DNA from: Paludibacteraceae bacterium
Lineage (GTDB): Bacteria; Bacteroidota; Bacteroidia; Bacteroidales; Paludibacteraceae
NCBI GenBank assembly: GCA_045602425.1
Contig: JAZSBO010000024.1
Coordinates: forward strand, 17,434-81,433
Direction: 5' to 3'
Length of the DNA: 64,000 bases
The position numbers and the translations under genes were made by a program. Positions 1 to 64,000 of this stretch are shown piece by piece. The notes under the pieces were generated by a model. The model was given only the letters and a program-made list of their open reading frames with translations, was not told where the DNA came from and ran no database searches. Every line of letters starts with the position of its first letter. Position 1 is the stretch's first letter.

Positions 1-1526
1 AAATGATCGACTATTTTATCCATAAAAAAACGATCATGACTAACAACAATCAAGCATCCTTTAAATTGCTGAAGATATTCCTCTAAAATATTCAACGTTG
101 AAATATCTAAGTCATTGGTAGGCTCATCAAGTACTAAAAAATTTGGATTCTGCATCAAAACTGTACACAAATACAATCGTCTCAATTCTCCTCCACTCAA
201 TTTTGCTACATAATTGTACTGTTGTTCAGGTTCAAACATAAAATGTGTAAGGAATTGAGATGCAGTAACTTTCTTCCCTCCTCCAAAATCAACAACTTCT
301 GCAATCTCACGCACCACATCTATCACTTTTTTTTCTTTATCAAAGCACAACCCACTTTGGCTATAATAGCCAAAACGTACAGACTCTCCAATATCAAAAC
401 GTCCACTATCGACTGGGACTTCCCCTAAAAGCATTTTCAAAAAAGTGGATTTCCCCGTTCCATTCTCACCGATTATTCCCATTTTCTCGTAACGAGAAAA
501 ATTATAATAGAAATTATCTAATATCTTTAGTTTGCCAAAACTTTTACTAACATACTGAACTTCAAATATTTTTGAACCAATATAAATAGATATAGCATCT
601 AACTTCATTCGCTGATCCTCACACCTCAGTTTTGTTTTCATTTCTAATTCTTCAAAAGCATCAATACGGGATTGTGCTTTTGTAGCACGTGCTTGTGGTT
701 GCCGCCTCATCCACTCCAATTCTTTTTTATATAAAGAATTTAGTCGTTTTTGTTCTGCATTAAAATTTACTATTTGCTCTTCTTTTTTGCATAGATAATA
801 ACTATAATTGCCACGAAAGTGATATAAAGTTCTATTATCAATCTCAATAATATCACTACACACTCTATTCAAAAAATAGCGATCATGAGTAACAATAAGT
901 AGTGTCATTTTTGATTTTAGTAGAAATTCTTCGAGCCACTCTACCATTGACAAATCTAAATGATTGGTAGGTTCATCTAAAATCAACAAATCAGGCTCTT
1001 TTATTAACGCATTAGCTAAAGCTAAACGTTTTTGCTGACCACCAGAGAGTTGATATATTGGCTTTTCTAAGTCAAAGATTCCTAATTTTCCTAAAATCTG
1101 CTTTATACGATTTTCATAGTTCCATGCGTTTAAAGCATCCATTTTGGCTAAAAGAAATTCAAAATCTTCAGCATATTCTAAAAAAACATCGGGATTTTTT
1201 TCTTGTATTTGAATAAAATGTTCATACTTCGCAATCGTATGGACCATTTCACTATCAGATGAGAAACATGCATCAAGAACAGTTGTACCATCTAATCTCG
1301 GCACTTGTTCTAAAAATGCGACTCGTATACCATTTTTAAAAACAATTGTACCAGAATCAGCAATATCTTTTCCTGAAAGAAGATTAAGTAAAGAAGTTTT
1401 TCCTTTTCCATTTCGAGCAACCAAAGCGACACGTTGTCCTTCGTGTAACCCAAACGAAATATTTTCAAACAAAACCTTATCACCAAACGATTTTGTCAAA
1501 TTTGCAACTTGTAAATAACTAACCAT
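1..1526 (-). CDS. ABC-F family ATPase (two ABC domains); the C-terminal end runs off the left edge
   Basis: Absent from the ORF track because it is open at the window edge. The reverse-strand ATG at 1524-1526 gives MVSYLQVANLTKSFGDKVLFENISFGLHEGQRVALVARNGKGKTSLL (Walker A). An LSGGQQKRLAL signature lies near 1030-1060. In the same frame the sequence still reads ...LIVVSHDRFFMDKIVDH at position 3. Confidence 0.85.
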   Translation of the reverse strand, partial: MVSYLQVANLTKSFGDKVLFENISFGLHEGQRVALVARNGKGKTSLLNLLSGKDIADSGTIVFKNGIRVAFLEQVPRLDGTTVLDACFSSDSEMVHTIAKYEHFIQIQEKNPDVFLEYAEDFEFLLAKMDALNAWNYENRIKQILGKLGIFDLEKPIYQLSGGQQKRLALANALIKEPDLLILDEPTNHLDLSMVEWLEEFLLKSKMTLLIVTHDRYFLNRVCSDIIEIDNRTLYHFRGNYSYYLCKKEEQIVNFNAEQKRLNSLYKKELEWMRRQPQARATKAQSRIDAFEELEMKTKLRCEDQRMKLDAISIYIGSKIFEVQYVSKSFGKLKILDNFYYNFSRYEKMGIIGENGTGKSTFLKMLLGEVPVDSGRFDIGESVRFGYYSQSGLCFDKEKKVIDVVREIAEVVDFGGGKKVTASQFLTHFMFEPEQQYNYVAKLSGGELRRLYLCTVLMQNPNFLVLDEPTNDLDISTLNILEEYLQQFKGCLIVVSHDRFFMDKIVDH

Positions 1527-1532
1527 AAACAC

Positions 1533-1564
1533 AAAAAAGGTTGAACCATAGTTCAACCTTTTTA
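1533..1564 (-). terminator. Strong hairpin plus U-run: terminator of the upstream gene or attenuator in the ABC-F leader
   Basis: Stem ggttgaac (1539-1546) pairs with gttcaacc (1551-1558), loop cata, flanked by an A-run and a T-run. On the minus strand the T-run ends about 7 nt before the ABC-F ATG. Confidence 0.5.
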
Positions 1565-1584
1565 TCTATAAAATTCTATCAATC

Positions 1585-2253
1585 TTATTTAACATCTCTA
1601 ACCAAACGGAATCCACAACGAATACCACGAACACCACCATAGCAAAGAATACTATCCAATGCTGCGACTTCACATTTAGCAGGTACACTTTTGCATGTTC
1701 CACCTTTCGTGTACACATAATCAGTATTAATAGCTATATCAGATGTCATCTCCGACACATTTCCACTCATATCATAAATACCCAATGCATTTGGCTTTTT
1801 AGTTCCTACAGGATGAGTTTGAGCTTCATTATGCACATCTTGGCTATTATTTTTATACCATGCATACGCATCTAAACTATCAGAAGTTCCTGCATATTTA
1901 TGAAACTGACGATTTGCAGCATTAGCAGCAGTTTCCCATTCTTGACAAGTTGGCAAACGATAACCTGCATTTGTTTTTTCATTCAACTTTTCAATAAACT
2001 CTAAAACTTCCTCATAAGAAACATTTTCAACAGGATAATCATCTCCACTTAAATTGCCAGCAGGCTTTGTGCCCATTACAGCACGCCATTCTTTTTGTGA
2101 AACTTCATATTTTCCTATAAAAAAAGCATCACCCTTACCTGGTGCAACTTTAACCATTTTTATTTTCACCTTACTACCAATTGGCTGATAATCACAAGAA
2201 ACAGCCAAAAATGCAACAAAAACAACCGTTAAAATAAAACTAATTTTTCTCAT
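1585..2253 (-). CDS. FGE/SUMF1-domain (formylglycine-generating-enzyme fold) lipoprotein
   Basis: 222 aa. Signal peptide with lipobox LAVSC. Motifs YPVENVSYEEVLEFIEKLN, YRLPTCQEWE, THPVGTKKPNALGIYDMSGNVSEM and C-terminal GFRLVRD are typical of PF03781-type domains. Confidence 0.8.
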   Translation of the reverse strand: MRKISFILTVVFVAFLAVSCDYQPIGSKVKIKMVKVAPGKGDAFFIGKYEVSQKEWRAVMGTKPAGNLSGDDYPVENVSYEEVLEFIEKLNEKTNAGYRLPTCQEWETAANAANRQFHKYAGTSDSLDAYAWYKNNSQDVHNEAQTHPVGTKKPNALGIYDMSGNVSEMTSDIAINTDYVYTKGGTCKSVPAKCEVAALDSILCYGGVRGIRCGFRLVRDVK

Positions 2254-2282
2254 TTTTATTCTTTATTTTTTTTGATTATTCG

Positions 2283-2290
2283 TACTTTTG
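2283..2290 (+). promoter_or_regulatory. Bacteroidetes -7 promoter motif TACTTTTG
   Basis: Exact match to TAnnTTTG, 76 nt upstream of the GNAT gene ATG (2366). Confidence 0.35.
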
Positions 2291-2307
2291 CTTTAACAAT
2301 AACTCTG

Positions 2308-2315
2308 CAAAGATA
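2308..2315 (-). promoter_or_regulatory. Bacteroidetes -7 promoter motif TATCTTTG
   Basis: The plus strand reads caaagata, so the minus strand reads TATCTTTG, 55 nt upstream of the FGE-domain gene start (2253). Confidence 0.4.
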
Positions 2316-2365
2316 GTTATCTTTTTTAAATACAAATTACTTTTTTATTTTTTTTACAAAAAACG

Positions 2366-2890
2366 ATGAATATTCTTGAAAATGATAAAATCAAATTAAG
2401 AGCACCAGAACCAGAAGATATAGATACAATTTACAATTTAGAGAATAATTCTAATTTTTGGGATATTGCCGACTGCAACGAGCCACTATCTAAATACTTG
2501 ATTAAAAACTATATAGCATACGCAAACAAAACTATCTATGAAAAAAAGCAACAGCGTTTGATGATTGATCTAAAAGCTGAAGGGAAGACAGTAGGTTGTA
2601 TTGATTTATATAATTTTGAACCCATACATCAAAGAGCTGGTGTCGGTATTTTTATTGACGAAACATATCAAAAAAAAGGTATCGCTTTTTCCGCATTAAC
2701 AATTTTAAAAAATTACGCAAAAAATTATCTTCACTTGCACCAATTATATAGCTATATTCCTATTGACAATGAAGCTTGCATTCAACTTTTCAGAAAAGCT
2801 AATTTTAAAGAAATAGGCATTTTAAAAGAGTGGATAAAAACTTACGGAACTCAATACAAAGATGTTTTTATTCTCACAATTTTATTATAA
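2366..2890 (+). CDS. GNAT family N-acetyltransferase (RimJ/RimL-like)
   Basis: 174 aa. Acetyl-CoA binding core QRAGVGIFIDETYQKKGIAFSAL and C-terminal NEACIQLFRKANFKEIGILKEW are typical of Acetyltransf_3-type proteins. Confidence 0.8.
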   Translation: MNILENDKIKLRAPEPEDIDTIYNLENNSNFWDIADCNEPLSKYLIKNYIAYANKTIYEKKQQRLMIDLKAEGKTVGCIDLYNFEPIHQRAGVGIFIDETYQKKGIAFSALTILKNYAKNYLHLHQLYSYIPIDNEACIQLFRKANFKEIGILKEWIKTYGTQYKDVFILTILL

Positions 2891-2895
2891 GTTTT

Positions 2896-3882
2896 TTATT
2901 CAAAAGCACCCATTTTTAATATCTGAACTTCTTTTTCCGTTAAGAAACGCCATTTGCCTCGCGGTAAATTCTTTTTCGTTAAACCTGCAAAAACAGAACG
3001 GTCTAGTTGCTTAACAGTATAACCAATATATTCAAACATTCTACGAACTATACGATTTCGTCCAGAATGAATTTCTACTCCAACTTGGCAATGATCATCA
3101 TTAATATATGAAATTTCATCTACACGAATTTCACCATCATCTAACATAATTCCCCTACACAATTTCTGCATATCATTCTCTGTAATTGGTTTATCCAAAG
3201 TAACTTGATATACTTTTTTCTTATTGAATTTAGGATGTGTAAGCACAGTTGCCAAATCGCCATCATTTGTCAACAACAAAACTCCTGTAGTATTTCTGTC
3301 TAAACGACCTACAGGATAAATACGTTCTGCACATGCACTTTTCACAATATCCATAACCGTAAAACGAGCATGAGGATCATCAGTTGTAGTTACACAATTT
3401 TTAGGTTTATTCAGTAATAAATAAACTTTTTTTTCTGAACGCAATAATTGATCGTGAAACAACACCCTATCTTTTAGTGGGAAGATTTTTGTTCCTAACT
3501 CTGTTACCACTTCACCATTAACAGTAACCACACCTGCTAAAATATATTCATCAGCTTCACGACGCGAACAGACACCTGAATTTGCTATAAACCGATTCAA
3601 ACGTATTGGAGCATTCATATCAACAAAACGTTTTTTATGCTCCAATTGCTTCTTTTTTGAATATACATTCGACGAAAATTCATTTCGTCTCGTGGATTCA
3701 TTTTCTGTAAAACAAGGACGTTTAGAGAAGTGCTTTTTCTCTTGATATTCAGATGATTTTTCTGTATAAAAACATGATGATTTACTATACACTCTTTTAT
3801 CTTGTTGCTCGTTTCTTTTTCGAAAAACACCTTTTTGTGCTTTCGATTTTCTTTCTATTGGCATAAATCTATTTTTTTGCAA
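2896..3882 (-). CDS. rluB: RluB/RsuA-family pseudouridine synthase with S4 domain and a basic N-terminal extension
   Basis: S4 motif IRLNRFIANSGVCSRREADEYI. Catalytic motif GRLDRNTTGVLLLTNDG. The first ~88 residues are Lys/Arg/Ser-rich low complexity. An alternative start is M89, at 3618. Confidence 0.85.
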   Translation of the reverse strand: MQKNRFMPIERKSKAQKGVFRKRNEQQDKRVYSKSSCFYTEKSSEYQEKKHFSKRPCFTENESTRRNEFSSNVYSKKKQLEHKKRFVDMNAPIRLNRFIANSGVCSRREADEYILAGVVTVNGEVVTELGTKIFPLKDRVLFHDQLLRSEKKVYLLLNKPKNCVTTTDDPHARFTVMDIVKSACAERIYPVGRLDRNTTGVLLLTNDGDLATVLTHPKFNKKKVYQVTLDKPITENDMQKLCRGIMLDDGEIRVDEISYINDDHCQVGVEIHSGRNRIVRRMFEYIGYTVKQLDRSVFAGLTKKNLPRGKWRFLTEKEVQILKMGAFE

Positions 3883-3924
3883 AAATAATGCTATTTTATG
3901 AATCTATCCAATAACAATTACAAA

Positions 3925-5223
3925 TCAGTATATTTTCTGTATTTCCGAATTCTTATAATAATGAGCCAATATCTGACGATAATCATACCCTTTCTTGCTC
4001 ATCACTGCTGCACCTATTTGGCAAAGTCCAACGCCATGTCCCCACCCTGCACCATAAAAGATAAAATTAGAGTCATTCTTTTCGACCACAAAAGCAGAAC
4101 TATACAAATGAGACTCCGACAGCCATTTTCTGATTTCAAGCTCCTTCCCAACAACAATGGTAATTTTCGTTCCGACAATTTTTAAATAAGATATTCTTCC
4201 CGAAACGCCTCTTTTTAGTGGAATAATATCCAATATCTCTCCAAAATCATACCCTGAACGTCGCTTTAAAATATCAGCAAGTTGTCGTTCTGTATAAACA
4301 AGTCTCCAACGAAAAAAATCAACCGTAGACTGATCAAAACTATTCAAAACTTGTTGTAATATCTCTTTATCTGAAACATTACAAAAAGATGATGGTGAAG
4401 ACATTATCCATTTTTTCGCATCACTTTCTTTCGTCAAATCCAAATCCAACATTTCCGAAACAGTATCAGGAACTTGATCCAAATATTCAAAATGTTTATC
4501 TCCCCAACACGTATCAAAAGTTTCCGTTGCACCTCCACACGATTTTGAGAAACGAGCATCACAGATTGTACCATTACAAACCAACACCTCTCCTTTTGTT
4601 GCCTCAACTGCTTCTTTCGCAAATGCTGTAGTTATTTTCGTAACACCTTGATAACGTTGGCAATGATCATCGGCACACACATCATAATTCGTATGTTTAT
4701 CACGTTCATACCAACGATTAACAAAAATTTCAGAATCAGTTATATTCAACAAATTTTTCTTATTATAACTCGTTTTATTCTCCTCAAACTGACATAACAA
4801 CCAACTTCTTGATATAACGGCATGAGCTTTCAATAACTCTAAATAGGAAGTTGCACTCATCTCCGAAGAAATTACACTAACCAAATAGTCCTCTACTGAC
4901 AAAATATTTATTGCCATTATAACACCATTCTCAACAATCAATTTCAAGGTTCCACGAAAACGTTGTCTTTCCGTCTGTTGCCAGTGAAAATCAATTCCAA
5001 TTACAACATTGTCTAATTCAAAAAAAGACTCCTCGTAGTTAATAGGTTCTAATATTATTTCATCATAATAACACTCCAAAAACTCAATCTTATCGTCTTT
5101 TACAAAAACTTCATACGCTCCATTACAAATATGATTTTCAAATCGATAATCACCTTTCAATAAAAAAGAGAGATTTGCAGAAGAAACGATGCCTACTGAA
5201 ATTTGCTGTGGAATACGATTCAT
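3925..5223 (-). CDS. SpoIID/LytB domain protein
   Basis: 432 aa. LKAHAVISRSWLL, CADDHCQRYQG and the C-terminal GWGHGVGLCQIGAAVMSKKGYDYRQILAHYY are hallmark SpoIID/LytB motifs. Confidence 0.8.
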   Translation of the reverse strand: MNRIPQQISVGIVSSANLSFLLKGDYRFENHICNGAYEVFVKDDKIEFLECYYDEIILEPINYEESFFELDNVVIGIDFHWQQTERQRFRGTLKLIVENGVIMAINILSVEDYLVSVISSEMSATSYLELLKAHAVISRSWLLCQFEENKTSYNKKNLLNITDSEIFVNRWYERDKHTNYDVCADDHCQRYQGVTKITTAFAKEAVEATKGEVLVCNGTICDARFSKSCGGATETFDTCWGDKHFEYLDQVPDTVSEMLDLDLTKESDAKKWIMSSPSSFCNVSDKEILQQVLNSFDQSTVDFFRWRLVYTERQLADILKRRSGYDFGEILDIIPLKRGVSGRISYLKIVGTKITIVVGKELEIRKWLSESHLYSSAFVVEKNDSNFIFYGAGWGHGVGLCQIGAAVMSKKGYDYRQILAHYYKNSEIQKIY

Positions 5224-6104
5224 AAACTCACTTGTTGGTAAATATCAATAATATCTGTAAGATTTATACGCAAAAAATGTTCTTCTTTCGGCACAACAAA
5301 AACCCCACTCATTTCGGCTGTTCCCGGACTAATCATCAATGCATTAGGCTCTGGTGCATCATATTGCCAAGGTCGAGATTTTTTTCTCGGAAAAACAAAT
5401 ATTTGCCAAATATCTTCAGAAAACGAACACAATATATTCAACATCGGTTGTTGTGTACCAAATAACTGATTTTTTAAATAATCAAACTGCAGACAAGCCG
5501 TTTTCATATCAGATGTTTCTATACAATAAATAGAACGAAAAACGTTATTTATTTTGTATATCACACCATTTTTTTGATTCAGAAAGACAGTTTTATCTAA
5601 ATCAGCGTAACTTGTCAATAATGGAAAAGATTTTTTTTCTGCAGCTTGAAAGTGCAAATGATCTGGTGCAGAAGCACCACAATTTATTCCATTAAAAAAA
5701 ATTGCAAATTTCGGTAATTGTTTTGCAAACAATAGATATTCTAAAAAATGTTCATTTATATCTTGAAATATATGCTCACGATGAGCTATTACCAAATGAT
5801 TCGGAAAAATTGGATAAGGATTGACTTGAATAACATAATTTCCAAAAACAATAGCAAGTTCTTCATCGGGTTGATTTTCTAAACACAAAAAACATTTTCG
5901 TTTAGCAATACTTTCTGCATCAATTTTTGCACCTGTAGAAGCAATTCTCGTCGGATTATACTGCAATATAATTTCTGTTTTTGGCAACAAAAATGTCCGA
6001 GTTTGTATTTGACTTAAATTATCATAATTATCTCTCACAAGCTTCCACACCGAAAGTTGCTTTTCGATAAAAGAATATATTTCTGTTTGTAAATCCATAT
6101 TCAA
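5220..6104 (-). CDS. DUF4922-like protein, GalT branch of the HIT superfamily (nucleotidyltransferase/phosphorylase-like)
   Basis: 294 aa. HxHxQ motif in APDHLHFQAAEK. FLC..N and NPYPIFPNHLVIAHREH resemble Ap4A-phosphorylase / GDP-hexose-phosphorylase type proteins. There is a 4-nt ATGA overlap with the SpoIID gene. Confidence 0.55.
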   Translation of the reverse strand: MNMDLQTEIYSFIEKQLSVWKLVRDNYDNLSQIQTRTFLLPKTEIILQYNPTRIASTGAKIDAESIAKRKCFLCLENQPDEELAIVFGNYVIQVNPYPIFPNHLVIAHREHIFQDINEHFLEYLLFAKQLPKFAIFFNGINCGASAPDHLHFQAAEKKSFPLLTSYADLDKTVFLNQKNGVIYKINNVFRSIYCIETSDMKTACLQFDYLKNQLFGTQQPMLNILCSFSEDIWQIFVFPRKKSRPWQYDAPEPNALMISPGTAEMSGVFVVPKEEHFLRINLTDIIDIYQQVSL

Positions 6105-6162
6105 CTACAAATGTACGACATAAAGTTATTTTTTTGGCCCCTAAAGTTTAATTTTCAATTAA

Positions 6163-7044
6163 ATGATTAAATTTGTAACTTTATTTATTTCTATGAAAAG
6201 AAACGAATGGACTGAGGTAATTAAGCCACACAAAAGTCTACTTAGCATTGACTTTAAAGAAATTTGGCGTTATCGAGATTTATGGACAATGTTCGTAAAA
6301 CGTGATATCATTACTCAATACAAACAAACAATTCTTGGTCCCTTATGGTTCTTCATTCAACCAATAATGACTACTATAATGTACATGGTTGTTTTTGGTG
6401 GCATTGCAGGAATCCCAACCGATGGCATCCCCCAACCTCTATTTTATCTTTCAGGTATATGCCTTTGGCAATATTTTGCAGATTGCTTAAACAAAACCTC
6501 AAATACATTTCTTACTAATGCGGGTATCTTTGGAAAAGTTTATTTTCCTCGTTTAATAGTGCCACTATCAACCGTAACATCATCATTAGTACGTCTTGGT
6601 ATTCAGTCACTTTTATTTATTATGGTTTATTTATATTACACTATTTTTACCAATATCAACATCACACCAAATATTTACATTCTATTCTTCCCTTTGTTGG
6701 TTTTAATGTTAGCAGGACTTTCGTTGGGATTTGGCATCCTTTTTTCCTCGATGACAACAAAATACCGCGACTTAACATTACTATTATCTTTTTTTGTGCA
6801 ACTATGGATGTATGCCACCCCTATAATTTATCCGCTTAATACAATTACTAATGATAAAATTCGTTTTATAATGACCCTAAATCCATTAACATCTATCATA
6901 GAGACTTTTAAATTTGGAACACTTGGTGCAGGGACATTTAGTTGGTGGAGTTTAAGTTATAGCTTTGGATTTATGATAGCCTTATTAACTATTGGTATCA
7001 TTATTTTTAATCGAGTACAACGCAGTTTTATGGATACTGTATAA
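6163..7044 (+). CDS. ABC-2 type (Wzm/TagG-like) polysaccharide exporter permease
   Basis: 293 aa. N-terminal KRDIITQYKQTILGPLWFFIQP motif and six predicted TM segments. The start may be M11 (6193). Confidence 0.75.
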   Translation: MIKFVTLFISMKRNEWTEVIKPHKSLLSIDFKEIWRYRDLWTMFVKRDIITQYKQTILGPLWFFIQPIMTTIMYMVVFGGIAGIPTDGIPQPLFYLSGICLWQYFADCLNKTSNTFLTNAGIFGKVYFPRLIVPLSTVTSSLVRLGIQSLLFIMVYLYYTIFTNINITPNIYILFFPLLVLMLAGLSLGFGILFSSMTTKYRDLTLLLSFFVQLWMYATPIIYPLNTITNDKIRFIMTLNPLTSIIETFKFGTLGAGTFSWWSLSYSFGFMIALLTIGIIIFNRVQRSFMDTV

Positions 7045-7061
7045 TTTTAATACGAATAAAG

Positions 7062-8804
7062 ATGAAAACACTTTTTTATAAAATAATCCTTTTTATTCTT
7101 TTAACATTTTCGACCCAAGTCTTTGGTCAAGAACAATTTTATCCAAAAACCACAGAAAATGGTAAAGAATTTTACCTTTACCAAGTTTCACAGGGGGAAG
7201 GCTTGTTTTCCATCAGTAAAAAATTTGGTGTTACACAAAATGAACTTCACCAATATAATCCTGAAATAGCACAAGGGTTAAAATTTGGAGTTACATTAAA
7301 AATACCCGTAAAAAAACAAGTTTTCTTGCCTAAACAATACAATAACACAACAACTGAAAATAACTACAAAATTCACATAGTAGAAAAATCACAGACACTA
7401 TATTCTATTTCAAAGATTTACAATGTTAGTATAGAAAGTATTCTCGCAATAAATCCAACCTCAAAAAATGGGCTAAAAGTAGGAGAAGAACTAAAAATCC
7501 CTATAACCATTAACAATAATTCAAACAGAGAGCCTATTACAGAGATCGTATCTGATACATCTGTATTCATACCACACAAAGTAAAAAAGAAAGAAACTTT
7601 ATACTCTATTAGTAAAAAATATGGAGTGGACATAAATTCCATTTTAGAATCAAACGACATAAAAGGGACTCTTAAAAAAGGGGATATTTTACGTATTCCC
7701 AAACAAAGGAAAAGCGAGGAATCACCTTCAAACAATGATAGTACAAATACTATTAAACTGACAAATCCGATAATTCAAAATTTTGGGAAAGACACATTAT
7801 CAGACGCTCTACGAATTGCTATACTTTTACCTTTTAAATTAGAAATGGTAGGTGCAGACAAAAATGCAGATAAATTTATTGATTTTTATAGAGGTATTCT
7901 TCTTGCTGTTGATAAAGTTAAAAAACAAGGAATATCTTCCTTATTATATGTATACGACACAGGAACTTCTGAAGAAAAAATAGACTCTTTATTAAAAAAA
8001 GAAGAACTCAAAAATGTAAATTTAATTATAGGACCAGCCTACACAAATCAGATTCAAAAAGTCACTAATTTTGCAAAATTAAATCAGATTTATGTTGTTA
8101 TACCTTTTTCTCAAAAAGTGAAAGACATTGAAACGAATCCATATATCATACAATTTAATTCTCCTCAAAAAACCCAAATAACTATTTCTAAATACAAACT
8201 TTTAGAAAAAATCAAAAACAAACCTATCGCATTAGCATATTTTGACAACAATCAAGATGAAGGAGATGCATTTGCAAACGCTTTATTAGCAGAATGTTTG
8301 GTAAATAAAAAACCTCATTCACGACATTTCATAACAGAACAAAATGCAGATTCGATTTGCCAATTAGCGATTAACAAAAACGCAGTTTTACTTTTAGCAT
8401 CTTCAACTCAAGAACGTGTTAAACCTATTCTACGCATTATTAATAGATATCGTTTAGGAACAAATTTAGAACTTATTGGTTTTGACAATTGGGGATTAAA
8501 TCTTTTAAACGAAAGCAAACCTATTTATTTCTCATCGTTATTTACCCCTAATTCTATTTTTTCAAAAAAATATAAAGAAGAATATGAGAGATATTTTGGT
8601 ATTGCAAATAATGCTTATCCAAATTTTGATCAGTTAGGCTATGACTTGATGTGTAATATGATTGAGGCATTACAGAATAGCAAAAACGAGGACGAATTAC
8701 AATTTCCAACTCTAAACAACGTACAATCCGATATGGATTTCAAAAAAACAACCGCTGATGGAGGATGGATTAATGAACATATTTATTTAATTCATCTTGA
8801 ATAA
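7062..8804 (+). CDS. Secreted protein with three LysM repeats and a periplasmic-binding-protein-like C-terminal domain
   Basis: 580 aa. Signal peptide. LysM-like units YQVSQGEGLFSISKKFGVTQNELHQYN, HIVEKSQTLYSISKIYNVSIESILAIN and HKVKKKETLYSISKKYGVDINSILESN. The C-terminal half has a type-1 PBP-like pattern (RIAILLPF..., IIGPAY). Confidence 0.7.
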   Translation: MKTLFYKIILFILLTFSTQVFGQEQFYPKTTENGKEFYLYQVSQGEGLFSISKKFGVTQNELHQYNPEIAQGLKFGVTLKIPVKKQVFLPKQYNNTTTENNYKIHIVEKSQTLYSISKIYNVSIESILAINPTSKNGLKVGEELKIPITINNNSNREPITEIVSDTSVFIPHKVKKKETLYSISKKYGVDINSILESNDIKGTLKKGDILRIPKQRKSEESPSNNDSTNTIKLTNPIIQNFGKDTLSDALRIAILLPFKLEMVGADKNADKFIDFYRGILLAVDKVKKQGISSLLYVYDTGTSEEKIDSLLKKEELKNVNLIIGPAYTNQIQKVTNFAKLNQIYVVIPFSQKVKDIETNPYIIQFNSPQKTQITISKYKLLEKIKNKPIALAYFDNNQDEGDAFANALLAECLVNKKPHSRHFITEQNADSICQLAINKNAVLLLASSTQERVKPILRIINRYRLGTNLELIGFDNWGLNLLNESKPIYFSSLFTPNSIFSKKYKEEYERYFGIANNAYPNFDQLGYDLMCNMIEALQNSKNEDELQFPTLNNVQSDMDFKKTTADGGWINEHIYLIHLE

Positions 8805-8806
8805 CA

Positions 8807-9469
8807 ATGCGACACAAACTTTTTACTCTTTTATTTATATTATTTTGCACCACTGCCTCTGCCTATACTCCAGAAATAACTTTTGGCACACGGCAAGGCG
8901 TAACATTTAGTACTGTATGGTTCGCACCAGCAGTAAACCAAACCATGCGATTAGGATATATGGGAGGATTCACTTCCCGATTTATTTTAGAGAAATATTT
9001 CGGATTGCAAATTGAACTCAATTATATGCAACGAGGTTGGACAGCGAAAGCTCGCCCTAACGACTCACCTGAATTTAAATATGACAGAGAATTTCACTAT
9101 TTGGAATTACCATTTATGACACATATCTTTTTTGGCAAAAAAAGTTTTCGATGGTTTTTCAATTTAGGGCTAAATTTAAGTTATCTAATTGATGAAAATA
9201 CAACAGCCAAACTACTCGATTCGGAGAAAAGAGCAGAGCATACTCAAGTTGTTTCAAACAAGTTCGATTATGGGATTTGTGGAGGAACAGGATTTGAATT
9301 TCATACAAGAGCTGGAATTTATCAAATAGAAGGACGATATAATTTTGGATTAGGAGATGTTTTCCCGAGTAAAATCACTAACGATTTTGGTCGCTCAAGC
9401 AACCAAGTGATAACTGTCAATCTTGGCATCTTATTCGACATAAATAAAGAAAAATATAAAAAGAGATGA
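8807..9469 (+). CDS. Outer-membrane beta-barrel protein (PorT/OMP_b-brl_2-like)
   Basis: 220 aa. Signal peptide, alternating hydrophobic beta-strand pattern, and [13 protein letters not shown] typical of this family. Confidence 0.6.
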
Positions 9470-10260
9470 AGCAATATTTAGAACTTTTACAACACGTTTT
9501 AGACAACGGAACTACAAAAGAAGACCGTACAGGCACAGGTACAAGAAGTATATTTGGTTACCAAATGCGATTTGATTTATCAAAAGGCTTCCCACTTTTA
9601 ACGACTAAAAAATTACATTTAAAGTCTATCATTTATGAACTATTATGGTTTTTAAAAGGTGACACAAACGTAAAATATTTACAAGATAATGGTGTTCGAA
9701 TTTGGAATGAATGGGCAGATGAGAACGGAGAATTAGGACCTGTCTATGGACATCAATGGCGTTCTTGGCCTGATTATAAAGGAGGAACTATCGATCAAAT
9801 TACAAACCTAATCAATCAAATAAAAAACAATCCCGATTCACGCAGATTGATTGTTAGTGCATGGAATGTTGCAGAAGTTGATAACATGGCGTTGCCTCCT
9901 TGTCATACATTATTCCAATTTTATGTTGTAAACAAAAAGTTATCATTGCAACTTTATCAACGTTCAGCAGATATATTTTTAGGTGTTCCTTTCAACATAG
10001 CATCTTATGCTCTATTGCTTATGATGGTAGCACAAGTTACGGGTTTAGAGGTTGGTGAATTTGTTCACACTTTTGGCGATGCTCATATTTATAGTAATCA
10101 TTTGGAACAAGTCAAAGAACAACTTACAAGAGCCCCTCGCTCTTTGCCAACAATGAAAATAAATACCAATGTGAGAAGCATCTTTGATTTCAAATTTGAA
10201 GATTTTCAATTGGAAAATTACAATCCACACCCACATATAAAAGGAGTTGTAGCAGTATAA
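9466..10260 (+). CDS. thyA: Thymidylate synthase
   Basis: 264 aa. [38 protein letters not shown], active-site PPCH, and [20 protein letters not shown]. Confidence 0.97.
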
Positions 10261-10268
10261 ATAATATT

Positions 10269-11627
10269 GTGATAGAAAATACTATTGAAAAAATTGGGAA
10301 CAAAGATGTAGCTTGGAGTATAATAGCAAACATCTTACGTATAGGATATGGAATATTATTATTCCCTCTTATATTACAAAAACTACCAAGCGAAGACGTA
10401 GCTTTTTGGACAATATTTTCAAGTATTACAGCTCTTATTTATTTGTTCGACTTTGGATTCTCTACTGCATTTTCTCGAAATGTTTCTTTTGTTTTTTCTG
10501 GAATCCAACAATTAAAAGAAGAAGGTTTTCACAATTCAGCAAAAGCAGGGGAAAAAATAAATTATTCGTTATTAAAAGGTGTTATTCACTCAATGAAATA
10601 TTTCTATCAACGAATAGCTCTTATTGTATTAATAGGTCTACTAACAATTGGGACATTCTACATTTTCACCCTACTTAAAACATATTCAGGCAACAAAATA
10701 GAAATTTATATTGCATGGTTTTTACTTTGTTTTATTTGTACTTTTAATATTTATACGCTTTACTACGAAGCTTTATTACAAGGGAAAGGATACATCAAAG
10801 CATCTAAACAATATGCAATTATTGGCAGTTTTCTTAACTTACTAATTGCTGTAATTTTCATACTTCTTGGATATGGGATTATTGCTATTGTTTTTGCACA
10901 AGTTTGTTCCATAGTCATAATCCGAGCACTATCTAAACATAAATTTTTTACTAAAGAGATCCAACTACATTTATCAGAAGTTGAAGCGACAAAAAAAGAA
11001 GAAACCTTAAAAAAAATCGCACCAAATGCCATTAAGATTGGTCTCACAAGCATTGGTGGATATGCCATCTTAAAATCGGCACTTTTTATTGGTTCTGTAT
11101 TTTTACCATTAAGCGAAATCGCATCTTATGGGATAACAATGCAAATAATTGCTATTGTTGACTCTATTGCAAAAAGTTATTACCAATCTTTCACCCCACA
11201 AATTTGCCAATTACGAGTAAACAAAAAACATAATGAAACAAAAAAATTATACATCAGAAGTTCCGTATTTTGTTTTTTTACATTTTTAATCATTGCTATC
11301 TGTACCATTTACGGAGGTGAATGGACATTGAGTATTATCAAAAGTAGCACAGAATTATTGCCAACAAGGATACTCATCTTTGCATTTCTGTTTGCTTGGC
11401 TCGAAGCTAATCATTCTATTGCAGGAGGATTTCTTCTTGCCAACAACGAAGTACCTTATTTTAAGGCCTCTCTTTTATCAGGAATATCTACTATTACTCT
11501 ACTTTTAATTCTATTCTATACACTTCCCGACTTTGGTATTTGGATAATGATACTTGTTCCTGGAATAGTACAACTTTGCTATCAGAATTGGCGTTGGCCT
11601 TATGTTTTATTAAAAAGTTTAAGATAA
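10269..11627 (+). CDS. Polysaccharide flippase (MOP/Wzx-like), GTG start
   Basis: 452 aa, about 12 hydrophobic segments. It sits directly upstream of glycosyltransferases. Confidence 0.6.
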   Translation: MIENTIEKIGNKDVAWSIIANILRIGYGILLFPLILQKLPSEDVAFWTIFSSITALIYLFDFGFSTAFSRNVSFVFSGIQQLKEEGFHNSAKAGEKINYSLLKGVIHSMKYFYQRIALIVLIGLLTIGTFYIFTLLKTYSGNKIEIYIAWFLLCFICTFNIYTLYYEALLQGKGYIKASKQYAIIGSFLNLLIAVIFILLGYGIIAIVFAQVCSIVIIRALSKHKFFTKEIQLHLSEVEATKKEETLKKIAPNAIKIGLTSIGGYAILKSALFIGSVFLPLSEIASYGITMQIIAIVDSIAKSYYQSFTPQICQLRVNKKHNETKKLYIRSSVFCFFTFLIIAICTIYGGEWTLSIIKSSTELLPTRILIFAFLFAWLEANHSIAGGFLLANNEVPYFKASLLSGISTITLLLILFYTLPDFGIWIMILVPGIVQLCYQNWRWPYVLLKSLR

Positions 11628-11632
11628 TCACT

Positions 11633-12616
11633 ATGAACACAAAGCCTAAAATAAGCATCATACTTCCTATTTTCAATGCAAAAAAACATATCGAAAAATG
11701 TATAGAAACATTATTAAATCAAACATTAAAAGAAATTGAAATCATAGCGATATTAGACTGTCCAACAGACGGAACAGAACAAATTATTTTTAATTATGCA
11801 GAAAAAGACAAACGTATCAGAGTCATTCAAAATACTCAAAATGTACATATAGGTGAATGTAGAAATATCGGCATCAGAGAAGCTCGAGGTGAGTATATTG
11901 GATTTTCTGATCACGATGACTTTAGAGAATTAACCATGTACGAAACGCTATACAATACAGCAAAAAATAATCTATCGGACATTGTATTTTCCCCTTGCCA
12001 ACATATAAATTCTGAAAACAACATTGCAAATCAGCATAAATCTTTCAATTTTTCAAGCTACAATAGTTTACAAGACTATTGTTTGTATGACCTAATTGGC
12101 AATGGGAATAACGAAAGAAAAGAATCTCTATTTATCAATATTCAAGGTTGCATCTATCGAAACGAAATGATTAAACAACACAATATTAAATTCGTAGATA
12201 CAAAAAAAATCACTCCGGAAGACGTTCTTTTTCAGATAGATACATTCTCAACAACCAGCAAAATAAATGTCATCAACAACGCTTTTTATTATCACGTTTC
12301 ACATTCTTCTAACGAGGGTTCAAAAAGCAGTTACAAAGACATACAAAAACGTTGTTTAGGATTAACGTATATCTATAACAATCTAAAAAACAGTTCATTA
12401 AAGGACTCTTTTTACATCAACGTACAAAAACAGTTTTTAGATTTTTTAGCACAAACATTAGTTCCCTTCCCTAACATTTTCAAATTCTTCAATTATAAGA
12501 AAATACTAAAAGGATTTCATTTTTGTACTCCTGCTTTTGAAAAGAAGCGACTGATTTATGAAAAAAAAGGACTAAAACTTTTATTTAGAAACTTCCTCTA
12601 TTTAAGTCTTCGATAA
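11633..12616 (+). CDS. Family 2 glycosyltransferase
   Basis: The track ORF 11540.. is over-extended. The likely start is MNTKPKISIILPIFNAKKHIEKCIETLLNQT at 11633. A DHDD (DxD) motif is present. Confidence 0.85.
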   Translation: MNTKPKISIILPIFNAKKHIEKCIETLLNQTLKEIEIIAILDCPTDGTEQIIFNYAEKDKRIRVIQNTQNVHIGECRNIGIREARGEYIGFSDHDDFRELTMYETLYNTAKNNLSDIVFSPCQHINSENNIANQHKSFNFSSYNSLQDYCLYDLIGNGNNERKESLFINIQGCIYRNEMIKQHNIKFVDTKKITPEDVLFQIDTFSTTSKINVINNAFYYHVSHSSNEGSKSSYKDIQKRCLGLTYIYNNLKNSSLKDSFYINVQKQFLDFLAQTLVPFPNIFKFFNYKKILKGFHFCTPAFEKKRLIYEKKGLKLLFRNFLYLSLR

Positions 12617-13757
12617 CGTGGTGATATATTTTAGATAATTGTTTTCCAACACAAGAGAATCGGAATTGTTCTGCTGATTGACTAATCTCATATCTATTAA
12701 AACGAAATTGATTTTCGAGTATCCAGTTCATTTTTTCCGTTAAGGAATCCTCATCAGCAAAAGGAACAATAATGCCACTCTTATCCGTAATAATTTCAGA
12801 AGCAATACCACAAGGTGTAGAAATCACAGGAATTCCACTTGCCAAGCTTTCCATTAAAACAACTCCTGAAGTTTCATAATTCGAGAATAAAACAAAAGCA
12901 TCGCTTTTGCACATCCATTTTGCAACATCGATAGGTGTTAGTTCCCCAAGAAAAAATATAGGAACATTTTGCGACTCTGCAAACGTTTTTATTGCTACAA
13001 AATCTACGCCTACACCTGCTATAACAAGCTCTATATCTTGCCGTTGCTGATATAATTTTACAAACGCACGAATAATTCCCTTTACATTTTTTGCCTTTTC
13101 ATCAAAACAAGAGACATGCAGAAATCTTTTTACAGATCGGTTTTCTCTATAAGTTTGTTGCCAGAAGAAATCTTCAATAGTATTATGAACTATCTGACAA
13201 TTTTTATTCTTTAGTTCAAACTTATCCAATGCTCTTTTCAGTAAATTCGAGACAGGCATAAAAAATACTGACTTTCTTACAATAAACTTTGTTAAATATT
13301 TATGTAAAAACGAAGTTGTTGAAAAATGCCCATGTTCAAAATAACGTGACCAATGTTCAGAAATAACATAAGGTGTACGATTGAACAATTTTACTAAATA
13401 AGCAAAAAATCCAACTCTTGTCAAAACATTGACATGAAGAAGTTGAGGGATAAATCCATTTCTTTTTATCTGTCGATATCCCTGAAACAATGCGTTAAAA
13501 TAACGTAAAGCTCTTAAGATTCGGAACTTCGAAAATGGATAATAAACAATCGTTTCCTGCAATGCATCATTATTCAATATTTCTATTTCAGCCCTTTTTA
13601 CAGAAGGATCTTCTTTTACAAACAAAACCTGCACTTCATTGTAGAGAGTAGCTGCTAAAGCATGTTTTTTTACAAACAAACCCTCCATTGCATCTAAACG
13701 ATTCGGATACCATCGAGAAACAAACAGAACTTTTATTTTTCTATTTTTTAAAAGCAT
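12585..13757 (-). CDS. Family 4 (GT-B, group 1) glycosyltransferase
   Basis: 390 aa. C-terminal ETSGVVLMESLASGIPVISTPCGIASEII motif. Confidence 0.85.
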   Translation of the reverse strand: MLLKNRKIKVLFVSRWYPNRLDAMEGLFVKKHALAATLYNEVQVLFVKEDPSVKRAEIEILNNDALQETIVYYPFSKFRILRALRYFNALFQGYRQIKRNGFIPQLLHVNVLTRVGFFAYLVKLFNRTPYVISEHWSRYFEHGHFSTTSFLHKYLTKFIVRKSVFFMPVSNLLKRALDKFELKNKNCQIVHNTIEDFFWQQTYRENRSVKRFLHVSCFDEKAKNVKGIIRAFVKLYQQRQDIELVIAGVGVDFVAIKTFAESQNVPIFFLGELTPIDVAKWMCKSDAFVLFSNYETSGVVLMESLASGIPVISTPCGIASEIITDKSGIIVPFADEDSLTEKMNWILENQFRFNRYEISQSAEQFRFSCVGKQLSKIYHHVIEDLNRGSF

Positions 13758-14628
13758 TCAACTTTAAAAGAGATACTAAAAATCCTTTTTCAACACGATA
13801 ATAATCTACTTTTTCGGCACCAAAACTTCTATAAAATCGTGCAATTCCATCAACTTTTGAACCTTCAAAATCAAGCAAAAGTTTGTTTCCTGCATATTTT
13901 TTTATAAGATAATTAACCAAATGATACATTGCAAAATTGACCTTTCCTCGATCTGTTGAAGCTGCAATATGATAGATTATTCTATACGAAGACTTTAAAA
14001 GAAAACAAGCCGCAAGCAATTCTCCATCAATGGTAATAATACCAACAATTTGTCCAATATCATTTTTTATTGCGTCATTAATTATTTTTTCTGCTACAAG
14101 TCGAAATTTTGGTCTCCAAAAAGACTGTTTTTCACATAAATCCAAAAAATCAGTAACTAAAACTTGCTCGTTAATCGTAAATTCTAGTTCTATTTTCTTT
14201 TTTAAATTTCGCTTTGTATTAGTAGAAAATTTTTCAAATAACGTTTCATAATCATCAAAAAGATTCAACACGTGATTCGGACACACAATTCCTCGCTCAA
14301 AATAATTTCTCTCATTTAGATTAATTAAAATATTTCTACAAGGAATAGCTTTTATGAACAAATTCACAATATCCAAAGTCACTTCTTTTTCCGAAAAAAT
14401 GCCTAACTGTTGTGTAAAAAACGGTTGAGCAATATACCTTAATCCCCATTTTCTCTTTATAGGCAAAGGCATAACATAATCGTAATCGCCCCAAACAAGA
14501 GCACTCCAACAAGGCGATACTGTATCTAAAAACCATGAATAAGCATACGGCATCTCATTTTTCGACTTTGCAATACACTTATCCCAAGCTATGCGATCAA
14601 TATCCTTATTTTCTAGTAATTGTATCAT
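13741..14628 (-). CDS. FemAB/Acetyltransf_6-like (GNAT-fold) protein
   Basis: 295 aa. C-terminal LLLDFEGSKVDGIARFYRSFGAEKVDYY resembles BioF2-like/FemAB-type acetyltransferase domains. There is a 17-nt overlap with the GT4 gene. Confidence 0.45.
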   Translation of the reverse strand: MIQLLENKDIDRIAWDKCIAKSKNEMPYAYSWFLDTVSPCWSALVWGDYDYVMPLPIKRKWGLRYIAQPFFTQQLGIFSEKEVTLDIVNLFIKAIPCRNILINLNERNYFERGIVCPNHVLNLFDDYETLFEKFSTNTKRNLKKKIELEFTINEQVLVTDFLDLCEKQSFWRPKFRLVAEKIINDAIKNDIGQIVGIITIDGELLAACFLLKSSYRIIYHIAASTDRGKVNFAMYHLVNYLIKKYAGNKLLLDFEGSKVDGIARFYRSFGAEKVDYYRVEKGFLVSLLKLNAFKK

Positions 14629-14671
14629 TATTTATATAACGCAAATTACTCTATTTTATTGTTAAACAACA

Positions 14672-14705
14672 AGAAAAAACTCCACAACTTATAACGTTAT
14701 GGAGC
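14672..14705 (-). terminator. Rho-independent terminator of ppdK
   Basis: Stem 14680-14688 pairs with 14696-14704 (one G-U). The plus-strand A-run at 14673-14679 is a U-run on the minus strand. Confidence 0.55.
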
Positions 14706-14734
14706 TTTTCCCTTTTTATTGTTTAACCTTAATT

Positions 14735-17455
14735 TTATTCAACAGCAGCTTGTGCAGCAGCCAAACGTGCGATAGGCACACGGAATGGAGAGCAAGAGAC
14801 ATAGTTCAAGCCAACTTTGTGGCAGAACTTCACTGATGAAGGTTCACCTCCATGTTCTCCACAAATACCGCATTTCAATTCTGGACGTACTGAACGACCT
14901 TTGTCTACTGCCATCTCTACCAACTGACCTACACCGTTTTGGTCAAGCACTTGGAATGGGTCAACTTTCAAGATTTTCTTTTCAAGATATACAGGCAAGA
15001 AGCTAGCAATATCGTCACGAGAATATCCAAATGTCATTTGAGTCAAGTCGTTTGTACCGAATGAGAAGTATTCTGCACGACTAGCAATACGATCTGCAGT
15101 AAGAGCAGCACGTGGAATTTCAATCATTGTACCCACTTTGAATTCTACTTCTACACCTTCTTCAGCGAAGAGAGCAGCAGCAGTTTCGCGAATAACTTTT
15201 TCTTGAGCTTCAAATTCGTACAAAATACCTGTCAAAGGCACCATGATTTCTGGATGAGGATCGCCACCTTCCTTCTTCAACTGGATAGCAGCACCCAAGA
15301 TAGCGCGTGTCTGCATTTCAGTGATTTCTGGATAAGTGTTACCCAAACGGCAACCACGATGACCAAGCATTGGGTTTGCTTCGCAAAGGCTATCAACACG
15401 TTGACGGATGTATTCAACTGTTACACCCATTGCTTTTGCCATTTCTTCTTGACCTTTCAAATCATGTGGTACGAATTCATGCAAAGGAGGATCGAGCAAA
15501 CGAACGTTTACTGGGCATCCGTCCATAGCTTTGAAAATGCCATAGAAGTCAGCTTTTTGGTATGGTAACAATTTTGCCAATGCTTTTTTGCGTCCTTCTG
15601 CATCTTGCGAAAGAATCATTTCGCGCATAGCAACGATTTTTTCTGCTTCGAAGAACATGTGTTCTGTACGGCAAAGACCAATACCTACAGCACCGAAGTC
15701 GCGAGCAACCTTAGCATCGTGTGGAGTATCAGCGTTGGTACGAACCACCAATTTGGTATATTTTTCGCAAAGTGCCATCAAGTCAGCAAAGTCACCCGAC
15801 ACTTCTGCAGCTTTTGTTTCAACTTGTCCATTGTAGATTTCGCCAGTTGTACCGTTCAACGAAATGAAGTCACCTTCTTTCAAGAACACACCATCAACCT
15901 CTACTGTACGAGCTTTGTAATCGATGTTCAAAGCACCTGCACCTGATACGCAGCATTTACCCATACCACGGGCAACTACAGCAGCGTGCGAAGTCATACC
16001 ACCACGAGCAGTAAGGATACCTTCAGCAACAGCCATACCTGCCAAGTCTTCAGGCGAAGTTTCTATACGAACCATAATCACTTTTTTACCATCTTCTGCC
16101 CATTTTGCAGCATCGTCGGCAAAGAAAACGATTTGACCACAAGCAGCACCTGGCGATGCAGGAAGACCACGAGTCAATACTTTGGCCGAAGCCAATGCTT
16201 TTTTATCGAACACTGGGTGAAGAAGTTCGTCAAGTTTGTTTGGTTCACAACGTTGCAATGCTGTTTTTTCGTCAATCATACCTTGACGAAGGAGATCCAT
16301 AGCGATTTTCACCATAGCAGCTCCAGTACGTTTTCCGTTACGAGTTTGCAAGAACCAAAGTTTACCTTCTTGTACGGTAAATTCCATATCTTGCATATCA
16401 CGATAGTGATTTTCAAGTTTTGTTTGAAGAGCATCAAGTTCTGCATAAATTTCAGGCATTGCTTCTTCCATTGAAGGATATTTAGCCAAACGTTCTTCTT
16501 CTGAAATTCCAGCACGCTCTGCCCAACGTTGCGAACCGATTTTAGTGATTTGTTGAGGAGTACGAATACCAGCCACAACGTCTTCACCTTGAGCATTGAT
16601 CAAATATTCACCATTGAACAAGTCTTCGCCGTTACCAGCATCGCGAGAGAAGCAAACGCCAGTTGCCGAAGTATCGCCCATGTTACCGAACACCATTGCT
16701 TGAACGTTAACAGCTGTACCCCATTCCGCTGGTATTCCTTCCATTTTTCTGTAAAGAATAGCACGTTCGTTCATCCAGCTATCAAATACAGCACAGATAG
16801 CGCCCCAAAGTTGTTCATAGGCACTTGTTGGGAAATCTTTTCCTGTTTGAGCTTTAACAGCTGCTTTGAACTTAGCAACCAACTCTTTCAAATCTTCAAC
16901 TTCCAACTCGTTGTCGAGTTTTACACCTTTAGCTTCTTTTACTTCTTCGATGATAGCTTCAAATGGATCGATGTCTTCTTTGTTTACAGGCTTCATACCC
17001 AACACCACATCACCATACATTTGAACGAAACGACGGTAAGAGTCCCAAGCAAAGCGTGGACGACCAGTTTTGCGAATCAAACCTTCTACTACTTCATCAT
17101 TCAAGCCAAGGTTCAAAATTGTATCCATCATACCTGGCATCGAAGCACGTGCACCCGAACGAACCGAAACCAACAATGGATTTTCTACATCGCCAAATTT
17201 AGAATTCATCAACTTTTCGATGTTAGCAACGGCTGCCATCACATCGTCTTTCAAAAGTTCTACAACTTTATCTTTTCCGACTTCGAAATACTCGGTACAA
17301 ACATCTGTTGTAATTGTAAAACCTGGAGGAACTGGCACTCCGATAAGATTCATTTCGGCCAAGTTAGCTCCCTTACCACCAAGCAGATTTCTCATATCTG
17401 CCTTACCTTCGGCTTGTCCGTTGCCGAACGTGTAAACTCGTTTTTTGTTGTCCAT
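14735..17455 (-). CDS. ppdK: Pyruvate, phosphate dikinase
   Basis: Likely start MDNKKRVYTFG (M12 of the track ORF). LGGKGANLAEM, catalytic-His region TARGGMTSHAAVVARGMG, and C-terminal GLNYVSCSPFRVPIARLAAAQA. Confidence 0.95.
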   Translation of the reverse strand: MDNKKRVYTFGNGQAEGKADMRNLLGGKGANLAEMNLIGVPVPPGFTITTDVCTEYFEVGKDKVVELLKDDVMAAVANIEKLMNSKFGDVENPLLVSVRSGARASMPGMMDTILNLGLNDEVVEGLIRKTGRPRFAWDSYRRFVQMYGDVVLGMKPVNKEDIDPFEAIIEEVKEAKGVKLDNELEVEDLKELVAKFKAAVKAQTGKDFPTSAYEQLWGAICAVFDSWMNERAILYRKMEGIPAEWGTAVNVQAMVFGNMGDTSATGVCFSRDAGNGEDLFNGEYLINAQGEDVVAGIRTPQQITKIGSQRWAERAGISEEERLAKYPSMEEAMPEIYAELDALQTKLENHYRDMQDMEFTVQEGKLWFLQTRNGKRTGAAMVKIAMDLLRQGMIDEKTALQRCEPNKLDELLHPVFDKKALASAKVLTRGLPASPGAACGQIVFFADDAAKWAEDGKKVIMVRIETSPEDLAGMAVAEGILTARGGMTSHAAVVARGMGKCCVSGAGALNIDYKARTVEVDGVFLKEGDFISLNGTTGEIYNGQVETKAAEVSGDFADLMALCEKYTKLVVRTNADTPHDAKVARDFGAVGIGLCRTEHMFFEAEKIVAMREMILSQDAEGRKKALAKLLPYQKADFYGIFKAMDGCPVNVRLLDPPLHEFVPHDLKGQEEMAKAMGVTVEYIRQRVDSLCEANPMLGHRGCRLGNTYPEITEMQTRAILGAAIQLKKEGGDPHPEIMVPLTGILYEFEAQEKVIRETAAALFAEEGVEVEFKVGTMIEIPRAALTADRIASRAEYFSFGTNDLTQMTFGYSRDDIASFLPVYLEKKILKVDPFQVLDQNGVGQLVEMAVDKGRSVRPELKCGICGEHGGEPSSVKFCHKVGLNYVSCSPFRVPIARLAAAQAAVE

Positions 17456-17500
17456 AAATGTATTGTTAAATAATATTTTAATTTCCAATTAATAATTCTG

Positions 17501-17508
17501 CAAAATTA
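17501..17508 (-). promoter_or_regulatory. -7 promoter motif TAATTTTG
   Basis: The plus strand reads caaaatta. It lies 46 nt upstream of the ppdK start. Confidence 0.35.
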
Positions 17509-17580
17509 TACATTTTCAGCAAAATACAAAAGATTTTATTTTGCAAAAACAAATACTATTAAATAATAAAAAAAGAGGTA

Positions 17581-17611
17581 TAAAAAAGGAGTAAAAATTA
17601 ATCTTTACTCC
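17581..17611 (-). terminator. Rho-independent terminator overlapping the stop codon of the 140-aa gene
   Basis: Stem ggagtaaa (17588-17595) pairs with tttactcc (17604-17611). The plus-strand A-run at 17582-17587 is a U-run on the minus strand. Confidence 0.5.
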
Positions 17612-18027
17612 ACTTTTACGAATGAATAACAATTGCCAAAATCGTCTTCGAAAACAAGCGTCTGAAGGTCGAGCTGGGTGAGGCGATAGGTTTTGGGAAT
17701 CGTTCCGTTTAGCTCCATATTGTGCAGATGAGTAAATCGAGAATGATCCAATTGCCACTCGAAAATGGGAGCTTCTTCCTCAAGAATATCATCGGCACTA
17801 TCCCACGTGCGACCAACACCATCGTAGTCGAAGCGATAGAACACCGACCCCGACTGCCAGAGTCCAATGAGCAAATCGGTATCATACTCCACATCTTCGA
17901 AAACTTCGGGTTCAAGCATTTCAGGGTCGTATACGTGCAACTGATAATTGTAGTACCAATATCCGCCAACGGCAAGAGCCACCACACCAAAAACAACAGA
18001 AACGGCAACAATGATTTTCTTTCTCAT
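17605..18027 (-). CDS. Small membrane-anchored protein of unknown function
   Basis: 140 aa. One N-terminal TM segment (IIVAVSVVFGVVALAVGGYWYY). It lies 7 nt downstream of the preceding gene. Confidence 0.5.
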   Translation of the reverse strand: MRKKIIVAVSVVFGVVALAVGGYWYYNYQLHVYDPEMLEPEVFEDVEYDTDLLIGLWQSGSVFYRFDYDGVGRTWDSADDILEEEAPIFEWQLDHSRFTHLHNMELNGTIPKTYRLTQLDLQTLVFEDDFGNCYSFVKVE

Positions 18028-18034
18028 AACAGCG

Positions 18035-19597
18035 TCATTTTTTTCTCAGATTTATCACTTTGGGCGTTTTGCCTTTGAATTGCGGCATAGTCATTCCTAT
18101 CGAAGCGTTGATGTAGGTAGGATCGCAAACGTAGTATTTTTTACCAGCAAAGGGAAAAACATCGCCTTTCAGCGTAACGTTGTCGCCTAAGCAAACGGCC
18201 GTAGCCACGTGTCCTTCGTACTGAAGTCCAATAACATCGGCTCCTGCATAAGTTTTCACGAGCCACGCAAAGAGTGCCGAGCGGTCTTCGCAATCGCTGT
18301 ACGAATAGCCCAACACCTCTTCGGGGTAGAAATATTTTTCGTAACCAAACTGCTCTTCGTCAGTTTTGTAGGCAAAAGCTGTTTGCACAAAATTCAGCAA
18401 GATGGAAACAATTTGTTGCTTGCTATACTTCGACTTCAATGCGCCGAACTTTGCATTCAGCGTTTGCTGAGCTTCGAGCGAAATGGGAGAAACGAAATAG
18501 ATGGGGAAAACCGTCATTGGCACATCGTTAAGAAAGGCAAGATGAGCCGTATTGTACGGAAGAGCGATTTCCGAATTGAGTTTTTTGATTTTCAGCGTGC
18601 GATGGCGGTTGCATTTGCCGATGTTGAGCGTACGGTCGAAGTCGAGACGCATTTGTTTCAGTACCGACTCCTGCTCGCAAAAATCGTACGAATAGATGCT
18701 CTCTTTGGCTGTGCCACCACCATAAACGGTGTAATACTTCACCGGTCGATTGTTTTCTTTGAACGTGAAATAGATGTACGAATAGACCTCTTTTTTGTTG
18801 TCAAGTGCCAACAGCAAAGTAAGTTTGCCCGACGACTGACCTCGTGCCAACTTCGCTTTGTAGCCGCCCTCGTTGCGAAGCATATAGAAGCAAAAAAGCA
18901 CCCGATCGTTGACGTTACTCAATGCTGCCTCGGCTACCATTCGTAGTAGGCAAAACCGCCCCCACTCGTTCAGCCCAAAAGCCACCGATTGCTTTTCGAT
19001 GGCTTGCCAAAGTACCTCGGTTTCGGCAGTGAGTTTCGATATGCTTCTGAAGTAGAGTGCCGCATCCTGCTCTTTGGCTCCACGCGAAGCGATTTTCAGT
19101 TTCGGGCTGAAAGGCAACGCCACACGTGTGCCGTAGAAATCGAGCAACACCTGCGAGCCCTGCACCACACCACGCTTCGATGCACTTGGTGCAACGCACT
19201 TCTGCACAGCACCTTTCTGCGAAAGCGAAGTTTGCACCGCATAACTCCCAGCCGTAGCCGTGGCGTGCGTAATAGGTTGCTGCGTTTCGCTGAAATTGAT
19301 GAAAACCTCCGGCTCTTGCGTATTAGGTGCTACGGGAGCTTTAGAGAGTTTTGGCGAAGAGATGGCCAAACTCTGCAACCGAAAATCCTCGAACAACTGC
19401 CACTGACGCTCTACAAATGCCGAAAACTCCTCGTTTTGCTTGGCAGAGAAAGCCTTAAACTCTGACTCTTTTTCCGCCACAAACGCATCGAAACGTTCTT
19501 GCATCTGACTAAAATGTTCGTCAAACGATCTGTTTTGCGAAAAAACGAAAAACGTTTCGCAAAGAAATACTGCTATAAAAAAATCCCGTCTCATCAA
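18035..19597 (-). CDS. Secreted protein with C-terminal transglutaminase-like (Cys-His-Asp) core
   Basis: 520 aa. Signal peptide. N-terminal helical region with repeated EF.AF units. The C-terminus has YSDCEDRSALFAWLVKTYAGADVIGLQYEGHVATAVCL...YYVCDPTY, matching the C...H...D order of transglutaminase-like cysteine peptidase cores. Confidence 0.5.
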   Translation of the reverse strand: MMRRDFFIAVFLCETFFVFSQNRSFDEHFSQMQERFDAFVAEKESEFKAFSAKQNEEFSAFVERQWQLFEDFRLQSLAISSPKLSKAPVAPNTQEPEVFINFSETQQPITHATATAGSYAVQTSLSQKGAVQKCVAPSASKRGVVQGSQVLLDFYGTRVALPFSPKLKIASRGAKEQDAALYFRSISKLTAETEVLWQAIEKQSVAFGLNEWGRFCLLRMVAEAALSNVNDRVLFCFYMLRNEGGYKAKLARGQSSGKLTLLLALDNKKEVYSYIYFTFKENNRPVKYYTVYGGGTAKESIYSYDFCEQESVLKQMRLDFDRTLNIGKCNRHRTLKIKKLNSEIALPYNTAHLAFLNDVPMTVFPIYFVSPISLEAQQTLNAKFGALKSKYSKQQIVSILLNFVQTAFAYKTDEEQFGYEKYFYPEEVLGYSYSDCEDRSALFAWLVKTYAGADVIGLQYEGHVATAVCLGDNVTLKGDVFPFAGKKYYVCDPTYINASIGMTMPQFKGKTPKVINLRKK

Positions 19598-19603
19598 TTA
19601 ACA

Positions 19604-20395
19604 CTACTCTAAATACCTTACCAATCGCTCTACCGACGCATCTTTCAGTAGGACACGTTTTTGTTCATCTAAAAGATAAAGTGTAGGCAAAGCACGTATG
19701 CTATACAATGCTTTACCGTCTATATCCGGTGCATATACATTATGCCAAGAAGTGGGGCAATCCGACTTACGCCAAAGCTCCACATCATGGTCTATATATA
19801 CTGCCATTATCACCACTTGGTGAGCAAACCGAGAGTTTACAAGAACTCGCTTCACTTGTTTGCATTCATCGCAAGAAGGGTCGTAAAAAAACAACACGAC
19901 AAACTTGCCTTTCACATCGTACAGATTACCTTTCTCTCCGTTTTGATAGGTAAAACAAAAATCTGCCGCACAACTTCCTACTTGATTTTTTGCAATGGAT
20001 GCATGATGATTTTTATACCTCTCATAGCCCGACTTCTTATGAACTACATACTCTAAAAATACACTATATATCTTCTCATTATAGTAAGGAGAATTGGGCT
20101 CGTAGAGGTACTTTTCTGCCAACTGCATAAAACGCTCCATACACCCTGCTTGCTCTGCACGAAGGAGCAGACTCTGCACCTGCTCCGATTGCTCCGAATG
20201 CGACGACCGCACCACATCTATTAAAAACCGAGCAAACCGCTCCTCTGCTCTGTGCGACTCGACCTCTTCTTTGTTTCCAAATGCAAAACCATCCCACACA
20301 GAACGCTGTGGCGGTAGGGATTGTGCTGAGAGAAAACTATTTAACAGAAACAACCCATTAAATAATAAGACAGCATGTAGGAAACTTCTCTTCAT
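19604..20395 (-). CDS. TlpA/AhpC-like thioredoxin-fold protein with DUF5106-like N-terminal domain
   Basis: 263 aa. Signal peptide. FVVLFFYDPSCDECKQV contains a CxxC motif. C-terminal ALPTLYLLDEQKRVLLKD. Confidence 0.65.
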   Translation of the reverse strand: MKRSFLHAVLLFNGLFLLNSFLSAQSLPPQRSVWDGFAFGNKEEVESHRAEERFARFLIDVVRSSHSEQSEQVQSLLLRAEQAGCMERFMQLAEKYLYEPNSPYYNEKIYSVFLEYVVHKKSGYERYKNHHASIAKNQVGSCAADFCFTYQNGEKGNLYDVKGKFVVLFFYDPSCDECKQVKRVLVNSRFAHQVVIMAVYIDHDVELWRKSDCPTSWHNVYAPDIDGKALYSIRALPTLYLLDEQKRVLLKDASVERLVRYLE

Positions 20396-20402
20396 TCAAA
20401 TC

Positions 20403-21155
20403 TTAATAAAGTAGAATATCATCAAGAAACCACTGTCTCAACTCATCTTTTACAAAGAACTGAAAATCTTTATTTTCATCATACAATTTCTGAAAATCCT
20501 GTTCTGGCTTTTTTATTCTCAAAGAAAGAGCATATTCTGAAAGAGTGTTTGAATCCATTTTTATTGCAACACACACATCATCATTCAAATATTTTCCACT
20601 ACAAATAACTTCTGAATGATCAAGAATATGTTCCCACAGACGGAAACGCCTTACCATCATCTCCTTCAATGATTTCGTAGACATAAAAGTTCTATTTTCA
20701 TCGACAAAAAACTCTCCTACTCTATTTATATTTTCAGAAGCAATGCTATATGCTGCCATTTTACGGGCTTCGGATAAAGCAAAAACAGAATCTTCTTTAA
20801 TATCAAATATTCCAAAACCTCTCATTTCCCCATCAACCTGCTCAAATACTAAATCATGACATGGAAGCACAATCCGAGTTGTATCCAATTCTACAGATTC
20901 ATCCTCTGCAGAAAAATGTTTGGATACAGCCTCTCTAAATTTTTCTTCAAAAAACTTCTTTTTCAGAATAAGAAGAGAATCCATTTCTGTATCGGAAAAG
21001 AACTGCCTATACAAAGAAAACGACGTTTTTTCCCTTTCTGCCCAATCAAGTTCTCTTTGAAGACGATTTTCATTCTCTTCTACAAATGATTCTTCTGCTA
21101 ACGCAGCAGGTAGTGCTAACAGATAGCACATAACTAATGTTATAAAAATTCTCAT
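20403..21155 (-). CDS. Hypothetical secreted protein
   Basis: 250 aa. Signal peptide MRIFITLVMCYLLALPAALA. No motif recognised. Confidence 0.45.
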   Translation of the reverse strand: MRIFITLVMCYLLALPAALAEESFVEENENRLQRELDWAEREKTSFSLYRQFFSDTEMDSLLILKKKFFEEKFREAVSKHFSAEDESVELDTTRIVLPCHDLVFEQVDGEMRGFGIFDIKEDSVFALSEARKMAAYSIASENINRVGEFFVDENRTFMSTKSLKEMMVRRFRLWEHILDHSEVICSGKYLNDDVCVAIKMDSNTLSEYALSLRIKKPEQDFQKLYDENKDFQFFVKDELRQWFLDDILLY

Positions 21156-21302
21156 AATTAATTTATTTTAATCATTTGCCTTTCAAAGCAACATCATATT
21201 GAAGATTTTGTCCACAAGAAAGCTCCATATTATATATCATGTATACGGCATTTTCTCTACCATGAGAATAATAGGTGTCATATAAAGCATTAATACAAAT
21301 TA

Positions 21303-21626
21303 TCATACTCCGAAAAACACTGTAATTTTCGGAGTTTTACTCCAAATTTTAGTGCTTTTTTTGGAATTTGCGACAAGGTTACAAAAAAATCTACTATCCA
21401 ACAAATTTATTTTGCCAAAATACCCACGGGATATTCTATCCTTGCCGATAATGCTCTGTTCGCCATGTAGAAACCCATATACCACGCAATGCCTATCATA
21501 AAAAAGAAAATCCGCAAAATGTCTATTCAATGACAAGTACTGACAAAAAGCCACCTCACTTATCATAGACAGAAGAATAAACAGAAGTGTACGATTAATT
21601 AATAAATGCTTAAACATCTTAACCAA
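21303..21626 (-). CDS. Doubtful small ORF (possibly the front part of a disrupted gene)
   Basis: 107 aa with a hydrophobic N-terminus. A further 46-codon ORF follows in another frame (about 21177-21317). Confidence 0.2.
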   Translation of the reverse strand: MVKMFKHLLINRTLLFILLSMISEVAFCQYLSLNRHFADFLFYDRHCVVYGFLHGEQSIIGKDRISRGYFGKINLLDSRFFCNLVANSKKSTKIWSKTPKITVFFGV

Positions 21627-21667
21627 AGGTTCAGCTTTAGAAAAATTTTAACATACTCACTTATATA

Positions 21668-22777
21668 TTAAAAATAAGGAACGTATTGATTAAATGCCAA
21701 CCCAAATCCACCCACAAATCCACCTACATCTACAAATATACCTTGTTCACAAGAAGCACAACAGTCATCTATACTATATTTCCCATTTTCATATAAAAGT
21801 ATTCCGCTTCGTATGTATTCCCAATTCCACAAGTATGTACCTGTTCCAATACTGCATCCTGCGAGTCCAACGCGAGTTGATGTCTCTGACGGATATGTAA
21901 ATGTAACTGTAATAGAGACTTCTTTTCGTGCAGGAATTACTCCTGTATGCGATGAAAACAGCACACCTTCTTTTGGAATATTATAAATATTATAAGGAAC
22001 TTCTATATAACGATTGTTTTTTAAACGAAGATTTTTTGTAGTTGACTTTCCCGCTAAAGTATATTGACTACAATAAAAAACCATACGTGCTGGACCATTA
22101 GCCCAACTTCCTGTTCCCAAATCCGCTTCCCATGGATTAAACAACACCTTTAGTGTTATATTTTTGTTTCCATTATTAGAAGTAATATATAAAGTAGATG
22201 TATTTTCTACTTCTGTTAACACAGAGCGATTAATCGAAACCAAAATCATTTTTTTACCTTTTGGAGCAAGATTACCATTTTTATCACTTATTGCTTCAAT
22301 CCATGGAGTTGTAGTAGACATTATTTCCCACTCCAGATTTTCTGATCCATCATTAAATATAATAAACGAACATGATGTTATATCTTCAGAATCACCAAAA
22401 TCTAACACTTCTATCTCCTCTCCATTATCATTCAGCACTTTCAGTGCCGATGCCGATTTCTCTATCTGCACGTCGCATTTTGCAGCTTCGTTTGATAGTA
22501 CATTTACCATAGAAGTTGCAAAATCGACATAACCCGTTTTAGTTACCAATAGCGTGTAACTTCCAGGATTGAGTTGAGTAAACTCAAACTGTCCCTCACT
22601 ACCCGTTACGGTTTTCAATCCACCCGGGCTGAGTTCAACACCTGCCGATTTAATCGGCTCACCTGTGGCTTTATCCACCACCGTACCATAAATACTACCA
22701 GGAAGATCATCATTTTCGCAACCTTGCCATAGCAATATCACAAAAGATAGTAATAGATATTTAAATAACAGTTTCAT
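21668..22777 (-). CDS. Surface lipoprotein paralog 3: CarboxypepD_reg + BACON/Ig-like domain + unrelated Cys/Gly-rich tail
   Basis: 369 aa. Lipobox LLWQGC followed by CENDD. GTVVDKATGEPIKSAGVEL...GSYTLLV. LEWEIMSTT...STLYITSNNGNKNITLKV. The tail contains DDCCASCEQG and VGGFVGGFGLAF. There is an ATGA overlap with the upstream paralog. Confidence 0.7.
   Translation of the reverse strand: MKLLFKYLLLSFVILLWQGCENDDLPGSIYGTVVDKATGEPIKSAGVELSPGGLKTVTGSEGQFEFTQLNPGSYTLLVTKTGYVDFATSMVNVLSNEAAKCDVQIEKSASALKVLNDNGEEIEVLDFGDSEDITSCSFIIFNDGSENLEWEIMSTTTPWIEAISDKNGNLAPKGKKMILVSINRSVLTEVENTSTLYITSNNGNKNITLKVLFNPWEADLGTGSWANGPARMVFYCSQYTLAGKSTTKNLRLKNNRYIEVPYNIYNIPKEGVLFSSHTGVIPARKEVSITVTFTYPSETSTRVGLAGCSIGTGTYLWNWEYIRSGILLYENGKYSIDDCCASCEQGIFVDVGGFVGGFGLAFNQYVPYF
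22448..22777 (-). repeat. Near-identical 5' coding block shared by the three paralogs (copy 3)
   Basis: The DNA aligns by eye with 24373-24702 and 26305-26634, for example ...accaggaagatcatcattttcgcaaccttgccata... Boundaries are approximate. Confidence 0.7.
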
Positions 22778-24702
22778 TCATTATTTATTGTTCTGACACA
22801 ACGGACACTTTTTATATCAGATTTAAATCCAGTACGAATTTCCCCATATTCTTCAGAAAAATCAATATAATAAGTATATTGATCGTTTAAATCTTTAGAA
22901 GTCCAATAATGAGCAAGATTATCATCCCAAGAAGAAGGAGGGCGTGTATCTATTAAAATTAAATTAGGTATTTCATATTTATACTTAAATAATTCACTCA
23001 ATTCTACAAATGTAGGAAGATGCCAGTCCGTAAACCCAGCATATGAGTATTCTTCACATAAATTAATTGCTTCTCGCCATTTAGCTCCACCTATATCAAA
23101 ATTGGAAACCATTAAATTAGACGCTGATAATACAGTATATCTTGAATCACTTGCCTTAAAAGATTTAACATTACCATATACCACTTTTCCTGATGAAACC
23201 GCATACGCACGTACATAGTAAGTATTATTTAAAATTAAACTATTTACTGTTGCCTGTATTGCACCTACTCCTGACATTGACACTTCCTCTTTTGTAGCTC
23301 CATTATCTAACGTAGGTAAAGACATCGTTCCATACACAAAACCGCATTCGGTATAAGCGGGATCTCCTGCAGAAACTATCGTTCCATTAAAACTTGCTGT
23401 TGATTCTGTGAGATTGACAACAGAACCTGTCTCTATCGTCGGCATTATGGCATTAAAATCAAATGACACCTCTTCTCCGTAAGCAATACCCTGTTCATTT
23501 ATTGCATACGCACGAACATAATACGTATTACCTAATTGCAAATTAGTAGCATTAGTCGAAAATTCACCTATACCCTTACCTGTTGCAACAACTTTTATAT
23601 CGCTATCTACCATTGGGTTATGGGTTGTGGCATATACAAAACCACGTTCCGTATAAATTGGATCACCCTCATCAATAATGGTCCCGTTAAAAGTTGCTTT
23701 ACCTGCTGTGCGAGAGATGTTTGTGACGGCTTGCGTGCTGACTTGAGGCAATGCATCAGAAGGAGTGAACGACACCTCATTCGTACTATATGCTTCTTTA
23801 CCTGCGTTAATGGCATATGCACGCACATAGTAGGTTTTGCCTTTTGTTAATCCTGCTACTGTAGCGGAATAGGTTTTGCTATCAGTCAATGTAGAAGTTA
23901 TTTTCTGAATACAACTACCTAATGTAGGCATAGAGGATTCCGAATACACAAAACCGCGTTCACTATATTTAGGGCTACCGTCTGTCAATATCTCGCCATT
24001 AAGGGTGGCAGTAGTAGTTTTTACGTTTGTCGCAGCCAAGGTGTTAAGCGTAGTAAGAATAGGACCGGTTGCTATAATTTTCAATTGCTTACTACCATTA
24101 TTGGATGTAATATGCACCGTAGTTGTATTCTCTCCACTTTTGAGTTTTGTTCTATCAATCGACACAATCAAGGATTGAGTAGCACCAGCAGATAAAACAC
24201 CCTCTTCTTTACTAATGGATTTTACCCAATCGGCAGTAGCCACTATCTGCCACTCCAACGACTCCTCGCCATCATTAAACAAGCTGAACGAACGTACTAC
24301 ATCGTCCACCGAACTACCAAAATCCAACTCACTTATCTCCTGACGGCTGTCGTTCACCACCTTCAATGCAGGTGGCAATTTCTCTATCTGCACATCACCT
24401 TTGGCTGTTTGTGCAGATTCTACTACAATTGTATTACTTGCAAAATCAAAGTAACCCGTTTTAGTTACCAATAGCGTGTAACTTCCAGGATTGAGTTGAG
24501 TAAACTCAAACTGACCCTCGCTACCAGTAACGGTTTTCAATCCTCCAGGAGAGAGTTCCACACCTGCCGATTTAATCGGCTCACCGGTAGCTTTATCCAC
24601 CACCGTACCATAGATACTACCAGGAAGATCATCATTTTCGCAACCTTGCCATAGGAGGGTTGCCAACAAAACCAAAGACAAAAGATAAAAGATTTTTTTC
24701 AT
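22774..24702 (-). CDS. Surface lipoprotein paralog 2: CarboxypepD_reg + BACON/Ig-like + 3 beta-sandwich repeats + DUF1566 lectin-like head
   Basis: 642 aa. Lipobox LLWQGC then CENDD. Three ~100-aa repeats each end in TYYVRAYA. C-terminal FTDWHLPTFVELSELF...HYWTS...VRCVR is typical of the DUF1566/Lcl C-terminal domain. Confidence 0.75.
   Translation of the reverse strand: MKKIFYLLSLVLLATLLWQGCENDDLPGSIYGTVVDKATGEPIKSAGVELSPGGLKTVTGSEGQFEFTQLNPGSYTLLVTKTGYFDFASNTIVVESAQTAKGDVQIEKLPPALKVVNDSRQEISELDFGSSVDDVVRSFSLFNDGEESLEWQIVATADWVKSISKEEGVLSAGATQSLIVSIDRTKLKSGENTTTVHITSNNGSKQLKIIATGPILTTLNTLAATNVKTTTATLNGEILTDGSPKYSERGFVYSESSMPTLGSCIQKITSTLTDSKTYSATVAGLTKGKTYYVRAYAINAGKEAYSTNEVSFTPSDALPQVSTQAVTNISRTAGKATFNGTIIDEGDPIYTERGFVYATTHNPMVDSDIKVVATGKGIGEFSTNATNLQLGNTYYVRAYAINEQGIAYGEEVSFDFNAIMPTIETGSVVNLTESTASFNGTIVSAGDPAYTECGFVYGTMSLPTLDNGATKEEVSMSGVGAIQATVNSLILNNTYYVRAYAVSSGKVVYGNVKSFKASDSRYTVLSASNLMVSNFDIGGAKWREAINLCEEYSYAGFTDWHLPTFVELSELFKYKYEIPNLILIDTRPPSSWDDNLAHYWTSKDLNDQYTYYIDFSEEYGEIRTGFKSDIKSVRCVRTINNE
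24057..24702 (-). repeat. Near-identical 5' coding block (copy 2, about 215 codons shared with copy 1)
   Basis: For example, 24277-24396 is almost identical to 26209-26328. Boundaries are approximate. Confidence 0.7.
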
Positions 24703-24720
24703 AGATGTAATAGTTAATTT

Positions 24721-26634
24721 CTAATTTTCTTTCCTGACACAACGCACACGGTGGTCGCCGTTCTTGCCGTTGTTGTAGTAGCTGGTCTGATTGCCAGTGC
24801 TGAAATGCTGAAGCCACACGTAGTTACTGCCACTACTATACTCCGTACTGCTCCAATAGTAGGCACTAAAGAAACCACCTATTTCATTTTTGTAGATATA
24901 CATCGTATTTAGTACACTTTTTGATGGCAACACCCAATCTGAATATCCACCGTATGTCAAATTCTCACAAGTACTCATGGCTTGATACCAATCCATGTAA
25001 TTACTAAATTCTGGATGAACACGATACGTTTCTTCTGCGTGAACAAAAGTAGGTAGGTTGTTATATGCAATCTCTTCTGGAGAAATATGCCACACTATGC
25101 CATAAGCGATATTTGAACCACTTATAGCGTAGGCACGCACATAAATAGTTTCTTTACCCATGTTGTCTATTGAAACTTCTTTTTCAAATTGTGCTGACGT
25201 ATTTTTAGCAACAATTACTTTTGTTACTGCCTCATCATCAATCATTGGATTTTGCATTGTACCATAAATAAAACCACGTTCGGTATATTCAGGATCGCCT
25301 GCATTAGTAATTTTACCAATGAAATATGCTGTTGTACTACTTTTAACTTTGACAGAAAATGTTGTTACTTGTGGTGGGATAGCTTTGAAATCAGCTACCA
25401 CTTCTTCGCCATAGGCAGTGCCTTGTGTGTTGGTAGCATATGCACGAACATAGTATATGGTGCCTAATTGCAAATTATCTACATTGGCAGAAAACTCACC
25501 ATTTCCTTTACCTGCCGCCACTACCTTTGTATCGCTACCCACCATAGGATTATGCGTGGTAGCATACACAAATCCACGTTCAGTATAAATAGGTTCGCCA
25601 CTATCAACAATTGTTCCATTGAATGTGGCACGACCTGCCGAACGAGAAATGTCCGTTACTGCTTGAGTAGTTACTTGTGCCAAGCATTCTGAAGGGGTGA
25701 ACGAAATTTCATTTGTGCTATAGACTTCTTTTTCTCCATTGACAGCATAGGCGCGAGCATAATATGTTTTACCTTGAGTCAGACCAGTAATAATAGCAGA
25801 AAATTTTTTACTATCGGTCAATGTAGATGTCACCTTTTTTATGCAGTCTTCAAATGTCGGCATTGAGGATTCGGAATAAACAAAACCACGTTCGCTATAC
25901 TTAGGACTACCATCCGTCAGAATCTCGCCATTGAGTGTGACTGTGGTCGTTTTTACATTGGTAGCAGGCAATGTATTAAGCGTAGCAAGTGTGGGACCTG
26001 TTGCGATAATGGTCAATTGCTTGGCTCCGTTGTTGGAAGAGATATGCAACGTCGTTGTGTTTTTTCCACTTTTAAGTTTTGCTCTATCAAGCGTCACAAT
26101 CAACGACTGTGTCGCTCCTGCAGAAAGCACACCTTCTGTCTTGCTAACGGACTTAATCCATTCTGCTGTTGTAGTGATTTGCCACTCCAAAGATTCTTCG
26201 CCATCGTTAAACAAGCTGAACGAACGTGCTACATCGTCCACCGAACTACCAAAATCTAACTCACTTATCTCTTGACGGCTGTCGTTCACCACCTTCAATG
26301 CAGGTGGCAATTTTTCTATCTGCACATCGCATTTTGCAATTTCGTTGGATAGGACATTTACCGTAGAAGTTGCAAAATCGACATAACCTGTCTTGGTAAT
26401 CAACAAGGTGTATTTGCCAGGCGTCAGCTGCGTAAACTCAAACTGTCCCTCGCTACCCGTTACGGTTTTAAGTCCACCCGGGCTGAGTTCCACACCTGCC
26501 GACTTGATAGGTTCACCTGTGGCTTTATCCACCACCGTACCATAGATACTACCAGGAAGATCATCATTTTCGCAACCTTGCCATAGGAGGGTTGCCAACA
26601 AAACCAAAGACAAAAGGTAAATGAGTTTTTTCAT
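24721..26634 (-). CDS. Surface lipoprotein paralog 1: CarboxypepD_reg + BACON/Ig-like + 3 beta-sandwich repeats + DUF1566 lectin-like head
   Basis: 637 aa. Same architecture as paralog 2. Repeats end in TYYARAYA, IYYVRAYA and IYVRAYA. C-terminal YSDWVLPSKSVLNTMY...YYWSSTEY...VRCVRKEN. Confidence 0.75.
   Translation of the reverse strand: MKKLIYLLSLVLLATLLWQGCENDDLPGSIYGTVVDKATGEPIKSAGVELSPGGLKTVTGSEGQFEFTQLTPGKYTLLITKTGYVDFATSTVNVLSNEIAKCDVQIEKLPPALKVVNDSRQEISELDFGSSVDDVARSFSLFNDGEESLEWQITTTAEWIKSVSKTEGVLSAGATQSLIVTLDRAKLKSGKNTTTLHISSNNGAKQLTIIATGPTLATLNTLPATNVKTTTVTLNGEILTDGSPKYSERGFVYSESSMPTFEDCIKKVTSTLTDSKKFSAIITGLTQGKTYYARAYAVNGEKEVYSTNEISFTPSECLAQVTTQAVTDISRSAGRATFNGTIVDSGEPIYTERGFVYATTHNPMVGSDTKVVAAGKGNGEFSANVDNLQLGTIYYVRAYATNTQGTAYGEEVVADFKAIPPQVTTFSVKVKSSTTAYFIGKITNAGDPEYTERGFIYGTMQNPMIDDEAVTKVIVAKNTSAQFEKEVSIDNMGKETIYVRAYAISGSNIAYGIVWHISPEEIAYNNLPTFVHAEETYRVHPEFSNYMDWYQAMSTCENLTYGGYSDWVLPSKSVLNTMYIYKNEIGGFFSAYYWSSTEYSSGSNYVWLQHFSTGNQTSYYNNGKNGDHRVRCVRKEN
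25989..26634 (-). repeat. Near-identical 5' coding block (copy 1)
   Basis: See copy 2. Boundaries are approximate. Confidence 0.7.
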
Positions 26635-26669
26635 GACAAAAGAATAAATTATGTAAGTGTATATGTATA

Positions 26670-26987
26670 TTATTTTTTCTGCAAAGTGATATTCACATTT
26701 GCTGTAGCACCAGCTACTACGGTAATAGTTTTACGATTAGAGCTATAACCTGTAGCTTGTACTGTAAGCGTGTATTGCCCCGCTTCTAAATCTTGGAATT
26801 CAAAATATCCATCCGAACCAGTTATAGAATTTTTACCCGATGGACTTAAAATAACAGATACTCCATCGATAGGATCTTTTGTTTGTTCATCGACCACAGT
26901 ACCCGTAATTGTAGAAAACACATCGTAAGTTACAGGAGAACAAGAAGCAAACAACACAAGTGATAATACAAATAAATACTTTTTCAT
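26670..26987 (-). CDS. Mini-lipoprotein consisting of a single CarboxypepD_reg-like domain
   Basis: 105 aa. Lipobox LFASC. ITGTVVDEQTKDPIDGVSVILSPSGKNSITGSDGYFEFQDLEAGQYTLTVQATGY. Confidence 0.75.
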   Translation of the reverse strand: MKKYLFVLSLVLFASCSPVTYDVFSTITGTVVDEQTKDPIDGVSVILSPSGKNSITGSDGYFEFQDLEAGQYTLTVQATGYSSNRKTITVVAGATANVNITLQKK

Positions 26988-26999
26988 TATTTCAAAATT

Positions 27000-27794
27000 T
27001 TAAAAATTAAACCTCATTGCTAATCCACCACCATCATACGTTGCATAAGGTGCCATGTGCAGTTGAGCCGTTCCTACCATAACATGCTTTTTCCCTTTAG
27101 CAACAATACCATCTATCACATTCCATACATACAAGGCAGCAGCTCCAGCAATACATACATTACGAGTAATTACACAAGCGTTTGCTTTATTAGCATATTG
27201 TTGTTTTAATATGCTATTATGCGTCATCCCTATCTGCTGTTCATAATTATTACGTAAACATTCAGCCGCAACAATACCTCCAATAAAAACTACTTCACCT
27301 GCAATAAAACAAGCTCCTTTTGCAACACTACCTTTATATATTTGTGCCATACCAGGCACAAAAACACGAGCAGAAAAAGGATATTTCTCTGACACCGTAA
27401 CAGGTTCTAATGTAAAAGTTGGATTTTTAGCCGTTTGCACTAGTAAATACACTTTATAAATACCAGCACTTAATCGCTCATGATATTCATCTACAATTCT
27501 CGCATTTACAATCAGTTTCTTTTCGCTGACAACTTGCAAATTATTATTAAGTGAGGATACCGTAGCATCTGTTCCTGTAGCCAAACTACGACGTGCAATT
27601 ATTTGTTGAGTAGCTTTTTTCTTTGCGTCTTCCAAATCATAACCCTCTCCTATAACTACCTCTATATATGAATTTTTAGATTCTTCAAAGTATCCATTTG
27701 TCCATTGGGGACGTTCTTGTGCAAAAGTGCATTGCTCTACTATAAAAAGGAAAAACAATGCACTTATGACTATTTTCAAAAATCGGTTCATCAA
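27000..27794 (-). CDS. Protein with LPP20-like N-domain fused to a DUF5683-like membrane region
   Basis: 264 aa. Signal peptide. RPQWTNGYF...YIEVVIGEGYDLEDAKKKATQQIIARRSLA shows the LPP20-type pattern. FVPGMAQIYKGSVAKGACFIAGEVVFIGG and LYVWNVIDGIVAKG resemble DUF5683. It ends ...AMRFNF. Confidence 0.5.
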   Translation of the reverse strand: MMNRFLKIVISALFFLFIVEQCTFAQERPQWTNGYFEESKNSYIEVVIGEGYDLEDAKKKATQQIIARRSLATGTDATVSSLNNNLQVVSEKKLIVNARIVDEYHERLSAGIYKVYLLVQTAKNPTFTLEPVTVSEKYPFSARVFVPGMAQIYKGSVAKGACFIAGEVVFIGGIVAAECLRNNYEQQIGMTHNSILKQQYANKANACVITRNVCIAGAAALYVWNVIDGIVAKGKKHVMVGTAQLHMAPYATYDGGGLAMRFNF

Positions 27795-27799
27795 TGAAA

Positions 27800-28396
27800 T
27801 TATTTATTATTCTCTTGATATTGTTTAAATCGTTCTGTCATTTGTTCTCTATATTGAGATTCATGAAAGCCAATTTTCATTTTTTCTTCGTCAGTTAACT
27901 TATTAGCGACCTCATCAGCAATTTTTTGAGATAAATCAACCTTTGGAATTCTTATAGCAACGTAACATTCTATATGTCCATCTGCTGCAACTGAACCATA
28001 TTTTACACAACATTCAGCAGTATTATTAACAACAGCATCGATTATCTGATCACCTGCCTTTGACATTTTAGTTTCGATATCGTTGCCAGCATTGTTCCCT
28101 ACCGACGATGAATAATTACTCACCATACCTTTATACGCATGTTTAATTTTCATACGAACAATATCTTGTGCATTTGCTAAAGCATACGCATGCACCTCGC
28201 CTTTTTGATTCATACTACCGCGATAAATTCCAGTTGCAGCAAATTCCTCTGGCGTATCATAAACGGTACATGGTGCTTCATAAACATCTCCAAAAGGGCT
28301 ACTACTTGTTTGTTGTTGTGCTACTTGTTTTTGAGCTCCACACGAACAAAACACTACAGCCAATAAGGCTAAACTAAATAAACTTACTTTTCTCAT
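27800..28396 (-). CDS. LPP20/FlgP-like small lipoprotein (paralog of 57915-58463)
   Basis: 198 aa. Lipobox VVFCSC. It shares landmarks with the 182-aa protein at 57915-58463: PC after the signal peptide, NYSSS/NYASS, DG..(E/R)CYV.I.I, and a charged C-terminal helix. Confidence 0.55.
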   Translation of the reverse strand: MRKVSLFSLALLAVVFCSCGAQKQVAQQQTSSSPFGDVYEAPCTVYDTPEEFAATGIYRGSMNQKGEVHAYALANAQDIVRMKIKHAYKGMVSNYSSSVGNNAGNDIETKMSKAGDQIIDAVVNNTAECCVKYGSVAADGHIECYVAIRIPKVDLSQKIADEVANKLTDEEKMKIGFHESQYREQMTERFKQYQENNK

Positions 28397-28441
28397 TTTT
28401 AATAAAATTTAAATTGTTAATAAATAAAAAAATATCAGCGA

Positions 28442-28449
28442 CAAAGATA
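28442..28449 (-). promoter_or_regulatory. -7 promoter motif TATCTTTG for the envelope operon
   Basis: The plus strand reads caaagata. It lies 46 nt upstream of the ATG at 28396. Confidence 0.4.
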
Positions 28450-28481
28450 TAACATACAGAAGATTGCAACTTGATAGTTTT

Positions 28482-28522
28482 GTTGCATAAAAAGGTACAA
28501 AATGTTGCATTTTTGGGTACAA
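28482..28522 (-). promoter_or_regulatory. Tandem direct repeat GTTGCAT-N5-GGTACAA x2 (22-bp period); candidate operator
   Basis: Copy 1 is 28482-28488 plus 28494-28500. Copy 2 is 28504-28510 plus 28516-28522. The repeat lies between the HTH gene stop (28574) and the operon promoter motif. Confidence 0.35.
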
Positions 28523-28573
28523 TACAGAATAGAAAGAGATCCAAATATATCCCAGAGAACAACAAGGAATAAA

Positions 28574-28789
28574 TCAGAAACCTACTTGAGAAATTCGTAG
28601 GAAGAAATCACAATTCAAAGCTTTGGATATTCGTCGAAGCAAAGCTGTATCCATATCCTCGCGTTCGAGAATCTTGTAGGCATTGCTTCGATTGCAATGC
28701 AACTGCTCTGCCAACCACGCCACCGAACGACGTTGTAATTTCAATTCCTGTCGAATCATTTCTCCGATATGTAGTTCGTGTCCATTCAT
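28574..28789 (-). CDS. 71-aa helix-turn-helix DNA-binding protein (XRE-like)
   Basis: MNGHELHIGEMIRQELKLQRRSVAWLAEQLHCNRSNAYKILEREDMDTALLRRISKALNCDFF. It is a paralog of 50387-50602, with 26 of 57 manually aligned positions identical. Confidence 0.7.
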   Translation of the reverse strand: MNGHELHIGEMIRQELKLQRRSVAWLAEQLHCNRSNAYKILEREDMDTALLRRISKALNCDFFLRISQVGF

Positions 28790-29009
28790 TCAACAAAAAA
28801 GCGTAAACCGCTGCATGTTAAGAATTTCCACAAAAGAGGCTCCGCAATTGCCCTGAACAAGAAAATAAACACGAACAGTTCACGCCTGCCGCATGAACAC
28901 CTACACGGTTTATTCTTCTTGTTGATGAGAAATTTTGCGGATTTCTTTTGTGAAGAATAAAACTAAAAAATAAAAAATCTTACCTACTCGGCAAGATTCC
29001 ACAAAAGTA
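28790..29009 (-). promoter_or_regulatory. About 200-nt structured non-coding leader region upstream of the HTH gene
   Basis: Minus-strand TACTTTTG at 29002-29009. Nested inverted repeats 28910-28918/28952-28960 and 28928-28933/28941-28946. Hairpin 28878-28898 carries TCATGCGG. A weak hairpin plus T-run lies just before the ATG. Confidence 0.3.
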
Positions 29010-29054
29010 CAAAAAATATTATACTGCAAAACAGCAGCTTGCTCTATGCCACAA

Positions 29055-29090
29055 CAAAAAAGAGAGGAAAGCTACTCGCCTCCTCTCTTC
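29055..29090 (-). terminator. Rho-independent terminator of glgP
   Basis: Stem agagagga (29061-29068) pairs with tcctctct (29081-29088). The plus-strand A-run at 29055-29060 is a U-run on the minus strand. Confidence 0.55.
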
Positions 29091-29111
29091 CGTTTTTATA
29101 GTAAACGTCAA

Positions 29112-31679
29112 TTAAAACCAACGTACATAACAGAAATCCATACGATGTGGCAAATCTGCATTTTTCGGGAACATACGGAACGCATATTTAAACGAACCCG
29201 CACGATTGATTTGATAATCAAGCTCGAAATACAAACGTGAGCCATCTACTTTCACCAAATCAAACTCTTTCGATTCGAGTTTACGCATACGATTTTTTTC
29301 GTCCATATAAGTAACTACAATCTCTATTCCCAAACAATTAGCATCTAAACCTTTGGTGTCAACTTCTGCAGAGATGTGATAAGGGTGCCCTACTTCTAAA
29401 ACTCCATCTACGGCATCCATTTCAAGTTTTTCTATCGAAACATTGTCCCAATTTGCTGCTACCATTTGTTTCCAAGCAGCAATTTCTTTTGCCTTTGCAT
29501 AATTGTTTTCGAGCAACACAGCCGAGCGTTTTGCTTCTGGCGAATAGAAACGTTCGATATAGTCGTCGAGCATACGTTTTGTAGTGAATCGAGGAGCAAT
29601 TTTTGCAATCGAGTTTTTAATCACTTGAATCCATTCAGGCGAGAAACCTTCTTTGTTTCTGCTTTCGAAATACAATGGAAGAATTTCGTTTTCGAGAATG
29701 TTGTAGATAGTGGCTGCATCCAAACGGTCTTGTTGCCCTTGATCATCAAACGTACGTTTTTCGGTCAACGCCCAACCAGCACCTTTTACATAACCTTCTA
29801 ACCACCATCCGTCGAGCACTGAAAAGTTCAAGACACCGTTCATTTCGGCTTTTTGCCCCGATGTACCCGAAGCTTCCAACGGACGTGTTGGATTATTCAA
29901 CCAAATATCAACACCCGAGATCAAACGTTTTGCCAACTGCATATCATAATTTTCAAGGAAAATAATTTTTCCAACAAACTGTGGCATATGCGAAATTTCG
30001 AAAATACGCTTAATCAAACCTTGACCAGCACCATCGGCAGGGTGTGCTTTTCCTGTAAAAATAAACTGTACAGGGCGTTCTGGATCGTTCACGATTTTTG
30101 CCAAACGCTCCAAATCGGTGAACAACAAATGAGCACGTTTGTAAGTTGCAAAACGGCGACCGAAACCTATCAACAAAGCATTAGGATTGATATTTTCCAA
30201 CACCGAAACAATACGCCCTGGATCGCGTTGGCTCGTCAGCCAAGTCTCCTTAAACTGCACACGGATATAGTCTATCAATTTATTTTTCAGAGTCATACGT
30301 GTTTCCCAAATAGTTTTGTCAGGAACATCGTAAATCTTTTTCCAAATATCGAGGTTCGATTGATCGGCATAAAACTCTTTTCCGAAAGTTTTTTCATACA
30401 CCGATTTCCATTCCGAAGCAGCCCAAGTTGGCATATGCACACCGTTTGTTACATAGCTAACATGCAACTCTTCTGGAAAATAACCTTTCCAAATAGGATT
30501 AAACATTTCTTGCGAAACCTTACCATGCAACCAGCTCACACCATTCACCTCTTGCGAAGTGTTGCAAGCGAATACACTCATGCAGAATTTTTCTGAATGA
30601 TCGTCGGCATTTTCACGCCCCATTCCAATAAATTCGTCCCACGAAAGACGCAACTTATCGGCATATCCACCCATATAATAACGGAAAAGCCCTTCATCAA
30701 AACGATCGTGACCAGCAGGCACTGGCGTATGCACAGTGTAAAGCGACGATACACGAACAACTTCGATAGCTTCATTGAACGACAAGCCTTCTGCCACATA
30801 GTCAACCAAACGTTGAACATTGATCAATGCAGCATGTCCTTCGTTGCAATGATAAATTTGCGTTTTAATACCAAGACGTTTCAACATCAACATACCACCG
30901 ATGCCAAGCAACATTTCTTGTTTCAAGCGATGTTCGTTATCACCACCATAGAGTTGGTGAGTAAGCGTACGATCGGCCTCCGAATTTTCATTGATATTCG
31001 TATCTAACAAATACAAAGAAATACGACCTACAGGCACTCTCCAAACTTGAGCATAAATCAAACGTTCTGGATAAGGCACTGCAATAAGCAATGGAGCTCC
31101 ATTTTCGTCTTTCACCTGTTTTATTGGCAAAGTATTAAACTGTTGTGGTTCATAAACAGCAACTTGCTGTCCGTCAAGCGAGAGAGTTTGTTTGAAGTAA
31201 CCAAACTGATACAAAAATCCAACAGCAGTCATATCTACATTGCAATCACTTGCTTCTTTCAAATAATCGCCTGCTAAAACGCCCAAACCGCCAGAGTAGA
31301 TTTTCAGAAAACTACTCAAGCCGTATTCCATACTAAAATAAGAAACCGAAGGAATATCAGTACGAGGTTTTACCTTAACATAGTCGTTAAACTCATCATA
31401 AACTTTATTCAAACGATCCATAAAGTCGGCATCTTTTTCCAACTCTTCGAATCGCTCGTAATTCGTGTTCTCAAACATTGCCAAAGGATTCTTCTTGGCA
31501 GCTTTCCATGCTTCAGGATTTACATCGCGGAACAACACTTCTGCATCGTGATTCCACACCCACCAAAGGTTATTGGCTATTTCCACCAATTTGTCAAGCC
31601 CTTGAGGCACATCAAATTTCACACTAAAATCTTTCCAATTTGGTTGATTGGAGTTGTTTGTTTTCAATTTCATATTCAA
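29112..31679 (-). CDS. glgP: Alpha-glucan (glycogen/maltodextrin) phosphorylase, GT35, long form
   Basis: 855 aa. SMEYGL...[20 protein letters not shown] and the PLP-lysine region [17 protein letters not shown]. Confidence 0.9.
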
Positions 31680-31688
31680 TAATTTAAA

Positions 31689-33320
31689 TTATTTCTGTTT
31701 AATTCTTTTATTTTTGTTATTCAATGCTATACTAAATGCCTTATCATAGTAAATAATAAAGTGCTCCCAAAGTGCATTTTGTGCTATCTGATAAACTTTT
31801 TTACTAATCTTTTTTCGTTCCGAATCAGTTTTCGACACAAACGATACTATCATCGCACTTAAATTGTTCACTACTTCGTGGTAATTATAATCAGTACGAG
31901 GCACAATGCCAACGCCATTTTCTATCGGCTGCGGCACATCAGACACCCATTGCCCAAATCCAGAAAGGTTTGTTGTAATGGTCGGTATTCCAAAAGCGGC
32001 ACTCTCCAATGGCGTATATCCCCAAGGCTCGTAATACGATGGGAAAATCGTCAAATCCAAACCAATCAAAACATCGTAATACGATTTGTTAAAAACGCCA
32101 TCATCACCATTCAAATACGAAGGTATGAATATAACTTTCAGGTGGCTCTCTGGGGCATTCGACAACTGAAACCAACGTATCGAGTTCAAAACAGGATCAT
32201 GCTCTTCGTCATGCAAATAATGAGTAGAAAATGGACGTCCTTGACACAATACAGGTGAATTTTCTGTCAATTCAATTCTATAATTAGACGTGTAAGCAGG
32301 CACTATTACAAAAGCAATAATCTCTCTCTTCAAATCTGCATCCGAAGCACGTTTCAACGATTCAATAAATACGTCTATACCTTTGTTTTTAAATTCGTAT
32401 CGACCCGATGTTCCAATAAACATTACATCGTCTGCAAGTTTATACCCTAACATTTTTTCAGCCACACGACGCAAAGCTGCTCGTGCTTCGTTACGTTTTT
32501 TAGAAAACATACGAGCTTTAGGCACAAAATCGTTTTCAAAACCATTAGGAGTTACTACATCGGGAGCTTTTTCTAACAACTGTTTGCACTCCTTCGCTGT
32601 AACGTTACTAACCGTAGTAAAACAATCGGCATTATGAGCCGCTTGTTTTTCTACCGAATGCTTCGACTGCATATTCAACTCCGATGCCATTTGATCACCA
32701 TTGTAGGCATGTAAATAATCGTACAAAGGTTTGTGATTGCCCGCTATAGAACGCCCTATAGAAGTAGCATGCGTGGTAAAAACGGTAGCCACTTGAGGCA
32801 TATTATGCTTTAAATATAATTCACCAAAAGCCGTCATCCATTCATTAAAATGAGCAACTACTTTTTTGTTTGTCAATTTATAAAACCGCAAAAAACTTTC
32901 GACCACAACACCGCATGCATAGCCAAACATACTTGACTCGTCATAATCACCGTAAGCATGTAGCGAATCAACACCAAACCAATTCCACATATTAGCGTAA
33001 ATAGCATCTTTTTGCTGATAAAAATCACGAAAATCAACCAATATAACCATCGGTTTGCCGGGTATATCCCAATTTCCTACACGCACCTTCAAACCTTGCT
33101 GTTTTGCAGCTACAACCCAATCGGAATAAGCATTTTTATTAGCAATAAAAAAAGGCGATTCCGCCTCATTCCACACGTCAGGACCTATAAAAAACAAATT
33201 CTGACCAAATTTTGAAACCAACGAAGCAGCTTTCGTCGACAACACTGTATAAATGCCCCCTACACGGTTACAAACCTCCCAACTCGCCTCGAATATATAA
33301 TCGGGTACTAACGTCCTCAT
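31689..33320 (-). CDS. Glycogen synthase, GT3-type (eukaryote-like)
   Basis: 543 aa. N-terminal FEASWEVCNRVGGIYTVLSTKA matches the GT3 glycogen-synthase signature. C-terminal YEPWGYTPLESAAFGIPTITTNLSGFG. Confidence 0.85.
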   Translation of the reverse strand: MRTLVPDYIFEASWEVCNRVGGIYTVLSTKAASLVSKFGQNLFFIGPDVWNEAESPFFIANKNAYSDWVVAAKQQGLKVRVGNWDIPGKPMVILVDFRDFYQQKDAIYANMWNWFGVDSLHAYGDYDESSMFGYACGVVVESFLRFYKLTNKKVVAHFNEWMTAFGELYLKHNMPQVATVFTTHATSIGRSIAGNHKPLYDYLHAYNGDQMASELNMQSKHSVEKQAAHNADCFTTVSNVTAKECKQLLEKAPDVVTPNGFENDFVPKARMFSKKRNEARAALRRVAEKMLGYKLADDVMFIGTSGRYEFKNKGIDVFIESLKRASDADLKREIIAFVIVPAYTSNYRIELTENSPVLCQGRPFSTHYLHDEEHDPVLNSIRWFQLSNAPESHLKVIFIPSYLNGDDGVFNKSYYDVLIGLDLTIFPSYYEPWGYTPLESAAFGIPTITTNLSGFGQWVSDVPQPIENGVGIVPRTDYNYHEVVNNLSAMIVSFVSKTDSERKKISKKVYQIAQNALWEHFIIYYDKAFSIALNNKNKRIKQK

Positions 33321-33349
33321 CTAAAAATCTACTTAAAAAAATTAAGTTG

Positions 33350-33357
33350 CAAAGATA
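33350..33357 (-). promoter_or_regulatory. -7 promoter motif TATCTTTG
   Basis: The plus strand reads caaagata. It lies 30 nt upstream of the glycogen synthase ATG (33320). Confidence 0.4.
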
Positions 33358-33529
33358 GGACTTTTTAACAAATTTTACAACGCATAAAAACCTTCATAAA
33401 CAAAAAAGTTTTCAACACAACAACGCTTTCATTTGCAATAAATTATTTTGAGATCAATTGCAAATGTTTCTCTATGATTCCATTTTATACATTGAAAGTC
33501 AAAATGCAACTTAATAACATCCGCACTTA

Positions 33530-34759
33530 CTACTTTATTAAACTTTTCTGCAAAGCATCAATTTTCTGCACTTCTTCCAAAGATATTTTCCCTTGTTCGT
33601 ATAGTTCATATGCTTTGGGCAAGGTTTCTACCTTTTTCATATATTCTTCCAAAACATCGGCTTGAATTACAGCCAACACATTGATAAAGTCGTAATAAAA
33701 GCGATCTTCTTTACCGAGTTTCTCAGTCATATTGTTGCTGTAGTTTTGAACGCTTTCGAAGAATGCAAATATCTGTGCATGAGCAATTTCATAGTAAATA
33801 ATTTCACCTTTTTCGATAGCTTCGGTAGCAGGCAAAAGTTGCATCTTAATCCAACGAGCTGCCTCGTCTATAAGTTGTTGCTGTGGCTCTGTGTAGTCCG
33901 TTGTTGTTTTCTCAATCACTATCGTTTCTGCAGGTTTCGCAAAGTTTTTTTCGTAAATCAAAAGTGCTGAAGGCAACAATGCCAATATCGTAAGAAAAAC
34001 AACTAATACCGCATAAGGCAAACGCTGACGCCGAACAATGGATTTTTGTATTTGCTCAATATTGTCGTAGCGTTTTTTACGGTCGGCTTGCGTACAACAC
34101 TTTGCAATAGAGGTGTACTTTTTCGGGAATATAAGTTCCAATACTTTTCCGAAAGCATAAATATCGGTACGGCAATCCACCTCTTTCGGTGCTACGAGTT
34201 GCTCTGGAGCCGCATACTTTTTTGTACCAGCAGCTTGTTTCAAAATGGCATAGCCATCGGCATCCGACAGTCCAAAGTCAATAATCTTGACATTACTTCC
34301 ATTGTGCGTAATAAGTATATTGCTCGGTTTGATGTCACGATGAATGGTTTGTTTGGAATGAATGTATTGCAATGCATCAAGAAGTTCTGTAATTACTTTT
34401 TGACGTATGGCTTTCGATGGATTTTTCTTCAAAAAAACGTCCAATGTATCGCCGTCGATGTACTCCATCAAAATAGCCAGACCGATGCGAGCATCATTTT
34501 CTTTGGCTATGGCTTTTACAATGTTTGGGTGGTCGAACTGAGAAGTAAGTGCAAACTCTTTTTTCAGCAATTCGAGATAAGTCGGATTGTTTCGGAATTC
34601 CGGTTTCAACCCTTTTAAAAGAAACCATTTGCCCGAACGCTTGATTTTGAAAATACGATTGAAACCGCTACACGCCAACTCCGAATAAGAGGTAAGCGTG
34701 TCTTCCGCAGTTAGAAACTCGTTTTGAACAATACCCGATGAAGAACTTTCTTGTTCCAT
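33530..34759 (-). CDS. Membrane-anchored Ser/Thr protein kinase (Hanks type)
   Basis: 409 aa. HRDIKPSNILI, DFGLSD, YAAPE. TM segment LPYAVLVVFLTILALLPSALLIY followed by a ~130-aa C-terminal domain. Confidence 0.85.
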   Translation of the reverse strand: MEQESSSSGIVQNEFLTAEDTLTSYSELACSGFNRIFKIKRSGKWFLLKGLKPEFRNNPTYLELLKKEFALTSQFDHPNIVKAIAKENDARIGLAILMEYIDGDTLDVFLKKNPSKAIRQKVITELLDALQYIHSKQTIHRDIKPSNILITHNGSNVKIIDFGLSDADGYAILKQAAGTKKYAAPEQLVAPKEVDCRTDIYAFGKVLELIFPKKYTSIAKCCTQADRKKRYDNIEQIQKSIVRRQRLPYAVLVVFLTILALLPSALLIYEKNFAKPAETIVIEKTTTDYTEPQQQLIDEAARWIKMQLLPATEAIEKGEIIYYEIAHAQIFAFFESVQNYSNNMTEKLGKEDRFYYDFINVLAVIQADVLEEYMKKVETLPKAYELYEQGKISLEEVQKIDALQKSLIK

Positions 34760-34810
34760 AAAAACACCTAAAACTTGTGCAAAGATAATGCTTTATCGTA
34801 TTGTATTTTG

Positions 34811-34829
34811 AACAAGGACCAACAAGAAC
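34811..34829 (+). promoter_or_regulatory. 19-nt motif AACAAGGACCAACAAGAAC (copy A)
   Basis: Identical 19-mer to 51912-51930. It contains AACAAG twice with a 10-bp period, and lies 49 nt upstream of the ATG at 34879. Confidence 0.35.
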
Positions 34830-34878
34830 TTTGCTTTTTTGACATAAAGTTCCCATTTTTGCAAAAAAATAAGTTGAA

Positions 34879-35457
34879 ATGAACAAAAATTGTCCTGAAA
34901 TTCTAGAGTTGAAAAATCGTGTAGAAGCACAAGTGAAGCGAAAAATAAAGACACCAAACGACTTTATTTTTTTGAGTGGAGTAATTTGGGAACGTACGCA
35001 CGAAACTATCAGCCCCACCACTCTTAAACGCCTTTGGGGGTATATCAATGGTGCAGATCATGCACGCAATAGCACATTACGCATTTTATCAGCCTTTTTA
35101 GGATTTCAAGACTGGGATGATTTTTTGCAGAATCTAAGCAATGAAAGCGATTTACAATCTGAATTCTTATGCACACCACATATTTCCACCTCTAACTTAC
35201 AAATAGGAGACCGCTTGGAAGTATCGTGGAAACCAAACAGACATTGTGTGTTTCGCTATTTGGGAAATGAAAAGTTTGTAGTAGAAAAATCGGAAAATTC
35301 AAAACTTTCGGAAGGCGATACTTTCTTCTGCTCGTTTTTCTTCCTCAACGAGCCGCTATACATCACCAACTTGGTGCAAGGTAAAAAACCACCAGTAGAT
35401 TTTGTAACAGGAAACAAAGAGGGACTTACTCAAATAGAACATATCCCAAGTAAATAA
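34879..35457 (+). CDS. Hypothetical protein, divergent from the kinase gene
   Basis: 192 aa, no signal peptide. The coding potential looks real, but no motif was recognised. Confidence 0.45.
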   Translation: MNKNCPEILELKNRVEAQVKRKIKTPNDFIFLSGVIWERTHETISPTTLKRLWGYINGADHARNSTLRILSAFLGFQDWDDFLQNLSNESDLQSEFLCTPHISTSNLQIGDRLEVSWKPNRHCVFRYLGNEKFVVEKSENSKLSEGDTFFCSFFFLNEPLYITNLVQGKKPPVDFVTGNKEGLTQIEHIPSK

Positions 35458-35460
35458 CAA

Positions 35461-35496
35461 TAAAAAAGACCTCAACTCGAGTTGAGGTCTTTTTTT
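35461..35496. terminator. Bidirectional rho-independent terminator between convergent genes
   Basis: gacctcaac (35468-35476), loop tcga, gttgaggtc (35481-35489), flanked by an A-run and a T-run. Confidence 0.65.
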
Positions 35497-35513
35497 GTTA
35501 AAGTCAGTTCTGC

Positions 35514-38009
35514 TTACTTGCTTTTTAACTTAAGTGTTGCTTTTTTGACCCCTTTGGCCGATGCTTCGAAAGTGATGTCGCCAGCTTTTTCACCTGCTTG
35601 AACAATTGCTGTAAGCTGTCCGCTGAAAAGCGTCATTTGTGGCAAATGGAATTGTTCTAAACTTGTAGTTTTTCCGTTAGCAGCAGCGCGATATTTGCCA
35701 GCACCTTTCACCTTAAATTTAATTTGACGATCGTCGTCAGGGCAGAGATTACCATCTTTATCCACCACTCGAACATTGATAAAAGAAAGGTCTTTCCCAT
35801 CGGCAGTCAAGCAAGTACGATCAGCCACAAGTTCAATGTGGTGAGGTTTGCCTGCTGTGTGCACTTCTTTTTCTTCTGCAATGTTTCCATCGGCATCATA
35901 AGCCACCACTTTAAGTGTTCCGGGTTCGTATTTTGCATCCATCCACATCAAGCGATAGCGACGCTGACGTACCAACGAATCTAAAGCAGCATCTGTTCCT
36001 GATTCATTCAAGTCCATATCCAATACTTTGGTTTGAACGCCTTGACTTTTGCCATTGATAAACAATTCGGCAGAAGGATAAGATGTGTAAACAAATACTG
36101 GAGTTGTTTCGCCTTCGCGACCATTCCAAGTCCAGTGAGGCAATACGTGCAATGTACTTTCTTCTTTGTTCCAAAAACTACGATAGAGGTAATAACGGTC
36201 TTTTGGAATACCAGCAAGATCGATAATTCCGAATAGAGAACTATGACTTGGCCAATCTTCGTAGTATGGAGTTGGTTCTCCTAAATAATCAAAACCTGTC
36301 CAAACAAATTCGCCCATACAATATGGCAACATTTCGTATTGAATAAAATCATCATCGGCAAGACATCCCCATCCAACGTGTTCTACGTCGTATGAAGAAG
36401 CTTGATGATCAGGATATTTTGCCATACGTTTGCGTACAACAGGGAATTTGTAAACGCCACGAGAACTCAAACCCGAGGTTGTTTCGCTACCGAGCAAAAG
36501 TCGTTGAGGAAGTTTCTTATAATTCTGTTGGTATTTGTGCGAACGATAGTTGAATCCTGCAACGTCCATTACAGCAGCAAAATTGTTATTAATAACAGCA
36601 TCAGGATTATCCATTCCTTGAGTAACAGGACGAGTTGGATCTTCGCGATGGCAAATATCTTGAAGCATTTTAGCTGTTTTGCATTCACCTTCAACTCCTT
36701 GATTTGGCACTTCGTTACCAATGCACCACATCACAATACTTGGATTGTTGCGATAGTGATGAATTAAATTCACCAAATCACGTTCTACCCATTCATTGAA
36801 AAAGCGATTGTAACCGTTCTTGCATTTTGCAATTTGCCACTCGTCAAAACTTTCGGCCATGAGCATCATTCCCATTTCGTCACAAGCCTCAACCAACTCT
36901 GGAGCAGGCATATTGTGCGAAGTACGAATTGCATTGCAACCCATATCTTTCAAAATGCGAACCTGACGACGTATTGCAGCCACATTCACAGCAGCACCAA
37001 GTGGTCCAAGGTCGTGATGATTACAAACACCTTTAAAAATGATTTTTTTGCCATTCATGTAGAATCCATCATCGGGACGCAACTCCAATGAGCGAACTCC
37101 AAAACGAGTTGTATAAGAATCTTTTAGCACACCATTTTCAAAAATCTCCGATTTTGCAACATACAAATTAGGATTTTCTACCGACCACAACGCAGGTTTA
37201 TCAAGAATGAAGTTTTGCTCAAAAGAGTTTTTCTCGTACTTGTTGAGCGAGGTTTCTTCTATTGCCACAACGTTGTTTTGAGCATCATGAATTGTAGTTT
37301 TCAACTTCAACGATTCCCATTGTGTAGTTTGTGCATATTTCACATTTGTTTTAATAACAACTTTTGCATATTCATCGTTTACAACAGGAGTTGTAACACA
37401 CGTTCCCCAAACTGGGATATGAGTTTTTTCAGTTACGATTAAATGCACGTTACGATAAATACCAGCTCCCGGATACCAACGCGAAGATTCGGGCATATTT
37501 TCCAAACGAACAGCAAGCGTGTTTTTACCATTATCAGAAACAAATTTAGTAATATCTACGACAAAAGAGTTATAACCATACTTCCATTCGCCAGCTTTTT
37601 TGCCATTTACAAAGACTTGTGGTTCACTCATCGCTCCATCAAAAAGCAATTCCACCTGCTTACCTTCCGACATTTTTGGTGCATCAAATTGCAAACGATA
37701 CCAACCAAGTCCAACAAAAGGCAACCCTCCTGTACGACCAGCATGCTCTAAAGCCTCTTTTTGCCCATCTTGTAAAATAGCTACATTTTGCTTATCGTTT
37801 TGTGAACTAAAAGGACCGTAAATAGCCCAATCGTGAGGGACGACCACTGTTTGCCACTTGCAATCATTCACACCTACATCAGAGAATTGCTCATTATCTT
37901 CTCTTGTAAATTTCCACCCTTTTTCCAACAATGTTTCAGTACGCACGTTGGTTGCAAAAGTTGTCGCAAACACCCCTAAAGCAATAATAAATCCAAATAA
38001 TCTTTTCAT
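35514..38009 (-). CDS. GH2 beta-galactosidase-type glycoside hydrolase
   Basis: 831 aa. Signal peptide. WQTVVVPHDWAIYGPF, NAIRTSHNMPAPELVEACDEMGMMLMAE, CIGNEVPNQ (acid/base) and MGEFVWTGFDYLGEP (nucleophile). Confidence 0.85.
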   Translation of the reverse strand: MKRLFGFIIALGVFATTFATNVRTETLLEKGWKFTREDNEQFSDVGVNDCKWQTVVVPHDWAIYGPFSSQNDKQNVAILQDGQKEALEHAGRTGGLPFVGLGWYRLQFDAPKMSEGKQVELLFDGAMSEPQVFVNGKKAGEWKYGYNSFVVDITKFVSDNGKNTLAVRLENMPESSRWYPGAGIYRNVHLIVTEKTHIPVWGTCVTTPVVNDEYAKVVIKTNVKYAQTTQWESLKLKTTIHDAQNNVVAIEETSLNKYEKNSFEQNFILDKPALWSVENPNLYVAKSEIFENGVLKDSYTTRFGVRSLELRPDDGFYMNGKKIIFKGVCNHHDLGPLGAAVNVAAIRRQVRILKDMGCNAIRTSHNMPAPELVEACDEMGMMLMAESFDEWQIAKCKNGYNRFFNEWVERDLVNLIHHYRNNPSIVMWCIGNEVPNQGVEGECKTAKMLQDICHREDPTRPVTQGMDNPDAVINNNFAAVMDVAGFNYRSHKYQQNYKKLPQRLLLGSETTSGLSSRGVYKFPVVRKRMAKYPDHQASSYDVEHVGWGCLADDDFIQYEMLPYCMGEFVWTGFDYLGEPTPYYEDWPSHSSLFGIIDLAGIPKDRYYLYRSFWNKEESTLHVLPHWTWNGREGETTPVFVYTSYPSAELFINGKSQGVQTKVLDMDLNESGTDAALDSLVRQRRYRLMWMDAKYEPGTLKVVAYDADGNIAEEKEVHTAGKPHHIELVADRTCLTADGKDLSFINVRVVDKDGNLCPDDDRQIKFKVKGAGKYRAAANGKTTSLEQFHLPQMTLFSGQLTAIVQAGEKAGDITFEASAKGVKKATLKLKSK

Positions 38010-38163
38010 ATAAATAAAATTCTAAAAATTTGAACAAAGGTAAGTGTTTTTGCTATTAAGTGCAACCTTTGACTTCTAATGAAAAAGTTGTTAATAAGTT
38101 TTTGTTCAATGTTTGTAAGGAAAGTATGATTCTTGTAAATTTGCAAAAATCATTTGGACATTA

Positions 38164-39570
38164 ATGAAAAACGAAAACCTCAGGAAACCTGATCCCGAAG
38201 TGTTAGAAGCTGTTCGCAAATATGAACATTCTGACAAAAACACTTATTTCGACACAGAAGAGTTTGAAATGATTATTGAATATTATCTTGATAAAGACAA
38301 CGATAAAGATGCTGCAATAGCATTGGATTTAGGTTTAAGACTACATCCTTATTCAGAAGAACTAAAATTAAAAAAAGTTCAAATCTTGACTATATGGGAG
38401 AGTTTTGACAAGGCATTAGAAGTATTGGATAATGAAATTGATCCAGATGATATAGAAGCTTTATTTTGGAGAGGAAATATTTTTGTTCAACAAGACAAAA
38501 TAGAGCAAGCTCTTGAAATATACAATCGATTGATAGAGTATGAAAAAGACGATGAAAATTTTGACGATTTATGTCTTGATATCGCATATACGTTTAATAA
38601 AGATGAATATATTTCGTATGCTTTAGATTTTATAGAAAAAGGATTTAAATTCAATCCGCAAAATCACGAATTAATATTGCATTATGCGAATCTAAATATC
38701 CTTTTAGAAAAATATGATTATGCTAAAAATCTATTAAACAAACTTTTAGATAAAGATCCTTATCATCAATATGCATGGAAACTGCTATCTAGCATTTATT
38801 ATTTTCAAAAAGATCATATTGAAGCTTTAGATGCTATAGAATATGCAATCTTACTTCATAAAAAAGACATAGAAGCATGGTCGTTAAAAGGTGAAATTTC
38901 TTATCATCTAAATCATTACGACAATGCAATTTCATGCTTTCAAAATGTTTTAAAATTATCTCAAAATACAGAAAAACATGCTACAACGTACGAATGGTTA
39001 GGAGATTGTTATGATATCAAAGAGGAATACGAACATGCTCTATATTTCTATCAAGAAAGTATCCGATTAAATCAAATCTTGGGTATTGAAGACTCAAGAT
39101 TATATATAAATTGCTTAAATTGTTTGCTTGAACTAGAACATTTCAAAGAATGTGAAACATTAGCTAATAAATGCATTATAAAGTTCCCTGATATGAGCAT
39201 TTTTTACAACTATTTAGCTGAAGTTTTTTTGGCTCAGGATAAGCCAATGGAAGGGAGAAACGCATTCCTAAAATCGTTAGAATTAAATCCTAAGCAACTC
39301 AACATAAACTTTGCTATCGGTAATATATATTTTGATTGCAAAGATTATAAAAATGCTTTAAAATATTTTCATAAAACCTACGATTTAGAGCCAAATGAAC
39401 ATATTGCATTACTTTTAGCTTGCACATATTTCAAAATTAAAGACATGCAAAAAGCAAAAGATTTTTTTATGGTCGCATACAAGAAACACCATAATTCAAC
39501 ATCGTTTTTTTTAGAAAAATGTCCTGAAGGTCAAGATTTTATAGACAATATTTCAAAAATAAAAAAATAG
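38164..39570 (+). CDS. TPR-repeat protein
   Basis: 468 aa. Repeated 34-aa-like units with A..Y/F....L..P patterns, for example ALKYFHKTYDLEPNE. Confidence 0.6.
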   Translation: MKNENLRKPDPEVLEAVRKYEHSDKNTYFDTEEFEMIIEYYLDKDNDKDAAIALDLGLRLHPYSEELKLKKVQILTIWESFDKALEVLDNEIDPDDIEALFWRGNIFVQQDKIEQALEIYNRLIEYEKDDENFDDLCLDIAYTFNKDEYISYALDFIEKGFKFNPQNHELILHYANLNILLEKYDYAKNLLNKLLDKDPYHQYAWKLLSSIYYFQKDHIEALDAIEYAILLHKKDIEAWSLKGEISYHLNHYDNAISCFQNVLKLSQNTEKHATTYEWLGDCYDIKEEYEHALYFYQESIRLNQILGIEDSRLYINCLNCLLELEHFKECETLANKCIIKFPDMSIFYNYLAEVFLAQDKPMEGRNAFLKSLELNPKQLNINFAIGNIYFDCKDYKNALKYFHKTYDLEPNEHIALLLACTYFKIKDMQKAKDFFMVAYKKHHNSTSFFLEKCPEGQDFIDNISKIKK

Positions 39571-39578
39571 GGAATCAG

Positions 39579-40307
39579 ATGAAAAATAAACTTACATTAC
39601 TTTTATTATTTTGCTCATTAGGAGTTTTCGCTACAACAAAAAACGACACGATTCAAAACGAATCTATATTACAGAAAGTAGAGCAATGGTATGGTGAAAA
39701 CATGAATTATTTCAGCATAACGGCATTAATGACTATAGAAAGTTCATTTATTCCTTTCCCTTCAGAAATAGTAATACCTCCAGCAGTATATGTAGCCAAT
39801 CGTGCTGATAGTAGTTTAAACGTCACCTCATCGTACACTTTAAATATTTTACTGATTATTCTATTTGGAACAATAGGAGCTATTTTAGGAGCAATCCTTA
39901 ATTATTTTTTAGCGATGTGGTTAGGGCGACCTATCATTCATAAATTTGCAGATAGTAAAATCGGTAATTTATGTCTATTAAGTAGTAAAAAAATACAAGA
40001 AGCTGAAGATTATTTTAACAAACATGGGAAAATATCGACATTCGTAGGACGTTTAATACCTGGAATCCGACAATTAATTTCTATTCCTGCAGGTTTAGCA
40101 AAAATGAATTTTTGGACTTTTATAGGATTTACAGCTTTAGGTGCTGGCATTTGGAACGTTGTATTAGCAATTCTTGGTTATATTGCTCATGGTCAAGCAG
40201 ACCTTATTGACAAGTATAACCACGAAATATCCGTAGCAATTCTAATATTATTAGCAGTTTGTATACTTTTGTTTATTGCAAAAAAAATCTTCAATAGAAA
40301 AAAATAA
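39579..40307 (+). CDS. DedA/SNARE-associated family membrane protein
   Basis: 242 aa. ESSFIPFPSEIVIPPA and FVGRLIPGIRQLISIPAG motifs. Confidence 0.8.
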   Translation: MKNKLTLLLLFCSLGVFATTKNDTIQNESILQKVEQWYGENMNYFSITALMTIESSFIPFPSEIVIPPAVYVANRADSSLNVTSSYTLNILLIILFGTIGAILGAILNYFLAMWLGRPIIHKFADSKIGNLCLLSSKKIQEAEDYFNKHGKISTFVGRLIPGIRQLISIPAGLAKMNFWTFIGFTALGAGIWNVVLAILGYIAHGQADLIDKYNHEISVAILILLAVCILLFIAKKIFNRKK

Positions 40308-40311
40308 TTCT

Positions 40312-41049
40312 ATGCAAAAGTTTGGATTAATAGGTAAAAGTCTTGTTCACTCTTTCTCTAAAAAATATTTCACTGAAAAATTTGAGAAAGAGGCAATTGA
40401 TGCAACCTACGAACTACTTTCGTTAAACAATTTAAATGAGTTGAGAAACATTATCCAACAAGAATCTTTTTGTGGGCTGAATGTTACTATTCCATACAAA
40501 ACAGTTGTTTTGCCACTACTAAATGACATTGATGATAAAGCAAGAAATATTGGAGCTGTAAATGTTATCCAAATTACTCAAAAACAAAACGCTGTCTATT
40601 TAAAAGGTTTTAATACCGATGTTATTGGTTTCAAAAATTCATTAAAACCATTATTAAAGTCGTGGCACAAAAATGCACTCGTTCTTGGCACAGGTGGAGC
40701 CGCAAAAGCAATTTGTTTTGTATTAAAAGAATTAGGGATAAACATACAACTTGTTTCTCGCAGAAAGACTTCAGACACAATTACCTACGAAGAAATTAAC
40801 GAAGAAATTATAAAAACTAATTTGCTGATTGTCAACACTACTCCATTAGGTACATTTCCTAATATCGAATCGTGTCCGAATATTCCTTATGAGTTTTTGA
40901 CGGACAAACATTTACTTTTCGATTTGGTTTACAATCCCGCACAAACATTATTTTTACAAAAAGGGTTACAACACGGAACTTCAGTAAAAAACGGTTATGA
41001 CATGCTGATTGAACAAGCCGAAGCCGCATGGAAAATTTGGAATTTATAA
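40312..41049 (+). CDS. aroE: Shikimate dehydrogenase
   Basis: Likely start MQKFGLIGKSLVHSFSKKYF at 40312 (the track ORF is over-extended). NVTIPYK and GTGGAAKA motifs. Confidence 0.85.
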   Translation: MQKFGLIGKSLVHSFSKKYFTEKFEKEAIDATYELLSLNNLNELRNIIQQESFCGLNVTIPYKTVVLPLLNDIDDKARNIGAVNVIQITQKQNAVYLKGFNTDVIGFKNSLKPLLKSWHKNALVLGTGGAAKAICFVLKELGINIQLVSRRKTSDTITYEEINEEIIKTNLLIVNTTPLGTFPNIESCPNIPYEFLTDKHLLFDLVYNPAQTLFLQKGLQHGTSVKNGYDMLIEQAEAAWKIWNL

Positions 41050-41059
41050 AATTAAATAG

Positions 41060-43000
41060 ATGAAAAAATTATTTATTATTTGTGGATTATTAATTGTTTC
41101 CACATTCTCTTTTGCTCAAATTTTAGAGCCAATAACTTGGACTATTTCAGGACAAGAAAAAAACGATAGTATTTTCGAAATAGTATTTAATGCAAAAATC
41201 GAAAAAGGTTGGCATCTTTATGCTACAGATATTCCAAAAGGAGGTCCACAGCCTACCTCATTTAATTTTGTAAAATTAAATTCTGCTAACTTGCTTGGTA
41301 AAGTTGAAACGACAAAAATTGCAGAAAAATCTTTTGATGAAAATTTTCAAATGAATTTGGAATGGTACGAACAAGAGGTTTCTTTTACTCAACTTTTAAA
41401 CATTGGTAACGATTTTTCAATAAAAGGATATGTAGAATTTATGGGCTGCAACAACAGTAATTGTTTACCTCCATCACGAATTGATTTCTCGTTTGGAGAG
41501 GCTCAAGAAAATTCATTACAAGTTGCTGCATTGAACACAATATCACCAATTTCAAATATATCCGAAGATTTATGGGAGCCTGTCATTGATGAGTTACGTA
41601 GTTTTGATTCACACACATCTACAACAACAAGCGATTCTTTACTTTGGATTTTCATCAAAGGTTTTTTAGGCGGTTTTATAGCTTTGCTTACGCCTTGTGT
41701 TTGGCCTATAATTCCAATGACAGTGAGTTTCTTTTTAAAAAAATCCAAAAGCAAACGAAAAGGATTGCTTGATGCTATTCTTTTTGGTGTCTCTATCATT
41801 TTTATCTATCTCTTTTTAGGTATTGTCATTACATTACTTTTTGGAGCAAGTGCACTGAATAGTCTCTCTACAAATGCTGTTTTCAACTTATTCTTTTTCC
41901 TTTTATTATTAGTGTTTTCTATCTCATTTTTTGGAGCATTCGAAATCACATTACCATCGTCGTGGAGTACAAAGATTAATGCAAAATCAGAATCCACAAC
42001 GGGATTTTTAAGCATACTTTTAATGGCTTTCACATTGGCTCTTGTTTCTTTTTCGTGTACAGGTCCAATCATTGGCACATTGCTCGTTGATGTATCGGTT
42101 AATGGTTCTTTATTAGCACCTGCTATTGGTATGGGAGGCTTTGCTGTTGCATTAGCATTGCCCTTTACATTGTTTGCTATATTCCCTACTTGGTTAAAAT
42201 CATTACCAAAATCTGGAGGTTGGCTCAATTCGGTAAAAGTTGTTTTAGGATTTCTTGAATTAGCATTTGCTTTAAAATTTTTCTCGGTAGCCGACTTAGC
42301 TTATGGTTGGCATTTGCTCGACCGCGAAACATTTTTAGTACTCTGGATTGTAATTTTTGCTATGATGGGATTCTATCTATTAGGGAAAATCAAATTCCCA
42401 CATGATTCAGAATTGAAACATGTTTCTGTTCCACGATTCTTTTTAAGTTTACTATCATTAGCATTTGCTATATATTTAATCCCTGGACTTTGGGGAGCTC
42501 CATTAAAAGCAGTAAGTGCTTTTGCTCCACCACTCTATACTCAAGATTTTAATTTGTACGAAAAAGAAACGCATGCTGTATTTGACGATTATGAACAAGG
42601 TATGAATTATGCGAAAAAAGTGAACAAACCTGTTTTGATCGATTTTTCTGGCTATGGTTGCGTAAATTGTCGAAAAATGGAATCTGCTGTTTGGACAGAA
42701 AGTAGCGTAAATTCAATGCTTACTAATGATTTTGTATTGATCACACTTTTTGTTGATGACAAAACATCTTTAAATGAACCTGTTACAATTATAGAGCAAG
42801 GGAAAGAACGCATACTACGAACTGTTGGAGACAGAAACAGTTATCTTCAACGTCATAAATTTGGTGCAAATGCTCAACCGTTTTACGTAATTTTAAATCA
42901 TGAAGGAAAACCTTTAGCAGGAAGTTATTCTTTTGATGAAAATCCACAAAATTTCATCGATTACTTAAATATTGGTTTAAAAAACTTCAAAAAAGATTAG
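41060..43000 (+). CDS. dsbD: DsbD-like thiol:disulfide interchange protein
   Basis: 646 aa. N-terminal domain with WHLYA. TM core with LTPCVWPIIP and FSCTGPIIG. C-terminal thioredoxin domain with GYGCVNCRKME. Confidence 0.8.
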   Translation: MKKLFIICGLLIVSTFSFAQILEPITWTISGQEKNDSIFEIVFNAKIEKGWHLYATDIPKGGPQPTSFNFVKLNSANLLGKVETTKIAEKSFDENFQMNLEWYEQEVSFTQLLNIGNDFSIKGYVEFMGCNNSNCLPPSRIDFSFGEAQENSLQVAALNTISPISNISEDLWEPVIDELRSFDSHTSTTTSDSLLWIFIKGFLGGFIALLTPCVWPIIPMTVSFFLKKSKSKRKGLLDAILFGVSIIFIYLFLGIVITLLFGASALNSLSTNAVFNLFFFLLLLVFSISFFGAFEITLPSSWSTKINAKSESTTGFLSILLMAFTLALVSFSCTGPIIGTLLVDVSVNGSLLAPAIGMGGFAVALALPFTLFAIFPTWLKSLPKSGGWLNSVKVVLGFLELAFALKFFSVADLAYGWHLLDRETFLVLWIVIFAMMGFYLLGKIKFPHDSELKHVSVPRFFLSLLSLAFAIYLIPGLWGAPLKAVSAFAPPLYTQDFNLYEKETHAVFDDYEQGMNYAKKVNKPVLIDFSGYGCVNCRKMESAVWTESSVNSMLTNDFVLITLFVDDKTSLNEPVTIIEQGKERILRTVGDRNSYLQRHKFGANAQPFYVILNHEGKPLAGSYSFDENPQNFIDYLNIGLKNFKKD

Positions 43001-43003
43001 AAT

Positions 43004-46000
43004 ATGAAAAAACATTTTTTATTCCTCATTATCATATGTTTACTAATTTCTTGTTCAGAAAAGCGAGAATTAAGTTTAGCAGGAAAATGGTCTGTAGTAT
43101 TACATGAAAGCACACGCAAAGACACTTTATTTAAACCGAATAGAGGGCTCGGTCCAACTCAAAACGTAATGTATCAACCTACCATTTTGAATGAAAATGC
43201 TAAAGTTGAAGGGACAATCAATTTGCCTGGCACTTTAGACGAATATGGTTATGGCAATAAGGTAGAAGATGCTTTTTTAGGATGTCTTTCAAGAAAAACA
43301 CAATTTATAGGCGAAGCCGTTTATTCTCGTAAAATAAGGACAACAGAAACAACTTCGTGGAAAATTATTTTCGAGCGTGTACTTTGGAAAAGTTCATTAA
43401 AAATAGATGGTCGAGTAATTGGATCATGCGAATCACTCTCTACTCCACATACATTCGTTGTAGAAAATCTTCCTGCAGGAAACCACATTATAGAAGTTAC
43501 AATTGACAATACAATGATTCATCGGATAGGGGAAAAAGGACATGCCTACGGTGAACATATGCAAACTATTTGGAATGGCATCCTCGGAAAAATGATAATG
43601 CAAAAAATTGAAACACCAATACTTGAAAATGTACGCATAAATGCACCTTTTGAATGTGATAAAATTCAAATTTATTTTGATTGTAATAGTAATACATTGA
43701 CCAATCTAAATCTTGTTCTTCGCGATAAAAAAACAAAAGAAATTATTCTTGATCAAGAAGTTTCTATAACAAAAAATGCAGGGAAGAATCTTATTTCTAT
43801 TCCATTAAAACCTAATCAAGTTCAGTTGTGGAGTGAATTTAATCCTCAACTTTATTTGCTTGAACTACGAGATCGGAACTATTTGCTACTCGAAAAAACT
43901 ATCGGCTTTCGCTCATTTAAACGTGAAGGCAATCAAATGTTTGTCAATGGAGAACCTCTATTTTTAAGAGGCAATTTGGACAATTGTCATTTCCCTTTGA
44001 CAGGCTATCCGAGTATGAAAAAAGAAGATTGGTTAAAGATTTTTTCCATCCAAAAAGAATACGGTTGTAATAATATCCGTTTTCACTCTTATTGTCCTCC
44101 TGAAGCTGCATTTGAAGCTGCAGACGAGTTAGGGATTTACCTTGCCCCCGAAGTTGGAGTATGGATTGATGGTTGGATGCCTGGACAAATCACACCTTTA
44201 GGAATGAACAATTATAGTTTGAACGCTTTTATCAAACAAGAATTAAAAAATATTTGTGATGCTTATGGCACACATGCGAGTTTTGCGATGTTAGGAATAG
44301 GGAACGAATTAGGTAATAGCAATTTTGATAGTCTTCAGATATGGGTTGATGCTGTAAAAAAAATGGAATCTTTCGATAATAATGCAAATTGGCAATCGCG
44401 ATTATATACAATTTCTACAGCACGGACACTAACCTCTGTTGATGATTTTTTTGTAACACATCATTATCCAAACGTTGGTGGCGTTCGTCAATGGATGTTC
44501 CCTCATACAAATTGGAGTTACGAGAATCTTTACTGCCAAACAACTGTACCTACCGTTGCACACGAAATTGGACAATGGCCTGTTTATCCTGATTGGAACG
44601 AAATTGACAAATATACAGGAGTTTTAGAACCTCGCAATTTATTGTCATTAAAACAACATGCTCAAAATAATGGTGTTTTACAATTTAATGAAAAATTCCA
44701 TTTTGCTTCTGGAATGCAAAGTCGCTTGATGTATAAAGACGAAATTGAAAGTTTTATGCGAACTCCATCGTGCCGAGGAATACATTTACTTGGTATGCAA
44801 GATTATTCAGGTCAAGGCGAAGCCTTAATTGGATTTTTAGATAGTTTTTATGAACCCAAAGGATTTTGGTCAGCACAAGAAGCAAGAGGTTGCTTTGCTC
44901 CAATCGTAACATTAGCAGAATTTGAAAAATATGGATGGGAAACTACAGAAACTTTCTCCGCAAAACTATTAGTAAGGAACCAAAAATGCGATTTAAAAAA
45001 CGTACATATTCGTTACAAAATTTTCAATGTAGCAGGGAATTTAATTACAGAAGGAGAGTATTTATCTCAAAATATTAAAAATGGGAAGTTGGCAGATTTC
45101 GGACAAATCACACTTGATTTAGCTCCATATGCTAACGAAAAATTAACATTAGAAACTCAATTATTTGCTGAGAATCAAGTTTGTTCCGAAAAAAACAGTT
45201 GGAATATTTGGGTTTTTCAAGCACAAGACTCTTATCAATCCAATAAAGTTTTATTGACAGACAATTTAGAAACCGCTATTTTCGCATTGAAAAAAGGTGA
45301 TAAAGTAATTCTTGATGCTTCAAAATTAGGTAACGACAAAACTTTTTTGAAAGGTGATTGGGGAGCTGTTTATTGGTCAACAACATGGTTCCCCGGACAA
45401 CAAATGCAAACACTCGGTGTTTGGATGGATAAAAATCACTCATTATTTAAATCTTTCCATAGCGAAGGTTATGCCGACTGGATTTGGTGGAAAATATTTG
45501 AAAAAGGTCGTTGCTTTGATCTAAAAGGACTTTCTACGGATTATTGTCCATCGGCAATGCCAGTGCCTGATTTCCATAACAATCAGCGTTTAGGAAGTAT
45601 TTTTGAATTAAAACTTGGGCAAGGGAAATTATTAGTTACTGGTTATTCGTTAGAAGGCAACTCCATTGAACAAATTGTATATAGAAACGAGCTTATTCGT
45701 TATGCAGAAAGCAACGAATTTTCTCCAACAGAAACTATCTCTGAACAGTGGTTGAACAATTTATTAAATCCCAATGTAACGCAACAAAACCTTGATTTAC
45801 CCGAAGAATTTAGAAATGCTTTATTGTATGTTGAATGTGGTGCAAATGCAACCAATCCATCAAATTGGACAACTGATTTAGATAAATCTATCATAGCAGA
45901 AAATGTTAGTTATGAGATAAAAGGTTTTTCGGTAGTACAAAAAGGTAGTAATTTTACTTGGGCTACAAACACTGACAACGAAGTTATTATTCGTACACCA

Positions 46001-46216
46001 GCAGGCGAACTCGGAATGCTTCATATTGAATTTTTGAACAAAAAAGTTTCAGGTGTAATCGAAGGACGAAACTTTGATAGCAAAGATGCAAGGTCTGTTG
46101 TTTTACCTATTGACAGAGAAGATTGCCTTGATGGAAAACTTTTACTCAATGTAAAAGCAGACAAAGACAATCCTATATATATACAGCGTATTGTATTTGT
46201 CCCCGTAAAAAAATAA
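43004..46216 (+). CDS. Large GH2-like (clan GH-A) glycoside hydrolase lipoprotein, specificity unknown
   Basis: 1070 aa. Lipobox LLISCS. FVNGEPLFLRGN, NNIRFHSYCPPEAAFEAADELGIYL, GIGNELG and AHEIGQWPVYPD. Confidence 0.6.
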   Translation: MKKHFLFLIIICLLISCSEKRELSLAGKWSVVLHESTRKDTLFKPNRGLGPTQNVMYQPTILNENAKVEGTINLPGTLDEYGYGNKVEDAFLGCLSRKTQFIGEAVYSRKIRTTETTSWKIIFERVLWKSSLKIDGRVIGSCESLSTPHTFVVENLPAGNHIIEVTIDNTMIHRIGEKGHAYGEHMQTIWNGILGKMIMQKIETPILENVRINAPFECDKIQIYFDCNSNTLTNLNLVLRDKKTKEIILDQEVSITKNAGKNLISIPLKPNQVQLWSEFNPQLYLLELRDRNYLLLEKTIGFRSFKREGNQMFVNGEPLFLRGNLDNCHFPLTGYPSMKKEDWLKIFSIQKEYGCNNIRFHSYCPPEAAFEAADELGIYLAPEVGVWIDGWMPGQITPLGMNNYSLNAFIKQELKNICDAYGTHASFAMLGIGNELGNSNFDSLQIWVDAVKKMESFDNNANWQSRLYTISTARTLTSVDDFFVTHHYPNVGGVRQWMFPHTNWSYENLYCQTTVPTVAHEIGQWPVYPDWNEIDKYTGVLEPRNLLSLKQHAQNNGVLQFNEKFHFASGMQSRLMYKDEIESFMRTPSCRGIHLLGMQDYSGQGEALIGFLDSFYEPKGFWSAQEARGCFAPIVTLAEFEKYGWETTETFSAKLLVRNQKCDLKNVHIRYKIFNVAGNLITEGEYLSQNIKNGKLADFGQITLDLAPYANEKLTLETQLFAENQVCSEKNSWNIWVFQAQDSYQSNKVLLTDNLETAIFALKKGDKVILDASKLGNDKTFLKGDWGAVYWSTTWFPGQQMQTLGVWMDKNHSLFKSFHSEGYADWIWWKIFEKGRCFDLKGLSTDYCPSAMPVPDFHNNQRLGSIFELKLGQGKLLVTGYSLEGNSIEQIVYRNELIRYAESNEFSPTETISEQWLNNLLNPNVTQQNLDLPEEFRNALLYVECGANATNPSNWTTDLDKSIIAENVSYEIKGFSVVQKGSNFTWATNTDNEVIIRTPAGELGMLHIEFLNKKVSGVIEGRNFDSKDARSVVLPIDREDCLDGKLLLNVKADKDNPIYIQRIVFVPVKK

Positions 46217-46255
46217 AAAAATTAATTTTACCTTAATAGTTTTTGTTTTGTTGTT

Positions 46256-47881
46256 ATGAGAAAGATTTTATCATTGTTTTTTATAAGTTGTTTTATAGTA
46301 TTTGGAATAATGGCTCAAAGTAGCGATACAAATATTGTGTTTGATATTACTTCCAATAACAACTACACAGGTCGTGGTAATACTAACGAAGCCTTGTTGA
46401 ATGCAAAATTATTTTCTTCGTCAGCATTGACATTCACCGATATCACAATAGATATGACAGGAACCACAAACATTTCGGATGTAGAAAAAATAAAAATTTA
46501 TCAAACGCCTACATTAGCATTTGATCCTCGAAAAGTATCTTCTTATATAGAATTGGGAGAAGCTATTCCAAATCCATCGGGTGAAACCACGTTTAATATT
46601 ACAGGCAATGTAGCTGAAGGGACATTAAACTTTTTATGGATAACCTATGACATTGCTCCTCAAGCAAAAGAAGGGAATATCGTCTCTGCTAAAATATCTT
46701 CTTTTTCAACAAAAGAATCAATTATTCAGATGCGAAAAGACGTCGTAGCTCAACGTGAGATATTGTTGACAAGAAAGCTAATTTATGCCCCAGGCGATTA
46801 CGATTCTAAAAATTATCGTATTCCTGCAATTGTAACAGCAAAAGATGGTTCGTTGGTTATCGGGACGGACAAACGAAAAAATAACCAAGGCGATTTGCCA
46901 GAAGACATTGATGTACTAATCAACAGAAGTACAAATAACGGTGTGGATTGGAGCACCCCGATTGCTATTGCAAAAGGTACGGGCAGAGGAGCTGGTTTTG
47001 GCGATGTGGGTTTGGTCAAAACAGCAGAAACAAACGGATTGTTGGCTATTTATGTCGGTGGTGATGGATTTTTCGATCCAGCAACTTCAAATACTAAAAA
47101 ACAACGCATTTATGTTTCAAAAAGTGCTGACAATGGCATTTCTTGGAGAGAGAAAATAGAAATTACGGATCAATTGTATGGACCGAAATGTTCGGAAATA
47201 TCTCGTCAAGGCTGGCAAGCCTCGTTTGTGTCTTCTGGTGCAGGTTTGCTGACTCGCGATGGAACAATCTGTTTTGTTGCAGTAGTGCGAGAGTCAGATT
47301 CTACTGACGTGGATTCTTTTTCAAATTATGTGTTTTATTCTGAAGATAATGGCACAACTTGGAAGGTTTCTGAATGCTGTATGAAGGAAAAAGCCAATGA
47401 GGCAAAAATAACTGAACTCAATGACGGGAGTTGGTTGGTTAGTATTCGAAATCAAAGAAAAGGTGCACGTTACTATACAATTTCAAACGATCGTGGACAA
47501 ACTTGGACTTCTGTGGCTCAATGGGAAAATATGATAGAGCCAGGGTGCAATGGAGATTTAGTCAACTATACAAGTACATTAGACGGATACGACAAAAATC
47601 GTATGTTGCATACCATTCCTTATCATCCAACAAAACGTTTGAATGTTTCGATGTTTTTAAGTTACGATGAGGGAAAAACTTGGGAATATAAGAAAACGCT
47701 TTGTAAAACAGGTTCTGCCTATTCTTCTATTTGTGTTTTGCCTGATAATACCATTGGTGTTTATTTGGAAGAAAACGGCGATGACCCAGCAAATGGAGAA
47801 TATTCTACTTATTTTTTGAATTTCTCTTTTGATTGGCTAACCAATGGCGAAGACAAAGTTTTTTACAATTCAAAACCTTAA
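46256..47881 (+). CDS. Exo-alpha-sialidase (GH33) with N-terminal accessory domain
   Basis: 541 aa. RIP motif YRIPAIV. Asp-boxes SADNGISW, SEDNGTTW, SNDRGQTW and SYDEGKTW. Confidence 0.9.
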   Translation: MRKILSLFFISCFIVFGIMAQSSDTNIVFDITSNNNYTGRGNTNEALLNAKLFSSSALTFTDITIDMTGTTNISDVEKIKIYQTPTLAFDPRKVSSYIELGEAIPNPSGETTFNITGNVAEGTLNFLWITYDIAPQAKEGNIVSAKISSFSTKESIIQMRKDVVAQREILLTRKLIYAPGDYDSKNYRIPAIVTAKDGSLVIGTDKRKNNQGDLPEDIDVLINRSTNNGVDWSTPIAIAKGTGRGAGFGDVGLVKTAETNGLLAIYVGGDGFFDPATSNTKKQRIYVSKSADNGISWREKIEITDQLYGPKCSEISRQGWQASFVSSGAGLLTRDGTICFVAVVRESDSTDVDSFSNYVFYSEDNGTTWKVSECCMKEKANEAKITELNDGSWLVSIRNQRKGARYYTISNDRGQTWTSVAQWENMIEPGCNGDLVNYTSTLDGYDKNRMLHTIPYHPTKRLNVSMFLSYDEGKTWEYKKTLCKTGSAYSSICVLPDNTIGVYLEENGDDPANGEYSTYFLNFSFDWLTNGEDKVFYNSKP

Positions 47882-47894
47882 ATTATACGATCCG

Positions 47895-47930
47895 AGAAAA
47901 AAATGTTCCCCAAATATTTTCGGGGAACAT
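47895..47930 (-). terminator. Rho-independent terminator of htpG (may also serve the convergent sialidase gene)
   Basis: atgttcccc (47903-47911) pairs with ggggaacat (47922-47930). The plus-strand A-run at 47896-47902 is a U-run on the minus strand. Confidence 0.55.
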
Positions 47931-47959
47931 CAAAACAAACATTTTTTTTACAAAAGCCC

Positions 47960-50023
47960 TTATTTTATAAGTTCAATACTTCGTTTAATGAACTTATCTA
48001 ACGCTTCGCCTTTGAGCATATTATTCGAAAGTAATGCTAAATCGATAAGTTGAGAGATAGTATTTTGACTTACAGCAAAACTTTCGAGTATTGCACGTTT
48101 TTCTTTGTTTTGCTCTGCTAATTGCGACTCTATTCTCTCTAAATCTTCATTTTCAACCGCAGGAATATCCTCTTTCTTCACATCTTTATGAGCTGTATTC
48201 CAATCAGTTTTATTTTTTTCGAGTTCAGCGATTTTTGTGATAAAAGGTTTTAAAAGTTCATCGCACTTTTCCGTTTTTGCACCAAAAATATCTTTAATCA
48301 AAGGATGTGTAGCATTTACCACCAAGTTAAAACTATCGGGCATTTCGCCGTAAAAATTCATCATACCACCACCCTGCACTGCACTCATATCTTTCATACG
48401 ACGCATAAACTCATTTTGAGTGATTACTATTGGGCGAGCTGTTTCTCCTAAATTTTCAAAAGAAACCACAAATTCCGTTTTTTCTAATTTTGGTATTTGG
48501 CTTGAAAAAATCGTTGACAAATCTGCTCTTTCGGCATCTGTCAAATTAAGTTTTTCGACTTCATCTTTTACAATTAACTTCTCTACTATGTCGCTATCAA
48601 CACGAACAAAACGAGTTTTTTCTAATTTTTGTTCCAACTGATTTATAAAATGAACATCAAGTTGTCCGTCGAATACCAAAACATCATAACCTTTTTCTTT
48701 TGCTGCTTGAACATACGAATGTTGAGATTCGGTGTTATTCGCATACAAATAAATCAATATTTTGTCTTTGTCCGTTTGATTTGGCTCTATCAGTTTTTTA
48801 TACTCTTCGAGTGTATAATACTGATTTTCAGAATTTTTCAACAAAACAAAATTTTTCGCTTTCTCATAAAATTTTTCATCGGTAAGCATTCCGTAAACAA
48901 TAAACAACTGCAAACTATCCCACTTTTCTTCAAATTGTTTACGATCATTTTTAAATATATCTTGCAAACGTTCTGCAACTTTTTTAGTGATATGCGAAGA
49001 TATTTTTTTGACATTTTGATCGCTTTGCAGATAACTTCTTGACACATTCAGAGGGATGTCGGGCGAATCGATAACTCCGTGCAAAAGCGTTAAAAAGTCG
49101 GGAACAATTCCCTCTACCGAATCGGTAACAAAAACCTGATTGCAATACAACTGAATTTTGTTTCGTTGCAAATCAAGATTACTTTTCACTTTCGGGAAAT
49201 ATAGAATTCCCGTCAAATTAAACGGATAATCTACATTCAAATGAATATGAAAAAGCGGTTCGGAAGTGAACGGATAAAGTTCGTCGTAGAATTTCTTATA
49301 ATCTTCGTCGGTCAAATCGCTTGGCTTTTTCGTCCATGCTGGTGTTGTGTTATTGATAACGTTATCGTCTTCAGTTTCGATTTCTTTGCCGTCTTTCCAC
49401 TCTTTTTTCTTACCAAAGGCGATAGCAACTGGCAAAAATTTACAGTATTTCTTCAACAGACCCTCAATTTTCGAATCTTCCAAAAAGTCTTTGTTTTCGT
49501 CATCTACGTGAAGTACTATTTCTGTTCCGCGTTCCGATTTCTCGCAAGCCTCAAGGTTGTATTCAGGATTTCCTTCGCAAGCCCAATGCATTGCTACAGC
49601 ATTTTCTTTATACGACTTTGTAAAGATTTCTACTTTTTTCGAAACCATAAATGCTGAATAAAAACCTAAACCAAAATGTCCGATAATTGCATTTGCATCG
49701 TTTTTATATTTTTCGAGAAACTCTTCGGCTCCCGAAAATGCTATCTGATTAATGTATTTGTCAATTTCTTCTTCGGTCATACCGATACCTTTGTCGGCTA
49801 TTGTAATCGTTCCTGCCTTTTTGTCAACAGAGATGCGTACGGTTGTATCACCTATTTCGCCTTTAAACTCGCCTACAGACGATAGCGTTTTCAATTTTTG
49901 AGTTGCATCTACTGCATTAGACACCAATTCACGAAGGAAAATTTCGTGATCACTATACAAAAACTTCTTGATAACAGGGAAAATATTCTCTGTTGTTACT
50001 CCTATGTTTCCTTTTTGTTTCAT
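47960..50023 (-). CDS. htpG: Molecular chaperone HtpG (Hsp90)
   Basis: Likely start MKQKGNIGVTTENIF (M11 of the track ORF). FLRELVSNAVDA, GHFGLGFYSAFMV and LNVSRSYLQ. Confidence 0.93.
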   Translation of the reverse strand: MKQKGNIGVTTENIFPVIKKFLYSDHEIFLRELVSNAVDATQKLKTLSSVGEFKGEIGDTTVRISVDKKAGTITIADKGIGMTEEEIDKYINQIAFSGAEEFLEKYKNDANAIIGHFGLGFYSAFMVSKKVEIFTKSYKENAVAMHWACEGNPEYNLEACEKSERGTEIVLHVDDENKDFLEDSKIEGLLKKYCKFLPVAIAFGKKKEWKDGKEIETEDDNVINNTTPAWTKKPSDLTDEDYKKFYDELYPFTSEPLFHIHLNVDYPFNLTGILYFPKVKSNLDLQRNKIQLYCNQVFVTDSVEGIVPDFLTLLHGVIDSPDIPLNVSRSYLQSDQNVKKISSHITKKVAERLQDIFKNDRKQFEEKWDSLQLFIVYGMLTDEKFYEKAKNFVLLKNSENQYYTLEEYKKLIEPNQTDKDKILIYLYANNTESQHSYVQAAKEKGYDVLVFDGQLDVHFINQLEQKLEKTRFVRVDSDIVEKLIVKDEVEKLNLTDAERADLSTIFSSQIPKLEKTEFVVSFENLGETARPIVITQNEFMRRMKDMSAVQGGGMMNFYGEMPDSFNLVVNATHPLIKDIFGAKTEKCDELLKPFITKIAELEKNKTDWNTAHKDVKKEDIPAVENEDLERIESQLAEQNKEKRAILESFAVSQNTISQLIDLALLSNNMLKGEALDKFIKRSIELIK

Positions 50024-50146
50024 ACCTTTTTTATTAAAATTTACGATGATCATATTTCAAAAAAAATGCCAAACAACGAAGCGTGCCAAAGTGGCAGTTT
50101 TGAGTAAAATCTATAGCAGTTTAAGATAATTAGTCGTTAAAAATAG

Positions 50147-50386
50147 TATATTTGTAGCATAAAATAATAACGCAGCGTGTTAGAAACAATGCGTTGTTTA
50201 CAGGACATACACATAGCATTTGCTATTTATTCAGGACTATCTTGGAACGTGAGAAATTTTAAGAAAGTATGCCTATAAATAAGTAAATGCTCATGCGGTT
50301 GCATGGGCTTAATTTATCTATGGCATAGGGTAATTCTCACGACCTCAAGATAGTGGATAATATTAAGTCCACTTTTTTTGTGCCGT
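50147..50386 (+). promoter_or_regulatory. Candidate structured leader or small RNA upstream of the second HTH gene
   Basis: TATATTTG at 50147-50154. Hairpin around 50170-50196. A ~94-nt imperfect long hairpin spans 50248-50341, with outer stem cgtgagaa.tt/aattctcacg and apical stem gctcatgc-ggtt-gcatgggc. Hairpin agtgga/tccact (50352-50373) plus T7 ends 7 nt before the ATG at 50387. Confidence 0.4.
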
Positions 50387-50602
50387 ATGGAACAAATTGG
50401 TAGAGAGATACAGAGAGAATTGCACCGACAGGAGCGTACCGTAAGTTGGTTTGCCCGACAACTGAATTGCGACCGAACGAATGTGTACGATATATTCAAA
50501 CGCAACAATATCGACGTACAACTACTTATTCGGATTTCTCAAATTCTTCACCACAATTTTCTCCGCGATTTGGCTGAAACTGTTGATGAAAGTGTAGAAT
50601 AA
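50387..50602 (+). CDS. 71-aa helix-turn-helix DNA-binding protein (paralog of 28574-28789)
   Basis: MEQIGREIQRELHRQERTVSWFARQLNCDRTNVYDIFKRNNIDVQLLIRISQILHHNFL. The track ORF begins at an upstream TTG (50378); the ATG at 50387 gives the same length as the paralog. Confidence 0.7.
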   Translation: MEQIGREIQRELHRQERTVSWFARQLNCDRTNVYDIFKRNNIDVQLLIRISQILHHNFLRDLAETVDESVE

Positions 50603-50623
50603 TTTTCTACATAGTTGTAGAAT
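50594..50623 (+). promoter_or_regulatory. Triple palindromic element tgtagaa / ttctaca / tgtagaa
   Basis: 50594-50600, 50606-50612 and 50617-50623. The first arm overlaps the last codons of the HTH gene. Two mutually exclusive hairpins are possible. Confidence 0.3.
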
Positions 50624-50665
50624 TAACTGCTATATATCATTTACAAAATCGCTTTTGTTATAGCA

Positions 50666-50673
50666 TACTTTTG
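50666..50673 (+). promoter_or_regulatory. -7 promoter motif TACTTTTG
   Basis: It lies 36 nt upstream of the MBL-fold gene ATG (50709). Confidence 0.35.
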
Positions 50674-50708
50674 CAAATAAAGTAAATAAACAAAGAACGA
50701 GAAAGGAT

Positions 50709-51842
50709 ATGAAAATGATTAGAACTTTCCATCCTATTGGACAGGGCGGCTTTTGTACTGAACAATGGCAAATGGATGATAAGAACCTTACTATCGCTTA
50801 CGATTGCGGAAGTGAGAATAAGGATTGTTTGCATCACGAAATAGATTCCTTGGTCGACAAAAAACAGTCTATAGATGTATTGATACTTTCTCATTTACAC
50901 AATGACCACATGAATGGTGTGCAATATCTAATAGACAAACAATGTGTTAGGTGTATTTTATTACCTGTTATCAGTGTGGCAAACGAAGTAGAATTGCTGC
51001 TCTCAAATTTTTTAAGAGCTTCTTTTTCAGCGAATGAAGTTGATTTATATCAAAAGTTGCTTCACGATGAAACAATACAAGAAGTAGAGATTAAACGTAT
51101 TTCATATACAGAAGACAACGTTTCTGACGAAAAACCATCAGAGGTATTATCAAATGCACCAGATGGTATAAAAGATGAAATAATGAACGTTTGGAAATAT
51201 AAATTATATAATCCCAAACAAGAGGCTGATAATGAAATAAATGAACTTATTGATAAAATAAAATCAAACAAGCATTTAGCAAATGCTCAATTTATAAAAG
51301 AAGATGGCATTGATTATGAGAAGTTGAAAGATGTTTTTCGCGACAAAAAACTCCGGAAAGAATTGGTTCATATTTATAAAGAGAAAATAGGTAAGAGCCA
51401 TAATGCTTATTCTATGATGCTTTATTCGGGTATAAAAACATCCTATGCACATTTGTTTATGGATTGTTGTCATCATCATTATTCTTATCATTGCCATCGC
51501 TTTCATGTTCTTTGCGATGAAATGGTTGGTTGCATGTATTGTGGTGATGCCAATCTCAAAAATCAGAAATCGTGGAATCAGTTTGAACAATTCTTTCAAA
51601 AAGAGTTAAACTCCTTTCAAATCGGTATGTGGCAAATACCACATCATGGTTCTAAACACAATTATAATTCGAATATAAACAAAGGTTGCTGTTCGAGATT
51701 AAATATTATTTTGGCTTCGACTACTAACCGATACAAACATCCTCATAGTACTACGTTTAAGCAAATAGTAGAAAACAGTGCTATCCCCTTATGGGTAAGT
51801 GAAAAAAAGAAATCTGCAGTGGTATTTAGAATTGAGTTTTAA
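50709..51842 (+). CDS. Soluble MBL-fold hydrolase of the ComEC/Rec2 type with helical insert and Cys/His cluster
   Basis: 377 aa. FHPIGQGGF, AYDCGS, ILSHLHNDHMNG (HxHxDH), YCGDA and QIPHHGS, as in ComEC-type MBL domains. There are no TM segments. The Cys/His cluster is CCHHHYSYHCHRFHVLCDEMVGCMYC. Confidence 0.65.
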   Translation: MKMIRTFHPIGQGGFCTEQWQMDDKNLTIAYDCGSENKDCLHHEIDSLVDKKQSIDVLILSHLHNDHMNGVQYLIDKQCVRCILLPVISVANEVELLLSNFLRASFSANEVDLYQKLLHDETIQEVEIKRISYTEDNVSDEKPSEVLSNAPDGIKDEIMNVWKYKLYNPKQEADNEINELIDKIKSNKHLANAQFIKEDGIDYEKLKDVFRDKKLRKELVHIYKEKIGKSHNAYSMMLYSGIKTSYAHLFMDCCHHHYSYHCHRFHVLCDEMVGCMYCGDANLKNQKSWNQFEQFFQKELNSFQIGMWQIPHHGSKHNYNSNINKGCCSRLNIILASTTNRYKHPHSTTFKQIVENSAIPLWVSEKKKSAVVFRIEF

Positions 51843-51911
51843 AAAGTTCTTGAGGGAATGTTTTAGTAAAGTAAAGAGGAGCAAAAAAATAGAGATTATA
51901 TACTAATACAA

Positions 51912-51930
51912 AACAAGGACCAACAAGAAC
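51912..51930 (+). promoter_or_regulatory. 19-nt motif AACAAGGACCAACAAGAAC (copy B)
   Basis: Identical to 34811-34829. It is followed by a T-rich tract, 70 nt upstream of the ATG at 52000. Confidence 0.35.
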
Positions 51931-51999
51931 CTTTTTTGTCGGGAATTTTTATATTTTATTTGCAAAGCGATTTTAAAAACAAAACAATAAATAATAATC

Positions 52000-52434
52000 A
52001 TGAAAAAACTATTTACAATTTCAGTAGCACTCGCCTTTGCTTTTGTAGCCCGAGCCGAAGTGCTGACAATGGTGATAGAAACCATCGAGGGTGAGCGTTC
52101 GGTGTACGAACTCTCCACACTCCGTTCGCTGACGTTTGGTGGTGAGGTAGCAGATGCACAAACTACGGGAAAAACCGCTCGACGTATCTATTTTCTTTTA
52201 AAAAACACTACGGAGCTTGACAATGTACAGGTACAAGTGAGCGTATTCCCAAACCCTGTGTGTGGCGTGTTGCGTGTTAAAGGTATAAATCCAAATACTA
52301 CCTACCGAGTGATAGACCTTTCGGGGCGAGTGGTGATGAGTGGCGTAGGGTGCGACATAGATGTGTCTACGCTTACCGAAAGTACCTACGTGCTACAAGT
52401 AGCCGATATGCTTGTGAAATTTATAAAAAAATAA
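52000..52434 (+). CDS. Minimal T9SS substrate: signal peptide + ~60 aa + type A C-terminal sorting domain
   Basis: 144 aa. The C-terminal VSVFPNPVCGVLRVKGINPNTTYRVIDLSGRVVMSG...YVLQVADMLVKFIKK matches the Por secretion tail pattern. Confidence 0.7.
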   Translation: MKKLFTISVALAFAFVARAEVLTMVIETIEGERSVYELSTLRSLTFGGEVADAQTTGKTARRIYFLLKNTTELDNVQVQVSVFPNPVCGVLRVKGINPNTTYRVIDLSGRVVMSGVGCDIDVSTLTESTYVLQVADMLVKFIKK

Positions 52435-52469
52435 CAACGATTTATTAACCATAAAAAATTAAAAAAGAG

Positions 52470-53495
52470 ATGAAAAAAATTACACTTGTTTTTGCTTTTA
52501 TGCTTGCTGTAGCAGGAGCTACGGCACAAAGTATGTATGTACACAAAACCGATGGCAATGTGTACGAGTTTAAGGTATCGGACGTAGATAGTATCAATTT
52601 TGCGGCAAGCACTACTACTGACGATTATTTCTATACTATAACTTATATGCCAAATGGTGTCGAAGCTGATATCATAGTAGATACTGTACGTTATGGAATG
52701 TCTTATACCTTTAGAGAGGAAACTACATTTTCTACCGATGATTCTATTTTGTTAAAATGGAGTACTGAAGCAAATGGTAGCGGTGCTGTCTTTGCTTTTG
52801 GTGAAACCATTTCTTTAACAAGAAATATTACTTTGTATGCTGTATGGGTTGTTTGTCGTGGTATGGAAAATGGTTATGAATGGGTAGATTTAGGCTTACC
52901 AAGTGGACTAAAATGGGCTACTTGCAATGTAGGTGCTTCTAAACCAGAAGATTCGGGTAGTTTTTTTGCTTGGGGCGAAACTACTCCAAAAACTACTTAC
53001 TCTTGGAGTACTTACAAATTTATGGATTCGAATATCAATAATTGGAATGGTGTAACTAAATACACCTTTGCCGATGGTCAAAATGAATATGATGGTATAA
53101 AAGTAGCTTGGTACGATAGCGAAGGCAACTTCATTGGCGATAACAAAACCATTCTCGACCCTGAAGATGATGCGGCCACAGTGAATATGGGCGGCTCTTG
53201 GCGAATGCCAACAAAAACGGAGATGCAAGAACTTGACGAATTCTGTACTGTTAAATATGAAAATGATTGTTTAAAATTAACATCTAAAACAAACGGAGCT
53301 TATATTTATATGCCTATTTACATAAATGAAACAGGGGCATGGGATTATCGTGCTGGATATATTTGGTCGAGTTCGCTTGGTTCAACTTATTCAGATGCTG
53401 CTATTTATGGCGGATCATATTCGTATGAATCTTTTGAAACTTATGAGTCAGGTGCGCGTTATAACGGTTATGGAGTGAGAGGGGTATGTGAGTAA
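52470..53495 (+). CDS. Secreted protein with Listeria-Bacteroides repeat and DUF1566-like lectin-fold domain
   Basis: 341 aa. YTITYMPNGVEADI...LLKWSTEANGSGAVFAFGETISLTRNITLYAVW (List-Bact repeat). GYEWVDLGLPSGLKWATCNVGASKPEDSGSFFAWGETTPK, WRMPTKTEMQEL, IWSSS and GYGVRGVCE. Confidence 0.65.
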   Translation: MKKITLVFAFMLAVAGATAQSMYVHKTDGNVYEFKVSDVDSINFAASTTTDDYFYTITYMPNGVEADIIVDTVRYGMSYTFREETTFSTDDSILLKWSTEANGSGAVFAFGETISLTRNITLYAVWVVCRGMENGYEWVDLGLPSGLKWATCNVGASKPEDSGSFFAWGETTPKTTYSWSTYKFMDSNINNWNGVTKYTFADGQNEYDGIKVAWYDSEGNFIGDNKTILDPEDDAATVNMGGSWRMPTKTEMQELDEFCTVKYENDCLKLTSKTNGAYIYMPIYINETGAWDYRAGYIWSSSLGSTYSDAAIYGGSYSYESFETYESGARYNGYGVRGVCE

Positions 53496-53516
53496 GAGAA
53501 AATATAAGAATATGAT

Positions 53517-53545
53517 AAACGCACCTTAAGGTGCGTTTATTTGTT
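53517..53545 (+). terminator. Rho-independent terminator
   Basis: aaacgcacc (53517-53525), loop ttaa, ggtgcgttt (53530-53538), then a T-rich tract. Confidence 0.55.
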
Positions 53546-53595
53546 TGCTAAAAAATAAATGCAAGAGATTTTTGTTGGTTTTATCTAAAAAGTAT

Positions 53596-53603
53596 TATCT
53601 TTG
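53596..53603 (+). promoter_or_regulatory. -7 promoter motif TATCTTTG for the tRNA
   Basis: It ends 12 nt upstream of the tRNA 5' end. Confidence 0.5.
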
Positions 53604-53615
53604 CAAACGCTTTTG

Positions 53616-53690
53616 GGTCCCATAGCTCAGTTGGTTAGTAGCACCTGACTCATAATCAGGGGGTCCTTGGTTCAAGCCCAAGTGGGACCA
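53616..53690 (+). tRNA. tRNA with CAU anticodon (elongator Met or lysidine-modified Ile2); no encoded CCA
   Basis: Acceptor stem GGTCCCA/TGGGACC with discriminator A. Anticodon stem cctga/tcagg with loop CTCATAA. T-arm GGTTCAAGCCC. It is not initiator-like: G1-C72 is paired and there are no three G-C pairs in the anticodon stem. Confidence 0.9.
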
Positions 53691-53694
53691 CATC

Positions 53695-53733
53695 AAAAAA
53701 AGTACTTACAATCAAGAGTAAGTGCTTTTTTTA
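53695..53733 (+). terminator. Rho-independent terminator after the tRNA
   Basis: agtacttac (53701-53709) pairs with gtaagtgct (53718-53726) with one G-U, followed by T7. Confidence 0.6.
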
Positions 53734-53736
53734 TTT

Positions 53737-53744
53737 TATATTTG
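53737..53744 (+). promoter_or_regulatory. -7 promoter motif TATATTTG
   Basis: It lies 24 nt upstream of the rfbB ATG. Confidence 0.4.
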
Positions 53745-53767
53745 TATGTTTCAAAAATATAAAAAGC

Positions 53768-54841
53768 ATGACGTTCAAACGTAATATTATCATCACAGGC
53801 GGAGCAGGTTTTATCGGCTCTCATGTAGTTCGATTGTTTGTAAACAAATATCCCGACTATCGCATCATCAATGTCGATAATTTGACTTATGCGGGCAATC
53901 TCGCGAATCTGAAAGATGTAGAATCGGCACCTAATTACATATTCGAGAGAGCAAACATTTGCGATTATGCACTCATTTACAATTTAATATCCGACTATAA
54001 AGTCGATGGGGTTATTCACTTGGCAGCAGAGAGCCACGTAGATCGTTCTATAAAAGACCCTTTTGCCTTTGCACACACCAATGTGATTGGGACGCTTACA
54101 CTACTACAAGCAGCAAAAAAATATTGGGAAGCGAGCACAGAGAAATATGAAGGAAAACTGTTTTATCATATTTCAACCGACGAAGTGTACGGAGCGTTAG
54201 AAATGGACGACACGCTGTTTACCGAACAAACGAAATACGATCCTCACAGTCCGTATTCGGCATCAAAAGCAAGTAGCGACCATTTTGTGCGTGCTTTTCA
54301 CGACACATACGGAATGCCTACCATTCTGACAAATTGCTCAAACAACTACGGACCTTATCAATTTCCCGAAAAGCTAATTCCACTATTTATCAACAACATT
54401 CGCCATAGGAAACCATTGCCCGTCTATGGCAAAGGCGAAAACGTTCGCGATTGGCTGTATGTAGAGGATCACGCTCGTGCAATAGATCTTATATTTCATA
54501 AGGGGAAAATTGCAGAATCGTACAACATAGGAGGTTTCAACGAATGGAAAAATATCGATTTGATAAAAGTTCTTATAAAAACTGTAGATAAACTATTAGG
54601 AAAGCCCGAAGGCTATAGTCTTGATCTGATTACTTATGTAACTGACCGTGCAGGACACGATCTGCGTTACGCAATTGATTCATCGAAGTTAAAAAACGAA
54701 TTGGGCTGGGAGCCAAGTCTTCAGTTCGAAGAAGGCATCGAGAAAACCGTAAGTTGGTATTTAGACAATCAAGAATGGATGGACAACATCACTTCGGGCG
54801 AGTACGAAAAATACTACGATGAGATGTACAAAAATCGATAA
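53768..54841 (+). CDS. rfbB: dTDP-glucose 4,6-dehydratase
   Basis: 357 aa. TGGAGFIGSH, HLAAESHVDRS, YSASKASSDH (YxxxK) and NCSNNYGPYQFPEKLIP. Confidence 0.93.
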   Translation: MTFKRNIIITGGAGFIGSHVVRLFVNKYPDYRIINVDNLTYAGNLANLKDVESAPNYIFERANICDYALIYNLISDYKVDGVIHLAAESHVDRSIKDPFAFAHTNVIGTLTLLQAAKKYWEASTEKYEGKLFYHISTDEVYGALEMDDTLFTEQTKYDPHSPYSASKASSDHFVRAFHDTYGMPTILTNCSNNYGPYQFPEKLIPLFINNIRHRKPLPVYGKGENVRDWLYVEDHARAIDLIFHKGKIAESYNIGGFNEWKNIDLIKVLIKTVDKLLGKPEGYSLDLITYVTDRAGHDLRYAIDSSKLKNELGWEPSLQFEEGIEKTVSWYLDNQEWMDNITSGEYEKYYDEMYKNR

Positions 54842-54875
54842 GAAAAAAATTTTTTATATTTTTAAAAACTTTTTC

Positions 54876-54883
54876 TATCTTTG
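54876..54883 (+). promoter_or_regulatory. -7 promoter motif TATCTTTG with no protein gene downstream
   Basis: Exact motif in the 271-bp gap between rfbB and the convergent lipoprotein gene. Confidence 0.45.
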
Positions 54884-54889
54884 AATTGT

Positions 54890-55116
54890 TTAATAAGTAC
54901 AAAAGAGTTCTTTCGCACTGTTTAGAGATTGGAAAACTCAACAGATTATTTTTTATACTGAGAAAAAGTCTGATTTTCAATGGCGTGCTGCCCCATTTTT
55001 AGGTTAGGCAGATTACAAAGAAAATCAACACCTCAAATCCTTTTTATAGGAGTTTTCTCAATAAACAAGCAGTGCGATTTACATAAGAGAAGATAAAAAC
55101 ATCTTCTCTTTTTTAT
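54890..55116 (+). ncRNA. Candidate structured small RNA (6S-like long irregular hairpin)
   Basis: Closing helix tcgcactg (54913-54920) pairs with cagtgcga (55070-55077). Second helix gaaaactc (54932-54939) pairs with gagttttc (55050-55057). A large asymmetric internal loop follows. Third helix tgattttc (54971-54978) pairs with gaaaatca (55020-55027). Apical stem ctgcc/ggcag. Terminator agagaagat/atcttctct (55086-55109) plus a T-run. There is no credible ORF. Confidence 0.45.
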
Positions 55117-56480
55117 TTTTCAGGATTGTATTTCAGCAAACTATTTGAGATTTTTTGTGCAATGTCATTGCAAAGCACGTTTTGAAGTTCAGAGGAAGAC
55201 TTCAGTGTATTACGAGATTTTACCAACGATTGTATTAAACTTTTTGAAGAAACGTTTACATAATCTTTTTCAGGATTAAACTTCCCTGTTTTTTCCCAAC
55301 TACCACTCAATAAATTTGATACATTCTCTCCCGAATATTCAATGTAATGTATTTTGTCTGTTGTCTGTAAAGAATAACTATTAGAAAGCAACGTAAGTCC
55401 TGTTTCAGTAGAACGAAGTTGATAGTTAAGCGAAATTTTTGCCACCACACTTTGCGAACATTCATAATAATAAACTTTATGATAAACTACACTTTTATCC
55501 TTTTTTGTTTCCTTGATAAAACCTTTTTTCTTTGTTTTGCTCAATGAACTTTTTGTATATGTCAACTGTGGGACTTCAAATGACAAATGCGAGCGAACAG
55601 GGATCAATGTACCTTGAATTTCAATACCATTTTGCATCGCTAAATGTTGCTCTTTGATAATCGCCTCGGTGTTATTAATATCAACAATTTCCAGAAATAT
55701 TGCATTTGAGCTTTGTATGGTTGTGGTTATGTTGGTTTTAAGTTTATTGACAAAGTTCTTCTTGGCTATATCGTTGGAATAAAACGTTGTAAATGCAACC
55801 GTTAGCATTCCTTTTTCGAGACATTCGTTTTGTAAATTCTTGCTGTCTTTGTAGTTTGAGCCTATTTTTATAATCGAATTAAAAGTGTTGTATGCTGTAC
55901 GGTATTTTTCGAGTTGCATCTGCTGAAGAGCTTCTCTATAAAGTGGTTCGCAACGACAAACAATCTCTTTTTCTGCAATATCTTGATAAGTCGCATCCAC
56001 TTTTTTTATGGAAAGAATGTGAGAAAGAGCCGTACTGAAATCTTCTGTTTCTATAAAAGCAAGTGCTTTGGCATAATGGTCAACCAAATAACGTTGCTGC
56101 GACTCGTTGTACTGTTCTTGCACTTGACTGCTGATTTCCAGCTGAATACGATTATTATCGGCAATGCTTTTAAGATTTTTTAGTTTAATAAAATTTTCAA
56201 TAAGATCATCATCGTTGAGTTGGGTGTAGTTATCATCGATTTGCTGTTCCAAATCGTTTGCATAACGAATAAGAGTGCGGTTCAAGGCAATTCGTGCATC
56301 TGTAAAATCTTCTTTTTTGATAAGCGAGGCGTTGTACTTTTCTACCGAAAGTTCGAGCATTCCTGCTTCTTCATACTTTTTCCCTTCCTTAAACAAACGT
56401 TTATAAGCACAACTCGGAAGCAATAAAAAAACGAATGCGACAATGAAAAACCGTAGAAATTTTGCTCTCATAATTTTCAA
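55113..56480 (-). CDS. Lipoprotein with helical N-domain and CsgG/FlgO/LpoB-like C-domain
   Basis: 455 aa. Lipobox LLPSC. The C-terminal LTVAFTTFYSN...FVNKLKTNITTTIQSSNAIFLEIVDINNTEAIIKEQHLAMQNG follows the CsgG/LpoB-type pattern of (T)VAV.pF...l...L...f.vv.R..l..i..Eq.l...G. Confidence 0.4.
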   Translation of the reverse strand: MKIMRAKFLRFFIVAFVFLLLPSCAYKRLFKEGKKYEEAGMLELSVEKYNASLIKKEDFTDARIALNRTLIRYANDLEQQIDDNYTQLNDDDLIENFIKLKNLKSIADNNRIQLEISSQVQEQYNESQQRYLVDHYAKALAFIETEDFSTALSHILSIKKVDATYQDIAEKEIVCRCEPLYREALQQMQLEKYRTAYNTFNSIIKIGSNYKDSKNLQNECLEKGMLTVAFTTFYSNDIAKKNFVNKLKTNITTTIQSSNAIFLEIVDINNTEAIIKEQHLAMQNGIEIQGTLIPVRSHLSFEVPQLTYTKSSLSKTKKKGFIKETKKDKSVVYHKVYYYECSQSVVAKISLNYQLRSTETGLTLLSNSYSLQTTDKIHYIEYSGENVSNLLSGSWEKTGKFNPEKDYVNVSSKSLIQSLVKSRNTLKSSSELQNVLCNDIAQKISNSLLKYNPEK

Positions 56481-56482
56481 AA

Positions 56483-57847
56483 TTATTCAGTTTTGAGAAA
56501 TGCGTTAAAGAAACCAGTAAGCAAACGTGCTTCTATTTGGCGAGCAGCCTCTTCGTAAGCCTTTTCGCCTGCCGTTTTGTAGGACAATTGTGTGCCTTTT
56601 GTCGTCAAATCTTGTGCCTCAACTATAGCTCCATTTTGTAAGTTTTTTATTCTAAACTGAGCGTTCAAAAGTGTTGTATAAATTCCTCTCGAATGAGTTT
56701 GTTTTTTTGTGTCAGACGTTATAGTTATCTCAAAATCAGCATTTTTATCAACAATCCCATAACCATTTGCTTGCAAAAGTTGTTCAAGTTTTGCTTTTAG
56801 CATTTGGTCTTTTTGAGCAATACCGATATTTTTTTCAACAGACAAAATTGCTACGGTCGGTTTACTCACTTTTAGTGAGATGGTGATTTTTGTCGTAGGG
56901 ATTTTTTGTAACCATTTTCGGATAACAAAATCCGTTGCCGACTGAAGCAACAATGTTGTTTTATCAATAGAAAAATCAAAGGTTTCTGCTGATTTTTGCG
57001 ATTTCACGAGCAACGATGTTTTTACAACTCCGTTTGCATCGCTATTGAGTTTTTGCTGTTGAGCATTTTCGCTAAAAAATGTTACTATCGGAAAGTTTTT
57101 TATCGATTTTCCTTGATACTTTACTTCGCAGGACAGCTGTTCAGAATCAACTTTATATCCAACTTTACAATCAATTGTTTTACTCTTTGCAACAATTTCT
57201 ATATTGCTGAGTATTTGATAAATACGATTGTACGATTCGCTAATGAGATTAATTTCTTGATTATTGATTTCGGTTGTAATTGTTTCGTTGAAATAAGCCT
57301 TCAAAACATCAAGCGACTTTGCGTAAAAAATTATAGCATTACGCATATCAAAATCTTTCTGATACTTTTCTGCAGTGAGAAAATGCGATACCGAAAGTTC
57401 TATTGCTTGCGTTCTTTTTTGTGCTTGGATAGTTGCATATTTTTGCTTGCTTAAGCGATAAAGCACCCAATATTCTTTACTATTTTCGTATGTATCAGCC
57501 ACTTCGTAACCTTCAACAGATGAATTCACACGAGCTTCTATAACAGAAGAAAAATCCTCTTTTAACGACAAATCAGTTTCGTAACTGATCTGTATAGTCG
57601 AGGACGAAATATCTACTGAAATCTCTTCGGCAAGATTTTTCAATGCCATTGTTTTTGCCAAATCATAGTGAGCCGTCGACTTTTTTACTTTCTGTGCATA
57701 GCCAACACCTTGATAATAGTTTTTGTCGGACAACTGATTAGCTATCCATTCGGGTTTTTGGTTTTTACCAACCCGTTTTTGCGTAGAACAACCCGCAAAA
57801 ACAATTATCAAAACAACAAAAAGATAATAACAACGTTCGTTCATCAT
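56483..57847 (-). CDS. Lipoprotein with N-terminal LPP20-like domain
   Basis: 454 aa. Lipobox VFAGCS. KPEWIANQLSDKNYYQGVGYAQKVKKSTAHYDLAKTMALKNLAEEISVDISS fits the LPP20 pattern. There is a 2-nt gap to the next gene. Confidence 0.5.
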   Translation of the reverse strand: MMNERCYYLFVVLIIVFAGCSTQKRVGKNQKPEWIANQLSDKNYYQGVGYAQKVKKSTAHYDLAKTMALKNLAEEISVDISSSTIQISYETDLSLKEDFSSVIEARVNSSVEGYEVADTYENSKEYWVLYRLSKQKYATIQAQKRTQAIELSVSHFLTAEKYQKDFDMRNAIIFYAKSLDVLKAYFNETITTEINNQEINLISESYNRIYQILSNIEIVAKSKTIDCKVGYKVDSEQLSCEVKYQGKSIKNFPIVTFFSENAQQQKLNSDANGVVKTSLLVKSQKSAETFDFSIDKTTLLLQSATDFVIRKWLQKIPTTKITISLKVSKPTVAILSVEKNIGIAQKDQMLKAKLEQLLQANGYGIVDKNADFEITITSDTKKQTHSRGIYTTLLNAQFRIKNLQNGAIVEAQDLTTKGTQLSYKTAGEKAYEEAARQIEARLLTGFFNAFLKTE

Positions 57848-57914
57848 GATTTTTTACAAAAAAGGTGCTTGCAGTTTTATAGATACAAGCACCTTTGTCT
57901 ATTTTTTCGAACAA

Positions 57915-58463
57915 TTATTGCAATTTGCTCATTTCTTTTTCAAACTCTTCTTTGAATTTTTCGTATTCGTAATCGATGCGAAGTTTGTCATCGTTTTTAA
58001 CTGTATTAGCTACCTTATTAGCCAACTCAGTTCCTACGATTTCCACTACAACATAGCAACGGAATTTGCCGTCTTGTGTACGTTGTGTTTCATCGCAGAT
58101 TACAATTGTTCCGTTAAGTTCTTGATTAACAACTTGGCGAGTTAAGTCTTGGAACTTACCTTTTGCTTCTTCGTCCATACCAATTTCGTACGAAGATGCA
58201 TAGTTGTCAGTAACACGTTTAATCAAATCGCTAACTTGAGCTCCCAATTCTGCACGTGCTGCAAGAAGTGCTTTGTCGCGAGCAATTTGTAAACTTGTAG
58301 AATAACCTGTACCTAAAGCACGAAGATGATCTTTGTCGCTACGATATTCTTTTCCAGAACAAGGAATTGTTACTGATACATCTCCTTTGTGAGCAACTTC
58401 TTTTTTCGAACCGCAAGCCGTTACCATCAAAGCAACAGCCAAGAAAATCAATACTTTTTTCAT
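57915..58463 (-). CDS. LPP20/FlgP-like small lipoprotein (paralog of 27800-28396)
   Basis: 182 aa. Lipobox MVTAC. ALGTGYSTSLQIARDKALLAARAELGAQVSDLIKRVTDNYASS and DGKFRCYVVVEI. Confidence 0.55.
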   Translation of the reverse strand: MKKVLIFLAVALMVTACGSKKEVAHKGDVSVTIPCSGKEYRSDKDHLRALGTGYSTSLQIARDKALLAARAELGAQVSDLIKRVTDNYASSYEIGMDEEAKGKFQDLTRQVVNQELNGTIVICDETQRTQDGKFRCYVVVEIVGTELANKVANTVKNDDKLRIDYEYEKFKEEFEKEMSKLQ

Positions 58464-58493
58464 GTGTGTTAAATTTTAAATGGTTAATTTTTC

Positions 58494-58501
58494 CAAAGGT
58501 A
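58494..58501 (-). promoter_or_regulatory. -7 promoter motif TACCTTTG
   Basis: The plus strand reads caaaggta. It lies 31 nt upstream of the ATG at 58463. Confidence 0.35.
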
Positions 58502-58570
58502 AAAACATTTTTATACAATTCGACAAAAAAACTACTTTTTTTCCTCATCTAATTTTTTACAAAAAGTCTA

Positions 58571-58578
58571 TATCTTTG
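58571..58578 (+). promoter_or_regulatory. -7 promoter motif TATCTTTG (would give a near-leaderless mRNA)
   Basis: It ends 6 nt before the ATG at 58585. Confidence 0.35.
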
Positions 58579-58584
58579 CTAAAT

Positions 58585-59235
58585 ATGAAAAAAATCATTT
58601 CGATTGTAATTGTTTCAGCAATATTTGTAACTGTAAATGCCCAAAAAGCAGATTCTCTTTACAGTTATCGACACGAAGGTGCTTTTCACACATTTTGCCA
58701 AGTAGAGACAAAATGCACCAACGAGATTGCAAATGAGATAGTTAACGAGTTTATCAGTCAATTTCGTGGCGACCCTAACTTACTTTTCGAATGGGCGTTC
58801 AAAGGTATTGGAAAACAAAACAACGAAGAACACGATGAAATTCTTTTGGAATTAAAACGTACAACTTTTGATCCTGAAACAAACATCGGTATCATCGTAA
58901 CAGATATAAAAATACCTGGATTACGCACTTTTAAAAATATCGAAATTGAAAGTCGTGTAACCAAAAACACACTACCCGATGGTTCGACCAAAATAAATGT
59001 TGATATTTTTTATTCCAATGCCCTGCTAAAAAAAGCTTATGGAGTTTACCGAATAATCCCAATAAATGACACAACTCAACTTTTTGACATAACCATAAGC
59101 GTAAAATTCAGTTGGTTTTTCGATTTGTTTATCACAAAAAAACGATATTGCTCAATTTTTGAATGGCGAGCCAAAGGTTTTATGGAAAATATGAGAAAGG
59201 AAGCCGAACGCCGTCAATTACTCCTCAACAACTAA
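58585..59235 (+). CDS. Hypothetical secreted protein
   Basis: Likely start MKKIISIVIVSAIFVTVNA (M36 of the track ORF). No motif recognised. Confidence 0.5.
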   Translation: MKKIISIVIVSAIFVTVNAQKADSLYSYRHEGAFHTFCQVETKCTNEIANEIVNEFISQFRGDPNLLFEWAFKGIGKQNNEEHDEILLELKRTTFDPETNIGIIVTDIKIPGLRTFKNIEIESRVTKNTLPDGSTKINVDIFYSNALLKKAYGVYRIIPINDTTQLFDITISVKFSWFFDLFITKKRYCSIFEWRAKGFMENMRKEAERRQLLLNN

Positions 59236-59565
59236 AGTTACCGCATCAACTTGTCCACCAAGCGGTGGATTTTTTTTCGAAAGTTGCACGCGAACATGCT
59301 TCACTAACGGATGAATTTTTCGCAAACGAGTTGCGATACGTCTTGCTACCGCTTCAAGTAATTTCGCAGTGTGTTGCATTTCATCTTTCACTGCATCATA
59401 AACAAGTTGATAATTAAGTGTATCGTCCAAATTATCAGTTGTTTGTGCAGACGCTTCATCCATTTCGAGCGTAACTGTTACGTAAAAATCATTTCCAATA
59501 ATGCGTTCTTGCGCAAAAAAACCATGATAAGCATAAAAATGCATACGTTCCAAAACTATCTGCAT
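59218..59565 (-). CDS. folB: Dihydroneopterin aldolase
   Basis: 115 aa. MHFYAYHGFFAQERIIGNDFYVTVTLE and LNYQLVYDAVKDEM. Confidence 0.85.
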   Translation of the reverse strand: MQIVLERMHFYAYHGFFAQERIIGNDFYVTVTLEMDEASAQTTDNLDDTLNYQLVYDAVKDEMQHTAKLLEAVARRIATRLRKIHPLVKHVRVQLSKKNPPLGGQVDAVTLVVEE

Positions 59566-59569
59566 ACAC

Positions 59570-61750
59570 TTAATTTTTAATTCGTAATTTTATATATTCT
59601 GTCAAATGCCAAAAAGCAAGTTCGTTCAGTCCAAAGTTCATCAAAAAGGTTGCAACATTATTAAAAGTTTCCCAAAACATAGTACCATCAAGAGAAAACG
59701 CTTTTTGAAAAAACATCGTTGCCCTATCCATATCGTTTTGCAAAAAAGAGATAAATGCCCACCGAACAAAATCAAGCACAAAAAGTTGTTCAGTAGGTAT
59801 TTTCGCAAAATATTTTTCCGACTGCTCCACTTTCCCGCACAAAAACGAACACCACGCCACTGCACTAAGCACAGAATATTTATCAGGATTCAAATAATCT
59901 ACCTTAAAATACACAGCTAATGCTTCGCTATATTTTCCTTGTTCATACAAGCAATTTGCTATATTCATCAGCACTTTGTAATCATCGGAGAAAAACTCCG
60001 ACAAACGCTTATAATAATCCAAAGCTTGAATCATTTTGCCCATTTTTTTATAGCAATAAGCCATTTGCCGCAATAGCCATTTCTGTTCAGGAGCCGAGAG
60101 TTCTATTTTAGTGTAAATATCCAATGCTTTTTCAAACTCCCCTACTCGCTGAAAAGCATAAGCCATTTTTCGCGACGAAGCCATATCGGACATATTCTCA
60201 ACATTTTCACGTGCATAAAGAGCCAACGCTTCAGAATACATTTTTTTCGAGAAATAAAAATCAGCCACCGAAAGCAAACCCTTTTTGGAGAACATATTCC
60301 ACAAAGTATCATTACCTATCAAACCACTTAAACGAACAAACGGATTGTATGAGAGTTTTTGCGGAAACAATTTATAAAAGCGATACAAACTCTGCACGTA
60401 ACTATTTGTTCGCAACGAGAATATCAAATGCGAATCGGTCAACGAACGATCGCTTAGATCCACTTTCGTTTGTTCTATTTCAGTTTTCAAATTTTGCTTC
60501 ATAAAATCCATTTGCGAAGTTGGCAATTGCATCAAACTAAAACAAAACGAATACTTGTCCGAATCGCACATCATATTGTTCGACATCAAAAGCGAAATAA
60601 AATCATTATCGCCTTCGAAAAGCGTTTTTACAGCCTCATTTTTTGAGTTGAAAGGCATCAGCCAATTGAACACTTCGGAAAAAAACGGGAATGTCTTCAA
60701 TGACGAAAACGTACTCATATAAATATCACTTCCATCGCGTTGCATCTCGCCAAGTTGTTGGATTTTCTCACTCAAACCTGTTTCGTCAAACAACTCTTGC
60801 ATCTCGTCCATTGCCGTTTCTTCGTCAAAATCGTTGGCTTTTGCTTCGTTCCACTTATCGTTCAACTTCGGCGAAATTTTCATCATATCGGGCAACAAAT
60901 CTTCTTTTATTTTCCGATTCACAACTTCGGTTTCCTGACTCCGAATAAGATGACAAACTACCACTTCAAGTTCGGCTACAAACGAAGAAGAAGCCGACAA
61001 TGATTCTATTTTTTGCGACAACGAATCATAAAAAGTCAAACGATCAGCATATTTTAAAACAGAAAACACAACCGCCACCAAGGCACGCAATCGAACAAAC
61101 TCTACTGAACTTTCACACAACAGACACAACAGATAGACTTTTTCGGGTTGGAAAAAGTTTAACACACTCAACATCAATGCTGAAACTACAACTGCTCGGC
61201 TATCCTCACTAAAACTATCGTCATCAAAAAATGCTGTCAGTTTGCATATTTCATCATCAGAGAAACGATTTGTTAACAAAACCGAATAACACAAATCTTG
61301 CACAAGCGAAGCAATATCTTCATTTTTCGACTCCGCACTTTTTGTCTTAAACACATCGGCAAGCAAACCTTCGAGCGAAGCTTTATCTTGCAACGCATAC
61401 AAACGCCACAAACACACCAAAAGCGAAATATTTGTTTTACGTTCGCGTTTTTGTCGATATTCGAACAACGAACTTTCGGACAAATAATACGCCTCACTCA
61501 AATCGTCATACAAAGCATACGATTTTTGAAGCAGCTGCAACAATATTTTTTCTCGTTGAGCATCGGCAGTACCTTTCAAGGCAAAAGAGAGCATTTGCTC
61601 ATAAACGAGTTTCATCTCGTCGATTACGCTCACAGCCTCTCCGTTTTTCGTAGCCTCTACCAAAAGTTGAAGCGAAGCAAAAGCTTCCGACAAACGTTTC
61701 TCTGCCAACAACGAACCTACTGTTGCAATTATTTTTTTTATGTTCTGCAT
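59570..61750 (-). CDS. Large cytoplasmic protein with C-terminal TPR repeats
   Basis: 726 aa. TPR-like units YSEALALYARE, FEKALDIYTKI, MIQALDYYKRL and YSEALAVYFKV. Confidence 0.55.
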   Translation of the reverse strand: MQNIKKIIATVGSLLAEKRLSEAFASLQLLVEATKNGEAVSVIDEMKLVYEQMLSFALKGTADAQREKILLQLLQKSYALYDDLSEAYYLSESSLFEYRQKRERKTNISLLVCLWRLYALQDKASLEGLLADVFKTKSAESKNEDIASLVQDLCYSVLLTNRFSDDEICKLTAFFDDDSFSEDSRAVVVSALMLSVLNFFQPEKVYLLCLLCESSVEFVRLRALVAVVFSVLKYADRLTFYDSLSQKIESLSASSSFVAELEVVVCHLIRSQETEVVNRKIKEDLLPDMMKISPKLNDKWNEAKANDFDEETAMDEMQELFDETGLSEKIQQLGEMQRDGSDIYMSTFSSLKTFPFFSEVFNWLMPFNSKNEAVKTLFEGDNDFISLLMSNNMMCDSDKYSFCFSLMQLPTSQMDFMKQNLKTEIEQTKVDLSDRSLTDSHLIFSLRTNSYVQSLYRFYKLFPQKLSYNPFVRLSGLIGNDTLWNMFSKKGLLSVADFYFSKKMYSEALALYARENVENMSDMASSRKMAYAFQRVGEFEKALDIYTKIELSAPEQKWLLRQMAYCYKKMGKMIQALDYYKRLSEFFSDDYKVLMNIANCLYEQGKYSEALAVYFKVDYLNPDKYSVLSAVAWCSFLCGKVEQSEKYFAKIPTEQLFVLDFVRWAFISFLQNDMDRATMFFQKAFSLDGTMFWETFNNVATFLMNFGLNELAFWHLTEYIKLRIKN

Positions 61751-61773
61751 AGAATCTATTTTTTACTTCTTCC

Positions 61774-61995
61774 TTAAGGAACTGGGTCGTAGCCACTTCC
61801 ACCCCACGGATGACACCGCAAAATACGTTTCAACCCCAACCAACCGCCATACACAACGCCATGTTTTTTTACCGCCTCAACCATATATTGCGAACACGTA
61901 GGCTGATAGCGACACACAGAAGGGAACATCGGTGAAATACACCTTTGATAAAAATAAACAGGCAAAAGAAAACAATGTCGAAAAAATTTTTTCAT
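61774..61995 (-). CDS. yidD: Membrane protein insertion efficiency factor YidD
   Basis: 73 aa. [37 protein letters not shown]. Confidence 0.92.
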
Positions 61996-62348
61996 TCTTT
62001 TCCTTTTAATAACATCAATGCCTCACACATTTTTTTCTGCATAAACTCAAAACTCGGTACAGCATCGCTTATCGACACAAAAGCTACCTCGAAACCACCG
62101 TCGCAACCCGACAACAATTCTTTATTCAAACGATACGACTCTCGCATCAAGCGTTTTATACGATTGCGATCTACTGCACGTTTGAATCGTTTTTTCGGAA
62201 CAGAAAACAAAGTTCTCTGCTCACCCGAAGCATTGCGTCTGTACACCACACGAAGCGGATAGCAAGTAAACGCTTTCCCCTCGGCAAAAAGCCGTTGAAC
62301 TACGATTTTCCCCCTTAAACGTTCTTGTTTGTGAAGTGTATGTCCCAT
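61992..62348 (-). CDS. rnpA: Ribonuclease P protein component
   Basis: 118 aa. [22 protein letters not shown]. There is a 4-nt overlap with yidD. Confidence 0.88.
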
Positions 62349-62409
62349 TTTTTTCGATATAAATCTACAACGCTCACCACGTGCCTTTTGTTCTTGCTCA
62401 CAACAAATG

Positions 62410-62417
62410 CAAAGATA
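62410..62417 (-). promoter_or_regulatory. -7 promoter motif TATCTTTG for rnpA-yidD
   Basis: The plus strand reads caaagata. It lies 62 nt upstream of the rnpA ATG. Confidence 0.4.
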
Positions 62418-62485
62418 AAAACAATGCTCGAAAATTTAGACATCACACAAGTTGTTTCTGTTTGTTTTTAGAGAGAAGAAAATTC

Positions 62486-62493
62486 TATCTTTG
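62486..62493 (+). promoter_or_regulatory. Orphan -7 promoter motif TATCTTTG facing a gene-free region
   Basis: Exact motif. No credible plus-strand ORF lies downstream before the hairpin at 62676-62702. Confidence 0.3.
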
Positions 62494-62622
62494 CACTTGG
62501 TTTTGGTAGGCAAAAAACCGACCCAAAGCCACGACATATTTTTTTTGATTATAGCGTTTGCTATAATATATTTATATTTATCTCTTTGTATTTCTGATCA
62601 TTACAAACAACACTCTTGTGTT

Positions 62623-62708
62623 GAGTAACAAATAAGTAACAATTTTTGACATTAAATTCGAGTAACAACAATAAGAAAAGCCACCTATAAAGATGGCTTT
62701 TTGTTACT
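62623..62708. repeat. Four copies of AGTAACAA (three direct, one inverted) within 86 bp
   Basis: Direct copies at 62624-62631, 62635-62642 and 62661-62668. The inverted copy is at 62701-62708 (ttgttact). Confidence 0.6.
62676..62702. terminator. Hairpin with flanking A and T runs (possible bidirectional terminator)
   Basis: aaaagcca (62676-62683) pairs with tggctttt (62694-62701), with a 10-nt loop. Confidence 0.35.
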
Positions 62709-62728
62709 TGTTTCTTTATGTGATTGTC

Positions 62729-62763
62729 AAAAAAAGAGAACCGCCCCATTTGAGGCGGTTCTT
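62729..62763 (-). terminator. Rho-independent terminator closing the methyltransferase transcription unit
   Basis: gaaccgcc (62738-62745) pairs with ggcggttc (62754-62761). The plus-strand A7 at 62729-62735 is a U-run on the minus strand. Confidence 0.55.
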
Positions 62764-62859
62764 TCGCAAGAAAACAACGATTAAGTGAGTGCAGAAACAA
62801 AACTTGTTTTGGTTATGCTGAACGTGAGTTGTTTATGCAAACAGAAATCTTCCTAATGA

Positions 62860-62958
62860 TTAGGAAATGGTAATAGTGCCTAAAAAAAAGCCGCATATCC
62901 ATTTTAGATACTCATCTTTCCAGATGGTCTTGTATTCTATGTTTTGAGATTCGGACAT
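62860..62958 (-). pseudogene. Truncated N-terminal remnant of an AlbA_2 / divergent-AAA type gene
   Basis: The 32-codon ORF is MSESQNIEYKTIWKDEYLKWICGFFLGTITIS*. The first ~23 residues match the conserved N-terminus (ESQ.lEfK..W.DEYLK.ICaFAN) of Bacteroides AlbA_2-domain ATP-binding proteins, which are normally over 400 aa. It starts 9 nt after the methyltransferase stop. Confidence 0.4.
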
Positions 62959-62966
62959 AATGTATT

Positions 62967-63881
62967 TTATACAAACTGTAACTCCATTTGTAACTGCTTT
63001 TGGGGAGTATCTACACGTGGTTGCAAATCAAAATTAAATACAAGTGCTTCAACCATAGAATGACGATTTTCTATATGTCCGCCATTGTGGTAAAAATGTT
63101 CTTGTGTTTCGATATTAAAGCGTCCCCAAAACTTATCAATCATCTCGTTTGAACGAAATTCATTGTGGTGCCATGTTGATAATATGAAATGTGCAGGGGT
63201 TTGCGACAACGCATTAAAAAGTTTTTCTTCATCTTGTTCTGTCCAACCATTGTAATAATCAACGTAGCGTCCGAAGTATGGTGGGTCACAATAAATTAAA
63301 TCTCCTCTATGAGCTGATTCAATTGTTAACAAGAAGTCTTGATTGCGAAATTCCCAATCATAACGTTTTAGAATTCTTTTAGTTTCTTGTATTTGGTTGC
63401 AAATTTTAGTCACATACGCTGGTGCGAATCTATCTGGTTTTTTGCAGAAAGGAATGTTCCATTCCCCTTTGCGGTTAAAACGCATCATTCCATTGAATCC
63501 TGCACGCGATAGAAAGATAAAATCAAACGAACTATGCGCTGAATTAAACCTATTTTTCACTTCCCTAAAGTGTACGTAACCATTTTCATCTGCCTTAGAA
63601 AGCAGATCTCCTTCTTGATTTAAATAGCTGCGCATATTATGTGGTGTAATATCACCAGATTGTATGCCCTTGTAAAAGTTTATGATATGTGGATTTGTAT
63701 CACTTACAACACGTTTTCCTCCCACAATAGTATTCAATCCAACAACGCCTGTTCCGAAGAAGGGTTCAATCCAATTGGTATTGGGTATGTCAAGGCCAGA
63801 TTGAAGAACTATGTCGTTAATCCAAGGGACAAGTTTGGTCTTTATACCTTGAGATTTGATTGCTGGAACTATTACAGACAT
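62967..63881 (-). CDS. Dam-family (D12 class) N6-adenine DNA methyltransferase
   Basis: 304 aa. Motif I EPFFGTGVVG. LSRAGFNGMMRFNRKGEWNIPFCK. Motif IV IYCDPPYFGR. Confidence 0.85.
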   Translation of the reverse strand: MSVIVPAIKSQGIKTKLVPWINDIVLQSGLDIPNTNWIEPFFGTGVVGLNTIVGGKRVVSDTNPHIINFYKGIQSGDITPHNMRSYLNQEGDLLSKADENGYVHFREVKNRFNSAHSSFDFIFLSRAGFNGMMRFNRKGEWNIPFCKKPDRFAPAYVTKICNQIQETKRILKRYDWEFRNQDFLLTIESAHRGDLIYCDPPYFGRYVDYYNGWTEQDEEKLFNALSQTPAHFILSTWHHNEFRSNEMIDKFWGRFNIETQEHFYHNGGHIENRHSMVEALVFNFDLQPRVDTPQKQLQMELQFV

Positions 63882-63887
63882 AATGAC

Positions 63888-64000
63888 TTATTTTAGTTTG
63901 TTCAACTTATCAGATTGTGATTTCAGATACTCTTTGTAAGTAGCAAGATTGTGGTAATGGGGTTCACCGATGCCAGCGGTACGGGCATCCACCTTGTTGA
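63888..64000 (-). CDS. 3' end of an unidentified gene running off the right edge
   Basis: The reverse strand reads ...NKVDARTAGIGEPHYHNLATYKEYLKSQSDKLNKLK* with stop at 63888-63890, 6 nt upstream of the methyltransferase ATG. It is absent from the ORF track because it is open-ended. Confidence 0.5.
   Translation of the reverse strand, partial: NKVDARTAGIGEPHYHNLATYKEYLKSQSDKLNKLK

Follow-up and report, generated by a model that had tools for sequence, protein, structure and literature searches.

In this work we describe a conserved envelope gene cassette of Bacteroidales, found in a window of 64,000 nucleotides (the whole stretch of DNA that was analysed). It encodes three invariant proteins, g1, g2 and g3, together with three paralogous lipoproteins, p4, p5 and p6, which share an N-terminal anchor domain. 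We infer that its most likely role is the display of adhesins or receptors in modular form. That it both produces and retains a modular set of surface lipoproteins is a reading which we put forward tentatively and to which we give somewhat less than an even chance. The interpretation given in a first-pass annotation of this DNA was partly supported.

Organization and conservation of the locus

The six cassette genes and a small HTH gene upstream of them all lie on the minus strand, and the ORFs and spacing given by the first-pass annotation were confirmed. The gaps measure 5 nt (g1-g2), 12 nt (g2-g3), 35 nt (g3-p4), 18 nt (p4-p5) and -4 nt (p5-p6), and 177 nt separate the HTH gene from g1. The HTH gene (28574..28789) encodes a 71-aa protein of the Cro/C1 type whose match to Pfam HTH_26 (E=3.4e-4) is just below the cut-off; its ORF has been conserved without disruption in L087, a related strain. 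However, only 7 of 80 loci have a homolog next to the cassette, and the gene is an accessory rather than a conserved member. The operon had also been credited with a promoter motif of its own. The sequence TATCTTTG, 53 nt ahead of the ATG of g1 at 28442..28449 (minus strand), does fit the -7 promoter consensus of Bacteroidetes, TAnnTTTG, and a second match, TATATTTG, is found at 28549. As the consensus has a background of ~0.8 matches per kb per strand in the window, TATCTTTG alone is weak evidence and is suggestive only as a promoter element of the cassette.

To describe the conservation of the cassette we used 80 loci from different Bacteroidales species, retrieved with g2 as bait. g3 was present in 77 of these loci, V proteins, the longer lipoproteins that share the g3-type N-terminal domain, likewise in 77, and g1 in 69, with no adjacent copy in the other 11. 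DUF1566 heads were found in 47/80 loci; the LPP20-like and lectin-head genes, whose co-occurrence had been proposed beforehand as a refutation test, are thus found together. With g1, g2 and g3 written as A, B and c, and a transglutaminase-like protein as T, the commonest architecture is ABcVT, and ABcV and cVAB are both seen. Where g3 is present, its neighbour is always a variable lipoprotein or g2. The cassette consists of two synteny units, [A-B], made up of g1 and g2, and [c-V], made up of g3 and one or more V genes. Since the same gene set recurs in 80 independent species-level loci, the cluster is more than a chance arrangement. All 830 members of the g2 family are named 'hypothetical', and the cassette is widespread in gut Bacteroidales yet unstudied. 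It matches no characterised system, with no hit in PADLOC and no correspondence to the BT1927 S-layer locus, which agrees with its first description as an uncharacterised envelope operon. A phage-borne origin was also considered and rejected.

The boundary of the locus had been drawn too tightly. Downstream of p6 lies a 512-nt gap (21156..21667, minus strand), a rearrangement hotspot with a doubtful 107-aa ORF and a promoter-like motif, TAAATTTG, at 21409; positions 21502-21607 are conserved in L087, beside the remnants of a deleted thioredoxin-like gene. A recurring three-gene module follows on the same strand. Its first gene, dn250 (20403..21155), encodes a 250-aa secreted protein with no Pfam match, 25% identical (E=8e-6) to the protein at the equivalent position in L087. 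The second, dn263 (19604..20395), encodes a periplasmic oxidoreductase of the TlpA/ResA type with DUF5106 (5.6e-15) and Thioredoxin_8 (3.5e-7) matches in Pfam, and ends 6 nt upstream of dn520 (18035..19597), the T of the window. This is a 520-aa secreted transglutaminase-like protein in which a coiled coil and a Pro-rich linker precede the triad Cys436-His463-Asp492; C436, D438, H463 and D492 are invariant in its family, and the Pfam matches are weak (Transglut_core in 10 of 31 members, DUF553 in 6 of 31). A dn263-type gene accompanies a transglutaminase-like gene in L002-L006, and L087 has two such pairs.

Is T a part of the system? With its thioredoxin-like partner it belongs to the extended locus, and a member of its family adjoins the cassette in 36/80 loci, so the system probably includes an enzyme; the earlier statement that there is none holds within the six genes but not for the extended locus. 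However, T is absent from the other 44 loci, the family also occurs as stand-alone genes, among which are the closest relatives of the window T, elsewhere in their own genomes, and T itself lies 2 kb from the cassette across the 512-nt gap. The link between T and the cassette is therefore statistical and not obligatory.

Variable lipoproteins and exchange of heads

The smallest lipoprotein, g3 (26670..26987, minus strand, 105 aa), is a single CarboxypepD_reg domain (Pfam E=1.5e-20), as had been predicted. The domain composition proposed for p4 (24721..26634, 637 aa) and p5 (22774..24702, 642 aa), both on the minus strand, was likewise borne out. In p4 the CENDD N-terminus and the CarboxypepD_reg anchor are followed by a BACON/Ig domain, then by three fn3-like repeats and finally by the DUF1566/Lcl_C head; p5 has this same architecture with a divergent DUF1566 head. 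Pfam finds CarboxypepD_reg (1e-13), a weak BACON_2 (5e-7) and Lcl_C/DUF1566 (1e-13) in both, while the three repeats of roughly 100 aa are visible as 300-312-nt periodic DNA repeats (families D4-D7). The third paralog, p6 (21668..22777, minus strand, 369 aa), has the common anchor and an Ig-like domain as described; however, its supposedly unrelated tail opens with another Ig-like domain (residues 250-298, E=6e-6), and only the last ~70 residues are Cys/Gly-rich. This type of tail was seen in one other of the 80 loci compared (L059, E=2e-37).

V proteins begin with a lipobox, an acidic stretch and the CarboxypepD_reg domain, behind which follow stalk domains of the Ig/fn3 type and an exchangeable head of binding type. 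p4, p5 and p6 have one and the same mature N-terminus, CENDD, as was first noticed. Experiments in B. thetaiotaomicron and C. canimorsus have established an acidic lipoprotein export signal (PMC6222051), and CENDD only resembles the tested CS(D/E)2 motif. At least two acidic residues at +2 to +6 occur in 71 of 111 V proteins and in none of 59 g1 homologs. The V lipoproteins are probably exposed on the outer surface. The g3 of the window has no acidic residues after its Cys, so it and the V proteins may be on opposite faces of the outer membrane, which would make a direct g3-V pairing harder to explain.

A 55-residue stretch is 100% identical in the three paralogs despite 12-16 synonymous codon differences, whereas their heads are only 20-43% identical. 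Within loci, the N-domain was more conserved than the remainder in 49 of 54 V pairs, and judging from such comparisons the CarboxypepD_reg domain of V proteins is under strong purifying selection. The exchange of heads, already suspected, can be followed in L087, whose sequence runs collinear with that of the window (93.5% nucleotide identity) as far as about codon 462 of p4 and diverges beyond. The p4 ortholog there, a V protein with the p4 anchor and stalk, is identical over residues 100-303 but has another head, two CarboxypepD_reg domains replacing DUF1566 at the C-terminus. As read from these alignments, close strains exchange heads by recombination. At other loci the head types include FGE-sulfatase (5e-46), ConA-like Laminin_G_3 (2e-12), Lcl_C and BACON_2 arrays.

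Could the V lipoproteins form a protective coat instead, an S-layer-like or 'fuzzy' layer which shields the cell from phage, complement or predators in the manner of BT1927-type lipoproteins? The rapid turnover of heads among close strains would then reflect not ligand binding but escape from phages that use V proteins as receptors. CarboxypepD_reg, like PEGA, is a domain typical of S-layer proteins, the g3 domain matches NCBIfam S-layer models (1.6e-17 and 1e-5), and BT1927-type surface lipoproteins confer phage resistance; DUF1566-type heads are carried by phage proteins too, and the p4 head also matches phrog_4245. We nevertheless consider this explanation unlikely, as the cassette has no OmpA-like barrel, recombinase or invertible promoter and no PADLOC match, and the folds of its heads are those of lectins or binding domains and not of domains that form lattices.

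The g1 and g2 proteins

The 198-aa lipoprotein g1 (27800..28396, minus strand) was thought to be LPP20/FlgP-like. Its AF2 model (pLDDT 83, pTM 0.73) has an SHS2 fold of the Lpp20/Tip-alpha type, with Tip-alpha (3vnc, E=2.8e-3, prob 1.0) as the best Foldseek match and Lpp20 (5ok8) at E=1.1e-2, prob 1.0 and TM 0.52. The E-values of these structural matches are modest. At sequence level, g1 has no Pfam match and no LPP20 match from Pfam or NCBIfam, Pfam LPP20 is matched by only 1 of 40 family members (E=1.5e-3), and a PDB profile search found nothing. The likeness predicted by the model thus applies at the level of the fold only. The lipobox Cys19 is nearly invariant in a broad 40-locus alignment and invariant in a 44-sequence database alignment, and g1 probably faces the periplasm.

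The 264-aa protein g2 (27000..27794, minus strand) has a signal peptide and looks like an inner-membrane protein. In its AF2 model an N-terminal, SHS2-like periplasmic domain with a beta-hairpin insert is followed by two TM helices (about 157-181 and 213-232, also seen in hydropathy) and a C-terminal beta-hairpin which ends in Phe. The invariant residues cluster in 138-234, most of them in or beside the membrane region, and Glu167 and Asp228 sit inside the two TM helices. An LPP20-like N-domain fused to a DUF5683-like membrane region had been proposed, and both halves were recovered in part. g2 itself matches DUF5683 only below threshold (E=0.01), yet a match to this domain is given by 19 of the 27 members of its family (best E=1.8e-4), and the two-helix region appears weakly related to DUF5683. 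For the N-domain, Pfam and NCBIfam gave no LPP20 match, FlgT_N was matched by 1 of 27 members, and Foldseek found nothing significant, with dodecin as the only fold match of reasonable TM-score. Its LPP20 likeness is weak and is suggested by topology, synteny and an hhalign match to a genuine LPP20 domain (E=0.001, prob 21%).

These folds invite another explanation, that g1, g2 and g3 are not a static platform but a trans-envelope device which exports, flips or inserts lipoproteins tagged with CarboxypepD_reg. Such a device might contain a g1/g2 SHS2 ring as in FlgP/FlgT, energised through the acidic TM residues of g2. No machinery that flips surface lipoproteins has yet been identified in Bacteroidota (PMC6222051; PMC12578637). 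The Lpp20 fold of g1, the invariant Glu167 and Asp228, and the hairpin of g2 between the helix and second strand of its SHS2 core, an insertion which correlates with ring formation in the FlgP family, all fit this idea. The pairing also recurs, since elsewhere in the window a g1 paralog lies directly upstream of a genuine LPP20-domain lipoprotein. However, the locus has no ATPase or known energy-coupling partner, neither FlgP nor FlgT was found for g2 by Foldseek, and the hhalign probability between g1 and g2 is only 3.9%. The cassette is absent from most model Bacteroides, which still export surface lipoproteins, so that the device could at best be cargo-specific. We regard it as fairly improbable.

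Proposed function and known systems

Returning to the display of adhesins or receptors, we propose that the acidic motif after the Cys would direct V proteins to the cell surface, while g1 would stay at the periplasmic face of the outer membrane. The common CarboxypepD_reg domain could serve for docking or recognition, and the invariant g1, g2 and g3 would use it to assemble, position or retain the V proteins of a given strain. As g2 is apparently in the inner membrane, its contact with surface lipoproteins would be indirect or limited to their biogenesis. The heads would bind glycan or protein ligands and so provide a strain-specific repertoire of adhesins or receptors. T may be a periplasmic cysteine protease or transglutaminase which processes, releases or cross-links the lipoproteins, and the adjacent thioredoxin-like protein would keep it reduced. 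A ring or disk platform in the cassette is pure conjecture.

It is distinctly improbable that V proteins are instead surface glycan-binding proteins feeding a SusC/D-type or other transporter encoded elsewhere, with g1, g2 and g3 as housekeeping proteins of the envelope, unrelated to them and simply carried along. Glycan-binding lipoproteins of Bacteroidetes do commonly contain BACON, ConA-like and C-type-lectin-like domains, and in NCBIfam the fn3-like repeats are similar to the N-terminal part of an arabinanase from B. thetaiotaomicron (E=1e-19 to 2e-22). However, no SusC/SusD, glycoside hydrolase or sugar-responsive regulator was found in the locus of the window or seen beside the 80 cassettes, as searched with window proteins only, and the linkage to g1, g2 and g3 is too tight (77/80) for a coincidental association to be likely. 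The chance that a diversity-generating retroelement (DGR) targets the DUF1566 heads is negligible, for although DUF1566 and FGE-sulfatase are classic folds of DGR variable proteins, such targeting is refuted for the window by the lack of a reverse transcriptase in the scanned flanking genes and of a template-repeat copy of either head anywhere in the 64 kb. The diversity of heads stems from paralogy and recombinational head replacement, not from mutagenic retrohoming.

How does this display cassette compare with known systems? Like the phase-variable S-layer loci BT1927/BT1926 of Bacteroides thetaiotaomicron, it is a Bacteroidales locus for large surface-exposed lipoproteins which form paralogous sets and are implicated in surface variation. 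The BT1927 locus comprises a tyrosine recombinase, an invertible promoter, a ~100-kDa lipoprotein and an 8-stranded OmpA-like barrel anchor (bioRxiv 10.1101/521070; PMC12578637). The cassette has none of these, and has instead g1 with its Lpp20 fold, g2 with SHS2 and two TM helices, g3 and often a transglutaminase-like protein; a beta-barrel partner, present in characterised Bacteroidota surface-lipoprotein complexes, is absent from it.

The best structural matches of g1 are Helicobacter pylori Lpp20 (HP1456, PDB 5OK8), described in PMC12029599 as a lipoprotein of the outer membrane and vesicles, and Tip-alpha (HP0596, PDB 3VNC/2WCQ). There is no significant sequence similarity to either, g1 contains one additional helix (103-124) as well as a helical tail at its C-terminus (152-197), and Lpp20 has no established mechanistic function that could be transferred to it. 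FlgP and FlgT, of the flagellar disk and H-ring, have the SHS2-like fold common to Lpp20 and dodecin, and the members that form rings have an insertion which separates the SHS2 helix from the second strand (PMC12222027). The beta-hairpin of the g2 model is exactly at this position. However, g2 is fused to a two-helix membrane domain, Bacteroidales have no flagella, FlgP itself was matched neither by Foldseek nor by HMM, and oligomerisation of g2 is hypothetical.

For T, a possible functional analogy is LapG of Pseudomonas fluorescens, a periplasmic transglutaminase-like Cys-His-Asp protease encoded near the surface adhesin LapA. LapG, controlled by the c-di-GMP receptor LapD, cleaves the N-terminal anchor of the adhesin and so controls its retention on the cell. 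LapA, however, is not a lipoprotein but is secreted by a type I system and retained in a TolC-like pore, and we know of no sequence relationship between T and LapG and of no LapD in the present locus. Lastly, the cassette differs from DGR systems in having no reverse transcriptase among the flanking genes scanned and no template repeat in the window, but its heads have the same folds as DGR variable proteins, in which the DUF1566 or FGE-sulfatase C-type-lectin fold is a hypervariable ligand-binding module, often on a lipoprotein (PMC5758913, PMC4159848).

Composition and conservation of the cassette

The coordinates and spacing that the first-pass annotation gave for seven minus-strand open reading frames were borne out. 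Three constant envelope genes, g1 (27800-28396, 198 aa), g2 (27000-27794, 264 aa) and g3 (26670-26987, 105 aa; a lipoprotein with a lone CarboxypepD_reg domain), are followed by the genes of three paralogous variable lipoproteins (V proteins), p4 (24721-26634, 637 aa), p5 (22774-24702, 642 aa) and p6 (21668-22777, 369 aa), with intergenic gaps of 5, 12, 35, 18 and -4 nt from g1 to p6. Upstream lies a gene for a 71-aa HTH protein (28574-28789) which matches HTH_26 of Pfam just short of the cut-off (E=3e-4). Both neighbouring regions consist of housekeeping genes, with pyruvate phosphate dikinase at one end and glycogen phosphorylase and synthase at the other, and a strong terminator-like hairpin (29091-29058) is found downstream of the upstream-lying glycogen phosphorylase gene. 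The promoter-like motif TATCTTTG, 53 nt 5' of g1, can be taken as no more than suggestive, since TAnnTTTG occurs in the window at a background of 0.8 per kb per strand. A sigma-70 promoter scan performed no better than on shuffles, as expected for Bacteroidetes, and an Rfam search of the locus gave no match. The unit from the HTH gene to p6 is bracketed exactly by a 42-nt imperfect inverted repeat, whose arms (21496-21537 and 28915-28956) lie about 130-170 nt beyond its ends and are 74% complementary, with a perfect 13-nt core, AAATCCGCAAAAT. Could this core be a recombination or operator site? No recurrence was seen elsewhere in the window, and of 100 shuffles 3 did equally well; the repeat may have arisen by chance, be the scar of an old insertion or serve as an operator.

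The g2 family comprises 830 database members (protein clusters), all of which are annotated as hypothetical and lack any Pfam domain. Scanning one genome per GTDB species revealed 144 sites with a g2 relative, 80 of which were kept as loci for neighbourhood counts, in which each window protein or domain was compared by phmmer with all ORFs of these loci. They span Paludibacteraceae, Muribaculaceae, Rikenellaceae/Alistipes, Odoribacter, Tannerella, Prevotellaceae, Lentimicrobiaceae and Bacteroides, and cultivable carriers include Odoribacter lunatus DSM 112344, Alistipes senegalensis and Bacteroides sp. 519 (loci L038, L041 and L073). The nearest named relatives are MAGs of Paludibacteraceae and Bacteroidaceae. 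Both g3 and longer lipoproteins with a g3-type N-domain were found near g2 in 77 of the 80 loci and g1 in 69, followed by fn3-like repeats (58), the BACON/Ig domain (57) and DUF1566 heads (47); the HTH gene was present in 7. The neighbourhood is thus conserved across Bacteroidales, and the LPP20-like and lectin-head genes, which had been proposed to belong together, do co-occur in other genomes. The commonest gene order is g1-g2-g3-V-T, where T is the transglutaminase-like protein described below. The order g3-V-g1-g2 was found too, and g1-g2 and g3-V therefore behave as two linked pairs.

Several observations concern the surroundings. In a subclade whose g2 is about 40% identical (L061-L066 and L079) the order is g2-g3-V-V, without an adjacent g1, and the heads include FGE-sulfatase; in one of these loci (L065), SbcC-like and RmuC-like genes were recognized by eye upstream of g2. 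Within the window, the gene adjoining those of glycogen synthase and phosphorylase (33530-34759, minus strand) encodes a protein with a Ser/Thr kinase domain of eukaryotic type (Pkinase, E=3e-32). The GC content falls to 28-33% in the stretches 1-14000 and 38000-48000, compared with 36-46% elsewhere. The first of these contains glycosyltransferases (GT2, GT4) and a LysM protein and resembles a surface-polysaccharide locus, and the second encodes a TPR protein, DsbD, a BNR sialidase-like protein and a protein resembling exo-beta-1,4-galactosidase, whose NCBIfam match (7e-167) stays under the cut-off of the model.

Folds of the constant proteins g1 and g2

The first-pass annotation described g1 as LPP20-like and g2 as an LPP20-like domain fused to a DUF5683-like membrane region. 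For g1 the description is supported at the level of the modelled fold, but not at the level of sequence. Neither protein has an LPP20 match in Pfam or NCBIfam; LPP20 (PF02169) matches 1 of 40 g1 family members (E=1.5e-3), and the hhalign match of g1 to the window's genuine LPP20 protein (E=3.9e-4, probability 35%) is partly driven by the signal peptide. The AF2 model of g1 (pLDDT 83, pTM 0.73) consists, in order, of a strand, a long helix, an inserted helix, two strands and C-terminal helices. Its best PDB matches in Foldseek (probability 1.0) are H. pylori Tip-alpha (E=2.8e-3) and Lpp20 (5ok8; E=1.1e-2, TM 0.52), and this model gives the lipoprotein g1 an Lpp20/SHS2-type fold. The lipobox Cys19 is nearly invariant in one alignment of the family and invariant in another.

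Behind a cleavable-type signal peptide, g2 has a periplasmic domain, two hydrophobic helices, predicted to span the membrane at about 157-181 and 213-232, and a C-terminal hairpin ending in Phe. It looks like an inner-membrane protein. Its invariant residues fall mostly in 138-234, among them Glu167 and Asp228, which are both placed within the predicted transmembrane helices; the membrane part is therefore more than a passive anchor. In the AF2 model the periplasmic domain is built of a strand (42-51), a helix (54-73), a hairpin (77-90) and two strands (95-109 and 112-122), a beta-alpha-(hairpin)-beta-beta topology. FlgP, Lpp20, FlgT and dodecin have a common SHS2-like fold, in which the presence of an insertion after the SHS2 helix and before the second strand correlates with the formation of rings (PMC12222027); the hairpin of the g2 model sits where this insertion occurs. 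Foldseek found nothing significant for the full-length model, neither Lpp20 nor FlgP, the only reasonable TM-score being that of dodecin (probability 0.77), and the fold assignment is therefore limited to topology. FlgT_N matches 1 of 27 g2 family members (E=2.6e-3) and Pfam LPP20 none. The g2 profile aligns weakly in hhalign with the start of the genuine LPP20 domain (E=0.001, probability 21%), and the two are in register there (ERPQW / QKPEW). For g2, an LPP20 likeness is no more than plausible. As for DUF5683 (PF18935), the window's g2 reaches 16.3 bits (E=0.01), below the gathering score of 26.7 bits, whereas 19 of 27 g2 relatives match it (best E=1.8e-4); this suggests that the membrane region is a distant relative of DUF5683 and not a member. 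A literature search for functional work on DUF5683 came back empty. Homology between the g1 and g2 families was not demonstrated by hhalign (probability 3.9%), and profile searches with the alignments of g1, g2 and the T protein dn520 against all PDB sequences gave nothing usable.

Indirect support for the LPP20 likeness of the g2 N-domain comes from a second envelope locus, which comprises three lipoprotein genes on the minus strand (55113-58463). A 182-aa lipoprotein (57915-58463), clearly a paralog of g1 (hhalign probability 99.2%, E=1.5e-19), is encoded directly upstream of a 454-aa lipoprotein (56483-57847) with a genuine LPP20 domain (Pfam E=5e-10) and a weak LptE-like C-terminus; the product of the third gene (55113-56480, 455 aa) has no Pfam or NCBIfam match. 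With g1 and g2 taken as one case, the pairing of a g1-type lipoprotein with an LPP20-type protein behind it would occur twice in the window.

Variable lipoproteins, exchange of heads and the T protein

The CarboxypepD_reg domain (PF13620) scores 73.8, 51.6, 52.5 and 55.1 bits in g3, p4, p5 and p6, well over the cut-off of 32.3. The p4 and p5 heads carry Lcl_C/DUF1566 (PF07603; 51.6 and 52.0 bits, cut-off 34.9), which p6 does not have, and all three paralogs show weak BACON_2 or Ig-like Pfam matches; the three stalk repeats are visible as 300-312-nt periodic repeats in the DNA. A stretch of 55 residues (LLWQGCENDD...FTQL) is 100% identical in p4, p5 and p6, while the identity of the heads falls to 20-43%. 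Because 12-16 synonymous codons differ within this stretch, its identity reflects purifying selection and not just recent gene conversion. The same contrast is found in other loci, where the N-domain was more conserved than the remainder in 49 of 54 within-locus pairs, at the extremes 95-97% versus 35-48%. The head types there include FGE-sulfatase (C-type-lectin fold), Laminin_G_3 (ConA-like), DUF1566 and BACON_2 arrays. At least two acidic residues occupy positions +2 to +6 after the lipid-attachment Cys in 71 of 111 V homologs, compared with 0 of 59 g1 homologs, and the window's g3 lacks the motif. The acidic residues resemble a lipoprotein export signal that experiments have defined, CS(D/E)2 or K/QA-(D/E)2, also given as K-(D/E)2 (PMC6222051), and we infer from these residues that the V proteins are exposed on the surface.

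A comparison of strains comes from a metagenomic strain, L087/L088, whose g1 is 97% identical to that of the window. Between the glycogen genes and about codon 462 of p4, L087 and the window are collinear, with a nucleotide identity of 93.5%; at that codon the alignment breaks. Its single V protein, of 700 aa, is identical to p4 over residues 100-303 and ends in two CarboxypepD_reg-like domains in place of DUF1566; neither p5 nor p6 is present, and where they would lie there are unrelated genes (radical SAM/SPASM, small ORFs). The same anchor and stalk thus carry a different head in two close strains, which is direct evidence for the exchangeable heads that had been proposed and for a recombination hotspot.

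The replacing segment of L087 (11575-13295), with ORFs of 44 and 157 aa and the radical SAM/SPASM enzyme, looks like a RiPP-type maturation cassette inserted in the variable region. In the window, p6 is followed by a 512-nt gap (21156-21667) with a doubtful 107-aa ORF. The L087 counterpart (13308-13641) is fused to N- and C-terminal remnants of a deleted thioredoxin gene of the dn263 type, forming a 109-aa mosaic ORF, and the gap region is therefore regarded as a rearrangement scar.

Beyond the gap lies the gene of the T protein, dn520 (18035-19597, 520 aa), in which a signal peptide, a coiled-coil and a Pro-rich linker precede a C-terminal Cys-His-Asp domain. Four residues, Cys436, Asp438, His463 and Asp492, do not vary among 31 sequences (SDCEDR ... 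GHLATAV ... CDPTY); Transglut_core matches 10 and DUF553 6 of these 31, all below the gathering score. dn520 has the transglutaminase-like Cys-His-Asp triad, from which catalysis is predicted. The gap contains its own TAAATTTG motif, so dn520 is probably on a transcript separate from p6. A DUF5106/thioredoxin-like gene (dn263) ends 6 nt upstream of dn520 and is preceded by the gene of a 250-aa secreted protein, and the three-gene set recurs as a paralogous copy in L087. There, two transglutaminase-like genes stand in tandem (13681-18193), one a 90%-identical ortholog of dn520 and the other a paralog (28% identical) accompanied by a thioredoxin-like and a 262-aa partner of its own; it follows that the three-gene module was itself duplicated and exchanged. 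The T family, with at least 3613 matches, is much larger than the cassette, and the closest relatives of the window's T are stand-alone genes in unrelated neighbourhoods. T is a broader family of putative periplasmic enzymes, one member of which has been recruited beside the cassette in 45% of loci. The first-pass statement that the operon holds no enzyme fits the six genes themselves, but probably not the extended locus, since T adjoins the cassette in 36 of 80 loci.

Outside the cassette, a further lectin-like surface protein may be encoded at 52470-53495 (plus strand): this 341-aa protein contains a Listeria-Bacteroides repeat (Flg_new, E=5e-9) and matches Lcl_C/DUF1566 weakly (E=0.005). 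The p4 head (24721-25077) matches the C-terminus of PHROG 4245 (E=9e-14; function unassigned there) and, at 36-40% identity, proteins of two Pseudomonas phages that are annotated as hypothetical; the p5 head gave no such match. The idea that the cassette is phage-borne or derives from a defence system was rejected: IMG/VR viral contigs held no g2 relative, PADLOC models matched none of 10 proteins, and the phage matches were of the generic DUF1566 kind.

A proposed modular display system and its relation to known systems

The best-supported reading of the cassette is a modular display system. The CarboxypepD_reg domain would be a constant anchor or address module, with stalk and head as exchangeable ligand-binding parts, and g1, g2 and g3, as constant partners in the envelope, would serve in the assembly, positioning or retention of the V proteins. 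T might process or release them, with the thioredoxin-like protein encoded beside it keeping it reduced. The action of LapG on LapA offers an analogy of adhesin release.

What speaks against such a display system is that g2 resembles an inner-membrane protein, that the window's g3 has no acidic export motif and that there is no barrel partner. Could g1, g2 and g3 rather be a dedicated export machine? A further-reaching form of this idea is that they are a trans-envelope machine of Bacteroidales which delivers or holds the V repertoire while a T protease controls release. Here g2 would form an inner-membrane-anchored SHS2 ring by means of its FlgP-type hairpin insert and intramembrane Glu/Asp, and this ring would couple to g1 as an outer-membrane lipoprotein of Lpp20 fold. 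The CarboxypepD_reg address domain would be specifically recognized, strain-variable lectin-headed lipoproteins would be delivered or held, and their release would be controlled by a dedicated periplasmic transglutaminase-like protease. We consider this chain of events unlikely, and a new envelope machine formed by g1 and g2 a minority possibility. Two rivals concern the V lipoproteins themselves, which might form a protective S-layer-like coat or capture glycans for a distant transporter. Targeting of the heads by a DGR was rejected for this window, as there is neither a reverse transcriptase among the flanking genes scanned nor, anywhere in the 64 kb, a template repeat homologous to the variable region.

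In the encounters of gut Bacteroidales with hosts, food, phages and neighbours, surface lipoproteins are dominant. The cassette is widespread and combines two unannotated conserved envelope proteins with a repertoire of one anchor and many heads which turns over between close strains. If the V proteins of the display system do dock through their anchor, this would provide a defined address domain with which surface display could be engineered in Bacteroidales. It would also give access to the variation of adhesion or phage receptors from strain to strain, and the Lpp20/FlgP fold would have a role outside flagella. A trans-envelope machine would give a cargo-specific answer to how Bacteroidota move lipoproteins to the surface. 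Even if the docking idea is wrong, a well-delimited, testable family is gained for many hypothetical lipoprotein operons in gut metagenomes.

We found no characterised system of this composition. Lpp20 and Tip-alpha share with g1 the fold alone; judged from the topology of the model, FlgP and FlgT would share with g2 the fold and the position of the insert. BT1927-type loci have a tyrosine recombinase, an invertible promoter between 17-nt palindromes and, as a partner, an OmpA-like barrel of 8 strands. The cassette has none of these and membership was rejected on composition; no long inverted repeat is present other than the one that encloses the locus as a whole, whose core does not recur, and every accessory component differs from those of the BT1927/26 loci. 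The characterised systems, Sus-like, BtuG and BT1927/26, are linked to barrels. Whereas the known surface-lipoprotein complexes of Bacteroidota have a barrel partner, the cassette has none, and we have filed it as a variant of the Bacteroidota surface-lipoprotein display locus.
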